DNA of 64,000 nucleotides from an uncultured Actinomycetota bacterium (GTDB lineage Bacteria; Actinomycetota; Actinomycetes; DATJPE01): contig CAWFYM010000012.1 in assembly GCA_963820065.1 (NCBI GenBank), positions 117,593-181,592 on the forward strand. The letters are read 5' to 3'. The notes below the pieces were generated by a model, which saw only the letters and a program-made list of their open reading frames with translations, was not told where the DNA came from and did not search any database. Shown here piece after piece: positions 1 through 64,000 of this stretch (the stretch's first letter is position 1; every line of letters starts with the position of its first letter). A program made the translations under genes and the position numbers.

Positions 1-44
1 GGCCGGCAACCCCTGCAACGCCAGCAGCACCGGCACGCCGGAGC

Positions 45-731
45 TCACGACGCCTCGGAGCCTGCGATGGGTGAGCCTGCGACGAGATCGATCGCCCCGT
101 CCTGCAACGCCTGGACGAGCGGCTGCACGTCTCCCGGTGGTACGGCGAGCACGACCCCCAGCGCGGATCCTGACGGACCCAGCCGACCCGCCTCCTGGAC
201 CAGGTCGGCGACCAGGGCGGCGGCCAGCACCGGGCGAGTCGGCCCGTCGTCCGGCGTCACGTAGACATCGACCCGTTGGCCCCGGGCGAGCCCGGCCGGA
301 GCGTGCAGCCGTTCGACGGCCACAGTGACCTGCCGCAGGGGCGCACCTTGCCCAGGCCGCGTCACAGCATCGACAGGGAGGAGCTCGCCTCGCGTCATGG
401 GTCGAGCCAGCACCCACCCGGTGGGTGCCCCGGTCTCGGCGCCGACGTAGGCACTGGCCGCTGACCCGAGCCGTACATCCACCGGCTGAAGGTCCGAAGG
501 CCCTAGGACACTCCCGGTGGACAGGTCGCGCGTCAGCGACCACACCGGCACGCTGTCGTCGGCCGCGGCGAGCACTCGGGCGCCGAGCACCACCGAGATC
601 AGGATGAGGAGGATCCCGCCGAGCAGTCGGGCGTCGCGCCAACGCGGACGCACGAGTCGGCGCGCCTGCGGGGAGGCTGGGTCGGGTCCAGGCAGGGCCG
701 GCCCCTGTCCGTCGGCGTTCGTGATCGACAC
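45..731 (-). CDS. SAF-domain (FlgA/CpaB-like) membrane-anchored protein
   Basis: RRLVRPRWRDARLLGGILL TM segment followed by VPVWSLTRDL..GSVL..DL..VDVRL and RGQRVDVYVT, typical of actinobacterial SAF proteins near secA; start uncertain (GTG 731 chosen within ORF 45..803). Confidence 0.7.
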   Translation of the reverse strand: MSITNADGQGPALPGPDPASPQARRLVRPRWRDARLLGGILLILISVVLGARVLAAADDSVPVWSLTRDLSTGSVLGPSDLQPVDVRLGSAASAYVGAETGAPTGWVLARPMTRGELLPVDAVTRPGQGAPLRQVTVAVERLHAPAGLARGQRVDVYVTPDDGPTRPVLAAALVADLVQEAGRLGPSGSALGVVLAVPPGDVQPLVQALQDGAIDLVAGSPIAGSEAS

Positions 732-871
732 CCCCCCACACGCGCTGGATGCTCGCGTCCATCGTGGCTCAGGTCGGCGCAACGGCGCGGAGAGTTTCCA
801 CACCCGTACGGGTGATCCACAGCCACGGTCCGGAGGTGCTCCGCAGCGCTGTGCTCTGCCATGATCGGCCC

Positions 872-1120
872 GTGGCCGAAGGGAACCGGTTCTTGACCCT
901 CGCCGACGTGGCTGAGGTGCTCAACATCTCCTCAGCCCAGACGTACGCGCTGGTGCGCGGCGGCGACCTCCCAGCGATCAAGATCGGCGGGCGCGGTCAG
1001 TGGCGGGTCGAACGGGCGCAGCTCGAGGCCTACATCGAGCGGATGTACACCCAGACCGCCCAGTTCGTGGCCGATCACCCGTTGAGCGGGGCCGACGCGA
1101 CTCAGGAGCCCCTCACCTGA
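872..1120 (+). CDS. Excisionase/MerR-like helix-turn-helix DNA-binding protein (HTH_17)
   Basis: RFLTLADVAEVLNIS..QTYALVRGGDLPAIKIGGRGQWRV; GTG 872 lies 6 nt after CATGAT (leaderless-type). Confidence 0.85.
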   Translation: MAEGNRFLTLADVAEVLNISSAQTYALVRGGDLPAIKIGGRGQWRVERAQLEAYIERMYTQTAQFVADHPLSGADATQEPLT

Positions 1121-1656
1121 AGCGAGGCCAGGCTGGCAAAGGCGACCAGCCGGGAGGTACGCCCCACCCGGGACTCCCCAGCTGGGTGCTCGGCGAGCTC
1201 GAGGTGATCAGCCCCGACCCGGTCGATCGTCCCGGTCAGCACCGCCCCGCCTTGGGTGTGCACCCGAACCTCGGCTCGATCCCGGGCGAGCGCTCGCAGG
1301 GGGTGCCCCAGACCCAGGCGGGCGCTGACCGCACCCTCGCTGCCCGGCTCGGCGGACTCCGGACCCAGGCCGACGACGTCGTCCACCGCGGACACGGAGA
1401 CCAGAGTCTCTCGCTCGCCATCGTCGACCAGTAGCCAGTCGCTGCCCACAGCCCGGACCTGGCCGCGGATCAAGCCGGAGCCGCGCACGCCGATCCCCAG
1501 CGTGCGCCCGACCGCTTGCGCACCACGGAACCGGTCGACCAGCCGCAACCGCGCTGCCTCGCGCCTGGCCCGGTCAGCGACCTCGGCGGCCAGCTCGGCC
1601 CGCTCCTCGGCCTCCGCCTGAGCCTCCAGGTCGGCGAACAACTCGTCCCAGCGCAC
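1102..1656 (-). CDS. Conserved actinobacterial hypothetical protein
   Basis: MRWDELFADLEAQ N-terminus and GTIDRVGADHLEL C-terminal motif, recurrent in this gene neighbourhood. Confidence 0.7.
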   Translation of the reverse strand: MRWDELFADLEAQAEAEERAELAAEVADRARREAARLRLVDRFRGAQAVGRTLGIGVRGSGLIRGQVRAVGSDWLLVDDGERETLVSVSAVDDVVGLGPESAEPGSEGAVSARLGLGHPLRALARDRAEVRVHTQGGAVLTGTIDRVGADHLELAEHPAGESRVGRTSRLVAFASLASLQVRGS

Positions 1657-1782
1657 GGGTCCAGAACCTAAGGCACCGCCGATTCTGCGGCGATCCGCAC
1701 GGGCGAAGCCGTCTCTTGACACTGGACCGAATGGACACTAGGCATAGCAAACACAGGTAAACAGAAGCTAATGGAGGCATTG

Positions 1783-2472
1783 ATGTGCGAACTTCGTGTC
1801 GCCCTCGCCTGGCTCAGCTGGCTCGTTGGCCTGGCCCTGGCCACCGTGGTCCTGGGCTCGTCGACGCCCGCCCTGCTCGCAGCGGTTCACTCCGCTGGGT
1901 CAGGGCCCGACGACGCCGTCGCGGCCGCGGCAGCCCTGACCGGCTGGGCGGTGCTGGGCTGGCTGGCCGCGGGGACGGCACTCACCGTGCTGGCCGTCCT
2001 GGCTCGTACGGCCGGCACGGCGGCGAGCCTGATTGCGCAGCCGCTCGACCGGCTGGCCACAGCCCTCACGCCGACCAGCTGGGGTGAGGCGGTCCGCACC
2101 AGCCTCCGGTGGGGCGTCGTCGCGAGCGCGACCGGAGGAGCCTTGCTCGGCGTGCCCGCGCACGCCCGCCCCGCCATGGAGCAACCCGTGCTGTCCATGC
2201 CTTCCATGCCTTCCATGGAACGCATGAGCGAACCCGCGTCAGACCTTCCCGACCTCGATCGACCCGAGACGCGAGCCACCTACCTGGTCAGGCCCGGGGA
2301 CTGCCTGTGGTCGATCGCCGAACGGGCCATCGGCCCGGAGGCCACCCATGCGGCTATCGCCCGGGCCTGGCCACGGTGGTGGCGAGCCAACCGATCCGTG
2401 ATCGGCCCGGATCCCGCGGTGATCCACCCCGGGCAGCGCCTGGTCGTGCCGGGAAAGGCGTTTCCCTCATGA
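1783..2472 (+). CDS. Membrane protein with C-terminal LysM peptidoglycan-binding domain
   Basis: N-terminal hydrophobic helices; YLVRPGDCLWSIA...NRSVIGPDPAVIHPGQRL LysM; GGAGG before ATG 1783. Confidence 0.85.
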   Translation: MCELRVALAWLSWLVGLALATVVLGSSTPALLAAVHSAGSGPDDAVAAAAALTGWAVLGWLAAGTALTVLAVLARTAGTAASLIAQPLDRLATALTPTSWGEAVRTSLRWGVVASATGGALLGVPAHARPAMEQPVLSMPSMPSMERMSEPASDLPDLDRPETRATYLVRPGDCLWSIAERAIGPEATHAAIARAWPRWWRANRSVIGPDPAVIHPGQRLVVPGKAFPS

Positions 2473-3050
2473 GCGTCGCACCCGATGACCTGCTTCCCGC
2501 CCTGCGGCTGGTACCCGCTCCCGACCCGGATCCTCCGTTCGCAGACCACCGACCCACCCTCCAGCTCGTCGCACAGCCGCAGGAGGAGCTGCCGCTGGAG
2601 TGGCTCCTGCCGACAGGCCTGCCTGCGGCTCCGCGCTCGCCCCAGCTCAGGCTCGTCCGCGGACGCCGCGGCGACGGCGACGACTTCGGCCCGGTGCCGA
2701 CGCCCCGAGGTGAGCTCCCCGAGCCGACTGCCTGGGCGACCCGACTCGTGCAGGGCATCGCGGAGATGCTGTCACTCGACCGACCGGTCAGCCAGCTGGT
2801 CCGGTGGTCGGACCCCGTGGTCTTCGACCAGGTACGACGCCGCGTCGAGGTCCGCCGCCGCAGTCGCGCCCCGCGCGACACCCACTCCGGTCACCGGCCG
2901 TTGGTTCGGTCCATCCACGTCGCGGAGCCCGCCGACGGGGTGGCCGAGGTGTGCGCCATGGTCGACGACGGTCGCCGACCCCGCGCCTATGCCCTGCGTC
3001 TGGAGGGACTCGACGGGCGGTGGAGGGCCACCGCCTTGGAACTCGTGTGA
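2469..3050 (+). CDS. Rv3235-family (DUF6459-like) protein
   Basis: RPVSQLVRW, HVAEPADGVAEV, RAYALRLEGLDGRWRATALEL; ATGA overlap with LysM gene; converges on secA. Confidence 0.8.
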   Translation: MSVAPDDLLPALRLVPAPDPDPPFADHRPTLQLVAQPQEELPLEWLLPTGLPAAPRSPQLRLVRGRRGDGDDFGPVPTPRGELPEPTAWATRLVQGIAEMLSLDRPVSQLVRWSDPVVFDQVRRRVEVRRRSRAPRDTHSGHRPLVRSIHVAEPADGVAEVCAMVDDGRRPRAYALRLEGLDGRWRATALELV

Positions 3051-3084
3051 ACCACCCAAGCACCGAGGCGCCCGGCGTGGTCGC

Positions 3085-5895
<2,811 letters not shown>

Positions 5896-6056
5896 GAGTT
5901 CTCCAGGTCGGGGCCGCAGGACACTGCGGCCGGTCAAGACATCGTAATCGGCTCGTGACCTGGCGTCCCACCACGCACGGCGCCTGTCGGCATCGCTCCG
6001 GAGTCAGGGCGAAAAGTCCCTCGCGCCAGGCCCGGTTCCGCGGGCAGGATCCAAGC

Positions 6057-6623
6057 ATGGAGCCCGTGACCTTGACCGATGGTGTGATCGTGCTGAGACC
6101 CCTCCGACCCGAGGACGTCGAGGCCATCACCGAGGCCTGCCAGGACCCCGAAACCCAACGCTGGACCACCGTGCCGGTGCCGTACACCCACGAACACTCC
6201 GTCGAGTTCGTCGCGGGAAACGGCCCCGAGTCCGAGGGCTGGGTGCAGGGTCGCAACCCCTTGTGGGTCGTGACCTCGGCCGACGACGACCGCTACGGCG
6301 GCGCCCTCGACCTCCGGCTGGACGGCGCGGGCAAGGCCGAGGTGGGCTATGCCCTCGCCCCGTGGCTTCGCGGCCGCGGCCACATGCGGCGGGCGCTACA
6401 GCTGGCCTGCCGGTGGGGCTTCGACGAGGCGGGGCTCGCCACGATCATCTGGTTTGCCCATGTGGGCAACACCGCCTCGCGCCGGACAGCCGAAGCCGTC
6501 GGTTTCCGCGTGCTCGAGGGGACGCTGCGCCAGCACTGCGTCTCGCGCGGAGTCCGCTACGACTCCTGGGTCGGGGACCTTCTTCCCGGCGACCTCGCCA
6601 CGGACGCCGCCCACACCGGATGA
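6057..6623 (+). CDS. GNAT N-acetyltransferase (RimJ/RimL type)
   Basis: LRPLRPED, AEVGYALAPWLRGRG, NTASRRTAEAVGF. Confidence 0.85.
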   Translation: MEPVTLTDGVIVLRPLRPEDVEAITEACQDPETQRWTTVPVPYTHEHSVEFVAGNGPESEGWVQGRNPLWVVTSADDDRYGGALDLRLDGAGKAEVGYALAPWLRGRGHMRRALQLACRWGFDEAGLATIIWFAHVGNTASRRTAEAVGFRVLEGTLRQHCVSRGVRYDSWVGDLLPGDLATDAAHTG

Positions 6624-7156
6624 CCGAACTGCGCCCTATCCCGGTCATCGACCTCGGCGACGTCCGGCTCGCCGCTCTGGTGGACGACGACGCCGCAGAG
6701 ATCTTCTCGCTGGCGCACGACGATGCGGCGATCAGACGCTTCAGCTCGCTGGCCGCGGCCACGAGTCTGGCCGAGACGCAGCGATGGGTGCGCTCCCGCG
6801 ACACGGCCGATCGGATGGAGTGGCTGGTGAGGACCAGTCAGTTGAGCGTGGCCGGCCGGGTGGCCCTGCACAAGATCGACCTGGACGAGGGCGTGGCCGA
6901 GATCGGGTACGGGCTGTTCGAGGCGCATCGCGGGCGAGGGCTCGCTCGCCGGATGGTCGAGGCCGTGACGGCGTACGGCTTCGAGACCCTTGGCCTGCGA
7001 CGCATCACCCTCGAGCACGCGATCGCCAACGACCGGTCGTGTGCGCTCGCCACCGCCTGCCGCTACCGGCTCGAAGGCACGATGCGGCAGGCGTTCGAGG
7101 ACCACGAGGGCGGCTACGACGACGCCCACCTGCACGCCAGGCTGCGCACGGACTGA
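6620..7156 (+). CDS. GNAT N-acetyltransferase (RimJ/RimL type)
   Basis: AEIGYGLFEAHRGRGLA, EHAIANDRSC, EGTMRQ; ATGA overlap with upstream GNAT. Confidence 0.85.
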   Translation: MTELRPIPVIDLGDVRLAALVDDDAAEIFSLAHDDAAIRRFSSLAAATSLAETQRWVRSRDTADRMEWLVRTSQLSVAGRVALHKIDLDEGVAEIGYGLFEAHRGRGLARRMVEAVTAYGFETLGLRRITLEHAIANDRSCALATACRYRLEGTMRQAFEDHEGGYDDAHLHARLRTD

Positions 7157-7278
7157 CCGCCGTCCCCGAGGGGCCATCTGCGCATGATCACGAGGGAGTG
7201 GTGGGGGGCGGGGATGAGATCGGGGACGTCCGGCGTTGACGCAGGCGACTCGGGGGCCGCGCAGATGGGAGCAGCGTC

Positions 7279-7929
7279 ATGAGGATCGCCGTACTGGGAA
7301 CGGGCACCGTGGGCACGACGGTGGCCACGGGTCTGCTGGCGCTCGGCCACGAGGTTCGGCTCGGCTCCCGCACCGCCGACAACGAGAAGGCGCTGGGCTG
7401 GCTCGCGACCGTCGATGACGGTGGCGGCGTGGGCACGTTCGCCGATGTCGCCGCGTGGGGCGAGGTCATCGTCAACGCCACGAGCGGTGAGGCCTCCGTC
7501 GCGGTGGTCACCGGCGTGGCCGAGCAGGCAGCCGGCAAGGTGCTCATCGACATCTCCAACCCGCTGGACTTCTCCCACGGCTTCCCGCCCACCCTGTCGG
7601 TCGTCAACGACGACAGCCTCGCCGAGCAGCTGCAGCGGGCTGTCCCTGCGGCTCGCGTCGTCAAGGCGCTCAACACCCTGACCGCCGACCTGATGCTCAA
7701 CCCGGCGGCGCTGCCCGAGCCCACGGACCTGTTCCTGGCCGGCGACGACCAGACGGCCAAGGACGTCGTCCGCGGCTTGCTCACCCAGGCTGGCTGGGAG
7801 TCGGCGCACATTCACGATCTCGGAGGTATCGAGGCGGCCCGCGGGCCAGAGATGTGGCTACCCCTGTGGCTGCGGATCATGGGTGCTGTCGGCAACCCGA
7901 CCTTCAACGTGCGGATCGTTCGAGGCTGA
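7279..7929 (+). CDS. NADPH-dependent F420 reductase-like / NADP oxidoreductase
   Basis: MRIAVLGTGTVG Rossmann motif, LIDISNPLD, VVKALNT, DLGGIEAAR. Confidence 0.85.
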   Translation: MRIAVLGTGTVGTTVATGLLALGHEVRLGSRTADNEKALGWLATVDDGGGVGTFADVAAWGEVIVNATSGEASVAVVTGVAEQAAGKVLIDISNPLDFSHGFPPTLSVVNDDSLAEQLQRAVPAARVVKALNTLTADLMLNPAALPEPTDLFLAGDDQTAKDVVRGLLTQAGWESAHIHDLGGIEAARGPEMWLPLWLRIMGAVGNPTFNVRIVRG

Positions 7930-7946
7930 CGCCCGCCCACGGCCGC

Positions 7947-8573
7947 TCAGTCGGCCGGAGGGCTCCACGGGTTCGCCTGCCGATGCGCAGCGAGTGCGGC
8001 GCGGTCAGTCTTGACCGGATCGATCACGACCAGGCCGGCCATGAGGTCATACAGCGACCGACGGCCACCGAGCAGGCACGGAACCCATCCGGCAAGCACC
8101 AGCACGAGCGCGAGCGTCACGCCGATCTGAAGGTCGAGAACCCTGAACAGCGCAAGAGGCACCAGCCAACGCACGGCCAACCGCCAGCGGGCCGCCGCTC
8201 CGGCGACCCCTGGCCGGACGGCTTCGAGCTCGGCGAACCGCAGGCCGATGCTGGTGCGGGACCGCCACAAGGCACCGGAAAGCACCACGGCGCCGAGGCC
8301 GACGATGCCTGCCGTCACCCAGTCGACCCAGGCAGGCATCTGCTCTGCCACGCGAGCCACGACTGAGGTCCGCACTTCCGAAGGGGTCTCCACCACCCCC
8401 GTCGCCATGGCGACGACGGTGATCGACGCAGACACCAGGAAGGTGAGGATGCCCAGGGCGAACAGGTCGACGGCCAAGGCGAACGTGCGAGACCCCGGAC
8501 GCGCAAGCACCGGGGCGACGGTCTGCGACCCCGCTGCTGACGCGGCGTCACCCTCAGTCACCGGCGAACTCAT
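7947..8573 (-). CDS. RDD-family membrane protein
   Basis: RTFALAVDLF and RRSLYDLMAGLVVI motifs with TM helices. Confidence 0.7.
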   Translation of the reverse strand: MSSPVTEGDAASAAGSQTVAPVLARPGSRTFALAVDLFALGILTFLVSASITVVAMATGVVETPSEVRTSVVARVAEQMPAWVDWVTAGIVGLGAVVLSGALWRSRTSIGLRFAELEAVRPGVAGAAARWRLAVRWLVPLALFRVLDLQIGVTLALVLVLAGWVPCLLGGRRSLYDLMAGLVVIDPVKTDRAALAAHRQANPWSPPAD

Positions 8574-8635
8574 GGGCGCCTCACCTCGCCCCACAGTCTG
8601 CCAGGTCGGCCATCGGTGACCACGCGTTTTGCGGA

Positions 8636-9571
8636 TCAGCCCTCCACTGTGGCGGCCGGCACGGAGATGCTGCCGCTCGCGACGTGCACGGCCGTGCCCT
8701 CGATCCAGGTGGCGACCGGCTCACCGTCAGACACCGTCACACCGGCGGTGATGACCGATCGCCGGCCCATCTCGACCCCCTGGACGACGCGGTAGGTCGT
8801 CGCCCCCTCGGGGACCAGCCCGCTCGCGGCCAGCCACACCGAGGTCGATCCGACCGCTGAGCCGGTCGCCGGATCCTCGGGGATGCCGAGGTCTCCGGCG
8901 AACATCCGGGATCGGACCTCGCACGCCTGCGGGTCCCACGACACGACGTAGACCCCGGTCGACACCGAGGCTGGGTGGGCGAAGGCCGTCCGGAGGATGC
9001 CCACATCGGGTTGGCAGCGCGCCAAGGCGTCGGCCCGTACCGGCAGCACCAGATAGCCGATACCGACGGTGGCCCAGCGCGGTGGCGCTACCGGGTCGAG
9101 GTCTGCTGCGGTCAGCCCGACCGCGGCCAGCGCATCCGTGGGGTCGGCGGCCTCGCCCCACTGCGGCCTCCCGCCAGTCAGCCGCACCGGTCCCCCACCC
9201 GGAGCGAGCTCGAGCGGCAGCAACCCCTCGCCGCAGGACTGCACGACCGCGCCGTCGCCGATGATGCCCTTCTCCCGCAGCAGCCAGGCGGTGCCGACCG
9301 ACGGGTGCCCGGCGTAGGGCAGCTCGACGAGCGGGGTGAAGATGCGCAGCGCGTACGTCGCTCCCGCCGCCGCGTCGGCGTCCGACGGCTGCATGGGGAA
9401 GGCCGTCTCGGACAGGTTGAACTCGCGCGCCAGCGCCTGCAGCTGGTCAGTGTGGAGATCGTCGGCGCCGTGGACCACGGCGAGCGGGTTGCCCGCGAAG
9501 GCCCGGTCGGTGAACACATCGACGATGTCGTACGTCAGCCGGCGGGGGTCGCCATCAGCACGTGATGTCAC
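8636..9571 (-). CDS. PhzF/DAP-epimerase-like family protein
   Basis: VDVFTDRAFAGNPLAVV, FNLSETAF, ELPYAGHP, EDPATGSA, QGVEMGRRS. Confidence 0.92.
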   Translation of the reverse strand: MTSRADGDPRRLTYDIVDVFTDRAFAGNPLAVVHGADDLHTDQLQALAREFNLSETAFPMQPSDADAAAGATYALRIFTPLVELPYAGHPSVGTAWLLREKGIIGDGAVVQSCGEGLLPLELAPGGGPVRLTGGRPQWGEAADPTDALAAVGLTAADLDPVAPPRWATVGIGYLVLPVRADALARCQPDVGILRTAFAHPASVSTGVYVVSWDPQACEVRSRMFAGDLGIPEDPATGSAVGSTSVWLAASGLVPEGATTYRVVQGVEMGRRSVITAGVTVSDGEPVATWIEGTAVHVASGSISVPAATVEG

Positions 9572-9660
9572 CGAGGGAGGCTAGCAACGCGCCTGGACTA
9601 GTGATCCGACGCCCGGCGCGCTCCCCGCGTCCGTCCCGGTTGCGCCAGTAGCCTGAACAG

Positions 9661-10935
9661 GTGAGCGGCGCGACGGTGTTCATCGCCCGCCTGGCCGGTG
9701 TGTCCGTGTTCGATCCGAACGGCGACCAGGTCGGGCGGATCCGTGACGTCGTCGTCGGCCTTGGCATCGGAAGCCAGGCGCCACGGGTCAACGGTCTGGT
9801 CGTCGAGGTCCCCATGCGCCGGCGGATCTTCCTCCCGATGACGAGGATCACCGCCGTGGACCCCGGCCAGGTGGTCACGACCGGCCTGGTGAACATGCGC
9901 CGCTTCGAGCAGCGCCCCTCGGAGACCCTCGTCGTCGGGGAGCTCTTCGACCGGCAGGTCACCGTGGTGGAGACCGGCGAGACCGTCACCGTCCTCGACG
10001 TCGCGATGGCTCAGACCCGCACCCGTGACTGGCAGATCAGCCAGGTCCACGTCCGCAAGAGCGCACCCGGAGGCTTCCGCCGCAGGGGGGCGACGATGAC
10101 CGTGGAGTGGCTCGACGTCACCGGGTTCACCCTGACCGAGGACAACCAGGGGGCCGCGAACCTGTTGGCCACGTTCGACAAGCTGCGCCCCGCCGACCTG
10201 GCCCTCGTGCTGCACGAGCTGTCGCCCAAGCGCCGCGCGGAGGTGGCGGCCGCGCTCGATGACGAGAAGCTGGCCGACATCCTCGAGGAGCTGCCGGAGG
10301 ACGACCAGGTGGAGATCCTGGGGGTGCTCGACAGGGAGCGCGCGGCCGACGTGCTCGAGGCCATGGCCCCGGACGACGCCGCGGACCTGCTGGGCGAGCT
10401 CCCGCCGGAGCAGGCTCAACAGCTGCTCGGCCTCATGGAGCCCGACGAGGCCGAGGACGTCCGGCGGCTGCTGTCCTACGACGAATACACCGCGGGCGGC
10501 ATGATGACGACCGAGCCGGTGGTGCTGCCTCCCGATGCGACCGTCGCCGAGGCTCTGGCGCGGGTGCGCAACGAGGACCTCTCGCCGGCGCTCGCCTCAC
10601 AGGTGTACGTCTGCCGCCCCCCGCTCGAGACGCCGACCGGACGCTTCATCGGCATCTGCCACTTCCAGCGGCTGCTGCGCGAAGCGCCGTCCGCCCTGGT
10701 CTCGGGGGTCTGCGACACCGGCCTCGAGGCCGTCACCGCCGACGCGGAGCTGCCCGAGGTTGCGGCCTACCTGGCGACCTACAACATGGTCGCGGCCCCC
10801 GTCGTCGACGGCGACGATCACCTGCTCGGCGCCGTGACCATCGACGACGTCCTCGACCACATGCTCCCGGACGACTGGCGCGAGCGCGACGACGAGCCTG
10901 AGCTCGCGCCGGAAGAGGTGTCCCGTGGCGCGTGA
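9661..10935 (+). CDS. PRC-barrel / MgtE N-terminal / CBS domain protein
   Basis: N-terminal PRC-like VFDPNGDQVGRIRDVV, acidic MgtE_N helices, TAGGMMT and VTIDDVLD CBS pair; no TM domain. Confidence 0.9.
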   Translation: MSGATVFIARLAGVSVFDPNGDQVGRIRDVVVGLGIGSQAPRVNGLVVEVPMRRRIFLPMTRITAVDPGQVVTTGLVNMRRFEQRPSETLVVGELFDRQVTVVETGETVTVLDVAMAQTRTRDWQISQVHVRKSAPGGFRRRGATMTVEWLDVTGFTLTEDNQGAANLLATFDKLRPADLALVLHELSPKRRAEVAAALDDEKLADILEELPEDDQVEILGVLDRERAADVLEAMAPDDAADLLGELPPEQAQQLLGLMEPDEAEDVRRLLSYDEYTAGGMMTTEPVVLPPDATVAEALARVRNEDLSPALASQVYVCRPPLETPTGRFIGICHFQRLLREAPSALVSGVCDTGLEAVTADAELPEVAAYLATYNMVAAPVVDGDDHLLGAVTIDDVLDHMLPDDWRERDDEPELAPEEVSRGA

Positions 10936-11452
10936 GCCGCGCGTGGTGCGCCTCGACCAGCCCCTCGACCCGAGTCGACGCCTGCCGCGTCCCACCTATG
11001 ACCCCGACTCCTTCGGCCGCTTGTCGGAACGGGTAGCCCGGTTCATCGGCACGGGGCGGTTCTTGGTCTACATGACCGCTGTGGTGATCAGCTGGATCAC
11101 CTGGAACGTGTTCGCGCCGGACTCCTTGGAGTTCGACCCCTACCCGTTCATCCTGCTGACCCTCGCCCTGTCGCTGCAGGCGTCCTACGCGGCTCCGTTG
11201 ATCCTGCTGGCACAGAACCGGCAGGTCGACCGAGACCGAGTCACCTACGACCAGGACCGCGCCCAGAACGACCGTTCGATCGCCGACACCGAATACCTGA
11301 CGCGGGAGGTCGCCGACGTACGGATGGCCCTCGGCGAGGTCGCCACCCGCGACTTCCTGCGCTCGGAGCTGCGCGACCTGCTCGAGGAGCTGCTCGAGGA
11401 GCTGAAGGACGACCGGGACGACCCTGCGGATCGGCGGGGCAACGGCTCCTAG
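10925..11452 (+). CDS. DUF1003 membrane protein
   Basis: FDPYPFILLTLALSLQASYAAPLILLAQNRQ. Confidence 0.92.
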   Translation: MAREPRVVRLDQPLDPSRRLPRPTYDPDSFGRLSERVARFIGTGRFLVYMTAVVISWITWNVFAPDSLEFDPYPFILLTLALSLQASYAAPLILLAQNRQVDRDRVTYDQDRAQNDRSIADTEYLTREVADVRMALGEVATRDFLRSELRDLLEELLEELKDDRDDPADRRGNGS

Positions 11453-11475
11453 CGGGCCGAACGTAGGCTGGGGTC

Positions 11476-12612
11476 ATGCCCGTGCCCACTGTTCCTGAGA
11501 TCTCCGCTGCGCTGGCCACGGTCGACGACCCGGAGATCCACCGCCCCATCACCGAGCTCGGGATGGTCGACGACGTCGCGGTCGACGCGACCGGCGGCGT
11601 CGACGTACGCATCCTGCTCACGGTCGCCGGCTGCCCGATGCGCACCGAGATCACCGAACGCGTCACCCGCGCCGTCGAGACGGTCGCGGGGGTCGCCGCT
11701 GTGCGCGTCGAGCTCGCGGTCATGTCCGAGGAGCAACGCAAGGCGATGACCAGCATGCTGCGGGGCGGACGCGCCGAGCCGGAAGTGCCGTTCGCCAAAC
11801 CCGAGTCACTCACCAGGGTCTATGCGATCGCTTCCGGCAAGGGTGGCGTCGGCAAGTCTTCGGTGACGGTCAACCTGGCCGTGGCGCTGGCGGCTCAGGG
11901 GCTCGCGGTGGGGGTCGTGGACGCGGACATCTACGGGCACTCGGTGCCACGGATGCTCGGCGTCGACCAGCGGCCAACGCCGGTCGAGAACATGATCATG
12001 CCCCCGTCGGCCCACGGGGTGAAGGTCATCTCGATCGGCATGTTCACCTCGGGCAACACCCCCGTGGTGTGGCGGGGACCGATGCTCCATCGCGCGCTTC
12101 AACAGTTCCTGGCCGACGTGTGGTGGGGCGACCTCGACGTGCTGCTGCTCGACCTGCCTCCCGGCACGGGCGACGTCGCCATCTCGGTGGCCCAGCTGGT
12201 GCCCAATGCCGAGATCCTCGTGGTGACCACGCCGCAGGTCGCCGCGGCCGAGGTCGCCGAGCGAGCCGGCTCGATCGCCCTGCAGACCCACCAGCGCATC
12301 GCGGGAGTCATCGAGAACATGGCCTGGCTCGAGCTGCCCGACGGTCAGCGCCTCGACCTGTTCGGCACGGGGGGCGGTCAGGTCGTCGCCGATGCCCTGA
12401 CCCGGGTCATGGGCGTCGAGGTGCCCCTGCTCGGCCAGGTGCCGATCGACGTCCGGTTGCGCGAGGGCGGGGACGCTGGAGCACCGGTCGTCCTCACCGA
12501 CCCGTCGAGCGCGGCCGCGGCCGTCCTGCTCGAGATCGCCGGAGGTCTGGCGCGACGCGCCCGGGGCCTCGCCGGCCGGTCGCTCGGCCTGACGCCAGCC
12601 GGCCGCGCCTGA
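11476..12612 (+). CDS. mrp: Mrp/NBP35 (ApbC) Fe-S carrier ATPase
   Basis: DUF59-like N-terminus (VDDPEI, GCPM), SGKGGVGKS, WRGPML, DLPPGTGD. Confidence 0.95.
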   Translation: MPVPTVPEISAALATVDDPEIHRPITELGMVDDVAVDATGGVDVRILLTVAGCPMRTEITERVTRAVETVAGVAAVRVELAVMSEEQRKAMTSMLRGGRAEPEVPFAKPESLTRVYAIASGKGGVGKSSVTVNLAVALAAQGLAVGVVDADIYGHSVPRMLGVDQRPTPVENMIMPPSAHGVKVISIGMFTSGNTPVVWRGPMLHRALQQFLADVWWGDLDVLLLDLPPGTGDVAISVAQLVPNAEILVVTTPQVAAAEVAERAGSIALQTHQRIAGVIENMAWLELPDGQRLDLFGTGGGQVVADALTRVMGVEVPLLGQVPIDVRLREGGDAGAPVVLTDPSSAAAAVLLEIAGGLARRARGLAGRSLGLTPAGRA

Positions 12613-12619
12613 CCGACGC

Positions 12620-13000
12620 CTAGGTGGCGTCGCCGTCGTAGCTGATCGCTGGGGGCGTCGCCTCCCCCGCCGTGGGCGCCCTGCCGTTGCTCTTCCCCTT
12701 CACCGACGGGCTGTCGGCTGTGGGGTCTGCGTCGTCGGAGAACAGCCGCTCGAGATCGTCGCCCTCCTCCAGCAGCTGCCGCTTGACGAACGAGCGCGGG
12801 TCGAGATCGCTGAGGTTCAGATCGTTGAACTCCGGGCCCAGGGCACCGGTGACCTCGTCCTTGGCGCCTTGCGCCATCGCCCGCAGCTGCCGGAGCATGC
12901 GTCCAGCGTCGGCCGCGAACTTGGGGAGCTTGTCGGGGCCGAACACGAACAGCGCGATGGCTGCCAGCGCGACCAGCTCGAAGAACCCGACGTCGAACAC
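12620..13000 (-). CDS. tatB: Twin-arginine translocase subunit TatB
   Basis: MFDVGFFELVALAAIALFVFGPDKLP; downstream of htrA-like gene. Confidence 0.9.
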   Translation of the reverse strand: MFDVGFFELVALAAIALFVFGPDKLPKFAADAGRMLRQLRAMAQGAKDEVTGALGPEFNDLNLSDLDPRSFVKRQLLEEGDDLERLFSDDADPTADSPSVKGKSNGRAPTAGEATPPAISYDGDAT

Positions 13001-13050
13001 CCGTCAAGAGTACGGCGCCTGGCCCTGGGGTGGGACCGGCCTCTCGGGTG

Positions 13051-14451
13051 TCAGTCGGTGGCCTCGCCGAGCACGACGTCCACGGTCTGCTGGGACCCGC
13101 CGCGTTCGAACGTCACCGTCACCGTGTCCCCCGGAACTCCAGCCCGGATCGCCACGATCAGCTCGTCGGGGCCGGCGACGGGGGTTCCGTCGAACGCCAC
13201 GATCACGTCGCCCGGACGGATCCCCGCCTGCTCGGCCGGACCGCCAGAGGTCACTCCGGTGCCTCCGTTGATGCCGTCCTGCGCGATCCGGACACCGTCT
13301 CCGGTGTAGGTCGGGTCGAGGCTGGCGCCAATGATCGGGTAGGACGCCGAACCCGTCTGGATCAGCTGCTCGGCCGTACGCCGCGCCTGGTTGATCGGGA
13401 TGGAGAAGCCGAGGCCGATCGAGCCCGCCTGAGACCCGAGGTCGCCCCCCAACGTGGCGATCGCCGAGTTGACCCCGATGACCCGGCCGCTGGCGTCGAC
13501 CAGCGGGCCGCCGGAGTTGCCGGGGTTGATGGCCGCGTCGGTCTGCAGGGCGGCGATGTAGGAGATGTCGGCGCTGGTGGCCTCACCGGCGGTGACCGGG
13601 CGGTCGACCGCCGAGATGATCCCCGAGGTGACGGTGCCCGACAGGCCCAGGGGCGAACCCACGGCGATCGCGGTGTCACCCACCACCACCGAGTCGGAGT
13701 TGCCCAAGGCGGCCACGGGCAGCCCGCCCCGGTCGACCTTGAGCACGGCGAGGTCGTAGGTGGTCGTGGTGCCGACCACCTCGGCCTGCTCGCTGGACCC
13801 ATCGTTGAACGTGACGGTGATGCGTCCACCGCCGCCGCCCGCGGCCACGACGTGGTTGTTGGTGAGGAGGTAGCCGTCCTCGGAGAGGATGAAACCGGAG
13901 CCGGTGCCGCCCCCGTTGCCTGAGCGCACCTCGATGGACACCACGGTGGGGAGCACCCGCTCGGCGATTCCCGCGACGGAGTCTGCGGGCCGGGACAAGT
14001 CGCCCGCGGGCGTGGTCCCCAGCGAGACGCCGGCGTTGGTGACGCGACCGTCGGTGACTCGGGCCCCGATCACACCCCCGAGCAAACCGGCGATGAGCGC
14101 GATGCCCAGCGCCCCCGCCAGCAGGCTGACCCAGCCCGGGCCCGGGCGCTCGGGCTTGACCGGCCGGCCGATGGTGTCCCACGCGGAGGTCGCGGGGTCA
14201 GCGGGCATGTCGTACGGCCACAGGGGGGACGTCGGCGCCGGGTCCGGGTAGGCACTGCCGTGGACCGCGTCGTAGGGCGACAGGGCCTCGGTCGCAGGGT
14301 CGGGATAGGTCGCTCGCACCGTCGACTGGACCGGCGGCTCGTCGCCGCTGCCGCCGCTGCCGCCGCTGTTGGTAGGCGGCTGGTCCGAGGGAGGTGGTGC
14401 CCATGGGTCGCTGGCGCGAGCCCACCACGCAGGGGGATCGTCCTGGCTCAC
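13051..14451 (-). CDS. htrA: HtrA-family (S1C) membrane serine protease with PDZ domain
   Basis: Pro-rich N-terminus, TM, GSGF, TNNHV, DLAVL, QTDAAINPGNSGG, PDZ (GPAEQAGIRPGDVI). Confidence 0.93.
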   Translation of the reverse strand: MSQDDPPAWWARASDPWAPPPSDQPPTNSGGSGGSGDEPPVQSTVRATYPDPATEALSPYDAVHGSAYPDPAPTSPLWPYDMPADPATSAWDTIGRPVKPERPGPGWVSLLAGALGIALIAGLLGGVIGARVTDGRVTNAGVSLGTTPAGDLSRPADSVAGIAERVLPTVVSIEVRSGNGGGTGSGFILSEDGYLLTNNHVVAAGGGGGRITVTFNDGSSEQAEVVGTTTTYDLAVLKVDRGGLPVAALGNSDSVVVGDTAIAVGSPLGLSGTVTSGIISAVDRPVTAGEATSADISYIAALQTDAAINPGNSGGPLVDASGRVIGVNSAIATLGGDLGSQAGSIGLGFSIPINQARRTAEQLIQTGSASYPIIGASLDPTYTGDGVRIAQDGINGGTGVTSGGPAEQAGIRPGDVIVAFDGTPVAGPDELIVAIRAGVPGDTVTVTFERGGSQQTVDVVLGEATD

Positions 14452-14475
14452 CGGCTCACCTCCGAGGATCCGGCG

Positions 14476-15894
14476 TCAGCCGAACGGATCGAACCACGAG
14501 CCTACGCGGGCCAGCCCACGTCCCGCCCGCCCAAGGGGGTCGGGGCCCACCACCTCGGGCGCCGGCAGGGTCGTGAGGACGGCGTCGACCGTTGCGGCAT
14601 CACCGATCACCGTCACCACCGTGTCGGCCTCGGCCCAGGTCGCCTCAGCGGGCGTTCCGCCGCTCTTGAAGACCGTCCGGCCCCCCACCTCAGCACGGGC
14701 GAAGCCGTCCAACCGGCGCGGGTCGAGGCGGCCCTGCTGCTCGAACACCGACAGGGATCGGAGCCCGTCGGTGTAGACCAGATGAAGCACGTCCGGCTCC
14801 GGTCCCGACGTCAGCCGGGCGTCGAGCGCGGTCAGGGTGGACGTGCCCGTCGGGATCGACTCCCCCGGACACCACCACCCTTGCGCCGCCAGGGCTGCCG
14901 GCTGGAAGCCCTCGGGCGCCTCTCCCCAGGTGGCACTGCTCGCCACGGGGAGGTGCTTGGGCATGACCGACGAGTCGTCCACGTTCACCGAGGTGAAGGC
15001 GGCGCTGGACACCACCCGGCCCTCGAGGTCTCGCAGCTCACGGCGAAGCACGAGCCCGGTGGCGTGGTCGACCCAGAAGTCTGCGACCACCACCCCGTCG
15101 TGCGTCGAGGCCGACACCCGGTCGGCCAGGCGCCCGGCCACCTGCTCGGTCCCCTCGGGGTGCAGGACGTAGCCGAGCTCGAGCAGCGCCAGCGCGTCGA
15201 CGCCGTCGGCGGTGGCCGTCGCACTCAGGGGGCGGAAGGACGCCGTCTCGCCGTCCGGGCTCATCGAGCGGACCGACGTGCCGTGGCCCGGGATGTGGCT
15301 CACCTCGATGACCTGCACGGCCGACGTGCCGCTGCGGGGGCTGACCTGCTCGACGCCTCGATAGCTGAGCGACGCAGCCGCGCCTGCCCCCCGGCGGAGC
15401 GTGTCGAGGGCCGAGCCGGATGTCGGCGCGCCGCTCGCGGACGATGGTTGGCTGCCCCAGAACGGGATCTCCCCCGCCGTGGCTTCGTGCTGGGCCGCTA
15501 GCCGTTCCGGCGAGGCCACGAGCGGCGCGGCGTCGGTCTCGCTGCCGACAGCCCAGGCCGTCGCCATGAGGGCGACGCTGATGGCTACGCCCGAGACGAC
15601 TCCTCGTCGGACGGCACTCGCGACCGTTCGCTGGCCCGCGGACGGGTCGACGATCGGCTTGGGCACCCCCGCGACGGGCATGGCAGCCAGCGCATCGAGG
15701 AACCCCGATGCCGCGGGCGGTGGCTCGTGGTCTCGGCTGGTCTCCCGGAGCAGGTCGCGCACCCCCGACTGCGCCTCGACGATGCGTTGGCACTTGTCGC
15801 AGCGGCCGAGGTGTTGCCGGACCTTGGCCTCGGCTGTCGGGTCGAGCGCGCCGTCGACGTAGGCGGCCGCCCGATCTCCGATGTGGTCGCTCAC
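14476..15894 (-). CDS. Zinc anti-sigma factor (zf-HC2) with C-terminal MucB/RseB-like extracytoplasmic region
   Basis: H..(x)n..[11 protein letters not shown] motif, one TM, then [20 protein letters not shown] and [17 protein letters not shown] (RseB-like); GTGA-type overlap with sigE. Confidence 0.8.
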
Positions 15895-16499
15895 GGCTCG
15901 AGGACCGCCTCGTTGGCTCGGCCGCGCCTGGCCGGGTCGAGGTGCGGGAGCGACTCGCGCAACTGGCTGCGGCCGCGGTGGATGCGGCTGCGCACGGTGC
16001 CCATGGGTACGTCGAGGATCGTCGCGATCTCCTCATAGCTCAGCCCCTCGATGTCGCACAGGACGACGGCCGCGCGGAAGGCAGGGGGGAGGGAATCGAG
16101 GGCCTCTTGGACCTCGGCGTCGAACGTGGCGTCCAGGTAGGTCCGCTCGGGGGTGGGTTCACGGCCCGGGAGCCGGTCGGCCGCGTCGTCTCCGAGCGGC
16201 CCGAACCGGATGCGGGCCCGGCGGCGGGCGCCGTCGAGGAACAGGTTGGTGGTGATCCGGTGGAGCCAGCCCTCGAACGACCCCGGCGTGTAGCGCTCGA
16301 GGGACCGGAAGACGCGGACGAAGACTTCCTGAGTGAGGTCCTGCGCGTCGTGAGGGTTTCCGGTCAGGCGGTAGGCCAGGCGGTAGACCCGGTCCCCGTG
16401 CAGCCGGACGACGTCCTCCCAGGACAGGTCCGCCGGGTCCACCGAGCGCAGGTCGGCGGCGCTGCGGGGCTCCGCCCGTACGCCCTCCGCGCTGCTCAT
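15891..16499 (-). CDS. sigE: ECF RNA polymerase sigma factor SigE
   Basis: [57 protein letters not shown]; sigE-antisigma-htrA-tatB order. Confidence 0.93.
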
Positions 16500-16589
16500 C
16501 CGACCTCCCGATCCGATCCCGTCCCGACGACCGCGCTCCAGCGGAGCCGGGTGACCCCTCTATGGTCGCGCGACCCGTCCCCAGGACCA

Positions 16590-16615
16590 AACGCTGCGAG
16601 CCAGCCCCGCGTTCC
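16590..16615 (-). promoter_or_regulatory. ECF (SigE/SigH-type) promoter upstream of sigE
   Basis: Minus strand GGAAC-N17-CGTT, matching the actinobacterial SigE/SigH consensus, ~90 nt before the sigE start. Confidence 0.6.
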
Positions 16616-16630
16616 CCGTATCCTTCGCAG

Positions 16631-17263
16631 GTGCCTGGCAGCCTCGAACAGTCCTGGACCTACGCCGAGCAGTTCGTGGCGGAGGACGATGTCCTCACCC
16701 ACGCGCGCCAACGCGCTGACGAGGTGGGGTCGGTGGCGATCACCGCCGGCGCCGGAGCGACGCTCCGGATGCTCGCCTCGCTGCTCGACGCCCGATCGGT
16801 GGTCGAGATCGGCACCGGCACCGGCGTCGCCGGTGTCTGGCTGCTGCGCGGGATGCACCCCGAAGGGGTGCTCACCTCGATCGACACCGAGACCGAGCAC
16901 CAGAAGCTGGCTCGGGAGACCTTCACCGAGGAGGGCGTGGCGCCGAACCGGGCCCGACTGATCACCGGCCGCGCGCTCGAGGTGCTGCCTCGCCTCACCG
17001 ACGGTGCCTACGACCTGGTGCTCGTCGACGGCGACAAGCAGGACTACACCGACCATCTGGTCGAGGCCCTGCGTCTGCTGCGCCCGGGCGGGGTCGTGGT
17101 GTTCGACAACGCGCTGTGGAGCAACCGGGTGGCCGACCCGGCGCAGCGAGACCCCGACACGGTCGCGATCCGCGAGCTCGGCAAGACCGTCCGGGAGCAC
17201 GAGGAGCTGGTCTCCGCCCTGCTCCCTGTGGGTGACGGCCTCCTGGTGGCCGTCCGCCGCTAG
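16631..17263 (+). CDS. O-methyltransferase (Rv1220c-like)
   Basis: VVEIGTGTGVAG, LTSID, YDLVLVDGDK, LRPGGVVVFDNAL; divergent from sigE; TATCCT-6nt-GTG. Confidence 0.9.
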   Translation: MPGSLEQSWTYAEQFVAEDDVLTHARQRADEVGSVAITAGAGATLRMLASLLDARSVVEIGTGTGVAGVWLLRGMHPEGVLTSIDTETEHQKLARETFTEEGVAPNRARLITGRALEVLPRLTDGAYDLVLVDGDKQDYTDHLVEALRLLRPGGVVVFDNALWSNRVADPAQRDPDTVAIRELGKTVREHEELVSALLPVGDGLLVAVRR

Positions 17264-17298
17264 CGTCGGCCTTCGCTCGCTCGGCCCGGCGCTCAAGA

Positions 17299-17331
17299 AA
17301 GCCCCGACCGCACGAGGGGCGATCGGGGCTT
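17299..17331. terminator. Hairpin between convergent O-methyltransferase and DUF3117 genes
   Basis: AAGCCCCGA...TCGGGGCTT inverted repeat; T-rich tail on minus strand. Confidence 0.55.
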
Positions 17332-17352
17332 CCTGAATCAGCGTCGGGGGGC

Positions 17353-17517
17353 TCAGCCCACCGCCTTCAGGGCGTCGCCGAGAGCCTCAGCCTCGGCTGC
17401 GGTGAGCTCGACGACGAGGCGCCCGCCTCCTTCGAGGGGCACCCGCATCACGATGCCGCGGCCCTCCTTGGTCACCTCGAGCGGGCCGTCGCCCGTACGC
17501 GGCTTCATGGCCGCCAT
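17353..17517 (-). CDS. DUF3117 small protein
   Basis: MAAMKPRTGDGPLEVTKEGRGIVMRVPLEGGGRLVVEL. Confidence 0.93.
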   Translation of the reverse strand: MAAMKPRTGDGPLEVTKEGRGIVMRVPLEGGGRLVVELTAAEAEALGDALKAVG

Positions 17518-17689
17518 GCGCTTCCCCTTCCTGCGTGGCACATCCGGACCCACGAGTGCGAGGGCCGGTCTCTGGGCCCAGTATCCCGCACCGCCCCCGC
17601 TTGGACGAAACCCGGACGCTCCCGCGGGCGAACCGGAGCGGCCAGCGGGTCGAGCCGCCCCGGGTCCGGCGAGACGGCAGACTGCCGGG

Positions 17690-18481
17690 ATGCACGCCCG
17701 GTCCGCGTTGTTCGACCTCTATGGGGACCACCTCCGTAGCCGGGGTGATGCCGCACCCGTGGCCGCGCTGATCCGGCTGATGGGCGCCCTCGACATCGCT
17801 GCCCCTGCCGTGCGCACGGCCGTGTCGCGGATGGTCGGGCAGGGCTGGTTGGCCCCCGTGCGTCTCGACGCCGGCCCGGGCTACGCGTTGACGCCCAAGG
17901 GGATCCATCGTCTCGACGACGCCGGGGAGCGCGTCTATCGGAGCAGCGACCTCGCGTGGGACGGCCGCTGGGACGTGCTCGTCACCTCCCGCGTGACCCG
18001 ACGAACGGCGCGGCAGCGCCTGGCCGCGCAGCTGCCCTTCCTCGGCTATGCCCAGGTCTCCGACCGCACCTGGGTCGCACCCCGACCCCACCCCGATGCC
18101 GTCGAGCTGATCGTGACCGAGGGCCTGCGCGTCCAGCGCTTCGACGCCGTCCACGACGGGCCGGAGACCGGCTCCGGTTCCGTCACCGACATGGTCACCC
18201 GCGCCTGGGAGCTGGACTCGCTCGCGGACGCCTACACGCAGTGGCTGGTCGACGCGAGCCTGCTGCTCGCCGCTGAACCCCAGAGCGACGAGGGCGCGTT
18301 CGCCCTGCGGAGTCGGCTCGTGCACGAGTGGCGCAAGTTCTTGTTCCGCGACCCTGGCTTGCCCCTGTCGCTCCTGCCCGCCGACTGGCCGGGCACCGAG
18401 GCTGCCGACTACTTCGCCGCCGAGTCGGCCCGCCTGCTGCCGGCCGCGGCCCGCCATATCGAGGCCTGCCTCAGACCCTGA
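17690..18481 (+). CDS. PaaX-family transcriptional regulator
   Basis: ARSALFDLYGDHL, AVRTAVSRM, WDGRW, LVHEWRKFLFRDPGLP..LLP..WPG. Confidence 0.9.
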   Translation: MHARSALFDLYGDHLRSRGDAAPVAALIRLMGALDIAAPAVRTAVSRMVGQGWLAPVRLDAGPGYALTPKGIHRLDDAGERVYRSSDLAWDGRWDVLVTSRVTRRTARQRLAAQLPFLGYAQVSDRTWVAPRPHPDAVELIVTEGLRVQRFDAVHDGPETGSGSVTDMVTRAWELDSLADAYTQWLVDASLLLAAEPQSDEGAFALRSRLVHEWRKFLFRDPGLPLSLLPADWPGTEAADYFAAESARLLPAAARHIEACLRP

Positions 18482-18492
18482 GCCGAGCGCTG

Positions 18493-19074
18493 TCAGGCGC
18501 GGTGGCAGCCCACCAGATGGTCGTCGACCAGGCCGCAGGCCTGCATCGCGGCATACATCGTGGTAGGACCGACGAACACGAACCCACGCGCCTTCAGCGC
18601 CTTGGCCATGGCCGTGGAGGCCTCCGTCTTCGCAGGCAGGTCGGACATCCGCTCGGGTCGACGGCGCGACGAAGAGTCCGCGAAGGACCAGATCAGCCGG
18701 TCGAGAGCTCCCTCGCCCTCGGTGGCGAGCAGCTGCGCCGCCGCCTTCGCGTTCGTGAGGGTCGCGGCGACCTTCAGCCGGTTTCGCACGATGCCGGCGT
18801 CGTTCATCAGCCGATGCTCGTCCGCCTCGTCATAGGACGCAACCACCGGGATCGAGAAGCCCCCGAAGGCCGTGCGAAACGCCTCGCGCTTGCGCAGGAT
18901 CGTCAGCCACGACAACCCGGACTGGAACGCCTCGAGGGTCAGCCGTTCAAACAGCCGGTCGTCCCCGTGGACCGGTCGACCCCACTCCTCGTCGTGGTAG
19001 AGGGCGTAGTCAGCGGTGGACGCACCCCAGCCGCAGCGCGCCAGGCCGTCCGACCCGACGACCAGGTCATCCAT
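18493..19074 (-). CDS. tag: DNA-3-methyladenine glycosylase I
   Basis: RCGW, YHDEEWG, LEAFQSGLSWLTILRKR, GFVFVGPTT, GLVDDHLVGC. Confidence 0.95.
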   Translation of the reverse strand: MDDLVVGSDGLARCGWGASTADYALYHDEEWGRPVHGDDRLFERLTLEAFQSGLSWLTILRKREAFRTAFGGFSIPVVASYDEADEHRLMNDAGIVRNRLKVAATLTNAKAAAQLLATEGEGALDRLIWSFADSSSRRRPERMSDLPAKTEASTAMAKALKARGFVFVGPTTMYAAMQACGLVDDHLVGCHRA

Positions 19075-19567
19075 CCGAGGAGGACCGGCCGCGGTGTTCT
19101 TCCTCCACGGCTCGAGCAAGCTTGCGCAGCGAGGTGGCTACACCGGCTTTGAACGCCGGCGCGACAGCCGGGAAGCCCAGTTTTCCCAACGCACCCAGGG
19201 GAAGGACCAGCTGCTCGGACCAGACCAGCCGGGCCCGGTCTCCGGGCAGCTCGACCACCTCGAAGACCCCGGTGCCGCGCACCACCCGACCCGTGTGCAA
19301 GACCTCGCAGCGGTGCGGCGGCTCCCACAAGGTGATCACCATGGTGTCGAGGAACCCCACCTTGCCAACGCCGGTGAACGCTTCCAGGCACGCGCCGACG
19401 CCGTGACCGCTCCCGTCACCACCGCGTCCGGTGGCGCGCACCGTCGTCCCGAGCATCCAGTCGCTTTGGCGCTCCCAGTCGGTGATCGCCTCCCAGACCC
19501 GCTCGACCGGCGCGTCCACGACGACGTCGACCACGACCTCGCTGTCGTACGGCAGCGGCTCATTCAT
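19067..19567 (-). CDS. SRPBCC (START-like) family protein
   Basis: VDAPVERVWEAITDWERQSDWMLGT, WEPPHRCEVLHTGRVVRG. Confidence 0.85.
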   Translation of the reverse strand: MNEPLPYDSEVVVDVVVDAPVERVWEAITDWERQSDWMLGTTVRATGRGGDGSGHGVGACLEAFTGVGKVGFLDTMVITLWEPPHRCEVLHTGRVVRGTGVFEVVELPGDRARLVWSEQLVLPLGALGKLGFPAVAPAFKAGVATSLRKLARAVEEEHRGRSSSDG

Positions 19568-19871
19568 CCGACCGCCCGGCGGCCGGATCCGAACGCTGGG
19601 GCGACCGGGCGTCGCGCAGCTCTGCCTCACGCTCGCGCAGCTCTGCCGCCAACCTGTCGAGCACCTCGTCCACCTCGTCCATGCGGTAGCCCCGGAAACC
19701 GACGCCGAAGTGGACGGCGTCGATGTCGTCGGCGCTGATCGGGCGGTCGGCCGGCAGCCAGGGGCCGGGGCGATCGTCCTCCGCCGCGGCGAGCTGTCCG
19801 CCGCGGCCCCCGGCGACGACCGCGACCACGCCGAGCACACCGATCGCGATCAGCACGAACAGGAAGGTCAC
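19560..19871 (-). CDS. Membrane-anchored DivIVA-domain protein
   Basis: N-terminal TM then FGVGFRGYRMDEVDEVLDRL. Confidence 0.88.
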   Translation of the reverse strand: MTFLFVLIAIGVLGVVAVVAGGRGGQLAAAEDDRPGPWLPADRPISADDIDAVHFGVGFRGYRMDEVDEVLDRLAAELREREAELRDARSPQRSDPAAGRSDE

Positions 19872-19908
19872 CCACCGATCGTGCCACGCGAGCGCGTACC
19901 CTGCCGCC

Positions 19909-21018
19909 ATGTCGCTGTCCCGCCCTGCGGTCCCCCGTTTCGCTACGCAGCTCGTCGGCTCCTGGTCCAAGCCGCAGTGGCTGTGCGACCACGACCTCGT
20001 CTACGGCCCCGAGGGCACCTGGTGGCGCATCCCGCAGCCGCAGCGACCGGAGGCGCTCGACGACGCCGTACGCCTGGCCGTGCAGGACCAGGAGCGCGCG
20101 GGTCTGACCTACGTCGGGGACGGGGAGCAGAGGCGGCAGACGTTCTCCGGGCACTTCTACGCCCTCGGCGGGATCGACCAGGCGCACCCGGGCGCCGTGA
20201 CCAACTTCGCCAACGACGTCAACGACTACCTCACGATGAAGGCCCGGGCGCAGACGTCGGACGCCGACGGCAAGCCCGCACCGCCCCCGACGTTCGAGCT
20301 CCCCCGGGTGACCGGCCCGATCACCTGGGAGCGGCCCGTGCTTGACGGCGACCTCGAGTTCTTGCGCCGCACGACCGACCGGCCGACGAAGATGACCGTG
20401 ATCGGTCCGTCGACCCTGGCGCTGCGACTGGTCGACGAGCACTACGGATCCCTGGAGAAGCTGACCTTCGCGCTGGCCGACGCGCTCAACGCCGAGCTGC
20501 GAGCCCTGGTCACGGCCGGTGTCGACCTGGTGCAGCTGGACGAGCCCGAAGCCCACTTCCGGTACAGCCAGGTGGAGTCGTTCGCCGCCGAGGCGATCGA
20601 CCGGACGCTGCACGGCGTGACTTGCCGGACGACGGTCCACATGTGTTACGGCTACGCGCGCAACATCGCCGAGAAGCGCGCCACCCCCGTCTATGCGCAA
20701 GCCCTCGAGCTGCTCGCCGCCACCTCGGTCGACTCGATCTCGCTGGAGTACGAACAGCCGCGGCACACCCCGGAGCTGCTTGAGCACGCCGGTGACAAGG
20801 ACATCGTGCTCGGCACCCTTGACCTGGCGACGGACGCGCCCGTCGAGGAGGTCGACCACATCGTCGGTCGGGTCCGCGACGCGGTGGAGGTCCTCGGACC
20901 CGACCGAGTGGGGCTCGCGCCCGACTGCGGCATGTGGTTCCTCCCCCGCGACCATGCGCGCGCGAAGATCACCGCGATGGAGCAGGCCGCGCAGGTCCTG
21001 CGGGATTCGTCGAGCTGA
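19909..21018 (+). CDS. Single-barrel cobalamin-independent methionine synthase II family protein
   Basis: VGSWSKP, GDGEQRR, VQLDEP, HMCYG, SLEY, APDCG zinc-ligand pattern; ~369 aa, half the size of MetE. Confidence 0.85.
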   Translation: MSLSRPAVPRFATQLVGSWSKPQWLCDHDLVYGPEGTWWRIPQPQRPEALDDAVRLAVQDQERAGLTYVGDGEQRRQTFSGHFYALGGIDQAHPGAVTNFANDVNDYLTMKARAQTSDADGKPAPPPTFELPRVTGPITWERPVLDGDLEFLRRTTDRPTKMTVIGPSTLALRLVDEHYGSLEKLTFALADALNAELRALVTAGVDLVQLDEPEAHFRYSQVESFAAEAIDRTLHGVTCRTTVHMCYGYARNIAEKRATPVYAQALELLAATSVDSISLEYEQPRHTPELLEHAGDKDIVLGTLDLATDAPVEEVDHIVGRVRDAVEVLGPDRVGLAPDCGMWFLPRDHARAKITAMEQAAQVLRDSSS

Positions 21019-21032
21019 GGCAGGCTTCGGGC

Positions 21033-21896
21033 GTGCCGCTCCGTCTGGGTCGACGCGTCTTCGATGACGACGCGCTCCTCGTCATGGCCATCATCAACCG
21101 CACTCCGGACTCCTTCTACGACCGGGGGGCGACCTACGCCGAGGGCGCGGCCCTCGAGGCGGTCGATCGAGCGGTGGCGGACGGAGCCGACCTGGTCGAC
21201 ATCGGCGGGGTCAAGGCCGGGCCTGGCGACGAGGTGGACGCGGACGAGGAGATCAGGCGCACCGTCGGCTTCGTGGCCGCCGTCCGCGACAGGCACCCCG
21301 ATCTGGTCATCAGCGTCGACACCTGGCGCCACGAGGTCGGGCAGGTGTGCTGCGAGGTCGGCGCGGACGTGCTCAACGACGCGTGGGGAGGCACCGACCC
21401 GCTCCTGGCGGAGGTCGCAGCAACGCACGGAGTGTCCCTCGTCTGCACCCACGCCGGTGGCCTGTCACCGCGGACTCGCCCCCACCGGATCGGCTACGAC
21501 GACGTGATGGCCGACATCATCAGCCGTACGACCTCCGAGGCGGAGCGGGCCGTCGCGGTGGGCGTCGATCGCTCCGCGATCATGGTCGACCCGGGGCACG
21601 ACTTCGGGAAGAACACCTGGCACTCCCTCGAGGCGACTCGGCGTTTGCCCGAGCTGGTGGCAACCGGCTGGCCGGTGCTGGTCTCGTTGTCCAACAAGGA
21701 CTTTGTCGGCGAGACCCTCGACCGCCCCGTGGACGGGCGGCTGACCGGCACGCTGGCGGCCACGACCGTGTCGGCCTGGCTCGGGGCTCGGGTGTTCCGG
21801 GCCCACAACGTGGTGGAGACGCGCGAGACCCTCGACATGGTGGCGTCCATCCGGGGCACGCGCCCACCCTCGGTCGTCCGCCGCGGTCTGGCCTGA
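21033..21896 (+). CDS. folP: Dihydropteroate synthase-like protein (FolP2 type)
   Basis: MAIINRTPDSFYDRG, DIGGVKAGPG, ISVDTWR, DPGHDFGKNT, SLSNKDF. Confidence 0.88.
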   Translation: MPLRLGRRVFDDDALLVMAIINRTPDSFYDRGATYAEGAALEAVDRAVADGADLVDIGGVKAGPGDEVDADEEIRRTVGFVAAVRDRHPDLVISVDTWRHEVGQVCCEVGADVLNDAWGGTDPLLAEVAATHGVSLVCTHAGGLSPRTRPHRIGYDDVMADIISRTTSEAERAVAVGVDRSAIMVDPGHDFGKNTWHSLEATRRLPELVATGWPVLVSLSNKDFVGETLDRPVDGRLTGTLAATTVSAWLGARVFRAHNVVETRETLDMVASIRGTRPPSVVRRGLA

Positions 21897-21921
21897 GCAA
21901 CCGAGGCGGAGTCCGTACGAC

Positions 21922-22554
21922 TCACGGCTCGGCTTCGAGCACTTCCTCGGGGGTGGGCGCAGGCGGGATCGCCACCGACGCCCATCCGGCGTCCAGCGCC
22001 TCGAAGGCGTCCGCGACCGTGCGCGTCCAGACCACGGCGTCGCGAGCCTCGGGCCGGACGAACGACTGCCCGACCAAGGAGTCGACGAGGGAGTGCAGCG
22101 CCGCGTAGGTGTCGTCCGGATCGAGCACCACGATCGGCTTGTGGTGCATGCCCAGGCTTCGGGCGACCCAGACCTCCAAGAGCTCTTCGAGCGTGCCGAT
22201 CCCGCCGGGCAGGGCGAGGAACGCGTCGCACCGGCTGTCCATGGCTCCCTTGCGGTCACGCATGTCCTCGGTGACAACCAGCTCATCGGCGTCGTGGTCG
22301 GCCACCTCCATGGCCACGAGTGCGCGCGGGATGACTCCCACGGTTCGTCCGCCCTCGGCGCGCGCGGCGCGCGCCACCGCGCCCATCGACCCGACGGTGC
22401 CGCCCCCGGTCACCAGGGTCCATCCCCGGCGCCCGATCTCTCGTCCGACGTCGGTCGCCGTGTCGAGGTGCTCGGCGGCAATCACGGTCGACGATGCGCA
22501 GAACACGCAGACGGTGCGGCGGACGGGAGGCTCGGGTGGCCCCGGTTCGGTCAC
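21922..22554 (-). CDS. LOG family (TIGR00730) nucleotide phosphoribohydrolase
   Basis: VCVFCASS, MRDRKGAM, LPGGIGTLEE. Confidence 0.9.
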   Translation of the reverse strand: MTEPGPPEPPVRRTVCVFCASSTVIAAEHLDTATDVGREIGRRGWTLVTGGGTVGSMGAVARAARAEGGRTVGVIPRALVAMEVADHDADELVVTEDMRDRKGAMDSRCDAFLALPGGIGTLEELLEVWVARSLGMHHKPIVVLDPDDTYAALHSLVDSLVGQSFVRPEARDAVVWTRTVADAFEALDAGWASVAIPPAPTPEEVLEAEP

Positions 22555-23417
22555 GCCGGCTCCGACGACGGCCCGCCGGCGGCCCGCCCCTCCGCGACCA
22601 TCCGCGCCGCCATCGCGGCCTGCTGCCCGACCGCGCGAGCCGGGTCCTCACGCGCGCGAAGGACGATCTCGATGGCTTCGTCGACGTCGTCGGTGAGGCT
22701 GATCAGCTCGAGGTCTGGGTCGGAGATCTTGCCCGTGCCGAGCACCGTCCCCCGCAACCAGTCGACGAGTCCGCCCCAGTGTTCTCGGCCCATCAGCACG
22801 ATGGGGAACGACGTCACCTTGCCGGTCTGCACCAAGGTCAACGCTTCGAACAGCTCGTCGAGCGTGCCGAAGCCACCGGGGAGAACGACGAAGCCCTGGG
22901 CGTACTTGACGAACATGGTCTTGCGGGCGAAGAAGTAGCGAAAGTTGATGCCGATGTCGACAAAGGGGTTGAGTCCCGACTCGAAGGGCAGCTCGATGCC
23001 CAGGCCCACAGACACTCCACCGGCTTCGCACGCCCCCTTGTTCGCGGCCTCCATGATGCCGGGACCACCGCCGGTGATCACCGAGAAGCCCGCCTCGACC
23101 AGCCCGCGGCCGAGGCGCTCGCCGGTGGCGTACTCGGGGGTGTCCCGCTTCACCCGCGCCGAGCCGAAGACGCTGACGGCCGGGCCGAGCTCGGCGAGCA
23201 TCCCGAAGCCCTCGACGAACTCGGACTGGATGCGCAGCACCCGCCATGGGTCCGTGTGAACCCAGTCGCCCGACCCGTGGGAGTCGAGCAGCCGCTCGTC
23301 GGTCGTGGTGTCCTGCACTTGCTTGCGGCGCAGGGTGACCGGTCCCCGGTGGCGTTCCTCGACGGGCACGGGACGGTCCGGCGACGCGCCGCTGCGCCGG
23401 GTGGAGGAGTCAGTCAC
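22551..23417 (-). CDS. LOG family (TIGR00730) protein, long type
   Basis: DPWRVLRIQSEFVEGF, SVFGSAR, TGGGPGIM, FFARKTMFVKY, PGGFGTLDE; TAGCGT-7nt-GTG 23417. Confidence 0.92.
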   Translation of the reverse strand: MTDSSTRRSGASPDRPVPVEERHRGPVTLRRKQVQDTTTDERLLDSHGSGDWVHTDPWRVLRIQSEFVEGFGMLAELGPAVSVFGSARVKRDTPEYATGERLGRGLVEAGFSVITGGGPGIMEAANKGACEAGGVSVGLGIELPFESGLNPFVDIGINFRYFFARKTMFVKYAQGFVVLPGGFGTLDELFEALTLVQTGKVTSFPIVLMGREHWGGLVDWLRGTVLGTGKISDPDLELISLTDDVDEAIEIVLRAREDPARAVGQQAAMAARMVAEGRAAGGPSSEPA

Positions 23418-23473
23418 AACCCTCACGCTAGCCGCAGAACCAACCCGAGCCGGGCATGCGCGCAGCCCACCGA

Positions 23474-23536
23474 TAGTTGAAAGTTGCACAACATCAGGGA
23501 ATGACTTACTCTCGGATTTAGTTGAGTCTTCAACCA
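23474..23536. promoter_or_regulatory. Putative MarR-type operator pair upstream of yceI-like gene
   Basis: GTTGA-GTCT-TCAAC (23521-23534) and degenerate GTTGA-AAGT-TGCAC (23476-23489) in an AT-rich intergenic region. Confidence 0.5.
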
Positions 23537-23555
23537 ACTACTTCAGGAGGACACC

Positions 23556-24110
23556 ATGACCGTCACCATCGAGCGTTCCGCCCTCACCGGCACCTGGGCC
23601 ATCGACCCGAGCCACACCCGCATCGGCTTCGCCGCCAAGCACGCGATGGTGGCCACCGTCCGTGGATCGTTCACGACCTTCGAGGGCACCCTGGTGCTCG
23701 ACGGCGACAACCCCGCCGCCAGCTCCGCGACGGTCTCGATCGACGCCGCCAGCATCAACAGCGGCAGCGACGACCGGGACAATCACGTCCGCAGTGCCGA
23801 CTTCCTCGACGTCGAGAACTTCCCCGCCCTCACCTTCACCAGCCGCGAGGTTCGCGTCGACGGCGGCGACTTCGTCCTCGTCGGCGACCTGACCATCAAG
23901 GACGTCACCCGTCCGGTCGAGATCGCCGTCGAGACCGAGGGCATCGTCAGCGACCCGTTCGGTAGCACCCGCGCGGGCTTCTCCGGGACGACGACCATCA
24001 GCCGCAAGGACTTCGGTCTGACCTGGAACGTCGCGCTCGAGGCCGGCGGTGTGCTGGTCAGCGACAAGGTCAAGATCACCCTGGACGTCAGCGCGGTCAA
24101 GCAGGCCTAA
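23556..24110 (+). CDS. YceI-family lipid/polyisoprenoid-binding protein
   Basis: GTWAIDPSHTRIGF..KHAMVATVRGSF, RDNHVRSADF, GDLTIKDVT, SRKDFGLTWN; AGGAGG SD. Confidence 0.93.
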   Translation: MTVTIERSALTGTWAIDPSHTRIGFAAKHAMVATVRGSFTTFEGTLVLDGDNPAASSATVSIDAASINSGSDDRDNHVRSADFLDVENFPALTFTSREVRVDGGDFVLVGDLTIKDVTRPVEIAVETEGIVSDPFGSTRAGFSGTTTISRKDFGLTWNVALEAGGVLVSDKVKITLDVSAVKQA

Positions 24111-24144
24111 GACAAGCAGGCCTGAGCCGAGAGCGGATGCGCGA

Positions 24145-25218
24145 CTAGCCGAGCGTGAGCCAGTCGCGCATCCGCGCCTCGCACTCGACCAGCTGCGCGG
24201 TCTCGACGTACTCCTCGCGGGTGTGCGCCAGGGACGGGTCACCCGGCCCGTAGTTGACAGCGGGCACTCCGAGCGCCGAGAACCTCGCGACGTCGGTCCA
24301 GCCGAACTTCGCGCGAGGCTCGCCCCCCACGGCGGCCACGAAAGCCTGAGCCGCGGGGTGGGCGAGCCCTGGGACGGCCCCGCCCGCCACGTCGGTGATC
24401 TCGACCTCGAAGCCCTCGAACACCTCACGGACATGCGCCTCGGCGTCAGCCGCCGACCGATCCGGGGCGAAGCGGTAGTTGACGGTCACCGTGCACGCAT
24501 CGGGGACCACGTTGCCGGCCACGCCCCCGGAGACGTACACGGCGTTCAGGCCCTCGTGGTAGCGCATCCCGTCCACGTCCGGCTCGCGCGGGACGTACGC
24601 GCGCAGCCGGTCGAGCACCTCGCCCGCAGCATGGATCGCGTTGACCCCGAGCCACGAGCGGGCGCTGTGGGCTCGCCGTCCGACGGTGCGGATCTCCGCG
24701 CGCAAGGTCCCCTGGCAGCCCGCCTCGACACCGGCGCCCGACGGCTCCATGAGCACGGCGAAGTCACCGACGATCAGATCGGGACGCTGCTCGGCCAACA
24801 GGCGCAGGCCGTTGTATCGGTCCTCGATCTCCTCCGCCTCGTAGAAGAAGTAGGTCACATCGCGCACCGGCTCCGGCACGGTCGCCGCCAGCCGGAGGGC
24901 GACGGCGACGCCGCCCTTCATGTCGCAGGACCCGAGGCCGACGAGTCGACCATCGACCAGCTCCGCCGGGAGGTTGTCCGCGGCCGGCACGGTGTCGAGG
25001 TGGCCGCCCAGGACCACCCGCTCGCCCCGGCCCAGCGACGTACGCGCGACGATCGTGTGCCCCACCCGCTCGACGGACAGGTGGCCGAGCCGCCGAAGGG
25101 CGGTCTCGACGGCGTCGGCGATGGCCTTCTCGTGCCGGCTCTCGGAGGGAATGTTCACCAGGGCCGTGGTAAGAGTCACCACGTCGGCAGCGAGATCGAG
25201 CGGGTCAGGGGTGGTCAC
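24145..25218 (-). CDS. dapE: Succinyl-diaminopimelate desuccinylase
   Basis: [48 protein letters not shown]. Confidence 0.95.
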
Positions 25219-25235
25219 GTAGGTACGTTAGTGGG

Positions 25236-26165
25236 GTGACGTTCTCCACCTCCGCCGCCTCCGGGCACGGCCTCGCCACCTTCGCTGACGAGGGCGCCCT
25301 GCTCGACGCGTGGTATCCCGCTCCGGGGCTCGGCGCAGACGCTGCCGACCTGCCGGACCTCGACTCCCTCGTGACCTCCGACAGCGCCCGCGGCACCCGG
25401 ACCCAGCGGGTGCACACCGTGATCGATGACCTGTCGACCCCCCCGAGCGACGGCGCCGACGCCTACCTGCGGCTGCACCTGCTCTCCCACCGGCTGGTCC
25501 GCCCCCACGAGGCCAACCTCGACGGAGTGTTCGGCCTGCTCACCAACGTGGTCTGGACCTCCGCCGGTCCTTGCTCGGTCGAGGGCTTCGAGGCCGTACG
25601 GCTCCGCCTGCGGGCACGCGGCCACGTGACGGTGCACGGGGTGGACAAGTTCCCCCGGATGGTCGACTACGTGCTGCCGACCGGCGTCCGGATCGCCGAT
25701 GCCGACCGGGTCCGGCTCGGGGCGCACCTCGCTCCTGGCACCACGGTCATGCACGAGGGGTTCGTCAACTACAACGCCGGCACCCTCGGCGCGTCCATGG
25801 TGGAGGGGCGGATCTCGGCCGGCGTGGTCGTCGGTGACGGCTCCGACGTCGGCGGCGGCTCCTCGATCATGGGAACCCTCTCGGGCGGCGGAACGCACGT
25901 CATCAGCGTCGGCGCGCGCAGCCTGATCGGTGCCAACGCCGGCATCGGGATCTCGCTGGGCGACGACTGCGTGGTGGAGGCCGGCTGCTACGTCACGGCC
26001 GGGTCCAAGGTGACCCTGCCGGACGGGTCGGTCGTGAAGGCGGCGGAGCTGTCCGGTCAGGACGGCATCCTCTTCCGCCGCCACTCCGTCACCGGTGCGC
26101 TCGAGGCCGTCCCCCACGGCCGCTCCTGGGGCACCCTCAACGCCGCCCTGCACTCCAACGCCTGA
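25236..26165 (+). CDS. dapD: Tetrahydrodipicolinate N-succinyltransferase
   Basis: [55 protein letters not shown]. Confidence 0.96.
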
Positions 26166-26173
26166 CTCTCACC

Positions 26174-27226
26174 ATGGGGAACTTCGCCGGTGCGCTCGCA
26201 CCACCTGAGGGGCCCGTGACAGGGGACCGTCCGCCGGGAAAGCCGCGGCGGCCAACTTGGGTTTCCGTCGTGACAGCGCTCCTGGTCATCGCCCTGGTCG
26301 TGGCGACGGTCGGATGGCTCGTACGGTCCGGGCCGCTGGGCCAGCTGCTCTCGCCCACCGGCTGCACGGCGACGGCGGCGGGTCAAACCGTCAACGTCTC
26401 CGCGGAACAGGCCACGAACGCCGCGACGATCGCCGCGGTCGCCGCCACCCGTGGCCTTCCGGCCCGGGCGATCACCATCGCGCTGGCGACCGCCTACCAG
26501 GAGTCCGACCTACGCAACCTCCCCGGCGGCGACCGCGACTCAGCCGGGCTGTTCCAGCAACGCCCGTCCCAGGGATGGGGTTCCTACGACCAGGTGACCG
26601 ACCCCACCTACGCCGCCGGCCGCTTCTACGACGAGCTGGTCACCGTCGACGGCTACCGCACCATGGCCGTCACCGACGCGGCTCAGACGGTGCAGCGCAG
26701 CGGCTTCCCCACCGCCTACGCCGACCACGAGAGCGACGCCCGGGTCCTCGCCTCGGCCCTGTCGGGCAGCTCGCCGGCCGCCTTCACCTGCACCATCCGG
26801 CCCGACTCGGTGGCCGCCGAGACCGAGAAGGCGTCCGGCCTGACGCCGCGCGCGGCGGGCGTACGCCGGGCGATGGAGTCGGCGTTCGGCGCGCAATCGC
26901 TCGGCGGGTTCGCGCCCGGAGGAGTCAGCAGCGGGCACATCGAGGGCTCGGCGCACTATGACGGCCGGGCTATCGACGTGTTCTTCCGCCCCTACGACGA
27001 CCCGGCCAAGACCCGCCAGGGCTGGGCGCTGGCGCACTGGCTCGTGGCCAACGCCGACCGGCTCGCGATCGCCACGGTCATCTACGACGACCGGATCTGG
27101 ACCGCGGCTCGTTCGGGGCAGGGCTGGCGGACGTTCGTTCCCGCCGACCAGAGCACGAACGAGGAGACTGCGGCCATCCAGCGCCACCTTGACCACATCC
27201 ACGTCGACGTCCAGTCCGGCGCTTGA
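26174..27226 (+). CDS. Membrane-anchored putative peptidoglycan hydrolase (lysozyme-like plus LAS/M15-like metallopeptidase motifs)
   Basis: TM; ALATAYQES..GDRDSAGLFQQRPSQGWG; HYDGRAID (Hx6D) and HLDHIHV (HxH). Confidence 0.6.
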   Translation: MGNFAGALAPPEGPVTGDRPPGKPRRPTWVSVVTALLVIALVVATVGWLVRSGPLGQLLSPTGCTATAAGQTVNVSAEQATNAATIAAVAATRGLPARAITIALATAYQESDLRNLPGGDRDSAGLFQQRPSQGWGSYDQVTDPTYAAGRFYDELVTVDGYRTMAVTDAAQTVQRSGFPTAYADHESDARVLASALSGSSPAAFTCTIRPDSVAAETEKASGLTPRAAGVRRAMESAFGAQSLGGFAPGGVSSGHIEGSAHYDGRAIDVFFRPYDDPAKTRQGWALAHWLVANADRLAIATVIYDDRIWTAARSGQGWRTFVPADQSTNEETAAIQRHLDHIHVDVQSGA

Positions 27227-27258
27227 CCCGTGCTCGCGAGGCCCGCCAAGGAGCAGTC

Positions 27259-28083
27259 ATGAACGCGAACGACAAGCACGCACAGGTCGCCGCGCTGTTC
27301 GACCAGCTGGCCGACAGCTATGACCAGGTCGGAGTGGACTACTTCCAACCGATCGCCGAGGGGCTCGTCGGCTGCCTCAAGCCGCAGACCGGGGAACGGG
27401 TCCTCGACATCGGCTGCGGCCGGGGGGCGGCGCTGCTGCGGCTCGCCGCGGCGGTCGGGCCGTCGGGGACGGTGACCGGCCTCGACCTCTCACCAGCGAT
27501 GGTGGCGGCGGCCGACGCGACGCTGACCGCTGAGGGTTTCTCCGGGGAGGTCTTCGTGGCTGACGCTGCCGATCCTCCGCTCCCGCCCGAGTCCTTCGAC
27601 GTCGTGGCGTCCTCGCTCGTCTTGTTCTTCCTGGCCGACCCCGGCGCAGCCGTGCGCGCCTGGCGCGCGCTGTTGAGTCCCGGAGGTCGGCTCGGGATCT
27701 CCACGTTCGGACCCCTCCCGGAGAGCTGGCGGGCCGTGGACGCGGTGTTCGACCCGTATCTCCCACCTCAGATGCTGGACGCCCGGACCTCCGGAGTCAC
27801 CGGGCCCTTCGCCAGCGATGCCGGCATGGAGGCACTCGTGACGGACGCAGGGTTCACGCAGGTGAGCACACACGCGATCACGGTGCCCGTGCGGTTCTCC
27901 GGCGGGGACCAGTGGTACGAGTGGACCCGATCGACGGGGCAGCGCAAGATGTGGGAGTTCGTCCCCGAGGTCGAGCTCGCCGACGTCCGCGCCCGGGCCG
28001 TCGCGCTGCTCGAGGCGACCAGGGACGCCGACGGCCGGATCGGCTTCGACCAGCCGGTCCGCTACACCCTCGCAACGGGGTAA
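27259..28083 (+). CDS. Class I SAM-dependent methyltransferase
   Basis: VLDIGCGRG, GLDLSPAM, FDVVASS, LSPGGRL; AAGGAG SD. Confidence 0.88.
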   Translation: MNANDKHAQVAALFDQLADSYDQVGVDYFQPIAEGLVGCLKPQTGERVLDIGCGRGAALLRLAAAVGPSGTVTGLDLSPAMVAAADATLTAEGFSGEVFVADAADPPLPPESFDVVASSLVLFFLADPGAAVRAWRALLSPGGRLGISTFGPLPESWRAVDAVFDPYLPPQMLDARTSGVTGPFASDAGMEALVTDAGFTQVSTHAITVPVRFSGGDQWYEWTRSTGQRKMWEFVPEVELADVRARAVALLEATRDADGRIGFDQPVRYTLATG

Positions 28084-28121
28084 CTTACGGTCGCTCCAGC
28101 AACAGTGAATTACCCCATTGC
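28072..28121. repeat. 50-bp palindromic element, copy 1 (REP/MITE-like)
   Basis: GCAACGGGGTAA...TTACCCCATTGC; 43/50 identical to 50660-50709 by eye. Confidence 0.8.
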
Positions 28122-29207
28122 GGAGAGGCGTCCACAGGCGGCGGTGATGCGTTCGTCGGTAGCGGTGAGGGCGATGCGTACGTGCTTCGCGCCAGCGACC
28201 CCGTAGAAGTCCCCGGGCGCCACCAGGATGCCGAGGTCGGCGAGCCGGGCCAGCGTGTCCCGGCATGGCTCGCCTCGGGTGGCCCAGAGGTAGAGCCCCG
28301 CCTCGGAGTGGGCGATGCGGAAGCCGGCTCCCTCGAACGCCTCTCGGAGCAGCACTCGGCGGCGTGCGTAGACCTCGCGCTGCGCTTCCAGGTGAGCGTC
28401 GTCGTCGAGCGCCGCAGCGGCGGCCGCCTGCACGGGCGCAGGCACCATCATCCCGAGGTGCTTGCGCACGGCCAGGAGCTCACCGACCAGCCCGGGGTCG
28501 CCGGCGACGAAGCCGGCTCGGTAGCCGGCGAGGTTGGACCGTTTGGACAGCGAGTGGACCGCGAGCAGACCCTCGCTCGACCCGCCGCACACCGAGGGGT
28601 GCAGCACTGACACCGGCACCGCGTCCCACCCGAGCTCGGCGTAGCACTCGTCGGAGGCGACCACGGCGCCTCGTTCTCGCGCCCAGCTGACCACCTTCGC
28701 GAGATGGTCGGCCGGCAGGACACGACCGGTGGGGTTGGACGGAGAGTTGATCCAGACCAGCGCCACGCGTTCGGGCCCGAGGGCCGTCAAGGAGTCGCTC
28801 GCGACCACCCGGGCGCCGACGAGCGCTGCGCCGACGGCGTAGGTCGGATAGGCAAGCTCGGGCACCACCACGACGGACGACGCGTTGAGCCCGAGCAGCG
28901 TCGGCAACCACGCCACCAGCTCCTTGCTGCCGATGGTGGGGAGGATCTGTGACTCGGGATCGATGGCGGTGACGCCCAGACGACGCGACAGCCAACCGGC
29001 GGCCGCCGCGCGCAGCGCCGGGGTCCCCGCCGTCGCCGGATAGCCCGGACTGTCGGCGGCCGCCGACAGCGCCGCCTGCACGAGGTGCGGGACGGGATCG
29101 ACGGGCGTCCCCACGGACAGGTCGACGACGCCGTCCGGGTGCGCGCGAGCGCGTACGGCCTCGGCGGCGATCGTGTCCCAGGGGAAGTCAGGCAGCCGTG
29201 CCGACAA
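28110..29207 (-). CDS. dapC: Succinyl-diaminopimelate transaminase
   Basis: LPDFPWD, DLSVGTPVDP, NSPSNPTG, SDECY, SLSKRSNLAGYRAGF; directly after fdxA; start codon uncertain. Confidence 0.93.
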   Translation of the reverse strand: MSARLPDFPWDTIAAEAVRARAHPDGVVDLSVGTPVDPVPHLVQAALSAAADSPGYPATAGTPALRAAAAGWLSRRLGVTAIDPESQILPTIGSKELVAWLPTLLGLNASSVVVVPELAYPTYAVGAALVGARVVASDSLTALGPERVALVWINSPSNPTGRVLPADHLAKVVSWARERGAVVASDECYAELGWDAVPVSVLHPSVCGGSSEGLLAVHSLSKRSNLAGYRAGFVAGDPGLVGELLAVRKHLGMMVPAPVQAAAAAALDDDAHLEAQREVYARRRVLLREAFEGAGFRIAHSEAGLYLWATRGEPCRDTLARLADLGILVAPGDFYGVAGAKHVRIALTATDERITAACGRLSAMG

Positions 29208-29248
29208 GGCACCGCCCTGGTGGGCGGCGCCGGGATCGCCCAGCGCGG

Positions 29249-29575
29249 TCAGTGCTCCTGAGCCTGAGGCGGCAGAGCCGAGACGAGCGGGTGGTCCTTC
29301 TCGATCTTGCCCAGCTTCGCTGCTCCACCGGGAGAACCCAGGTCGTCGAAGAACTCCACGTTGGCCTTGTAGAAGTCCTTCCACTGATCGGGGACGTCGT
29401 CCTCGTAGAAGATCGCCTCGACCGGGCACACCGGCTCGCAGGCTCCGCAGTCGACGCACTCGTCGGGGTGGATGTAGAGCATCCGCTCGCCCTCGTAGAT
29501 GCAGTCCACGGGGCATTCCTCGATGCACGCCTTGTCGAGCAGGTCGACGCAAGGCTGCGCGATGACGTAGGTCAC
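29249..29575 (-). CDS. fdxA: 7Fe ferredoxin
   Basis: [27 protein letters not shown]...[14 protein letters not shown]. Confidence 0.96.
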
Positions 29576-29687
29576 GGATCCCTCCTCATGCGGTCGACCC
29601 GCGCCGTTCGCGAGCCGCCGTACCGGCGCCGCCTAGTATCGCGGCCGTCAGCCCCGCTGTCGCGACCGGGGTCCCGGAGGGAGGAAC

Positions 29688-30716
29688 GTGTCGCAAGAGC
29701 CTTCGCTCGGACCGGACGACATCGGTCGTCGGATCAGCCTTCGTCAGCGCGTCGGCACCCGGGACGGACGGCCGCTGCGCACCGACGTCATCGGTGTCGT
29801 CGAGGCCGTCGATGACGACGTGGTGCTCGTGCGCCGCCGCGGGGGCTCGATCGCGTCGATCCCCGTCGACACGATCACGGCCGTACGGCGCGTCAGCGAT
29901 CAAGGCGCACGCCGTCCGCGACGCGCGCAGTCGTGGAGTGACGTGGCCCTGGAGCAGGTGGCGTGGGCGGGTTGGCCGGGGCTGGAGCAGGAGCACCTGG
30001 GGGCGTGGGTACTGAGAGCGGCCAAGGGCTTCACCGGTCGCGCGAATTCCGCGCTCCCGCTGGGCGACCCCGGCATCGAGGTCGAGCATGCGCTCGAGCA
30101 GGTCGCGGCGTTCTACCGTCATCGAGGACAGCCGACCATCTTCCAGCTCCCGATGCCGCTGGCCGCCCCCCTGGACGACCTGCTGGCCGAGCGAGGGTGG
30201 CGCCGCCACAATCCGGTCGCGGTGATGGTGGCCGACCTGGAGGCCGTCCTCACCGCCACCCCGCGCGCCGACGCGTTGCCGCCACTCACGATGACGGAGA
30301 CACCGGACGAGCTCTGGCTCGCCGCCTACCACTACCGCGGCGGCACGCTGCCCGCTCATGCGGTCGAGGTCCTCGAAGCCGGGACGTCGCCCGTGTTCGC
30401 CTCGGTGCGAGACGACGACGGCGCCATCCTGGCGATCGCCCGCGGCGCGGTCAGCGACGGGTGGATCGGCGTGACGGCGGTCGAGGTCGCGGAGGGGCAG
30501 CGCCGTCGAGGGCTCGGCACCCACGTGATGCGCGAGCTGCTGGCGTGGGCGGGCCGTGAGGGCAACCGGCACGCCTACCTCCAGGTGGCGCGGGAGAACG
30601 AGGCGGCCCTCGCGCTCTACTCACGGATGGGCTTCGACGAGCACCACGACTATCACTACCGGCTCGAACCGACGCCGGAAGCTGCGACCGGCCCGCCGGC
30701 CGAGGACCTGCTGTGA
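29688..30716 (+). CDS. GNAT acetyltransferase with N-terminal SH3-like domain
   Basis: GAWVLRAAKGFTGRANSALPLG, RRRGLG, AYLQV..EN..ALALY..MGF. Confidence 0.85.
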   Translation: MSQEPSLGPDDIGRRISLRQRVGTRDGRPLRTDVIGVVEAVDDDVVLVRRRGGSIASIPVDTITAVRRVSDQGARRPRRAQSWSDVALEQVAWAGWPGLEQEHLGAWVLRAAKGFTGRANSALPLGDPGIEVEHALEQVAAFYRHRGQPTIFQLPMPLAAPLDDLLAERGWRRHNPVAVMVADLEAVLTATPRADALPPLTMTETPDELWLAAYHYRGGTLPAHAVEVLEAGTSPVFASVRDDDGAILAIARGAVSDGWIGVTAVEVAEGQRRRGLGTHVMRELLAWAGREGNRHAYLQVARENEAALALYSRMGFDEHHDYHYRLEPTPEAATGPPAEDLL

Positions 30717-31456
30717 CCGCCGAGTCCCGAGCGCGCTTCGCGTCCGTGGTGGCCGACGAGCACGTCGACCTCGGCCTGGCGTGCTCGCTCATCGCGGTCG
30801 AGGCCGACCCTTCGCTCGACCCGGACGGCTGCGCGCCGATCCTCGACGACCTCGCCGCCCGGCTTCCCGGCACGGGGACCGACCACGACCGGCTGCGGGC
30901 CGTGCTGGGCGACTTCCGGGGTACACCCCAGGAGGCCGGCGACCTACGCGCCTCGCTGCTCCCGGAGGTGCTCCGGCGGCGCAGCGGCCTGCCCATCCTG
31001 TTGTCGGTGGTGTGGCTCGAGGTGGCCCGCCGCGGTGGCCTCGAGGCCTTTGGTACGTCGCTGCCCGGCCACTACCTGGTCGGGCTCGGCGACCCGGACG
31101 GCGACTTCCTGCTGGTCGACCCGTTCAGCGGCGGGCGTCCGGTGCCCGCCGAGGTTCCTCCGGCCCGGTGGACGGCCGTGCCGACCGTGCTCCGCGTCCT
31201 TACCAACATCCGCGTCTGGGCCGGACGCCCGGAGCGGATCCGCACCGCGTTGTGGGCCACGGAGCTCTCCCTCCTGCTGCCGGGGCATCCCGCCGAGCTG
31301 CGCGCCGAGCGAGGGCGGCTGCGAGCGCGCCTGGGCGACTACGTCGGCGGCGCCGTCGACCTGGAGCACTACGCCGAGGTCATCGACCTGCTGGACCCCG
31401 AGCGGGCCACCAGGCTGCGGCACGAGGCACGACTGGCGAGGGCCCGGCTGAACTAG
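30713..31456 (+). CDS. SirB1/transglutaminase-like protein with C-terminal TPR
   Basis: SLLPEVLRRRSGLPILLSVVW, LPGHYLV, VDPFSGG, RVLTNIR. Confidence 0.85.
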   Translation: MTAESRARFASVVADEHVDLGLACSLIAVEADPSLDPDGCAPILDDLAARLPGTGTDHDRLRAVLGDFRGTPQEAGDLRASLLPEVLRRRSGLPILLSVVWLEVARRGGLEAFGTSLPGHYLVGLGDPDGDFLLVDPFSGGRPVPAEVPPARWTAVPTVLRVLTNIRVWAGRPERIRTALWATELSLLLPGHPAELRAERGRLRARLGDYVGGAVDLEHYAEVIDLLDPERATRLRHEARLARARLN

Positions 31457-31558
31457 GGCCGGCGCTGTGAGCCAGGGAACCAGAGAGCCAGGTAGTCAGG
31501 TATCCATATAGCAAGACATTCTGTCTCACTTTACGGACCACCGGCTAGCCTGGCCGCC

Positions 31559-32320
31559 ATGACTTGGGACGCCCAGACCTACGACGAGACCTTTGGCTTC
31601 GTGACCGAGCACGGCTCCGTGGTGCTCGACCTGGCCAAGCCGGAGCCCGGCGAACGGATCCTCGACCTCGGCTGCGGCACGGGGCACCAGACGGCCCAGC
31701 TCAGCGCCCTTGGGGTAGCCGCCGTGGGGGTCGACGTGGACGCAGCCATGATCGCTCGAGCACGCGAAGCCCATCCGGACACGCCGTTCCTGATCGGCGA
31801 CGCGGCCAGCCTGCGACCCGAGGGGGTCTTGGGCGACCCCTTCGATGCCGTCGTGTCCAACGCGGCCCTGCACTGGATGCCCGACCAGTCCGCCGTCCTG
31901 GCGGCCGCACGGGCGCTGCTCCGGCCGGGTGGGCGCTTCGTTGCCGAGCAGGGCGGTGTCGGCAACGTCGCCCGGATCTGGTCGTCGATCACCGCCGCCC
32001 ATCGCGAGGTGGGGCTGCCCTCCCCCGTCTCTCCGTGGTGCTTTCCCACGCCCGGCGAGCAGGCCGCCCGCCTGGAGGCGGCGGGGTTCCGCGTCCGGTT
32101 CGTCGCCTTGGTGGACCGGCCGACCACCTTGCCCGACGGGAGTAGTGCGGCCACCTGGACGACGATGTTCGGCCATGAACTGATCGGTGGGCTGGACGCG
32201 TCGACCCGGGCGACGCTGCTCGAGCGCATCGACGTCCACGCTGCCGCAGCGGGCCTGCACACACCGGACGGGTGGGTCCTCGACTACGTACGGCTCCGCT
32301 TCGTGGCGGAAGCCCTCTGA
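31559..32320 (+). CDS. Class I SAM-dependent methyltransferase (Tam-like)
   Basis: WDAQTY, ILDLGCGTG, FDAVVSNAALHW, DYVRLRF. Confidence 0.88.
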   Translation: MTWDAQTYDETFGFVTEHGSVVLDLAKPEPGERILDLGCGTGHQTAQLSALGVAAVGVDVDAAMIARAREAHPDTPFLIGDAASLRPEGVLGDPFDAVVSNAALHWMPDQSAVLAAARALLRPGGRFVAEQGGVGNVARIWSSITAAHREVGLPSPVSPWCFPTPGEQAARLEAAGFRVRFVALVDRPTTLPDGSSAATWTTMFGHELIGGLDASTRATLLERIDVHAAAAGLHTPDGWVLDYVRLRFVAEAL

Positions 32321-32331
32321 GCCCCCGGGCC

Positions 32332-34149
32332 TCAGCCGGGCTTGGAGGAGGACGGCTTCGGCTTGGGCTTGGGCGTCTCGGTGGGTTTGGGCTTGGGCTT
32401 CGGTTTGGGCGAGCAGTAGATGTCGTTGGCCACGTTGTAGCTCGTGGTCAGCGGCTCCCGCTTGACGACGTTGCCGTCGAGGTCTTTGAACACCCGCGTC
32501 ACGACGATCCGGAACCCCTGGACGCCGGGCTGGGGCACGCACCCGGGTGAGGTGTCATAGACGGTGGTGTAGGGCCGGATGTTCGTGCGCGGCCCGAACT
32601 CGGCGCTGATGTTGTAGCGCTTCGTGCCGTACATGCTCACGGTGACCGACGTGCTGGTGATGCTGGACTTGATCAGCACGGCGTTCGGGCTGTCGTTGCG
32701 GAACTTCAGGTCGAGACTGCCCCACGCGACCGTCGCTTCGAGGCCCGGGAGATAGCGCGAGATGTAGAAGGAGTGGCCGCGCTGCTCGACCCGCTCCAGG
32801 CCGGCATAGAACGCCGTGTGCCACATCGTCGTCGTGATCGTCGAGACCCCGCCGCCGAGCTCGAGGGCGAACTTGCCGCCTGAGATGACGGTGCCCACCG
32901 TGTAGCCGTTCTCCACGGTGCGTTCCTTGACCGTCTTGTTCATGCTGAACGTCTCGCCGGGCATCAACAGCGTCCCGTCGATGTAGCGCGCGGCCCGCCC
33001 GATGTTGGTGACCCGGTAGGCGGCGTAGGGGAAGGGCTGGGTGAACGTGGCCAGCTGCTCCTTGACGCCGAGGGCGCGAGCATCCGCCGTGGTGAGGGCC
33101 GGCTTGGTCCGAGCGACGCCGACCGTCGCCGTGCGGTTCTCCGTCTTCACCAGAGCCGTCGCGAGCTCAGCGGACAGCTCAGCGCCATCGACAGTCTGGC
33201 CGGCGCGCCCACGAACCACCACGGGCTTGCTCTTCACGATCTTGAAGGTTGCGTCGCGCGGCTCGCGCAGGACGTCACCGAGCTTGTCGTCGACCACGCT
33301 CCGCAAGGCCTTGCCCTTGATGGCCGGCTCGAGCGTGCCCTCACTGGTCGGGCGCATCGCCAGGGCCGGGCCGAAGTCGCGCGGTCGGAGGGTCACGTCG
33401 ACGGGAGCGGCCGCATTGGTGCCGGTCACCCGGAGCGTGACCGGGCCGGACATGGCCGGCAGCCCGAACGTGTCGAGAGCCTCATCCACAGCGAGGGTGT
33501 CGACCGCGGGCGCAACGTCCACGATCGGGAGAACGATCGGGGAGTCGGAGCGCAGATAGCCTGCGCGCAACGCGCCCCCGGCTGCTGCTCGGTCGAGCGC
33601 ACGACCGGGCAGCGGCGTCACGGGAAGCGCCGTGACCCGGGTGAAGGTGACGTCGCCGTCCTGCGCCGGCTCGTCGACCGTGCCACCGACCTCCTCGAGG
33701 TAGGCCGCGAGCGTGTCCTGGTCGACGGTGACGACGGGTTCCACCGCGTCGGTCGCGACCATGCGAGTGACCAGGGTGATCGGGTTGTAGGTGCGCTCGA
33801 CGACAGTGGCCACCGTGGCCGTGGAGTCGAAGGACAGCCCCACCTGCTCGGGGGGAACCGAGGTGACCGTCCCGTCGACCGAGATCTCGATCGGCTGCGC
33901 CGCCTGGTCACCCAGCTCGCTGTCGAGGGTGGCGACGGCCTCCTCCTGCGACTGCCCGCCGATGGAGACGCCGAGCACGGTGGTGCCACCGGGGACGTCG
34001 CCTCCGGAGACCGCCAGCAGCAGCCCGTACAGCACCGCAGCGCCCAGCACGAACCCGCCCGCGATCACCCAGGTGTGGCGGCGGGTGGGATCGGAGGTGG
34101 GTGAGGCACCGGGGGGAGGTGCGCTGGGAGGGGTGAGGTCACTGGTCAC
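32332..34149 (-). CDS. VanW-family membrane-anchored protein with PG-binding region
   Basis: TM, GTTVLGVSIGG, PGETFSMN, LGGGVS, HSFYISRY..GLEATV, DLKFRNDS; PK-rich tail; start uncertain (ORF open to 34221). Confidence 0.88.
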   Translation of the reverse strand: MTSDLTPPSAPPPGASPTSDPTRRHTWVIAGGFVLGAAVLYGLLLAVSGGDVPGGTTVLGVSIGGQSQEEAVATLDSELGDQAAQPIEISVDGTVTSVPPEQVGLSFDSTATVATVVERTYNPITLVTRMVATDAVEPVVTVDQDTLAAYLEEVGGTVDEPAQDGDVTFTRVTALPVTPLPGRALDRAAAGGALRAGYLRSDSPIVLPIVDVAPAVDTLAVDEALDTFGLPAMSGPVTLRVTGTNAAAPVDVTLRPRDFGPALAMRPTSEGTLEPAIKGKALRSVVDDKLGDVLREPRDATFKIVKSKPVVVRGRAGQTVDGAELSAELATALVKTENRTATVGVARTKPALTTADARALGVKEQLATFTQPFPYAAYRVTNIGRAARYIDGTLLMPGETFSMNKTVKERTVENGYTVGTVISGGKFALELGGGVSTITTTMWHTAFYAGLERVEQRGHSFYISRYLPGLEATVAWGSLDLKFRNDSPNAVLIKSSITSTSVTVSMYGTKRYNISAEFGPRTNIRPYTTVYDTSPGCVPQPGVQGFRIVVTRVFKDLDGNVVKREPLTTSYNVANDIYCSPKPKPKPKPTETPKPKPKPSSSKPG

Positions 34150-34260
34150 GCGCGAGGTCGCTCCGGGGTCGAGGGCAGATCTTGTGCTGGTGACCCCGTG
34201 AAGGGCGACAGCCGTCTTCAATGGTAGACGCGGGACGCCCTAGCCGCGTTCCCCCACGCG

Positions 34261-35220
34261 CTAGACGGGCTGGAACCCCGAGAGCCTCGCGTTGTCGATG
34301 ACGACGGCCGCGGGGGCCTCGACCAGACGCAGGGTGTTGAGCGAGGTCTCGCCGAAGGCGTTCTTCACCGCGCTGGACAACCCGAGAACCCCGACCACGC
34401 GCCCGCGCGCCCGCAGCGGCATGGACAAGAACGTCGCCATCGACCCCTCGTCCTCCGCTCCGAGGTTGCCGTGCTCATCGGCCACGCGGGCCTGCAGGTC
34501 GTGAACGCCGATCGACTGGCCGGTGAGCTGCGCGGCGTCCTCGGCGACGGCGGCGAAGAACTCGCCGTACTGCGCGTGAGAGGTCTCGCGGGCCACCGTC
34601 AGGTACGTCGTCCGGTCGTCGAGCATCAGGACCGACGCGAGGTCGTAGTCGACGATCTTGCCGAGCACGTTCAGCACCGCGGCGACGGTCTCCTCGAAGC
34701 CCTGGACGTCGCCGGCGATGCCGGTCATCTCGGCCGCCACCTGGGCCTCGAACAGCTTGCGGTCGAGCAGGTCGCAGACCCGCCCGAAGACATCGTCGTC
34801 GGAGAGCTCGAGCGTGTCGGGCGTCAGCCGCTCCCGGCCGCCACGCGCCTCATCAGCCGACACGACCAGCCCGCGCACGGTCGAGACGAGGTCGGGCGCC
34901 TCGAAGTCCTTGGTCAAGAACGCCTCGGCGCCGACGTGCTCGCCCCAGTAGCGGTCGCTCGCGGCATCGAGCGAGGTGAGCAGCAGCACCGGGATGTCAG
35001 AGGTCTGCCAGTCGTCCTTGAGCACGCGCGCCGCGACGTAGCCGGACACGCGCGGCATCTGGACGTCGAGGATCACGCAGTCGGGCTGGTGGGCGAAGAC
35101 CGCCTGGACAGCCTCGACACCGTCCTCGGCGTTCACGACGGTGAACCCCTCGCGCTCGAGAACCATCCCCACGATGCGGCGCAGCGTGGGACTGTCGTCG
35201 GCGATCACGACGGTGGGCAT
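34261..35220 (-). CDS. Response regulator (REC) with C-terminal GAF-like domain
   Basis: VVIADDS, LDVQMP, LLLTS, FLTK; C-terminus FLSMPLRARGRVVGVL...VIDNARL. Confidence 0.85.
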   Translation of the reverse strand: MPTVVIADDSPTLRRIVGMVLEREGFTVVNAEDGVEAVQAVFAHQPDCVILDVQMPRVSGYVAARVLKDDWQTSDIPVLLLTSLDAASDRYWGEHVGAEAFLTKDFEAPDLVSTVRGLVVSADEARGGRERLTPDTLELSDDDVFGRVCDLLDRKLFEAQVAAEMTGIAGDVQGFEETVAAVLNVLGKIVDYDLASVLMLDDRTTYLTVARETSHAQYGEFFAAVAEDAAQLTGQSIGVHDLQARVADEHGNLGAEDEGSMATFLSMPLRARGRVVGVLGLSSAVKNAFGETSLNTLRLVEAPAAVVIDNARLSGFQPV

Positions 35221-35232
35221 GGCTGTCCTTCC

Positions 35233-37434
35233 TTAGCGTCCGACGAGACGACGGACCGTATCCACGAGTTCGGCCTGATCGAAGTCGCTCTTGAGCAGGT
35301 AGGCGTTGGCACCCGCATCCAGACCCGCCCTCTTGTCCGCGTCATCACCCCGCGAGGTCATGATCACGACGGGTACGTCCTCCCAGCCACGGGTACGCCG
35401 GATCGCCCGGGTGAGCGTGAAACCGTCCATCCCCGGCATCTCCACGTCGGAGAGCACGAGGTCGAACGGGTCACCGGCCAGCCGACCCGCGCCGTCCTGG
35501 CCATCGACGGCCGTCACGACGTCGTAGCCGGCGCCCTCCAGGATCACGCGCTGCAGCTCGCGGACCCCGATCGAGTCCTCGACCACCAGCACACGGGGTC
35601 GTTTGTTGGCCGACGCGGCCGGGACCATGTCGACCGACGGCTGACGACCCGCAGGGCTCGGCATCGCGAACGCGCGCCCGCTGGCCAGCTGTTGGAGCGC
35701 CAGCTCGCGCACGTCGAGCAGGAGCAAGACGGTGCCGTCGCCGTCGATGGTGGCGCCGTTGAGCCCAGCCGGGCGACCGAGGAACGAACCGAGGTCCTTG
35801 ACCACGAGCTCGGTCTCACCCTCGAGGGCGTCCACGGCCCAGGCCAGCTGTTCCCCGCCACCGCCGTACCGCACGACGACCGCGACCCGCTGGTCCCGCT
35901 CACCGACGATGCCGAGGGCGTCTCCGAGGTCAGCCACGGGGATGGTCTGGCCATGCCGGATCATCACCTGCGCCCCCGCGACGGTTTGTGATGCGCTGTC
36001 TCGCAGGTTGAGCGTCTCGACGATGTTGGTCACCGGAAGGGCGAACCGCTCGCCCCCGAGCCGGGCGACCAGGCACCGCATCACTCCGAGCGTGACCGGC
36101 AGGGTGAGAGTGAACGTGGTTCCGACGCCGACCGGACTCTCGACCTCGACAGAGCCGCCAAGGTCCTCGACGGCTCGTTGGACGACATCCAGACCGATGC
36201 CTCTCCCAGACGTCTCGGTCACGGCCTCACGGGTCGTGAACCCGGGCACGAACAGCAGGGACAGCAGCGCTGACCCGGTGACGACGGCGTCCTCAGCCAG
36301 CAACCCGTGCGCTACGGCTGCCTCACGCAGGGCCGTCTCATCGATCCCCGGCCCATCGTCGGAAACGCTCAGCATGACGGTCGAGCCCGCGGTACGGGCG
36401 GCGACGCGCACCGTGGCCGGCCCCGACAGACCAAGGGCGCGGCGCTCGTCCGGGCTCTGGCATCCGTGGTCGACAGCATTGGTCACGAGGTGCTTCAGGG
36501 CGTCGGCCACGCCGTCGAGCACGCGGGTGTCGAGCTCGACATCCTCGCCCTCGAGGACCAGCTCGATCTCCTTGCCCGTGGCGGCGGCCACCTCGCGGAC
36601 AAGCGGTGGGAAGGCAGCGACCACGCGGCGCACCGGCACCATCGCGAGACTCATCGCGCCGTCGCGTACCCGTTCCAGCTTGTTCTGGGAGTCCTCGACG
36701 CGGCCGCGCAGGTCACGGGCCGCGCTGGAGAGCTGGTCGGCGAGACCGACCAGACCGGCCACGGCGTCGGCGACCTCGGGCGGCAGGACGTCACGGCCGA
36801 CGGTGGCCGTACGGAGCGACTTCGACCACGCGGCGTGCTCGGCCACGAGGCCGGACACGATCGTGGTCTGACGCTGGACGCGACGGCCCTCCAGCTCGGC
36901 CTCGCCCACGATGTCCAACAGATCGTGCACCCGCCGGGTCGGCACGCGGACGGACTCGCCGACCCGAGGGCGTCCCGTGGGGTCCTCATCCGAGTGGTTT
37001 GCCGCGGAGACGCTGAGGTGCGGCACCTCGACCGGGTCTTCACCGGCCAAGGCACGGTCGAGAGCGTCCACCAAGGCCTGCACGTCCGCCGGCGCGATCG
37101 GGGACGTCGCGCCTGGCATAGCCCGCGAGATGGCCTCGGCCACGGCGAGCAGGAGGTCGACGAGGTCGCGGCGGACGGCGAAGCGGCCGTCCCGCAGAGC
37201 ACCAAGAAGGTCCTCCGCGCGATGAGCGAGGCCGACGACGCTGTCGAGCGCCAGCGCCCGGGCCGATCCCTTCACCGTGTGCGCGTCACGGAACAAGCTG
37301 GTGATCAGCTGCTTGGGCGAGGGGTGACCCTCGAGCCGGAGCAGCCCGTCGCGAAGGGAGTCGAGCTTCTCGTCCACCTCCGCGCGGAAGATGGCGACCA
37401 GCTCGGGGTCGTCGGTCCAGCCGTTGGCAGCCAC
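35233..37434 (-). CDS. cheA: Hybrid chemosensory kinase CheA-REC
   Basis: HPT (RDAHTVKGSA), dimerisation (VRVP..HDLLDIVGE), HATPase (NAVDHG, DDGPGI, SGRGIGLDVV), CheW domain, REC (SDVEMPGMDG). Confidence 0.95.
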   Translation of the reverse strand: MAANGWTDDPELVAIFRAEVDEKLDSLRDGLLRLEGHPSPKQLITSLFRDAHTVKGSARALALDSVVGLAHRAEDLLGALRDGRFAVRRDLVDLLLAVAEAISRAMPGATSPIAPADVQALVDALDRALAGEDPVEVPHLSVSAANHSDEDPTGRPRVGESVRVPTRRVHDLLDIVGEAELEGRRVQRQTTIVSGLVAEHAAWSKSLRTATVGRDVLPPEVADAVAGLVGLADQLSSAARDLRGRVEDSQNKLERVRDGAMSLAMVPVRRVVAAFPPLVREVAAATGKEIELVLEGEDVELDTRVLDGVADALKHLVTNAVDHGCQSPDERRALGLSGPATVRVAARTAGSTVMLSVSDDGPGIDETALREAAVAHGLLAEDAVVTGSALLSLLFVPGFTTREAVTETSGRGIGLDVVQRAVEDLGGSVEVESPVGVGTTFTLTLPVTLGVMRCLVARLGGERFALPVTNIVETLNLRDSASQTVAGAQVMIRHGQTIPVADLGDALGIVGERDQRVAVVVRYGGGGEQLAWAVDALEGETELVVKDLGSFLGRPAGLNGATIDGDGTVLLLLDVRELALQQLASGRAFAMPSPAGRQPSVDMVPAASANKRPRVLVVEDSIGVRELQRVILEGAGYDVVTAVDGQDGAGRLAGDPFDLVLSDVEMPGMDGFTLTRAIRRTRGWEDVPVVIMTSRGDDADKRAGLDAGANAYLLKSDFDQAELVDTVRRLVGR

Positions 37435-37435
37435 G

Positions 37436-39022
37436 TCAGGACACCGTGAACTGGGCGATGCTGGCTCGGAGTTCGGCGGACAGGGTGTTCAGCTGCGCCG
37501 CCGCGGCGGCGGACTGCTTGGACCCCACCGCGTACTGCCGCGACACATCCGAGACCTGCGTCATCGCCGACACCACCTGATCCGAAGCACTGCGCTGCTG
37601 CTGAGTCGCGATCGAGATCTCCCGAGCCGCCGTCGTGGTCTCATCCACCATCCCCGAGATCCGCTCCAACGCATCCACCACATCCCGAGCCAACCCAGCC
37701 CCCGCATGCACCTCCTTCGCGCCCTCCTCAGACGCCAAAATCGTCGCGTTCGTCTCCGCCTGAATCAGCGTCACAATCGCCTGGATCTGACCCGCCGACT
37801 CCTGCGACCGCTCCGCCAACTTCCGCACCTCAGCAGCCACCACCGCGAACCCACGCCCATGCTCACCAGCCCGCGCAGCCTCAATCGCGGCATTCAAAGC
37901 CAACAAGTTCGTCTGATCCGCCAAATCATCAATCACCTCAAGAATCCGACCAATCTCCTGAGACTTCTCACCCAAACTCAAAGCCCGCGACGCAATCGAA
38001 TCCACCCGCGACGCAATCACATCCATCGCCGACACCGACGCCCCCACCGCCACCCGACCCTGCTCCGCATGCCGCAACGTCTCCGACGCATACCGAGCCA
38101 CCGACTCAGCCGTCTCCGCAATCTGCGCCGCCGTCGCCGCCAACTCCTCAATCGTGCTCGTCGTCTCCGCCACCGCCGACGACTGCTGCGTCGCCGACAC
38201 CGCATGCTCCTCAGCCGACGCCAACAACTCCCCCGCCGACGACGCGATCTGCTCACCCCCACCACGAATCTGATCCACCAACACCCGCACGTTGGTGACG
38301 GTGTGGTTGAAGGAGTCGGTGAGCAGGCGCAGATGACGCTCGGAGTCGAGCATGTCGTCGGTCGCCTCGGACGCTTCCATGGCCAGCGCCTGGACCGTCA
38401 GGTCACCCTGGGCGGTCGCGCTGAGGGCTTCGGAGATCTCCGCGACGCGCGCCTCGACCGCCTGGCGTTGTCGTTGGGCCTCACGCCGCATCTCGAACAT
38501 GTAGGTGGCGGACTGCTCGGTGAACCACATCCCCAACACGGTGGCCGAGATGACGACCACAGCGACGGGAACGCTCGCCTCGGTCGCCGTACCCGCGAGG
38601 AAGCCGGCAAGCGCGACGGCCACGCCGCTGCCGACCGCAAGCATCCGCAGCTGCAGCGACTCGAACACGACCCCGAAGTAGGGCAGCAGCACCAAGACCA
38701 AGCCCCAGCCTGCCCCGGCAAAACCACCGAGGGAGTACGTCAGCACCACGGCGGCGACCAGCTGGGCGAACGACGTCGCCGGGTCCCACACCGAGGTCGA
38801 CGCGATCTCCAGCTCCAAGCGCCACGCACGGATGGCGCAACCGCACGCCACGGCAGCCGCAACGGCCATAGCCGCCACACCAGCACCGGTCAGCCAGGTC
38901 GAGACGACCACCTCGGGGGTGAACCGCGCCTCGAGCAACCACAAGGCGGCAGCCAGCACCACGACGAGCGAATGAACCGACACCGTCGCGTGCATGTCGC
39001 GACGCGAGAAGCGGCTCTCCAT
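37436..39022 (-). CDS. Methyl-accepting chemotaxis protein MCP1 (multi-pass N-terminus)
   Basis: [35 protein letters not shown]; about six hydrophobic segments; AAAGGA SD before ATG 39022. Confidence 0.95.
37446..38282. repeat. 837-bp MCP signalling-domain repeat, copy 1
   Basis: Matches copies 2-4 except two synonymous substitutions seen by eye. Confidence 0.95.
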
Positions 39023-39079
39023 CGACTGTCCTTTCCCCACCAGAACGTGTCCGGCGCCACGAGCGGCCCCTCGTGCGTG

Positions 39080-39107
39080 TCATCGGCCCCCGCTGCCCCC
39101 GCCTTTA
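39080..39107 (-). promoter_or_regulatory. Sigma28 (FliA/WhiG)-like promoter for MCP1-cheA-RR
   Basis: Minus strand TAAA-N16-GCCGATGA. Confidence 0.7.
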
Positions 39108-39442
39108 GCCCATACGGGTGACCCCATCGGCGCGCGGGAAAGGGCAAGAGCGCAGCGAGGAGGGAGCGGGTGGGCGGAGGACGCCACATGACGATCAGAG
39201 CCAGCACCACGACGAAGCAAACATGCAGAGGTCCTGGTCGGGGTGGTGGGCGGAGGACGCCACATGACGATCAGAGCCAGCACCACGACGAAGCAAACAT
39301 GCAGAGGTCCTGGTTGGGGTGGTGGGCGGTGGACGGCCGTGGCGGGCCTGGCGGGAGGCCGAGCGAAGCGAAGGCCGGATGGTAGGCCGACCACCGCCCA
39401 CCACCCCGACCAGGACCCCCAGCCCACACCGCCGAGATCGGG
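39083..39442. repeat. ~360-bp intergenic repeat element, copy A
   Basis: Near-identical to 42853-43213; contains 76-bp tandem repeat (39169-39329) and 27-bp inverted repeat (39306-39332/39391-39417). Confidence 0.93.
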
Positions 39443-39485
39443 CCCCGCACCGTCGAGAAGCCCGACCAGGACCCAGAAGCACGGC

Positions 39486-41192
39486 TCAAGACCCGGTGAC
39501 GGTGAATTGGGCGATGCTGGCTCGGAGTTCGGCGGACAGGGTGTTCAGCTGCGCCGCCGCGGCGGCGGACTGCTTGGACCCCACCGCGTACTGCCGCGAC
39601 ACATCCGAGACCTGCGTCATCGCCGACACCACCTGATCCGAAGCACTGCGCTGCTGCTGAGTCGCGATCGAGATCTCCCGAGCCGCCGTCGTGGTCTCAT
39701 CCACCATCCCCGAGATCCGCTCCAACGCATCCACCACATCCCGAGCCAACCCAGCCCCCGCATGCACCTCCTTCGCGCCCTCCTCAGACGCCAAGATCGT
39801 CGCGTTCGTCTCCGCCTGAATCAGCGTCACAATCGCCTGGATCTGACCCGCCGACTCCTGCGACCGCTCCGCCAACTTCCGCACCTCAGCAGCCACCACC
39901 GCGAACCCACGCCCATGCTCACCAGCCCGCGCAGCCTCAATCGCGGCATTCAAAGCCAACAAGTTCGTCTGATCCGCCAAATCATCAATCACCTCAAGAA
40001 TCCGACCAATCTCCTGAGACTTCTCACCCAAACTCAAAGCCCGCGACGCAATCGAATCCACCCGCGACGCAATCACATCCATCGCCGACACCGACGCCCC
40101 CACCGCCACCCGACCCTGCTCCGCATGCCGCAACGTCTCCGACGCATACCGAGCCACCGACTCAGCCGTCTCCGCAATCTGCGCCGCCGTCGCCGCCAAC
40201 TCCTCAATCGTGCTCGTCGTCTCCGCCACCGCCGACGACTGCTGCGTCGCCGACACCGCATGCTCCTCAGCCGACGCCAACAACTCCCCCGCCGACGACG
40301 CGATCTGCTCACCCCCACCACGAATCTGATCCACCAACGAACGAAGACTCCCCACGGCGTGGTCGAAGGCCGAGGCGAGCTCGACGATCACCTGGGTCAT
40401 CTCGGAGTCTTCGCCGTCATCGACGCTCACGCTGGCGAGCTCACCGCTGCCTGACAGGTCTCCGTGGGAGACCTTCCCGAGCACCTCAGCCAGCTCCCGG
40501 ACCTGCACGGAGAGCACAGCCTGCTGCCACGCCGTCCCTTCAGCCGCCTCATACAGCGACAGCGACACTCCTCGCACGATCATGAAAGCCGCAGGCATTC
40601 CGATGGTCAGGGCCACGGTCCAGGCGGTCTCCGCGGGGACCATGTCCGCGCTGACGGTCCCCGACAGCCATCCGCTGACCGGGGCGGCCACGGCGAGGAG
40701 CCCGACGATGATCCAGCCGCTCGCATAGACGAGCACGGTGGCGAGATAGGCAGCCGCGAGCAGCACGACGATCCACACCGGGCTGGACACGCCGCCGGTC
40801 CAGATCGTGATCATCGAGGCCGCGAGCAGCTGGCCCGTACCGCACAAGCCGTCCCAGACGTCGGTGGTCGAGTAGAAGTCGCCGCGCCGAAGCGCCCGGA
40901 TCGACAGCCCGGCCGCCACGGCCGCGATCACCACCTGGGCCGCGAGCAGGAGCCATACCGCGCCGTCCACGGCGCCGACGGTGCCCGACGCCCACAAGCC
41001 GACGATCACGGCGGTGAAGCCGGTCAGCCCGATATGCAGACCGATGGTCTCGGTGGCATTGCGGCGGTTGAACGGCAAGGACGCGCCGCCGTCCTTGGTC
41101 CGGTCGATCGCCTCCAGCGCCTGAACTGCGGCCGGGCCGACTGGCCGCTCAGAGGCTCGGGGTCCCGCGGGGCGTTCGTGCGTGATCGACAT
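39486..41192 (-). CDS. Methyl-accepting chemotaxis protein MCP2
   Basis: Same signalling domain; distinct multi-TM N-terminus; HAMP-like SHGDLS...SAFDHAV. Confidence 0.95.
39502..40338. repeat. 837-bp MCP signalling-domain repeat, copy 2
   Basis: Appears identical to copies 3 and 4. Confidence 0.95.
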
Positions 41193-41198
41193 GACCCT

Positions 41199-42791
41199 TC
41201 ACTCCTGATTCGCAGCGACGCCGACCGCTGCTCGGTTATTGGGCTCGGTGACGGTGAATTGGGCGATGCTGGCTCGGAGTTCGGCGGACAGGGTGTTCAG
41301 CTGCGCCGCCGCGGCGGCGGACTGCTTGGACCCCACCGCGTACTGCCGCGACACATCCGAGACCTGCGTCATCGCCGACACCACCTGATCCGAAGCACTG
41401 CGCTGCTGCTGAGTCGCGATCGAGATCTCCCGAGCCGCCGTCGTGGTCTCATCCACCATCCCCGAGATCCGCTCCAACGCATCCACCACATCCCGAGCCA
41501 ACCCAGCCCCCGCATGCACCTCCTTCGCGCCCTCCTCAGACGCCAAGATCGTCGCGTTCGTCTCCGCCTGAATCAGCGTCACAATCGCCTGGATCTGACC
41601 CGCCGACTCCTGCGACCGCTCCGCCAACTTCCGCACCTCAGCAGCCACCACCGCGAACCCACGCCCATGCTCACCAGCCCGCGCAGCCTCAATCGCGGCA
41701 TTCAAAGCCAACAAGTTCGTCTGATCCGCCAAATCATCAATCACCTCAAGAATCCGACCAATCTCCTGAGACTTCTCACCCAAACTCAAAGCCCGCGACG
41801 CAATCGAATCCACCCGCGACGCAATCACATCCATCGCCGACACCGACGCCCCCACCGCCACCCGACCCTGCTCCGCATGCCGCAACGTCTCCGACGCATA
41901 CCGAGCCACCGACTCAGCCGTCTCCGCAATCTGCGCCGCCGTCGCCGCCAACTCCTCAATCGTGCTCGTCGTCTCCGCCACCGCCGACGACTGCTGCGTC
42001 GCCGACACCGCATGCTCCTCAGCCGACGCCAACAACTCCCCCGCCGACGACGCGATCTGCTCACCCCCACCACGAATCTGATCCACCAACGAACGAAGAC
42101 TCCCCACCGTGTGGTTGAACGACGCCGTGAGCATCACGATCGACTCGAGGCTGCCCTCAGGCGATGGCCCCGCACCCACGAGCTCGCCGTCAGCCACGCA
42201 GGCCAACCGCTCGGACAGGTCGCCGATCTGGCGCTGCAGCGCCGCGCGCTCGCGCTCGATCGTCGCCTCACGCCCATGGGTGAGCCGTCCGACGATGGCG
42301 CTCAGGTAGACCATGCCAGGCACCGTGAACAAGGCGATGACAGCGAGCGGGATCGCGGAGTCGACCCACGTGTGCGAGAGCACTCCCATGAGCACCAAGC
42401 TGAGCAGCGAAAGCACGACGAAGCCGTGCACCTGCCACATCCGTTCCAGCAGGAACGCGAACAACGCCAAGATGGCCAACAAGGTCCCGCCGACCCCGAG
42501 CAGACCGCCGCTGACGGTCGCCATGCCGGTGATGTAGACCACCTGCGCGGGGATCATCCACCGGGTCCACTGCAGGGTCGTCTCAAGGTCTCCGGCCCGT
42601 TGCCGTACGGCGACCACCGCGGTCGCCACGGCCAAGACCACGCCTACCGCGGCCCACGCAAGGAACGCCGGCCAGTAGACGACCGCCTCGGTGCGGAACC
42701 GCTCCGTGAGCACCGCCCCAGCGCTCGCCAGCAGCACCCCGACGCCCATGGCGCCAGCAGCAGCTGCAGTGAGTCCCTTGGAGACGTCCAC
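41199..42791 (-). CDS. Methyl-accepting chemotaxis protein MCP3
   Basis: Same signalling domain; distinct multi-TM N-terminus; GAGAGG SD. Confidence 0.95.
41254..42090. repeat. 837-bp MCP signalling-domain repeat, copy 3
   Basis: Appears identical to copies 2 and 4. Confidence 0.95.
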
Positions 42792-42849
42792 GCTCGTCCT
42801 CTCAAACCCTCAGCGGGCCACGCCCCGCGCAAGCCCGTCCCCCGTCTGA

Positions 42850-42877
42850 CTGTCGGCCCCCACCACCCCCGCCTTTA
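42850..42877 (-). promoter_or_regulatory. Sigma28-like promoter for MCP3-MCP2
   Basis: Minus strand TAAA-N16-GCCGACAG. Confidence 0.65.
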
Positions 42878-43213
42878 GCCCATACGGGTGACCCCATCGG
42901 CGCGCGGGAAAGGGCAAGAGCGCAGCGAGGAGGGAGCGGGTGGGCGGAGGACGCCACATGACGATCAGAGCCAGCACCACGACGAAGCAAACATGCAGAG
43001 GTCCTGGTCGGGGTGGTGGGCGGAGGACGCCACATGACGATCAGAGCCAGCACCACGACGAAGCAAACATGCAGAGGTCCTGGTTGGGGTGGTGGGCGGT
43101 GGACGGCCGTGGCGGGCCTGGCGGGAGGCCGAGCGAAGCGAAGGCCGGATGGTAGGCCGACCACCGCCCACCACCCCGACCAGGACCCCCAGCCCACCAC
43201 CGCCGAGATCGGG
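42853..43213. repeat. ~360-bp intergenic repeat element, copy B
   Basis: Offset 3770 bp from copy A; identical by eye over 42866-43197. Confidence 0.93.
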
Positions 43214-43260
43214 GTTCTGCACCGGTCGAGTTAGCCCGACCGGTGCAGAAACCCGATCTC
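43205..43260. terminator. 24-bp stem hairpin at the MCP4 stop codon
   Basis: GAGATCGGGGTTCTGCACCGGTCG-N8-CGACCGGTGCAGAAACCCGATCTC (one mismatch); no clear U-tract. Confidence 0.55.
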
Positions 43261-44845
43261 AAGATCCGGTGACGGTGAATTGGGCGATGCTGGCTCGGAG
43301 TTCGGCGGACAGGGTGTTCAGCTGCGCCGCCGCGGCGGCGGACTGCTTGGACCCCACCGCGTACTGCCGCGACACATCCGAGACCTGCGTCATCGCCGAC
43401 ACCACCTGATCCGAAGCACTGCGCTGCTGCTGAGTCGCGATCGAGATCTCCCGAGCCGCCGTCGTGGTCTCATCCACCATCCCCGAGATCCGCTCCAACG
43501 CATCCACCACATCCCGAGCCAACCCAGCCCCCGCATGCACCTCCTTCGCGCCCTCCTCAGACGCCAAGATCGTCGCGTTCGTCTCCGCCTGAATCAGCGT
43601 CACAATCGCCTGGATCTGACCCGCCGACTCCTGCGACCGCTCCGCCAACTTCCGCACCTCAGCAGCCACCACCGCGAACCCACGCCCATGCTCACCAGCC
43701 CGCGCAGCCTCAATCGCGGCATTCAAAGCCAACAAGTTCGTCTGATCCGCCAAATCATCAATCACCTCAAGAATCCGACCAATCTCCTGAGACTTCTCAC
43801 CCAAACTCAAAGCCCGCGACGCAATCGAATCCACCCGCGACGCAATCACATCCATCGCCGACACCGACGCCCCCACCGCCACCCGACCCTGCTCCGCATG
43901 CCGCAACGTCTCCGACGCATACCGAGCCACCGACTCAGCCGTCTCCGCAATCTGCGCCGCCGTCGCCGCCAACTCCTCAATCGTGCTCGTCGTCTCCGCC
44001 ACCGCCGACGACTGCTGCGTCGCCGACACCGCATGCTCCTCAGCCGACGCCAACAACTCCCCCGCCGACGACGCGATCTGCTCACCCCCACCACGAATCT
44101 GATCCACCAACACCCGCAAGTTCCCCACCGTGTGGTTGAACGATTCGGTCAAGGACGTGACCAGGCGGTCGCCGGCCAGCTCGACCTCGATCGGTGTGAG
44201 CTCACCGGCTGCTGCGCGGGCGAGGGCAGCGGACAGCTCCTCGACCTGTCGTTCCAGGGCCAAGCGGGCGTCTTCTGACTCCTCCTCGAGCTTGAACAAC
44301 GACGACGCGAGCTCGTCGCTGATGAGCCCGCAGCCGATGACGCAGCCCACGGCCACGATGTCGAGCGCCGACCCGCCGCCGTCCAGTGACCCGGACCACT
44401 GCGCTGCGGCGAGCAGCAAGATCGCGAGCAAGACCGACAGGGCCGCGCTCTGGACCCGGTCGAGCACGATCGAGCCGAACAGCACGATCGGTACGAACAT
44501 CGGCCAGAGCGGGCCGTCCAGACCACCGGAGAGCGCAACGACCGCGGTGACCCAGGCCACGTGACCGACCAGCGTGACCACGGTCGGCCAGGACAGCTCG
44601 TCGCGCAGTCCTCCGGAGAAGAACCGGCCGGACCCCAGGGCGATCGCCGTCGCAAGCGTGGCGATGGCGGCGCCGAACACCAGCCAGGCGATGAGCGCCC
44701 TCGTTGGTTCGACGTCTCCGACCGCGACAGCACCGACAGCAAGGACCAGTTCGATCCACAGCGCGATCGAGGCCATGCGCATCAGCCGCAGGGACGTGCC
44801 GACGTCGTCGGGCGCCCCCGGCAGCGCAGCGGGCGGGGCGGTCAT
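43259..44845 (-). CDS. Methyl-accepting chemotaxis protein MCP4
   Basis: Same signalling domain; distinct multi-TM N-terminus; ATGA overlap with cheW. Confidence 0.95.
43275..44111. repeat. 837-bp MCP signalling-domain repeat, copy 4
   Basis: Appears identical to copies 2 and 3. Confidence 0.95.
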
Positions 44846-45375
44846 GCCCCGCGACGGGCGCTGGGCAGGGTGCTGCGCAGGCGCAGAACCGCCGCGACCT
44901 CAAGCAAAGAGATGGGTCCGCCGTCGTCCACGAGCCCGCTGACCAGCTCGGCGGCCGACGGGGCGACGGTGGCTGGGACGGGTTCCGGTCCGGCCGTTCC
45001 GGGTCGCAGCAGCCCGGTGACCGCCTCGACCAGCAGCGCCGCCTCGGCGGTGTCGTCGGAGAGGACCACGAGACGCGCACTGGACGGCAGAGGCGACGCA
45101 TCGGCGCCGACGAGCGGCCGGAGGTCGACGACGGCGAGGACGCGCCCGCGCCAGTTCACGACGCCGGTCAGCCAGCCAGGGGATCCGGGGACCCGCGTGA
45201 CCACGGGGACGGGAACGACCTCGGCGACGTCAGCCATCGGTACGGCGTACCGGCCGCCGCCCAGCCGAACCACGACGGCTTCGGGCGCCAGCTGAGCGTC
45301 GGTGTCACCCGAATCGTCGGCGCCACGGGCGACGCGAGCGTCCCTGACCGACGTCGAGGCAGCAGAGGTCTCCAC
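44842..45375 (-). CDS. cheW: Chemotaxis coupling protein CheW
   Basis: [39 protein letters not shown]. Confidence 0.92.
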
Positions 45376-45382
45376 GGGGCAG

Positions 45383-45410
45383 TCATCGGCGCTCCGAGCG
45401 GGCCGCTGAA
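45383..45410 (-). promoter_or_regulatory. Sigma28-like promoter for cheW-MCP4
   Basis: Minus strand TTCA-N16-GCCGATGA, 7 nt before the cheW GTG. Confidence 0.55.
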
Positions 45411-45419
45411 GCCGGCGCG

Positions 45420-47354
45420 TCAGGCTGGCGTGGAGGCGCTCTCCCGCAGGTCGATCACCCGGGCGTCACGCGCCCCGGCCAGGATGTCGGTGATCTCACG
45501 TCCGACCAGCTCGTGCCGCTCCATGAGTGCGTCGCGCAGAGCCTCGACGAGGTGTCGGTTGGCCATGAGCAGCTCGCGGGCCACCATCTTCTGCTGCTGC
45601 AGCAGGTCCTCCACCCGTGCGCGGCCGTCGGCGTCAGCGAGGACGCGACCGACCAGGTTGGTGTCGGAGAAGGCGGAGTTCTGGACGGCACCGTAGGAGA
45701 TCAACGTGTCGGTCATGCCGCAGGCGCCGACCATCTGGGCCGCCACGTTGGTGGCGTAGAGCAGGTCTCCCCCGGGGCCGGTGGAGATGTCGCCGAAGAA
45801 CAGCTCCTCGGCGCACTGGCCTCCCATCGCGATCTGCACGAGGTGAAGCATCTCGGTCTTGGATCGCGTGTAGACATCTTCGGCGTCACCGTGCGCGAGC
45901 AGGCCGAGGGCGTCCCTGCGCTTGATGATCGTGAGGATCTCCAGCCGGCGGTACGGCGCCACGAGCCACGCGATCGTGGCGTGGCCGGCCTCGTGCGTGG
46001 CGATGAGCCGCTTCTCGTGAACGGTGTAGGCGACCGGCTGTCCCATGCCGACCTCCTCGACGAGCCGGGCCTTCTCGATGTCGCCGCGGTGCATCATCTG
46101 GTCGCCACGACGCAACGCGTTGACCAGCGCCTCGTCAAAGAGGTGCTCGATCATGACCGGGGTGTAGCCCTGGGTCACCGAGGCCAGCCCGTCACGCTGC
46201 TCGTCCTCGTCGAGGTCGAGGTGGTGGCTCTTCTTGCCCAGGAAGTAGTCGATCAGGTCGCGGCGCCCGGCCTTGCCTGGGGTCTCGAACGTGAGCCGGC
46301 GGTCGAAGCGGCCGGGACGGAGCAGGGCCGGGTCGAGATTGTCCGCTCGGTTGGTGGCGGCGATGAGCAGGACGTTGGTCGACGGGGGCGCGGGCTTCGC
46401 GATCTGTCGGTGCGCGGGCAGGTAGGGGTTGATGCGGTCGATCCACCAGGCCTTGAACTTCTGGCCGCCGGAGAGCTCGTCGAAGGACTGCATCTGCACG
46501 AGCAGCTCGTTGACGACGCCACCGACACCCTCGCTGACCACAGCGTTGGTCACCGGACGAGCGCCGGAGGCGATCACGCCCGCTCCGGACGCGGAGGCGT
46601 ACTCGGTCGGCAGGCCGGTCAACCCCCCGCAGCACAGGGGGGCGCCGGTGGCGCGAGCCACGTCGGGCATGGTCGTGGCAGACAGCCCGCCGCGCGCCAT
46701 CGCGATCGCGTCGATCTCCTCGATGAAGCCGATCGCCCCGCCCTCGGCGCGCGCGGCCTTGCGCAGCGCCTTGAAGTAGGAGCGGATCTTGCGCGCCGTC
46801 GCGCCGTAGTACATCGACTGGAACGCCGTGGCGGAGACGAAGTAGAACGGAACGCCGGCTTCGGCAGCCATGGCCTTGGCCAGATACGTCTTGCCGGTCC
46901 CGGGCATGCCCTCGAACAGCAGGCCACGGCGTGGGGTGCCACCCATCTCCTCGCGGAACGCCTTGTGGGCGAGGAACAGGTTCAGCGAGCGGACCACGTC
47001 CTCCTTCACCGCATCGATGCCGATCACGTCGTCGAGGCGGGTATCGATCTGCTCGGGTCGGTAGACCACGTGCGGCGACCGACCCGCGCCCAGCGTCGTG
47101 CCGACCAGCAGGAGGATCAGCGCGAGGAAGAACAGTCCCGGCATGAGCAGCAGCGGGTCGAGGTGCGGCAGCGCGAAGGGGTTGAACGGACGGCCGTCGA
47201 TGATGCGTGTCCAGAGGAACAGCGCAGGGATCCCCAGCACGAGCGCGAGGGTCCACAGCCTGCGGCGGCGCTTGAGCTCGCGGTTGATGCCGACATCGGC
47301 GGTGCGCGCGTCGACTACGGATCGTCCGTGATCGTCACTCTCAGTAGTCGCCAC
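45420..47354 (-). CDS. FtsH-like membrane AAA+ ATPase / M41 metalloprotease (divergent paralog)
   Basis: Two N-terminal TMs, GMPGTGKT, FIEEID, ATNRADNLDPALLRPGRFDR, HEAGH, GGQCAEE. Confidence 0.9.
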   Translation of the reverse strand: MATTESDDHGRSVVDARTADVGINRELKRRRRLWTLALVLGIPALFLWTRIIDGRPFNPFALPHLDPLLLMPGLFFLALILLLVGTTLGAGRSPHVVYRPEQIDTRLDDVIGIDAVKEDVVRSLNLFLAHKAFREEMGGTPRRGLLFEGMPGTGKTYLAKAMAAEAGVPFYFVSATAFQSMYYGATARKIRSYFKALRKAARAEGGAIGFIEEIDAIAMARGGLSATTMPDVARATGAPLCCGGLTGLPTEYASASGAGVIASGARPVTNAVVSEGVGGVVNELLVQMQSFDELSGGQKFKAWWIDRINPYLPAHRQIAKPAPPSTNVLLIAATNRADNLDPALLRPGRFDRRLTFETPGKAGRRDLIDYFLGKKSHHLDLDEDEQRDGLASVTQGYTPVMIEHLFDEALVNALRRGDQMMHRGDIEKARLVEEVGMGQPVAYTVHEKRLIATHEAGHATIAWLVAPYRRLEILTIIKRRDALGLLAHGDAEDVYTRSKTEMLHLVQIAMGGQCAEELFFGDISTGPGGDLLYATNVAAQMVGACGMTDTLISYGAVQNSAFSDTNLVGRVLADADGRARVEDLLQQQKMVARELLMANRHLVEALRDALMERHELVGREITDILAGARDARVIDLRESASTPA

Positions 47355-47547
47355 GTGGTCCTCCCCGGCTCGGGTGACGGCGCGTCGCCGGAAGGTCGAG
47401 ACACTGAGTCACCACTCGAGTCTGCTGTCCGGCGACGGACCTGTCTGCCCCGTTCACCCGTCTGGCGCATCCAGAATCCGAAGAACGATCCGTTCGGCTG
47501 ACTGGGTTCTCCCTCGGGTGCCGCTGACGGGAAGGCCAGCTGCGCTC

Positions 47548-48444
47548 TCAGCCGGCGGCGACGCCGTTGAACAAGGAGACCTCGCGTCCGTCCTCGTCGT
47601 ACGGACCCGCCGGTTCGCCACGCACGAGGCGGTAGAACTCATAGCCCCAGGCCCGCTGGCCGAGGTGGTCGGACAGGGCGAAGAACGGCCCGTCGACGGT
47701 GACCTGCGTGGCATGGGCTGCCAGGGCGCGCATCTTCAGCGGCTCGTAGTCGACGGCGTCGACCCGACAGGTGGCCATCTCGTCGGGGACGCCGAACGGC
47801 AGCGAGTCGACATCGTCGGTGCCGAAGAAGTCGACGCCGGCCTCCTTCATGGCGTCCATCCCCTGCTGCAGGAACGAGCGAGGGGTGACGTTCTCGTACA
47901 CCTTCAGCACCGCCCACGCCTGCCCGAGGTCTGGGCGGAAGCCGGCGTCGGCCGCGAGCTCGACCCCGCGCATCGCCACCCGATGAGCCTGGATGTGATC
48001 GGGGTGGCCGTAGCCGCCGTTGTCGTCGTAGGTGACGACGACGGCGGGTCGGACCTCGCGGATGACTTCCACCAGGTGGGCAGCGGCCTCATCGACGTCG
48101 GCGCGCCAGAAGCAGCCGGGGCGCTCGTTGGTCTCGAGGCCCATCATTCCGCTGTCGCGGTAGCGCCCCGCGCCACCCAGGAAGCGGTGGTCGGTGACCC
48201 CCAGCACGGCCATGGCCGCCGAGAGCTCCTCGATGCGCTGGGGTCCGAGCTGGTCGTCGTGAGCGGCCGCGAGGTGCTCGAGGTCGGGGACGAGCACCTC
48301 CCCCTCCTCGCCCAGCGTGCAGGTCACCAGCGTGACGGGGACCCCCTCGGCGACATAGCGAGCCATCGAGGCCCCGTTGCCGATGCACTCGTCGTCGGGG
48401 TGGGCGTGGACGAGCAGCAGGCCGTGACGCGGTGACTCGGGCAT
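47548..48444 (-). CDS. mshB: GlcNAc-Ins deacetylase (mycothiol biosynthesis)
   Basis: VHAHPDDE, TCTLGEEGEV, YRDSGM, GGYGHPDHI, AHATQV, FFALS. Confidence 0.92.
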   Translation of the reverse strand: MPESPRHGLLLVHAHPDDECIGNGASMARYVAEGVPVTLVTCTLGEEGEVLVPDLEHLAAAHDDQLGPQRIEELSAAMAVLGVTDHRFLGGAGRYRDSGMMGLETNERPGCFWRADVDEAAAHLVEVIREVRPAVVVTYDDNGGYGHPDHIQAHRVAMRGVELAADAGFRPDLGQAWAVLKVYENVTPRSFLQQGMDAMKEAGVDFFGTDDVDSLPFGVPDEMATCRVDAVDYEPLKMRALAAHATQVTVDGPFFALSDHLGQRAWGYEFYRLVRGEPAGPYDEDGREVSLFNGVAAG

Positions 48445-48553
48445 GCGCTCAGGTTATCGAGCGTGCGCCGGCCCCCGGACAACCGACAGGATGGCTCCAT
48501 GAGCACCCAGCCCGCCGCACGCAGACCCCGCGCACGTTTCTCGGCCGGCCCCG

Positions 48554-50671
48554 GTGGGCGAGGATTCGTTCCCTCGCCGGATGGCCAGGACCGGTCGGTT
48601 CAGCCTGGGGATCCCCCGCGCGTTCACGATCTCGCCGGACGGCACGCGCGTCGTGTTCCTGCGCTCGCGATCGGGCACGGCGCGCACCGGTCTGCTGTGG
48701 TCGCTCGACGTCGTCACCGGCACCGAGACCGTGCTCGTCGACCCCGACGAGCTCCTGGGCAAGGACGCGGCGGAGACCCTGTCGGCTGAGGAGCTGGCCC
48801 GACGCGAGCGGATGCGCGAAGGCGGCGCGGGTGTCACCGGGTTCGCCATCGACACAGAAGCGCGGCAGGCCTGCTTCGCCCTGTCGTCGAGGCTGTTCCT
48901 GGCCGACCTTCACGACGGCGGCGCCCGCGAGCTTCCGGCCGCCGGCCCGGTGGTCGACCCCCGCCTGTCCCCGGACGGCGAGCACGTGGCGTACGTCGCC
49001 CACGGCGGCCTCCACCTCGTCAGCACGCACGACGGCACGTCGCGGGCGCTCGCCGAGCCCGACGGTCCGGACGTCACCTGGGGCCTGGCCGAGTTCGTCG
49101 CCAGCGAAGAGCTGGAGCGATACCGCGGCCATTGGTGGCTGCCCGACTCATCGGGGCTGCTCGTCGCCCGGGTGGACGAGTCGCCCGTCGGCCGCTGGTG
49201 GGTCGCCGATCCCGCCGATCCCTCACGGGAGCCCTACCAGCACCGCTACCCCGCGGCCGGCACCCCCAACGCCGAGGTCAGCCTGTGGCGTGTGGGCACG
49301 GACGGTTCGCGATCAGAGATCCCTTGGGACCACAAGGCTTTCCCCTACCTGGTCGATGTCCACGTCCAGCCCGACCGACCCCCGCTCCTCCTGGTCATGG
49401 ACCGGCGTCAGCAGCACCAGCAGGTCCTCGCCGTCGAGGACGTCACCTCGGGGTCCACCCGCTTGGTCCGCGAGATCCGCAACGAGGCCTGGGTCGACGT
49501 CATCCCCGGGTCACCGCAGTGGTGGGGCGAGCAGCTGCTGACGGTGGAGATCTCCGAGGACACCTACCGGGTCTGCCTCGACGGCGCACCCCGCACGCCA
49601 ACCGGGCTGCAGGTGCGAGCAGTCGGCGAGGTCGACGAGCAGGGAGTCCTGCTCCAGGTCCACGAAGACCCGGTCGAGCGCCGCCTGGTGCTGCTGACCA
49701 ACGACGGAGACGTCCAGGAACTCGGGCGCGCGGGGGCGCACGTGACCGGTACTCGTGCGGCCGGCACGACCCTGCTTCGCGAGGAGTCTCTCGACTCGGT
49801 AGGGGTGCGCGTCACGGTCAGGCGTACCCACCCGGGCGACGCGACCGACCCGACGGGGCCAGCGACGTCCACCATCGCCTCCCTCGCCGACGACCCCGGG
49901 CTGGTGCCCGCGCCTCGGCTGATCAAGGGGCCCTACGACGACGCCCGCACCTTGGTGCTGCTGCCCTCGGGCTGGTCTCCGGGCGACGGGCCGCTGCCCG
50001 TGATCCTCTCGCCGTACGGCGGCCCCCACCACGCGGCCGTGGTCTACGCAGCGCGCGCCTTCCTCGGCGAGCAGTGGATCGCCGATCAGGGCTTCGCCGT
50101 CGTGGTCGCCGACGGGCGCGGGACTCCGGGCAGCCCCACCTGGGAGCGTGCGATGCGCCTGGACGTCGCGGGACCGGCGCTCGACGGCCAGGTGCGCGCC
50201 CTCGAGGCGGCCGCCAAGGCCTTCCCCGAGGCCCTCGACCTCGGGCGGGTCGGCATCCGCGGCTGGTCGTTCGGCGGCTACCTGGCGGCCCTCGCCGTCC
50301 TCAAGCGCCCCGACGTCTTCCATGCCGCAGTGGCGGGGGCGCCGCCCAGTGACTGGACGTTGTACGACACCGCCTACACCGAGCGCTATCTCGGGCTTCC
50401 CGACGAGCAGCCGGAGGCGTACGCCTCGACGTCTTTGCTCCCCCTCGCGCCGCTGCTCGAGCGCCCGCTGCTGATCATCCACGGGATGGCCGACGACAAC
50501 GTCGTCGTCGCCAACACCCTGCAGCTGTCACGGGCGCTGCTCGAGGCCGGTCGCCCCCACCAGGTGCTGCCGCTGTCGGGCGTGACCCACATGACGCCCC
50601 AGGAGGTCGTCACCGAGAACATCCTGCGCCTCGAGCTCGACTTTCTCCGCCGCGCCCTCGGAACGGGGTAA
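48554..50671 (+). CDS. S9 prolyl oligopeptidase / DPP-IV-like peptidase
   Basis: YGGPH, GWSFGG nucleophile, LYDTAYTERYLG, HGMADDNV, TH. Confidence 0.93.
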   Translation: MGEDSFPRRMARTGRFSLGIPRAFTISPDGTRVVFLRSRSGTARTGLLWSLDVVTGTETVLVDPDELLGKDAAETLSAEELARRERMREGGAGVTGFAIDTEARQACFALSSRLFLADLHDGGARELPAAGPVVDPRLSPDGEHVAYVAHGGLHLVSTHDGTSRALAEPDGPDVTWGLAEFVASEELERYRGHWWLPDSSGLLVARVDESPVGRWWVADPADPSREPYQHRYPAAGTPNAEVSLWRVGTDGSRSEIPWDHKAFPYLVDVHVQPDRPPLLLVMDRRQQHQQVLAVEDVTSGSTRLVREIRNEAWVDVIPGSPQWWGEQLLTVEISEDTYRVCLDGAPRTPTGLQVRAVGEVDEQGVLLQVHEDPVERRLVLLTNDGDVQELGRAGAHVTGTRAAGTTLLREESLDSVGVRVTVRRTHPGDATDPTGPATSTIASLADDPGLVPAPRLIKGPYDDARTLVLLPSGWSPGDGPLPVILSPYGGPHHAAVVYAARAFLGEQWIADQGFAVVVADGRGTPGSPTWERAMRLDVAGPALDGQVRALEAAAKAFPEALDLGRVGIRGWSFGGYLAALAVLKRPDVFHAAVAGAPPSDWTLYDTAYTERYLGLPDEQPEAYASTSLLPLAPLLERPLLIIHGMADDNVVVANTLQLSRALLEAGRPHQVLPLSGVTHMTPQEVVTENILRLELDFLRRALGTG

Positions 50672-50709
50672 CTTACCGGTGCTCTAGCAACGGTGAATTA
50701 CCCCGTTGC
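50660..50709. repeat. 50-bp palindromic element, copy 2
   Basis: GGAACGGGGTAACTTACCGGTGCT-CT-AGCAACGGTGAATTACCCCGTTGC. Confidence 0.8.
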
Positions 50710-51789
50710 GGGTGGGTCGGCGGCGGGAGGCGCGCCCAGAGCCACATCGATGACACCGACGACGTCGCGCTCCTCGGGGAAGTGGCACGCCACGACGTGG
50801 CCGGGCTCGACCTCGCGCAGCGCCGGAACCTCTTCGGCGCAGCGGTCCTGAGCCTTGAAGCACCGGGTCCGGAACACGCAGCCGCTCGGCGGGTTGATCG
50901 GGCTGGGGAGGTCGCCCTCGAGCAGGATCCGCTCGCGGGAGGCTTCCTTGTCGGGGTCGGCGATGGGTACGGCCGACAGGAGCGCGTGCGTGTAGGGATG
51001 CTGCGAGCGTGCGTACAGGGTGTCTCGGTCGGCCAGCTCCATGACCTTGCCGAGGTACATCACCATCACCCGGTCACTGATGTGGCGCACCACCGACAGA
51101 TCGTGCGCGATGAACAAGTAGGAGAGGTTGAACTCCTTCTGGATGTCATCGAGCAGGTTGACGACCTGGGCCTGGATCGACACGTCGAGCGCCGACACGG
51201 GCTCGTCGCAGACGATCAGCTTGGGCTGCAGGGCCACGGCGCGGGCGATCCCGATGCGCTGCCGCTGCCCGCCGGAGAACTCGTTGGGGTAGCGGTTGTA
51301 GTGCTCAGGGTTGAGCCCCACGCGCTTCATCAAGTCCTGGACGGCCTTCTTGACACCACCAGGCGGGGTGATCTTCTGGATCTCGAACGGCGTGGAGATG
51401 ATCGAACCGACGGTGTGGCGCGGGTTGAGCGACGAGAACGGGTCCTGGAAGATCATCTGGATCTCGCGCCGCAGCGGCACCATCTCCCGTCGGGAGAGGC
51501 CCGTGATGTCTTGGCCGTTGAACTCGATGGTGCCTTCGGTCGGATCGATGAGCTTGATCATCGTGCGGCCCGCGGTGGACTTGCCGCAGCCGCTCTCGCC
51601 GACCAGGCCGACGGTCTCGCCCGGGTAGACCTTGAGATCGATCCCGTCGACGGCTTGGACCTGCCCGACCACCCTGCGCAGGATCGCGCCAGAGGTGACC
51701 GGGAAGAACTTGCGCAAGCCCGTCACGTTGAGCAGGGGATCGCCCGACTCCGAGGGTGCGGCCGCAGGGGCCTGCTCGACCGCGGTCAC
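50698..51789 (-). CDS. Oligo/dipeptide ABC transporter ATPase (OppF-like)
   Basis: [39 protein letters not shown]. Confidence 0.94.
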
Positions 51790-52841
51790 GCGGCACCTCC
51801 TGTGAATCCTGCGGCGCCGGCCGCCAGTTCGCCGAGCCGCTCCACGGCGATGCCCTGGCGTACGGCTGGGTCGAGGTGACAACGCACCTCGTGCCCCGGC
51901 GCTGCGGGGAGCAGCTCGGGCCGTTCGGTGTCGCAGCGGTCGCCCGGAACCAGGTCGGAGTACGTGCACCGTGGCCGGAAGACGCAGCCCTTGGGCAGGT
52001 TGAGCATCGAGGGCGGCTGGCCAGGAATCGGATCCAGCCGGTCGCTGACGGTGTCCATCCGAGGGGCCGAGGCGATCAACCCGAGGGTGTAGGGCATCTC
52101 GGGTCGGTAGTAGACCTCACGGACATCGCCGTGCTCGACCACGCGACCGCCGTACATGACGACCACCTCATCGGCGACGTTGGCGACCACACCCAGGTCG
52201 TGGGTGATGATCACGATCGCCGTGCCCATGCTGCGCTGGAGGTCCTGGAGGAGATCGATGATCTGCGCCTGGACGGTGACGTCGAGGGCCGTGGTGGGCT
52301 CGTCGGCGATGATCAGCTCGGGGTCGTTGATGAGCGCCATCGCGATCATGACCCTCTGACGCATACCGCCCGACAGCTGGTGGGGGTAGTCGTCGATGCG
52401 CTTGGCGGCGCTGGGGATACCCACTCGGTCGAGCATCTCGATCGCTCGCACCTGCGCCTGGGCCTTGGAGTCGTTGGTGTGCACCCGCCGTGCCTCGACC
52501 AGCTGCTTGCCGATCGAGTAGAACGGGTGCAGCGACGACAGCGGGTCCTGGAAGATCATCGCCATCTTCGTGCCGCGAACTGCGCGCAGCTCCTTGTCGG
52601 ACGCCGTGATCAGCTCCTTGCCGTCGAGGTACACCTCTCCGACGATCTTGACGGCCTTCCGGTTGTGCAGGCCCATGATCGCGCCGCTCGTGACGGACTT
52701 GCCGGAGCCAGACTCGCCCACGATAGCCAGGGTCTGTCCCTTGGTCACCGAGAACGAGACCCCATCGACAGCCTGAAGCCAACCGTCCTCGGTAGGGAAG
52801 GTCACTCCGAGGTTGCGGACCTCGAGGAATGCGCCGGTCAC
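51786..52841 (-). CDS. Oligo/dipeptide ABC transporter ATPase (OppD-like)
   Basis: GESGSGKS, YPHQLSGGMRQR, DEPTTALD. Confidence 0.94.
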   Translation of the reverse strand: MTGAFLEVRNLGVTFPTEDGWLQAVDGVSFSVTKGQTLAIVGESGSGKSVTSGAIMGLHNRKAVKIVGEVYLDGKELITASDKELRAVRGTKMAMIFQDPLSSLHPFYSIGKQLVEARRVHTNDSKAQAQVRAIEMLDRVGIPSAAKRIDDYPHQLSGGMRQRVMIAMALINDPELIIADEPTTALDVTVQAQIIDLLQDLQRSMGTAIVIITHDLGVVANVADEVVVMYGGRVVEHGDVREVYYRPEMPYTLGLIASAPRMDTVSDRLDPIPGQPPSMLNLPKGCVFRPRCTYSDLVPGDRCDTERPELLPAAPGHEVRCHLDPAVRQGIAVERLGELAAGAAGFTGGAA

Positions 52842-53827
52842 GTGAGCCTCACCCGGGGGTCGATGGCGGCATAGAGCAGGTCGACGATCAAGTTGGCGAC
52901 GATGATGAACGTCGCCGCGACGAGGGTCACTCCGACGATGACGGGCAGGTCGTAGTCGAGGACCGATCGGATCGACAGCGACCCGATACCGGGGAGCGAG
53001 AAGATGCTCTCGGTGATGATCGCGCCTCCGAGCAACCCGGCCAGGTCGAGCCCGGCTGCGGTGATGAGCGGCGACAGCCCGGCCCTGAAGGCGTGCCGGG
53101 TGATGACCGTGCGCTCCGGGAGCCCCTTGGCCCGCGCCGTACGCACGAAGTCATCGCCGAGCGTCTCGAGCATCTGACCGCGGGTGATGCGGGAGTAGAA
53201 CGCCGCGTAGAGGATCGCGAGGGCGATCCAGGGCAGGAGCAGCGTCTGGAACCAGGCGAGAGGGTCGGTGAAGACAGACTCGTAGTGCGGGTTCGGGAGC
53301 CAGTTCAAGTTGAGGATGACGATGAAGTAGAGCAACAAGCCGATGAAGAAGGACGGCAGGGAATAGCCGGCTAGCGCCAAGCCCATGGCCCCCTTGTCCT
53401 GCCAGGTCCCGCGTCTGAGCGCGGCGAAGATGCCGACGGCGACACCGACGATCATCCACAGCACGAAGGCCCCTAGAGCGAGGCTGATCGTCACGGGCAA
53501 GGCGTCCTTGATCAGGGTCGTCACGTCTTCGCCCTGCCGGAAGGAGTAGCCGAGGCAGGGGGCGGGGCAGTCGAAGGTCGCGGTGCCGGAACCGTAGGTC
53601 CGTCCGGAGACGATGCCCTTGGCGAAGAGGTAGTACTGCTCGTACAGCGGCTTGTCGAGGCCCAGCCGCGTGCGGTTGGCCTCCACGATCTCGGGCGTGC
53701 AGGCCTTGCCACAGGTCAGGCGGGCGACGTCGGTCGGCACGAGCGCGAAGAGCAGGAAGACGACCATGCTCAAGGCGATGAGCATCCCGAACATGGCGAT
53801 CAGCCGCCGGACGATGTAACCGGCCAT
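52838..53827 (-). CDS. Peptide ABC transporter permease (OppB-like)
   Basis: YIVRRL, DFVRTARAKGL EAA loop, DLLYAAIDPRVR. Confidence 0.94.
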   Translation of the reverse strand: MAGYIVRRLIAMFGMLIALSMVVFLLFALVPTDVARLTCGKACTPEIVEANRTRLGLDKPLYEQYYLFAKGIVSGRTYGSGTATFDCPAPCLGYSFRQGEDVTTLIKDALPVTISLALGAFVLWMIVGVAVGIFAALRRGTWQDKGAMGLALAGYSLPSFFIGLLLYFIVILNLNWLPNPHYESVFTDPLAWFQTLLLPWIALAILYAAFYSRITRGQMLETLGDDFVRTARAKGLPERTVITRHAFRAGLSPLITAAGLDLAGLLGGAIITESIFSLPGIGSLSIRSVLDYDLPVIVGVTLVAATFIIVANLIVDLLYAAIDPRVRLT

Positions 53828-53954
53828 GTCAGACCCTTCCTGCCAGCGCGCTTCGCGGGTAGGACCGCGTCGCGACACAGTGTGCCCGCCCGGGAGCGGG
53901 CGGGTGTGGTGGACACACGAATTGGTGGGGGCTACCGGCCCCGGCCGAAAAGGG

Positions 53955-53998
53955 CCGGGTCCGGGAGCGGAGGGCTGAGCCTCCGCTCCCGGACCCGG
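53955..53998 (-). terminator. 19-bp stem-loop after the substrate-binding protein gene (stabiliser or partial terminator)
   Basis: CCGGGTCCGGGAGCGGAGG-N6-CCTCCGCTCCCGGACCCGG, followed on minus strand by CCCTTTT. Confidence 0.7.
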
Positions 53999-54030
53999 GT
54001 GGTGCTATCGAGCTGCGTGCTTAGAGCTGA

Positions 54031-55797
54031 CTAGCTGCTCTTCACCCACATGGCGCCGAACGGCCATGAGCCGTAGGCGGGCCAGAGGTAGATGGTGTCC
54101 GGGCCGATCCCAGTACCAGCGAGACGCTGGTCCTTGCCGAACCGAGTCGGGATGGCGAAGCCCTGCTCCATCGCGTTCGTGTTCAGCTCCTGCCACATCG
54201 TGGCCTGGGTCTGGCGGTCCGGCTCAACCTTCGCGGCGTCCGACTTCGCGTTGAAGTCCGGGTCGTCGGCCTGGCTCAGGTTGAAGCCACCGGAGGGCGT
54301 GAACAGCTCGGGGATGACCGTCGAAGCGTTGGGCCAGTCCGGGCCCCAACCAGCGGAGTTCATCTCGTTAGCCTTCTCCGGGTCGAACACGATTCCGTAG
54401 TAGGAACCGGGCTCGAGCGGGTTGAGCTTGACCGTGATGCCGGCCCTACCCATCGACTCCTGGATCGCCGCGGCGGACTTGTCGTTGTCCGGCGTGGTCG
54501 GGTAGTCGTAGGTGATCGTCGGCATCGGCTCGCCCGACTCCTGGATCAGCTGCTTGGCGTACTCAGGGTCACCCGCATCCGGGATCTCCTGGCCGAGCAG
54601 ACCGGTCCAGAGACCAGTAGGCGCGTAGTCGATACCGATGTTGGGCTTGATGACACCGTCACCCAGGTCACCGGCGAACGCTCCACCAGCAATCGTGCGC
54701 AGCTGCTCACGGTCGAGCGCCACCATCATGGCCTGGCGCTGCTTGACGTTCGGAACCTTCTGAACGTTGATCGCGAGGTAGCGAACGTACGGGTCGAGTG
54801 CGTCGACGCGGCGGTCGGCGTACTGCGGGTCGTTGAAGATCGCCGCGAGGTCGGCCGACAGGAGCTCGGACGTGAGTGCGGTGGCGTCTTCACCCGTGCT
54901 GGTCTCCACCCGCTGGGTCTGCACCGACGGGTCGATGCCGAACAGCTCGACCCACGAGTCCGGGTAGGCCTTGCGGTAGTCGTCGGAGTCGGGGTTGTAG
55001 TTCGGGTTGCGAACCAGGACGAACGAACCGCCCTTGCCCTTCTTGTAGGTCTGGATCTGGTAGGGACCGGACGAGACGGGCATGTCGTCGTACTTCTCGC
55101 CACCGGTCGCGCCCTGGTCAGCAGACTCAGGAACCGGAGAGAACGCGGTCAGGGTGACCGTGTAGTTGAAGTCAGGCACCGGCTGCGCCAGGTTGAAGGT
55201 GATCGTCAGGTTGTCGTCCGAGCAGACGATGGCCTGGTCGAACGCGGCGGTGTCGTTGGCCTTGGACGTGTCGTACGGGCCCTTGTAGACCGAGGCGCCG
55301 TCCTTGTCCTTCGGGATGTCAAGCATGGAGATCGCGTAAGCCGGACCGTTGGTGATGACGTCGGTCGCGAACGTGCGCGAGACGCCGTACTTGATGTCCG
55401 AGCAGCCCACCGCCGAACCGTCCTGGAACGTCACACCGTCGCGGATCGTGAACGTCCACACCTTGCCGCCCTCAGTGGCGGTACCGGTGTCGGTCGCCAT
55501 GTCGGGGGTGAGGGTCGTGCCCTCGGTGTTGTCGGCCGAGTAGACGTACTGAGTCAGCGTGCGGAAAATCGTCCCGCTGAAGAACGCGATGTCCTCACCG
55601 GTATACGCGCGCTGCGGGTCGACGTTGTTGAACTGTTCTGCCTGGGACAGGATCGTGATCGTCCCGCCCGCGGTCGGAGTGTCGCCCCCGCCCGGCGTGT
55701 TGCTGCTGCCGCCGCTGCTGCCGCCGCAGGCTGCAAGCAGCATGGTGCTGGCAGCCGCGAAGGCGACAGTGCGGAGGCCGATTTTGGCCATGCCCAT
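54031..55797 (-). CDS. Peptide ABC transporter substrate-binding lipoprotein (family 5)
   Basis: Lipobox LAAC, WTFTIRDGVTFQDG, SSGPY, GWGPDWP; AGGAGG SD; permease-SBP-permease-ATPase-ATPase order as in Streptomyces bldK. Confidence 0.93.
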   Translation of the reverse strand: MGMAKIGLRTVAFAAASTMLLAACGGSSGGSSNTPGGGDTPTAGGTITILSQAEQFNNVDPQRAYTGEDIAFFSGTIFRTLTQYVYSADNTEGTTLTPDMATDTGTATEGGKVWTFTIRDGVTFQDGSAVGCSDIKYGVSRTFATDVITNGPAYAISMLDIPKDKDGASVYKGPYDTSKANDTAAFDQAIVCSDDNLTITFNLAQPVPDFNYTVTLTAFSPVPESADQGATGGEKYDDMPVSSGPYQIQTYKKGKGGSFVLVRNPNYNPDSDDYRKAYPDSWVELFGIDPSVQTQRVETSTGEDATALTSELLSADLAAIFNDPQYADRRVDALDPYVRYLAINVQKVPNVKQRQAMMVALDREQLRTIAGGAFAGDLGDGVIKPNIGIDYAPTGLWTGLLGQEIPDAGDPEYAKQLIQESGEPMPTITYDYPTTPDNDKSAAAIQESMGRAGITVKLNPLEPGSYYGIVFDPEKANEMNSAGWGPDWPNASTVIPELFTPSGGFNLSQADDPDFNAKSDAAKVEPDRQTQATMWQELNTNAMEQGFAIPTRFGKDQRLAGTGIGPDTIYLWPAYGSWPFGAMWVKSS

Positions 55798-55914
55798 GTC
55801 ATTTCCTCCTGATCGTGGTGAGGGGCAGTCGCCCCGCACCGTGCTCCGCACAGATCGTGCGTCGCTCCCCGGCTCCGAGCGCCGGGGAAGTCTGTGGTGT
55901 GGCCCGCGGCGCGA

Positions 55915-56925
55915 TCACACGCGGCCCGATCTCGGGTCGAGCGCGTCACGAACCGCGTCGCCGAAGAGGTTGAACGTCAGCACGACGATGAACAGCGCCA
56001 TGCCGGGAATGAAGAGCAGCGTGGGAATGGTCTGGAAGTAGCGCGTGGAGTCGCCGAGCATCGCGCCCCAGGTGGGCGTCGGAGGCAGCACGCCCACTCC
56101 GAGGAACGCCAGGCCCGCTTCGCCGGCGATGACCGCCGGCAGCGTGATCGTCGCCACGACGAGGATCGGCGCCCAGAGGTTCGGGAGGATCTCGCGGAAC
56201 AGGATGCGCGGGGTGCCCGACCCGAGCGACACGGCCGCTTCGACGAACTCGCGCTCGCGGAGGCTGAGGACCTGGCCACGGACGATGCGCGCGAGGTAGG
56301 GCCAGCCGAACAGGCTGAAGACCAGGATCAGGAAGGTCACGCGCGCGGACTGCACCCCGAGGTGGAACGTCTGGGCGATGCGATCGGTCAGCGGCTGCGA
56401 CAGCGCCAAGGCCATCAGGATCAGCGGGAACGCGATCACCATGTCCATCAGGCGGCCGAGAGCCGAGTCGAGGAATCCCCGCGAGTAGCCCGAGATGATC
56501 CCTACGGTCGTGCCCAAGATCACGATGAGCAGGGTCGCGGTGCTCGCGATGAACAAGGACACGCGCGCTCCGTAGAGGAGCCGCGCCATGATGTCCCACC
56601 CGGTCTGCGGGTCGACGCCGAGCGGGTGAGACCAGCTCAGGCCGCCCTTCTGGAACCAGTTGCCGTCCGGCGCCCAGCCCTTGGGGAGCCCGCCGAGCTC
56701 GTCATCGAGCACCGAGCGGTCGAACTCCGTGGGGCTGATGCCCAGGATGTGGGTGATCAACGGCGCGAACAGGGCCGTCAACGCCACCAAGATGATGATG
56801 ACCAGCGAGATCATTCCCGCCTTGTCCTTGCGGAGCCGCGACCAGGCGATCGCCTTGAGGGAGCGGCCCTCGATGTCCTTCTGCTCTGGTGCAGCTACCT
56901 CGACCGGCGCGTCCACAAGGCTCAT
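55915..56925 (-). CDS. Peptide ABC transporter permease (OppC-like)
   Basis: HPLGVD, LLYGARVSL, REFVEAA, PTWGAML, GDAVRDALDP. Confidence 0.94.
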   Translation of the reverse strand: MSLVDAPVEVAAPEQKDIEGRSLKAIAWSRLRKDKAGMISLVIIILVALTALFAPLITHILGISPTEFDRSVLDDELGGLPKGWAPDGNWFQKGGLSWSHPLGVDPQTGWDIMARLLYGARVSLFIASTATLLIVILGTTVGIISGYSRGFLDSALGRLMDMVIAFPLILMALALSQPLTDRIAQTFHLGVQSARVTFLILVFSLFGWPYLARIVRGQVLSLREREFVEAAVSLGSGTPRILFREILPNLWAPILVVATITLPAVIAGEAGLAFLGVGVLPPTPTWGAMLGDSTRYFQTIPTLLFIPGMALFIVVLTFNLFGDAVRDALDPRSGRV

Positions 56926-57164
56926 GCGAGAGGGACTCCTTTTCTCGAGATCGTCGAGACGCCGGGACAGCTGCCGGGTCGGCAGGACTCCCGAACGTTA
57001 CGTCACGACGCGGGTACACCCAACGGCACGCCGCGCCCCGTGTCCATATCGTGATACGACCGGCACACGAGCGCAGCCTTTCGCGCAGATCTTGCGGTAT
57101 CCGGCCCCCAAACGGGCGCATTTCGCGGAATTGCGGAGCGATCGGCTGGGCGCCGGACCGGGCC

Positions 57165-59058
57165 TCAGGCGCGCTTGGCGCGTCCCCGGACCTTGTCCCG
57201 CTCGGTGCGGTCGAGGATGACCTTGCGCAGCCGTACGGTCGCCGGGGTCACCTCGACGCACTCGTCCTCGCGGCAGAACTCCAGGGCCTGCTCCATCGAC
57301 ATCTGCTTGTGCGGGATCAACGGCACCAGGATGTCTCCGGAGGACTGACGCATGTTGGTCAGCTTCTTCTCCTTGGTCGCGTTGACGTCCATGTCGTCCG
57401 AGCGGGAGTTCTCGCCGACGATCATCCCCTCGTAGACGTCGGTGCCCGGCCCCACGAACATCGTGCCGCGCTCCTGCAGGTTGGCCAGCGCGAAACCAGT
57501 CGTCGGGCCGCTCCGGTCTGCGACCAGGGATCCCGTCGGGCGGGTGCGCAGCTCGCCGTGCCAGGCCTCGTAGCGCGAGAAGACATGGTGGAGCAGGCCC
57601 GGTGCCCCGGGTCTCGGTGAGGAACTCGGTCCGGAACCCGATGAGCCCGCGCGCAGGCACGACGTACTCCATGCGAACCCAGCCGGTGCCGTGGTTGACC
57701 ATCTGCTCCATCCGGCCCTTGCGCAGGGCCATCAGCTGGGTCACGACGCCGAGGTAGTCCTCGGGGATGTCGACGGTGAGGTGCTCCATCGGCTCGTGGA
57801 TCTTGCCGTCGACGATCCTGGTGACGACCTGCGGCTTGCCGACGGTCAGCTCGAAGCCCTCACGGCGCATCATCTCGACCAGGACGGCCAGCTGGAGCTC
57901 GCCGCGGCCCTGCACCTCCCAGGTGTCGGGTCGCTCGGTCGGCACCACCCGGATCGAGACGTTGCCGATCAGCTCCGCGTCGAGGCGGCTCTTGAGCAGC
58001 CGCGCGGTCAGCTTGGACCCCGAACGCCCGGCCAACGGCGCGGTGTTGATGCCGATCGTCATCGAGATCGACGGCTCGTCGACGGTGATGACCGGCAGCG
58101 GACGGGGGTCGTCCGGGTCGGCCAGCGTCTCGCCGATGGTGATCTCGGGGAACCCGGCCACGGCGATGATGTCGCCCGGGCCGGCCCGCTCGACCGGTAC
58201 GCGCTCGAGCGCCTGGGTCATGAGCAGCTCGGTCACCTTCACCCGTTCGGTGGTGCCGTCGGTGCGGCACCAGGCCACCGACTGGCCCTTGGTGATCGTG
58301 CCCTCGTGGACGCGGCACAGCGCCAAGCGGCCGAGGTAGGGGCTCGAGTCGAGGTTCGTCACGTGCGCCTGGAGCGGGGCGCCCTCGACGTACGACGGCG
58401 CGGGCACGGTCTCCACGATGGTGGTGAACAGCGGCTCGAGGTCGGGCGACGCGGGGCTCTCGCCGTCGAGCGGGCGCTCCAGCGAGGCCTTCCCCGCCTT
58501 CGCCTGGCAGTAGACGATCGGGAACTCGATCTGGCTCTCGTCGGCGTCGAGATCGAGGAAGAGCTCGTAGGTCTCGTCGACGACCTCGGCGATCCGGGCG
58601 TCGGACCGGTCCACCTTGTTGATGACCAGGACGACGGGCAGGCGCTTCTGCAGCGCCTTGCGCAGGACGAACCGGGTCTGCGGCAGCGGACCCTCGGACG
58701 CGTCGACGAGCAGGAGCACGCCGTCGACCATCTCGAGGCCGCGCTCGACCTCTCCCCCGAAGTCGGCGTGCCCGGGGGTGTCGATGATGTTGATCGTCAC
58801 GGCCGAGCCGTCGGCCATCTCGTGGAGGACCGCGGTGTTCTTCGCGAGGATCGTGATGCCCTTCTCGCGCTCGAGATCCATCGAGTCCATGACCCGGTCC
58901 TTGACCGAGCCCTCGTCGGCCTGGTGGGCGGAGAACGCGCCGGACTGCCACAGCATGGCGTCGACCAGGGTCGTCTTGCCGTGGTCGACGTGCGCCACGA
59001 TCGCGACGTTGCGGAGGTCGGTACGGCTGGCGCGCGGGCCGGTGTCGCGGGAGGACAT
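57165..59058 (-). pseudogene. typA: Translational GTPase TypA/BipA, frameshifted as assembled (possibly a sequencing error)
   Basis: [32 protein letters not shown]; frame breaks at ETRGTG near 57598; C-terminus ([20 protein letters not shown]) in another frame. Confidence 0.85.
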
Positions 59059-59282
59059 GCGGGGGGTGCTCGTCTCTTGGGGTTGGGGCGGCCTCGGAGT
59101 TGGCCAGAGGTGGTGGGCCGGACGTGGGGAGGCGCAGGAGCCGACGGGGCCCACGAAAACAGTGACGAGGGCCATACAGCGGGCGCGACACCCGGGCTCT
59201 AGGGTAGGCGACGAGCGGACGTCGCGATCCCACCTCGTCGGACCCGACATCCTCCACGAGAAAGGCATCGGAGGCAGCACAC

Positions 59283-60077
59283 ATGGCCGGCGTGACCACG
59301 GCTCCGGGCCGCGCCCGGATCAAGGCCCGCACCCTTCGCCAGGACCGCTGGTGGGTGCCACAGGTACTCACCGTCGTCGGGCTGCTGGCCTGGATCGCCT
59401 ACGCCACGGTGCGGGTGTTCATGCAGCAGTGGTACTGGGTGGGCGAATACCACTACCTGACACCGTTCTACTCCCCGTGCATCTCCGACGGGTGCGTGCC
59501 CGAGGCGGCCGAGTTCGGCACCTTCCTCCCCGACGTGTGGTGGCTGCCCTACGCCGCGCTGACGCTGCCGTTCCTGCTGCTGTTCCGGCTGACTTGTTAC
59601 TACTACCGGAAGGCCTACTACCGGTCGTTCTGGCTGTCGCCGCCCGCGTGCGCGGTCGCCGAACCGCACAAGACCTACACCGGTGAGACCCAAGAGCCGC
59701 TCATCCTGCAAAACCTCCACCGCTACTTCTTCTACGCGGCGGCGCTCATCTCGGTCATCAACACCTGGGACGCGGTCCAGGCGTTCAAGAGCCCCGAGGG
59801 CTTCGGGATCGGCCTCGGCACCGTGATCCTCTGGATCAACGTGATCGCGCTGTGGGTCTACACCGCGTCGTGCCACTCATGCAGGCACGCGATCGGGGGT
59901 CGGCTCAACCACTTCTCCCGGCACCCGATCCGCTACCGCTTGTGGACCTGGGTCTCCCGGATCAACACCCGCCACATGCAGCTGGCATGGATCACCCTCG
60001 CCACCCTGGCGATCACCGACTTCTACGTGATGTCGGTGTCGGCGGGCTGGATCACCGACTTCCGATTCATCAACTAG
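59283..60077 (+). CDS. Succinate dehydrogenase (Sdh1-type) membrane anchor, Rv0249c-like
   Basis: [40 protein letters not shown]; first gene before sdhA. Confidence 0.88.
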
Positions 60078-60126
60078 GCGGCCTGACGATGACCGCGACT
60101 CACACCTTCCACGACTGGGCCACCGC

Positions 60127-62022
60127 ATGAGCGACCACGAGCGCCACTCCTTCGACGTCGTCGTCATCGGCGCGGGCGGCGCCGGGCTGCGCGCCGCCAT
60201 CGAGGCGCACGAGCACGGGCTGCGCACGGCCATCATCTGCAAGTCGCTGTTCGGCAAGGCCCACACGGTGATGGCCGAGGGCGGCATCGCCGCCGCCATG
60301 GGCAACGTCAACAGCAACGACAACTGGCAGGTGCACTTCGGCGACACCATGCGCGGCGGGAAGTTCCTCAACTCCTGGCGGATGGCCGAGCTGCACGCCA
60401 AGGAGGCGCCCGACCGGGTCTGGGAGCTCGAGACCTACGGCGCGCTGTTCGACCGTACGAAGGAAGGCAAGATCAGCCAGCGCAACTTCGGCGGGCACGA
60501 ATACCCGCGGCTGGCCCACGTCGGAGACCGCACCGGCCTGGAGCTGATCCGCACCCTCCAGCAGAAGATCGTCTCGCTGCAGCAGGACGACCTCGCGGCC
60601 CACGGCGACGCCGAGGCACGGCTGAAGGTGTTCGCCGAGGTGACGATCACCACGATCCTGCAGGACGAGTCGGGAAGCGTGTCCGGCTGCTTCGGCTACC
60701 GCCGGGAGGACGGCTCCTTCCTCGCCTTCGACGCACCCGCGGTCGTCTTGGCCACCGGCGGCATCGGCAAGTCGTTCACGGTGACGAGCAACTCGTGGGA
60801 ATACACCGGCGACGGCCACGCTCTCGCGCTGCGGGCCGGCGGCACGTTGGTCAACATGGAGTTCATCCAGTTCCACCCCACCGGCATGGTCTGGCCGCCC
60901 AGCGTCAAGGGCATCCTCGTCACCGAGTCGGTGCGCGGCGACGGCGGCGTGCTGACCAACTCCGAGGGCAAGCGGTTCATGTTCAACTACGTCCCCGAGG
61001 TGTTCCGGGGGAAGTACGCCGAGACCGAGGACGAAGCCGACCGCTGGTACACCGACCCCGACCACAACAAGCGACCCCCTGAGCTGCTCCCGCGCGACGA
61101 GGTCGCGCGAGCGATCAACAGCGAGGTCAAGGCCGGGCGCGGATCACCCCAGGGAGGGGTCTTCCTCGACGTCTCCAAGCGGCTGCCCGCCGAGGTCATC
61201 CGCAAGAAGCTCCCCTCGATGTGGCACCAGTTCAAGGAGCTCGCCGACGTCGACATCACCGCGGAGGCCATGCAGGTCGGCCCCACGTGCCACTACGTGA
61301 TGGGCGGTGTCGAGGTCGACCCCGACACCGCGGCGTCCACGGTCAAGGGGTTGTTCGCTGCCGGCGAGGTCGCCGGCGGCATGCACGGGTCCAACCGGCT
61401 CGGCGGCAACTCCCTGTCCGACCTGCTGGTGTTCGGCCGGCGGGCCGGGCTTGGTGCGTCGGAGTACGTCGCCGGGCTCGGCGACGCACGGCCGACGGTC
61501 TCCGAGGCGCAGCTGGCGGCCGCTGAGGCAGAAGCACTCGCGCCGTTCGACCACGAGGGCGGCGAGAACCCCTACACCGTGCACCACGAGCTGCAGCAGA
61601 TGATGAACAGCCTCTGCGGCATCATCCGGCGCGAGGACGAGGTCGTCGAAGCCCTCGCCGCGTTGGAAGAGCTGAAGGTTCGCGCGGCCAACGTGTCGGT
61701 CAAGGGCGGGCGGGCGTTCAACCCGGGCTGGCATCTGACCCTCGACCTGCGCAACATGCTGCTGGTCTCGGAGTGCGTCGCACGAGCAGCCTTGGAGCGC
61801 CAGGAGTCACGCGGCGGCCACACCCGCGACGACTTCCCCGGCATGAACCCGGAGTGGCGGAAGGTCAACATCATCTGCGAGGCCTCCGGTCCGGGGGTCG
61901 CGATCCGCAAGCAGCCGCTTCCGCCCATGCGCGAAGACCTGCTCGCGTTGTTCGACAACGAGGAACTGTCCAAGTACCTCACCGCCGAAGAGCTACCGGC
62001 GGCCGCTGGAGAGGGGCACTGA
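60127..62022 (+). CDS. sdhA: Succinate dehydrogenase/fumarate reductase flavoprotein
   Basis: VIGAGGAGL, AHTVMAEGG, QFHPTG, HYVMGG, HGSNRLGGNSL, RQESRGGH. Confidence 0.95.
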   Translation: MSDHERHSFDVVVIGAGGAGLRAAIEAHEHGLRTAIICKSLFGKAHTVMAEGGIAAAMGNVNSNDNWQVHFGDTMRGGKFLNSWRMAELHAKEAPDRVWELETYGALFDRTKEGKISQRNFGGHEYPRLAHVGDRTGLELIRTLQQKIVSLQQDDLAAHGDAEARLKVFAEVTITTILQDESGSVSGCFGYRREDGSFLAFDAPAVVLATGGIGKSFTVTSNSWEYTGDGHALALRAGGTLVNMEFIQFHPTGMVWPPSVKGILVTESVRGDGGVLTNSEGKRFMFNYVPEVFRGKYAETEDEADRWYTDPDHNKRPPELLPRDEVARAINSEVKAGRGSPQGGVFLDVSKRLPAEVIRKKLPSMWHQFKELADVDITAEAMQVGPTCHYVMGGVEVDPDTAASTVKGLFAAGEVAGGMHGSNRLGGNSLSDLLVFGRRAGLGASEYVAGLGDARPTVSEAQLAAAEAEALAPFDHEGGENPYTVHHELQQMMNSLCGIIRREDEVVEALAALEELKVRAANVSVKGGRAFNPGWHLTLDLRNMLLVSECVARAALERQESRGGHTRDDFPGMNPEWRKVNIICEASGPGVAIRKQPLPPMREDLLALFDNEELSKYLTAEELPAAAGEGH

Positions 62023-63353
62023 TGGGCTACGAAGGCCAGTTCCGGGTCTGGCGCGGCGACGACAGCGACGGCGACTTCGAGAACTTCAGCGTCGAGGTCA
62101 ACGAAGGTGAGGTCGTCCTCGACGTCATCCACCGGATCCAGGCCACCCAGGCCCCCGACCTGGCCGTCCGTTGGAACTGCAAGGCGGGCAAGTGCGGTTC
62201 GTGCAGCGCCGAGATCAACGGCCGTCCACGCCTGCTCTGCATGACCCGGATGAGCACCTTCACCGCCGAAGAGGTCGTGACGGTCACCCCGATGCGTACG
62301 TTCCCGGTGATCCGCGACCTGGTCACCGACGTGTCGTTCAACTACGTCAAGGCCCGCGAGGTGCCGTCGTTCCGACCGCCCACCGACGTGGCACCGGGCG
62401 ACTACCGGATGGCTCAGCTCGACGTCGAGCGCAGCCAGGAGTTCCGCAAGTGCATCGAGTGCTTCATGTGCAACGACGTCTGCCACGTGATCCGTGACCA
62501 CGAGGAGAACAAGGAGGCCTTCTCCGGCCCGCGGTTCCTCATGCGGATCTCCGAGCTCGAGATGCACCCGCTCGACACCGCCGACCGTCGCGCGGTCGCG
62601 CAGGAGGAGCACGGGCTCGGCTACTGCAACATCACCAAGTGCTGCACCGAGGTCTGCCCCGAGCACATCAAGATCACCGACAACGCCCTCATCCCGCTCA
62701 AGGAGCGCGTCGCCGACCTGAAGTACGACCCGGTCGTCAACCTCGGTTCGACGATCCCCACCCGCGGGTCCCGCAAGGCGGCCAAGACCGTGAGCGCCGA
62801 TCCCGCCGCCGCGGAAGCCATGGCGCTGCAACGCCTGCACGGTCGGCCGCACGACCGCACCGCGCTCGGGGCTTTGGCCGACGCACGCGCCGCGCAGGGC
62901 AACCTCGTCGGAGCCGTCGAGGCCACGCGCGAGCTGCTGTCGGCCGCCCCCTCGCACGGTCGCCGGCGCGCCGACGCCGCCATCGCGCACGCCCGTACCC
63001 TGCTCGACGCCGTCGAGGCCGGCCAGATCCCGGTCGACGCGGCCGAGCCCGAGCTGACCACGACGCTCGAGGACGCGCAGCGGCACGTCAGCAGCAGCAT
63101 GACGTTGTCGGGGTTGCACGCCCGGCACGCCGCGATCAACGGACGCTGGGACGACGCCGAGCGCTGGATCGCCGAGGGCGCCGGCTGGCAGCGCGGACCC
63201 CACGAGACCGCCGATGACCTGCTGACCACTGCGGTGATCCGGGCCGGGCAGGGGCGACAGGAAGAAGCCGCCGCAGCGTTCACCCGCGCGGCCAGCGACT
63301 GGCCGGACAACCCGCGGCTGGTTGCTCTACGACCGAAGGCTCCCTCCAGCTGA
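62022..63353 (+). CDS. sdhB: Succinate dehydrogenase Fe-S subunit, read in frame into a ~190-aa helical (TPR-like) extension
   Basis: CKAGKCGSC, CIECFMCNDVC, CNITKCCTEVCP; extension from GTG 62790 may be a separate gene. Confidence 0.85.
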   Translation: MGYEGQFRVWRGDDSDGDFENFSVEVNEGEVVLDVIHRIQATQAPDLAVRWNCKAGKCGSCSAEINGRPRLLCMTRMSTFTAEEVVTVTPMRTFPVIRDLVTDVSFNYVKAREVPSFRPPTDVAPGDYRMAQLDVERSQEFRKCIECFMCNDVCHVIRDHEENKEAFSGPRFLMRISELEMHPLDTADRRAVAQEEHGLGYCNITKCCTEVCPEHIKITDNALIPLKERVADLKYDPVVNLGSTIPTRGSRKAAKTVSADPAAAEAMALQRLHGRPHDRTALGALADARAAQGNLVGAVEATRELLSAAPSHGRRRADAAIAHARTLLDAVEAGQIPVDAAEPELTTTLEDAQRHVSSSMTLSGLHARHAAINGRWDDAERWIAEGAGWQRGPHETADDLLTTAVIRAGQGRQEEAAAAFTRAASDWPDNPRLVALRPKAPSS

Positions 63354-63360
63354 CCTCGCG

Positions 63361-64000
63361 GTGGACCCCACCGATGTCGGGCTGGCCCTCACCGGCGGCC
63401 TGATCGCCGGAACGATGAACGCGGTCGTCGGGGCGGGCAGCCTGGTCAGTTTTCCTTTGCTGCTGGCCACGGGGCTTCCCCCCGTGACGGCCAATGCCAC
63501 CAACACCGTCGGCCTGCTGCCGGGAACGGTGAGTGCGGTGGCCGGATACCGCGCCGAGCTCGTGGGGCGCCGTCCGGTGCTGATCCGCCTGGGTCTCGTG
63601 GCGACCGTGGGAGGGATCGTCGGAGCCACGCTCTTGCTGGCGCTGCCCGCAGCCGCCTTCGAGAACGTGGTCCCCTTGCTGCTCATCCTTTCTGCCGTGC
63701 TGACCGGCATCCAGCCGCGGGTCAACCGGTGGCTGACCAAGCGCGGCGGCGCTCGAGGCACCTCGGCTTTGCTCGTGGTCGGCGTCGGGCTGACCGCGAT
63801 CTACGGCGGCTACTTCGGCGCTGCCCAGGGCGTCATCTTGCTCGCCCTCATCGGCGCCCTCTACGAGCCGGACATCCAGCGGGCCAACGCGTTGAAGAAC
63901 ACCCTCGCGCTCGTGGCCAACGGCGTGGCCGCGATCCTGTTCATCGCGACCGGAAACGTGGAGTGGGGTTTCGCCCTGGCCGTCGCCGCGGGTGCGGTGG
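63361..64000 (+). CDS. Sulfite exporter TauE/SafE (TSUP) family protein, truncated by window end
   Basis: Own translation from GTG 63361: AGTMNAVVGAGSLVSFPLL..G.PPVTANATNTVGL, YGGYFGAAQG, ANALKN. Confidence 0.88.
   Translation, partial: MDPTDVGLALTGGLIAGTMNAVVGAGSLVSFPLLLATGLPPVTANATNTVGLLPGTVSAVAGYRAELVGRRPVLIRLGLVATVGGIVGATLLLALPAAAFENVVPLLLILSAVLTGIQPRVNRWLTKRGGARGTSALLVVGVGLTAIYGGYFGAAQGVILLALIGALYEPDIQRANALKNTLALVANGVAAILFIATGNVEWGFALAVAAGAV

Follow-up and report, generated by a model that had tools for sequence, protein, structure and literature searches.

How do four neighbouring chemoreceptor genes keep one signalling module identical down to its silent sites while their sensors differ, and why is this module the most strand-skewed DNA of its genome? 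Both questions arise from a locus in the window, which is the whole 64,000-nt stretch of an uncultured Actinomycetota genome analysed here. By repeat search, MAFFT alignment and exact comparison, we located an 837-bp block four times, in direct orientation, within four tandem minus-strand MCP genes.

A tandem receptor array with one signalling module

The features of the locus are as follows (C3 denotes C at third codon positions).
44842..45375, minus strand: CheW, first chemosensory gene of the cluster (PF01584, E 2.1e-27)
43259..44845, minus strand: ORF mcp4, type A receptor with a polytopic membrane N-terminus and the constant signalling module (PF00015, E 9.7e-45)
43275..44111, minus strand: constant block in mcp4, equal to the mcp2 and mcp3 copies (coding-strand GC skew 0.34, C3 0.11)
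42792..43258, minus strand: mcp4-mcp3 spacer, 97% identical to the mcp2-mcp1 spacer, with a 76-bp tandem repeat (2.2 copies) at 42939-43105
41199..42791, minus strand: ORF mcp3, type B receptor (PF00015)
41254..42090, minus strand: constant block in mcp3 (exact comparison; composition)
39486..41192, minus strand: ORF mcp2, type C receptor (PF00015), starting 6 bp downstream of mcp3
39502..40338, minus strand: constant block in mcp2 (exact comparison; composition)
39041..39485, minus strand: mcp2-mcp1 spacer, which also carries this 76-bp tandem repeat (39169-39335)
37436..39040, minus strand: ORF mcp1, type D receptor (PF00015), directly upstream of the CheA hybrid gene
37446..38282, minus strand: constant block in mcp1, with two synonymous differences from the other three copies
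35233..37434, minus strand: CheA hybrid kinase (domains Hpt, HATPase_c, CheW, receiver)
34261..35220, minus strand: receiver-GAF response regulator (domain match)

The locus is a chemosensory operon: besides the four MCPs it encodes CheW, a CheA-CheW-receiver hybrid and a receiver-GAF regulator, the last of which is likely the output of the pathway. All four receptor genes match PF00015 (MCPsignal) with 152.8-156.4 bits (cut-off 34.6; E 1e-44 to 1e-46). The genome contains five MCPs in total, together with one CheR and one CheB that lie away from the array, at 268 kb of contig C3. Flagellin had no match in this genome (99.4% completeness), and the pathway served by the array is probably non-flagellar.

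Copies 2, 3 and 4 of the block are identical at 837/837 positions, while copy 1 differs from them at 2/837 (offsets 5 and 293); both differences are synonymous, since the translations of all four blocks are identical over 278 aa. The exact comparison thus reproduced what had been noticed by eye in an earlier sequence-only reading, namely four such copies with two synonymous differences, both in copy 1. The same reading confined the identity to the 837-bp block, but the identity between mcp2 and mcp4 runs beyond the stop codon into intergenic DNA (1291 bp at 97.8%). Additionally, the intergenic stretches 39083-39382 and 42853-43152 are 99% identical, and the mcp4-mcp3 spacer matched no Rfam family at gathering score. 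The suggested BLASTN search for further copies was run on the whole 3.73-Mb assembly and returned no fifth block; the next best match is 65.6% identical over 669 nt (C3:49614-50280).

The N-termini (233-284 aa) had been described as barely alignable, and they are indeed only partly so among the four receptors, with 27-38% protein identity over 62-249 aa. At the DNA level they show no match within the genome except for 20-50 nt at the junction. The N-terminus of mcp4 contains 5-6 hydrophobic segments and matched no Pfam family above cut-off.

Concerted evolution of the module

We compared 18 blocks from five species of the genus. Blocks differ at 0-8 of 837 nt within a genome and at 23-94 between genomes, while the N-terminal DNA groups across species by array position, with 70-86% nucleotide identity over about 450-780 nt. 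Specifically, type A (mcp4) orthologues are found at the corresponding place of the array in G002, G004 and G005, type B (mcp3) orthologues occur in G002, G001 and G005 and were not found in the G004 array, and orthologues of types C (mcp2) and D (mcp1) are present in 4/4 other species. A second family, f40, shows the same arrangement: its N-terminal DNA is 64-90% identical across species by array position, and its blocks differ within a genome at 0-14 of 834 positions, except for one copy of G232 (36-38). In both the genus and f40, therefore, paralogous tracts of one genome resemble each other more closely than orthologous tracts of different genomes do, the duplication predates the species split, and the other parts of the genes are orthologous by position. 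That C-terminal blocks should group by genome had been set beforehand as the test of ongoing gene conversion, and they do.

The borders of the block lie inside the coding sequence, at the domain junction; they are sharply defined, and in two families the same codon marks them. In the genus, the 5' limits of the homogenised tract are scattered from -34 to +17 nt, and the edges are mosaic: upstream of the junction, one variant is common to mcp2 and mcp3 and another to mcp1 and mcp4. Patches were also observed elsewhere. In both G162 and G142, an array member of otherwise 60% identity contains a stretch of 75 nt with just 2 differences, and in G014 (family f9) two copies separated by 68 kb share a near-identical tract of six 75-nt bins, or 450 nt, with 0-1 differences in each bin. 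Patchy tracts and variable end points of this kind are marks of gene conversion. Judged from these comparisons among genomes, gene conversion keeps the signalling module uniform while the sensors stay distinct.

The proposal of an accordion-like repertoire is compatible with the variation in receptor copy number (3 or 4 receptors per array in the genus and 3-6 in the second family), but neither a product of unequal crossover nor a conversion event was directly seen. Cassette-like exchange found no counterpart: the 10 ORFs scanned at 32332-48444 encode no recombinase or reverse transcriptase domain, which speaks against a programmed cassette system of the shufflon, integron, DGR or pilE/pilS type. 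Excised circles had also been envisaged; the Logan contigs, which are short and come from low-depth metagenomes, contained no joints, a weak test that covers contigs only.

Strand composition and silent sites of the block

The block is the most G-over-C-skewed DNA of the 3.73-Mb genome (+0.40, 7.7 SD). Among 74,373 windows of 750 nt, the 44 most skewed all lie within the array, with a peak of 0.405 against a genome SD of 0.052. Throughout the genus, the coding-strand GC skew of the block is 0.27-0.40, and C3 is about 0.06 in the block vs 0.40-0.48 upstream in all five species. The N-termini, which belong to the same transcripts, are unskewed. Third positions of the block are 89% G+T (G3 0.68, T3 0.21), and GC3 is 0.78-0.79 vs 0.87-0.89 upstream. 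The depletion of C is polar, with an abrupt onset that is sharpest at the 5' junction and a decay 3'-ward along transcription; this gradient is present in 12/12 genomes.

Codon usage follows the same trend. Two-fold Y codons end in T at 45-80% in the blocks vs 0-11% in the N-termini of the window and in cheA and the response regulator (RR), as well as in 5/7 tabulated single-copy loci; three tabulated loci of family f34 have 0.04, 0.14 and 0.33. Leucine is encoded by TTG in 11-16 of about 20 block codons, in none of those of 7 tabulated single-copy homologues, and in 0-1 in the three f34 loci. There are 16-25 runs of three or more G per block vs 4-11 in unskewed homologues, and the block here has 19 such runs vs 2 of three or more C. 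As in R-loop regions, the non-template strand combines positive GC skew (+0.34 to +0.40) with clusters of G; 5/5 genomes of the genus lack canonical G4 motifs. In 11/11 genomes, either the array is on the G-rich (probably leading) strand or the skew of its flanks is undecided.

Silent sites of the block are conserved between species. Four-fold sites are identical at 0.84-0.87 in the block, compared with 0.40-0.52 in 11 comparisons of cheA, RR, an FtsH-like gene and orthologous N-termini, and this between-species divergence has no gradient along the block, unlike the composition. Between families f1 and f40, four-fold identity is 0.60-0.67, with 0.52-0.59 expected under a G/T constraint, that is, almost randomised. 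Among synonymous singletons in the blocks, exchanges between G and T dominate (27/85 and 31/60 in two tallies), G>A amounts to 0/85 and 3/60, and T>C is the commonest in the genus (21/85). The sequence-only reading made no mention of the extreme polar strand skew or of the synonymous-site conservation.

Skew and homogenisation across families

To place the skew in a wider setting, arrays were examined in 16 of the 126 genomes with a match. Homogenised arrays have a skew of 0.19-0.40 in 12/12 genomes of two families, while single-copy homologue loci have -0.10 to 0.12 in 20/24 cases and intermediate values of 0.18-0.23 in the remaining 4/24. Non-homogenised tandem copies of f34 (n=9) range from -0.07 to 0.10. 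In G014, low C3 coincides with the 450-nt conversion tract (five bins at 0.04-0.16 and the last at 0.32), and the diverged flanks have 0.36-0.48. The correspondence has exceptions. The f34 tandem pairs have 0-5 differences per 75-nt bin in places, yet are unskewed, and such near-identical stretches without skew mean that similarity alone is insufficient for it; conversely, one diverged array member of G142 (219/834 differences from its neighbours) has a skew of 0.34 without homogenisation. In the protein tree, f40 blocks are basal and f1 nests among unskewed homologues. With this placement, one gain plus one loss of skew explains the tree as well as two independent gains in f1 and f40.

Possible origins of the skew

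We propose, with a probability of about 0.85, that recurrent gene conversion homogenises the module and that a strand-asymmetric fixation bias, or selection at the DNA/RNA level, acts on the block in addition. The four receptors are old paralogues with differing polytopic membrane sensors. By the comparison of genomes, the homogenised unit is the whole cytoplasmic signalling module, from the F(N/D)HTVGxLRxLV/DQIRGGG junction to the stop codon, kept identical by recurrent intrachromosomal conversion among the tandem copies, so that all receptors present the same kinase-docking surface and can be gained or lost without frame breakage. The homogenising process, or selection on module DNA or RNA, may carry a strong strand-asymmetric bias that retains G and T on the coding strand and purges C and A, most strongly at the 5' junction and more weakly toward the 3' end; this would yield both the genome's extreme GC skew and the slow synonymous divergence between species. 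A putative fixation bias linked to conversion fits the skew best. If it belongs to the conversion machinery, it would be a force distinct from GC-biased conversion and directly testable in laboratory actinobacteria; it would caution against reading silent-site conservation or codon bias as selection, and could offer a sequence-only detector of long-term gene conversion.

What could impose such a bias? One possible, though unlikely, source is NucS/EndoMS, the mismatch endonuclease of actinobacteria, which would process the heteroduplexes formed in conversion and leave a keto/amino bias on a fixed strand. In the accessible text of the two reports, NucS cuts only G/T, G/G and T/T mismatches (PMC6159521) and blocks homeologous, not homologous, recombination (PMC5290159). 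Were one strand regularly the invading or nascent one, a keto allele there opposite the complement of an amino allele would form a recognised mismatch, reciprocal heteroduplexes would escape, and differences between G and T would be neutral. The genome encodes NucS (C10:626551, 131.6 bits) and has no MutS_V match, and the G+T-rich third positions, the dominance of G-T singletons with scarce G>A and the drop in GC3 agree with this scheme, as does the slow synonymous divergence, which is expected if most new (keto to amino) mutations are rejected. However, the sign of the bias is underivable without knowing the invading and corrected strands, one plausible scheme gives the opposite sign, the unskewed f34 pairs are left unexplained, and the commonest genus singleton, T>C, is itself keto-to-amino. 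The fuller form of the idea, that actinobacterial conversion is strand-biased with NucS/EndoMS, blind to A/C, C/C and A/A, as the only mismatch sensor, and that these arrays are the first natural footprint of 'keto-biased gene conversion', is conceivable and doubtful. In that case, tracts under conversion for a long time would gradually acquire a coding strand rich in keto bases (G, T), with polar loss of silent C and A and slow evolution, and a new evolutionary force would imitate selection on synonymous sites. Equally doubtful is single-stranded exposure of the coding (non-template) strand in R-loops of a G-rich transcript, at forks or during resection, where damage would turn C to T, A to G and G to T and the structures would trigger recombination, skew and conversion reinforcing each other. 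The coding-strand skew, the G runs, the abrupt onset with 3'-ward decay, the raised T3 with TTG in place of CTG, and the strand placement of the arrays are all consistent with exposure. A higher mutation rate should, however, increase synonymous divergence, whereas the block is far more conserved than its flanks; C to T changes by themselves would bring T3 close to 0.5, well above the observed 0.21, and neither the missing G4 motifs nor the unskewed N-termini of the same transcripts fit.

Selection of the composition for a DNA or mRNA function, with conversion merely spreading the selected sequence, seems improbable to us. It might act through a message poor in C and weakly structured, an array of binding sites, regulation by non-optimal codons or an overlapping gene, and the conserved synonymous sites argue for it, as does the long life of the composition, which has lasted while the four-fold sites of f1 and f40 lost nearly all resemblance beyond that imposed by the G/T constraint. 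Against it, homologues with 83-91% protein identity have normal codons at 20/24 single-copy loci, so the composition is unneeded for protein function. Moreover, the skew of G014 keeps to the converted stretch rather than to the domain, none of the antisense frames is open solely in skewed blocks, and Rfam gave no family match. That the identity is non-biological, reflecting recent independent duplication in each genome or an assembly or polishing step that copied one consensus, is highly improbable. The assembly looks long-read metagenomic, with contig ends overlapping by 9-12 kb at 99-99.6%, the sequence occurs only in metagenome runs, and two relatives have frameshifts in array genes; polishing could have removed a few true differences between copies. 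Recent duplication is excluded, because N-termini follow position across five species while blocks follow genome. The pattern recurs in 12 independently assembled genomes, small differences (1-14 nt) persist in many copies, the edges are sharp at the same codon in two families, and some short contigs of other runs extend from a block into an N-terminus (X1 record 6, 41539-42510; X3 record 24, 43847-44202). Polishing is also unable to generate skew or the between-species pattern.

Relation to known systems

The array had been put forward as an undescribed system, which it is not, because Campylobacter jejuni Tlp2/3/4 already show the arrangement. In the accessible portions of two reports (PMC9769880, PMC6433261), these paralogous group A chemoreceptors (and Tlp11) have identical signalling domains and dissimilar sensors, and their shared C-terminal DNA forms large recombining repeats, with an inversion of about 92 kb as a consequence. 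The Campylobacter genes are dispersed and partly inverted and their sensors are periplasmic dCache_1 domains, whereas here a tandem direct array lies inside one operon and the sensors, which are polytopic membrane modules, match no Pfam family. Strand skew and synonymous constraint, both present here, are not mentioned for the shared module in those portions. The array is thus a further example of constant-module receptors, from a new phylum and with a new layout (tandem, within one operon, with membrane-embedded sensors). Its interest lies in a converted tract marked by the genome's most extreme skew, a polar gradient and conserved silent sites, a signature that accompanies conversion tracts in three families.

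Concerted evolution by gene conversion, a non-reciprocal copying, is familiar from rRNA operons and tuf genes, where paralogues are likewise closer within a genome than orthologues between genomes. Here, in contrast, one module per gene is homogenised, with a fixed boundary at the domain junction, and the tract is strand-asymmetric with GC3 below its flanks. GC-biased gene conversion is also a recombination-tied fixation bias that shifts synonymous composition and mimics selection. It raises G+C symmetrically, whereas third-position G+C falls here (about 0.79 vs 0.89) and the bias, on one strand, discriminates between G and C and between T and A; this decrease in GC3 is at odds with ordinary GC-biased conversion. 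Immunoglobulin switch regions and the Neisseria pilE G4 are G-rich, R-loop-prone recombination regions in which skew and recombination reinforce each other. They share with the block a G-rich, G-clustered non-template strand associated with recombination; the block differs in lacking canonical G4 in the genus and in being protein-coding DNA under strong purifying selection.

Organization of the receptor array

The four receptor genes, mcp1 to mcp4, lie in tandem within a chemosensory operon whose genes and repeats are arranged as follows.

Features of the array and its operon
34261–35220, receiver-GAF regulator, downstream of the mcp genes
35233–37434, CheA hybrid (Hpt, HATPase_c, CheW and receiver domains), downstream of the mcp genes
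37436–39040, minus strand, mcp1 (type D), ORF with PF00015
39169–39335, 76-bp tandem repeat in one long spacer, 2.2 copies, 97% matches
39486–41192, minus strand, mcp2 (type C), ORF with PF00015
41199–42791, minus strand, mcp3 (type B), ORF with PF00015
42939–43105, 76-bp tandem repeat in the other long spacer, 2.2 copies, 97% matches
43259–44845, minus strand, mcp4 (type A), ORF with PF00015
44842–45375, CheW, upstream of the mcp genes

All four receptors contain the MCP signalling domain (PF00015, E 1e-44 to 1e-46). Their N-termini (233–284 aa) match no Pfam family above cut-off in any of the four, contain 5–6 hydrophobic segments each, and share 27–38% identity over 62–249 aa. The sequence-only reading had described an 837-bp signalling block common to the four genes, and we found it at 37446–38282, 39502–40338, 41254–42090 and 43275–44111; copies 2–4 are identical, while copy 1 differs at two sites that leave the protein unchanged. 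The extra copies for which that reading proposed a search were looked for: a fifth copy is absent from the genome, whose closest further DNA match is 65.6% identical. Identity starts within a few bases of the LVDQIRGGG codons and stops at the gene end, and in the mcp2/mcp4 pair it runs ~330 bp further into the spacer. The long spacers, of 445 and 467 bp, share 97% identity, and the spacers of two congeneric species (G002 and G004) hold related repeat units in varying copy number. Structured RNA was rejected as an explanation, because the spacers gave only two sub-threshold miRNA-model hits and no Rfam family at gathering score. A scan for promoters and terminators returned 0 promoters and one terminator-like site, which did not exceed shuffles.

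The genome (13 contigs, 3.73 Mb, 69% G+C, 99.4% complete) encodes elsewhere one more MCP, one CheR and one CheB. No flagellin match was found in it, and the output of the pathway is probably something other than flagella. Genes for an FtsH-like AAA+/M41 protease and a PIG-L deacetylase (45420–48444) adjoin CheW upstream, an arrangement conserved across the five species of the genus; the receiver-GAF regulator is followed by a VanW-domain gene.

Separate homogenization of the signalling block in each species

Four other species of the genus (G001, G002, G004 and G005) have this operon, each with 3 or 4 receptors. Over 837 columns, the blocks differ at 0–8 positions within a genome versus 23–94 between genomes. 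The 780 nt upstream of the blocks match between genomes by array position (70–86% over ~450–780 nt), while within a genome they match nowhere past 20–50 nt at the junction; no type A receptor was found in the array of G001, and no type B receptor in that of G004. Because the upstream DNA pairs by array position across genomes, the receptor types are older than the species, and recent duplication is ruled out by the orthology of the N-termini. The comparison indicates that the signalling modules have been homogenized separately in each species. Grouping of the blocks by genome had been set beforehand as the outcome that would favour gene conversion, and this is the grouping observed; the near-identity of the blocks is real, and its interpretation as gene conversion is supported. 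Additionally, block distances within the genus only partly track cheA distances, with G005 discordant, and some exchange of blocks between species is possible.

The same pattern is seen in a second family (f40, seven genomes), whose arrays of 3–6 receptors have N-termini orthologous across genomes. Within-genome block differences there are 0–14 of 834, apart from one copy in G232 (36–38), and identity begins, on the 5' side, at the junction motif also seen in the genus of the window. In both G162 and G142 of this family, one array member is 60% identical apart from a 75-nt patch with 2 differences, and in G014, from a further family (f9), a 450-nt near-identical tract is common to two copies 68 kb apart. 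These small patches and internal tracts show that the length of conversion tracts is variable. The array member with the patch is an orthologous interloper MCP (L104 8670–9503 in G162, L106 3445–4278 in G142), whose signalling domain is ~60% identical to its neighbours and unhomogenized except for the patch, which sits at the conserved hairpin tip. A separate rearrangement is found in G002 (locus L001, G002:C4, ~5060–7292 in array orientation), where a 2.2-kb insertion between types A and B carries an opposite-strand 287-aa ORF with a Cys/His-rich HNH-like motif, recognized by eye.

The genomes inspected for arrays, 16 of the 126 with a match, are related and do not represent independent samples. 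The survey left out the arrays of G198, G322 and G396, other loci of G214, G262, G373 and G307, and L022 (G003); the search of genome contigs gave at least one close relative (L024, at the same place as G087:C9) and at least 79 distant MCPs, which were left aside. G037 (L020) is one of the 16 unskewed comparators and of the 24 single-copy loci considered below and supplies one row of the protein tree, and no conclusion rests on it; G029 and G261 enter the search tallies only.

Assembly quality and the identity of the blocks

The assembly resembles a long-read metagenome bin, in which assembly or polishing might produce identical copies. This explanation is argued against by the recurrence of the pattern in twelve assemblies, by the small between-copy differences that survive in many of them, and by the contrast between species, which polishing is unable to yield. 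Short contigs of low-depth metagenomes cross some of the junctions between block and N-terminus and span nothing. The sequencing runs listed as containing the sequence are all metagenomes (shares 0.05–0.32), none of them RNA, and their contigs yielded no array joints or spanning pieces.

Several contig ends of this genome (C5, C8, C11, C12; C10:833921–846430 versus C2:65833–78341) overlap by 9–12.5 kb at 98.9–99.6% identity, which points to long-read contigs left unmerged or to co-assembly of strains; the contig of the window starts with such an overlap. In G001 (L003) and G005 (L004), frameshifts interrupt cheA and several of the array genes; these are probably long-read indel errors and not pseudogenes, and in G005 a single 1129-aa reading frame fuses two receptors. 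In G003, a fifth species of the genus (230 contigs), only a 148-nt block piece (89% identical) was found, at a contig end (C76:19767–19914), as expected of a short-read assembly that breaks at the repeat.

Polar strand bias of the block

The homogenized block differs strongly in composition from the rest of its genes. Its third codon positions are ~6% C, 71% G, 22% T and 0% A, versus ~40–48% C and 41–47% G in the upstream part of these genes. T is the final base of 74% of two-fold pyrimidine-ending codons in the block versus 10–11% in the N-termini and in cheA and the regulator; 15 of the 20 leucine codons of the block are TTG, and G occupies 74% of its four-fold sites. Among 74,373 genome windows of 750 nt, the 44 with the strongest skew all fall within the array, where coding-strand skew, (G-C)/(G+C), peaks at 0.405 (genome SD 0.052). 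The second most skewed stretch of the genome (C3:759600–761000, 0.257 on the plus strand) was dismissed as a related case, being single-copy, within an open frame of >1120 aa and unrelated to the array.

Skew reaches 0.19–0.40 in 12 of 12 genomes with homogenized arrays. Single-copy homologue loci (68–91% protein identity) range from -0.10 to 0.12 in 20 of 24 cases and from 0.18 to 0.23 in the other four, and nine non-homogenized tandem copies of another family (f34) from -0.07 to 0.10. Depletion of C in G014 follows the extent of the near-identical tract and is absent from its diverged flanks. The G142 interloper is strongly skewed (0.34) though diverged and not homogenized. The protein tree does not establish that the skew arose independently in the window's genus and in f40.

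The bias is also polar. In each of the 12 genomes, the third-position C fraction is 0.00–0.04 across codons 1–25 and increases 3'-ward; it is normal (0.28–0.72) in codons 251–275, yet those codons are still identical between copies. Amino-acid composition was rejected as the cause, since base usage at second codon positions stays the same and no amino acid shifts by more than 2%. An overlapping antisense gene was also rejected, since an open antisense frame 0 is a feature of unskewed homologues as well as of skewed ones. Nor is skew a generic property of repeats, as three other near-identical repeat pairs of the genome have |skew| <=0.07. Flanking DNA has a skew of -0.003 to +0.045 on the coding strand of the array (11 genomes), and the arrays lie on the G-rich or an undecided strand in 11 of 11 genomes; because none of these is a clear lagging-strand case, effects of replication and transcription are inseparable among them.

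Conservation of silent sites

Four-fold sites of the block carry the same base at a frequency of 0.84–0.87 between this genome and G002 or G004. The corresponding identity is 0.40–0.52, near the composition-only expectation, in 11 comparisons of cheA, the regulator, the FtsH-like gene and orthologous N-termini. Overall, block distances are 0.21–0.43 of cheA distances, and no gradient of between-species divergence was seen along the block. Synonymous singletons in the blocks consist mainly of G<->T, T>C and C>G changes; G>A makes up 0 of the 85 in the genus and 3 of the 60 in f40. Between families (the window's genus versus f40 or f9), four-fold identity is 0.53–0.67 against 0.47–0.59 expected from composition; since it barely exceeds this expectation, recent transfer of the skewed block between families was rejected, and the bias is therefore old and maintained.

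Relation to known receptor systems

The sequence-only reading had proposed an undescribed system, which does not hold, since a constant signalling module on variable sensors is already in print: Campylobacter jejuni Tlp2, Tlp3 and Tlp4 are described with identical signalling domains and low-similarity sensors (PMC9769880), and the shared C-terminal DNA of the tlp genes is held to act as repeats mediating chromosomal inversions (PMC6433261). Unlike these, the present array belongs to a different phylum, is tandem within an operon and has membrane-embedded sensors, and it further differs in its polar strand bias and conserved silent sites. A search of titles and opening lines of abstracts gave no report of strand skew in converted bacterial paralogues; PMC10463633 concerns AT bias of mammalian arrays and sets no precedent. 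The compositional signature of the conversion tract is striking, reproducible and apparently undescribed in the literature searched.

Possible causes of the bias

The cause of this signature is open to testing. A raised mutation rate alone is insufficient, because silent divergence would then speed up and not slow down. The data point to a fixation bias, through biased conversion or selection, that would favour G and T on the coding strand. The fall in third-position G+C does not match classical GC-biased conversion.

We see three candidate causes, each of low probability. The first is NucS/EndoMS acting on conversion heteroduplexes. The genome contains NucS and no MutS_V match; the enzyme is reported to cut only G/T, G/G and T/T mismatches (PMC6159521) and to suppress homeologous recombination (PMC5290159). 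If one strand were regularly the invading or nascent one, NucS would see keto-over-amino heteroduplexes and miss the reciprocal ones, and G<->T differences would be invisible to it, which agrees with the keto-rich strand and the G<->T spectrum. This scheme does not allow the sign of the bias to be derived, however, and it leaves the unskewed f34 pairs unexplained. Exposure of the G-rich non-template strand, in R-loops or as single-stranded DNA, with a link to recombination, would fit the skew, the polarity and the G runs (16–25 per block versus 4–11 in unskewed homologues), but it does not fit the slow divergence. Selection on the DNA or RNA itself is at odds with the normal codons of single-copy homologues, although it would fit the conservation of silent sites.
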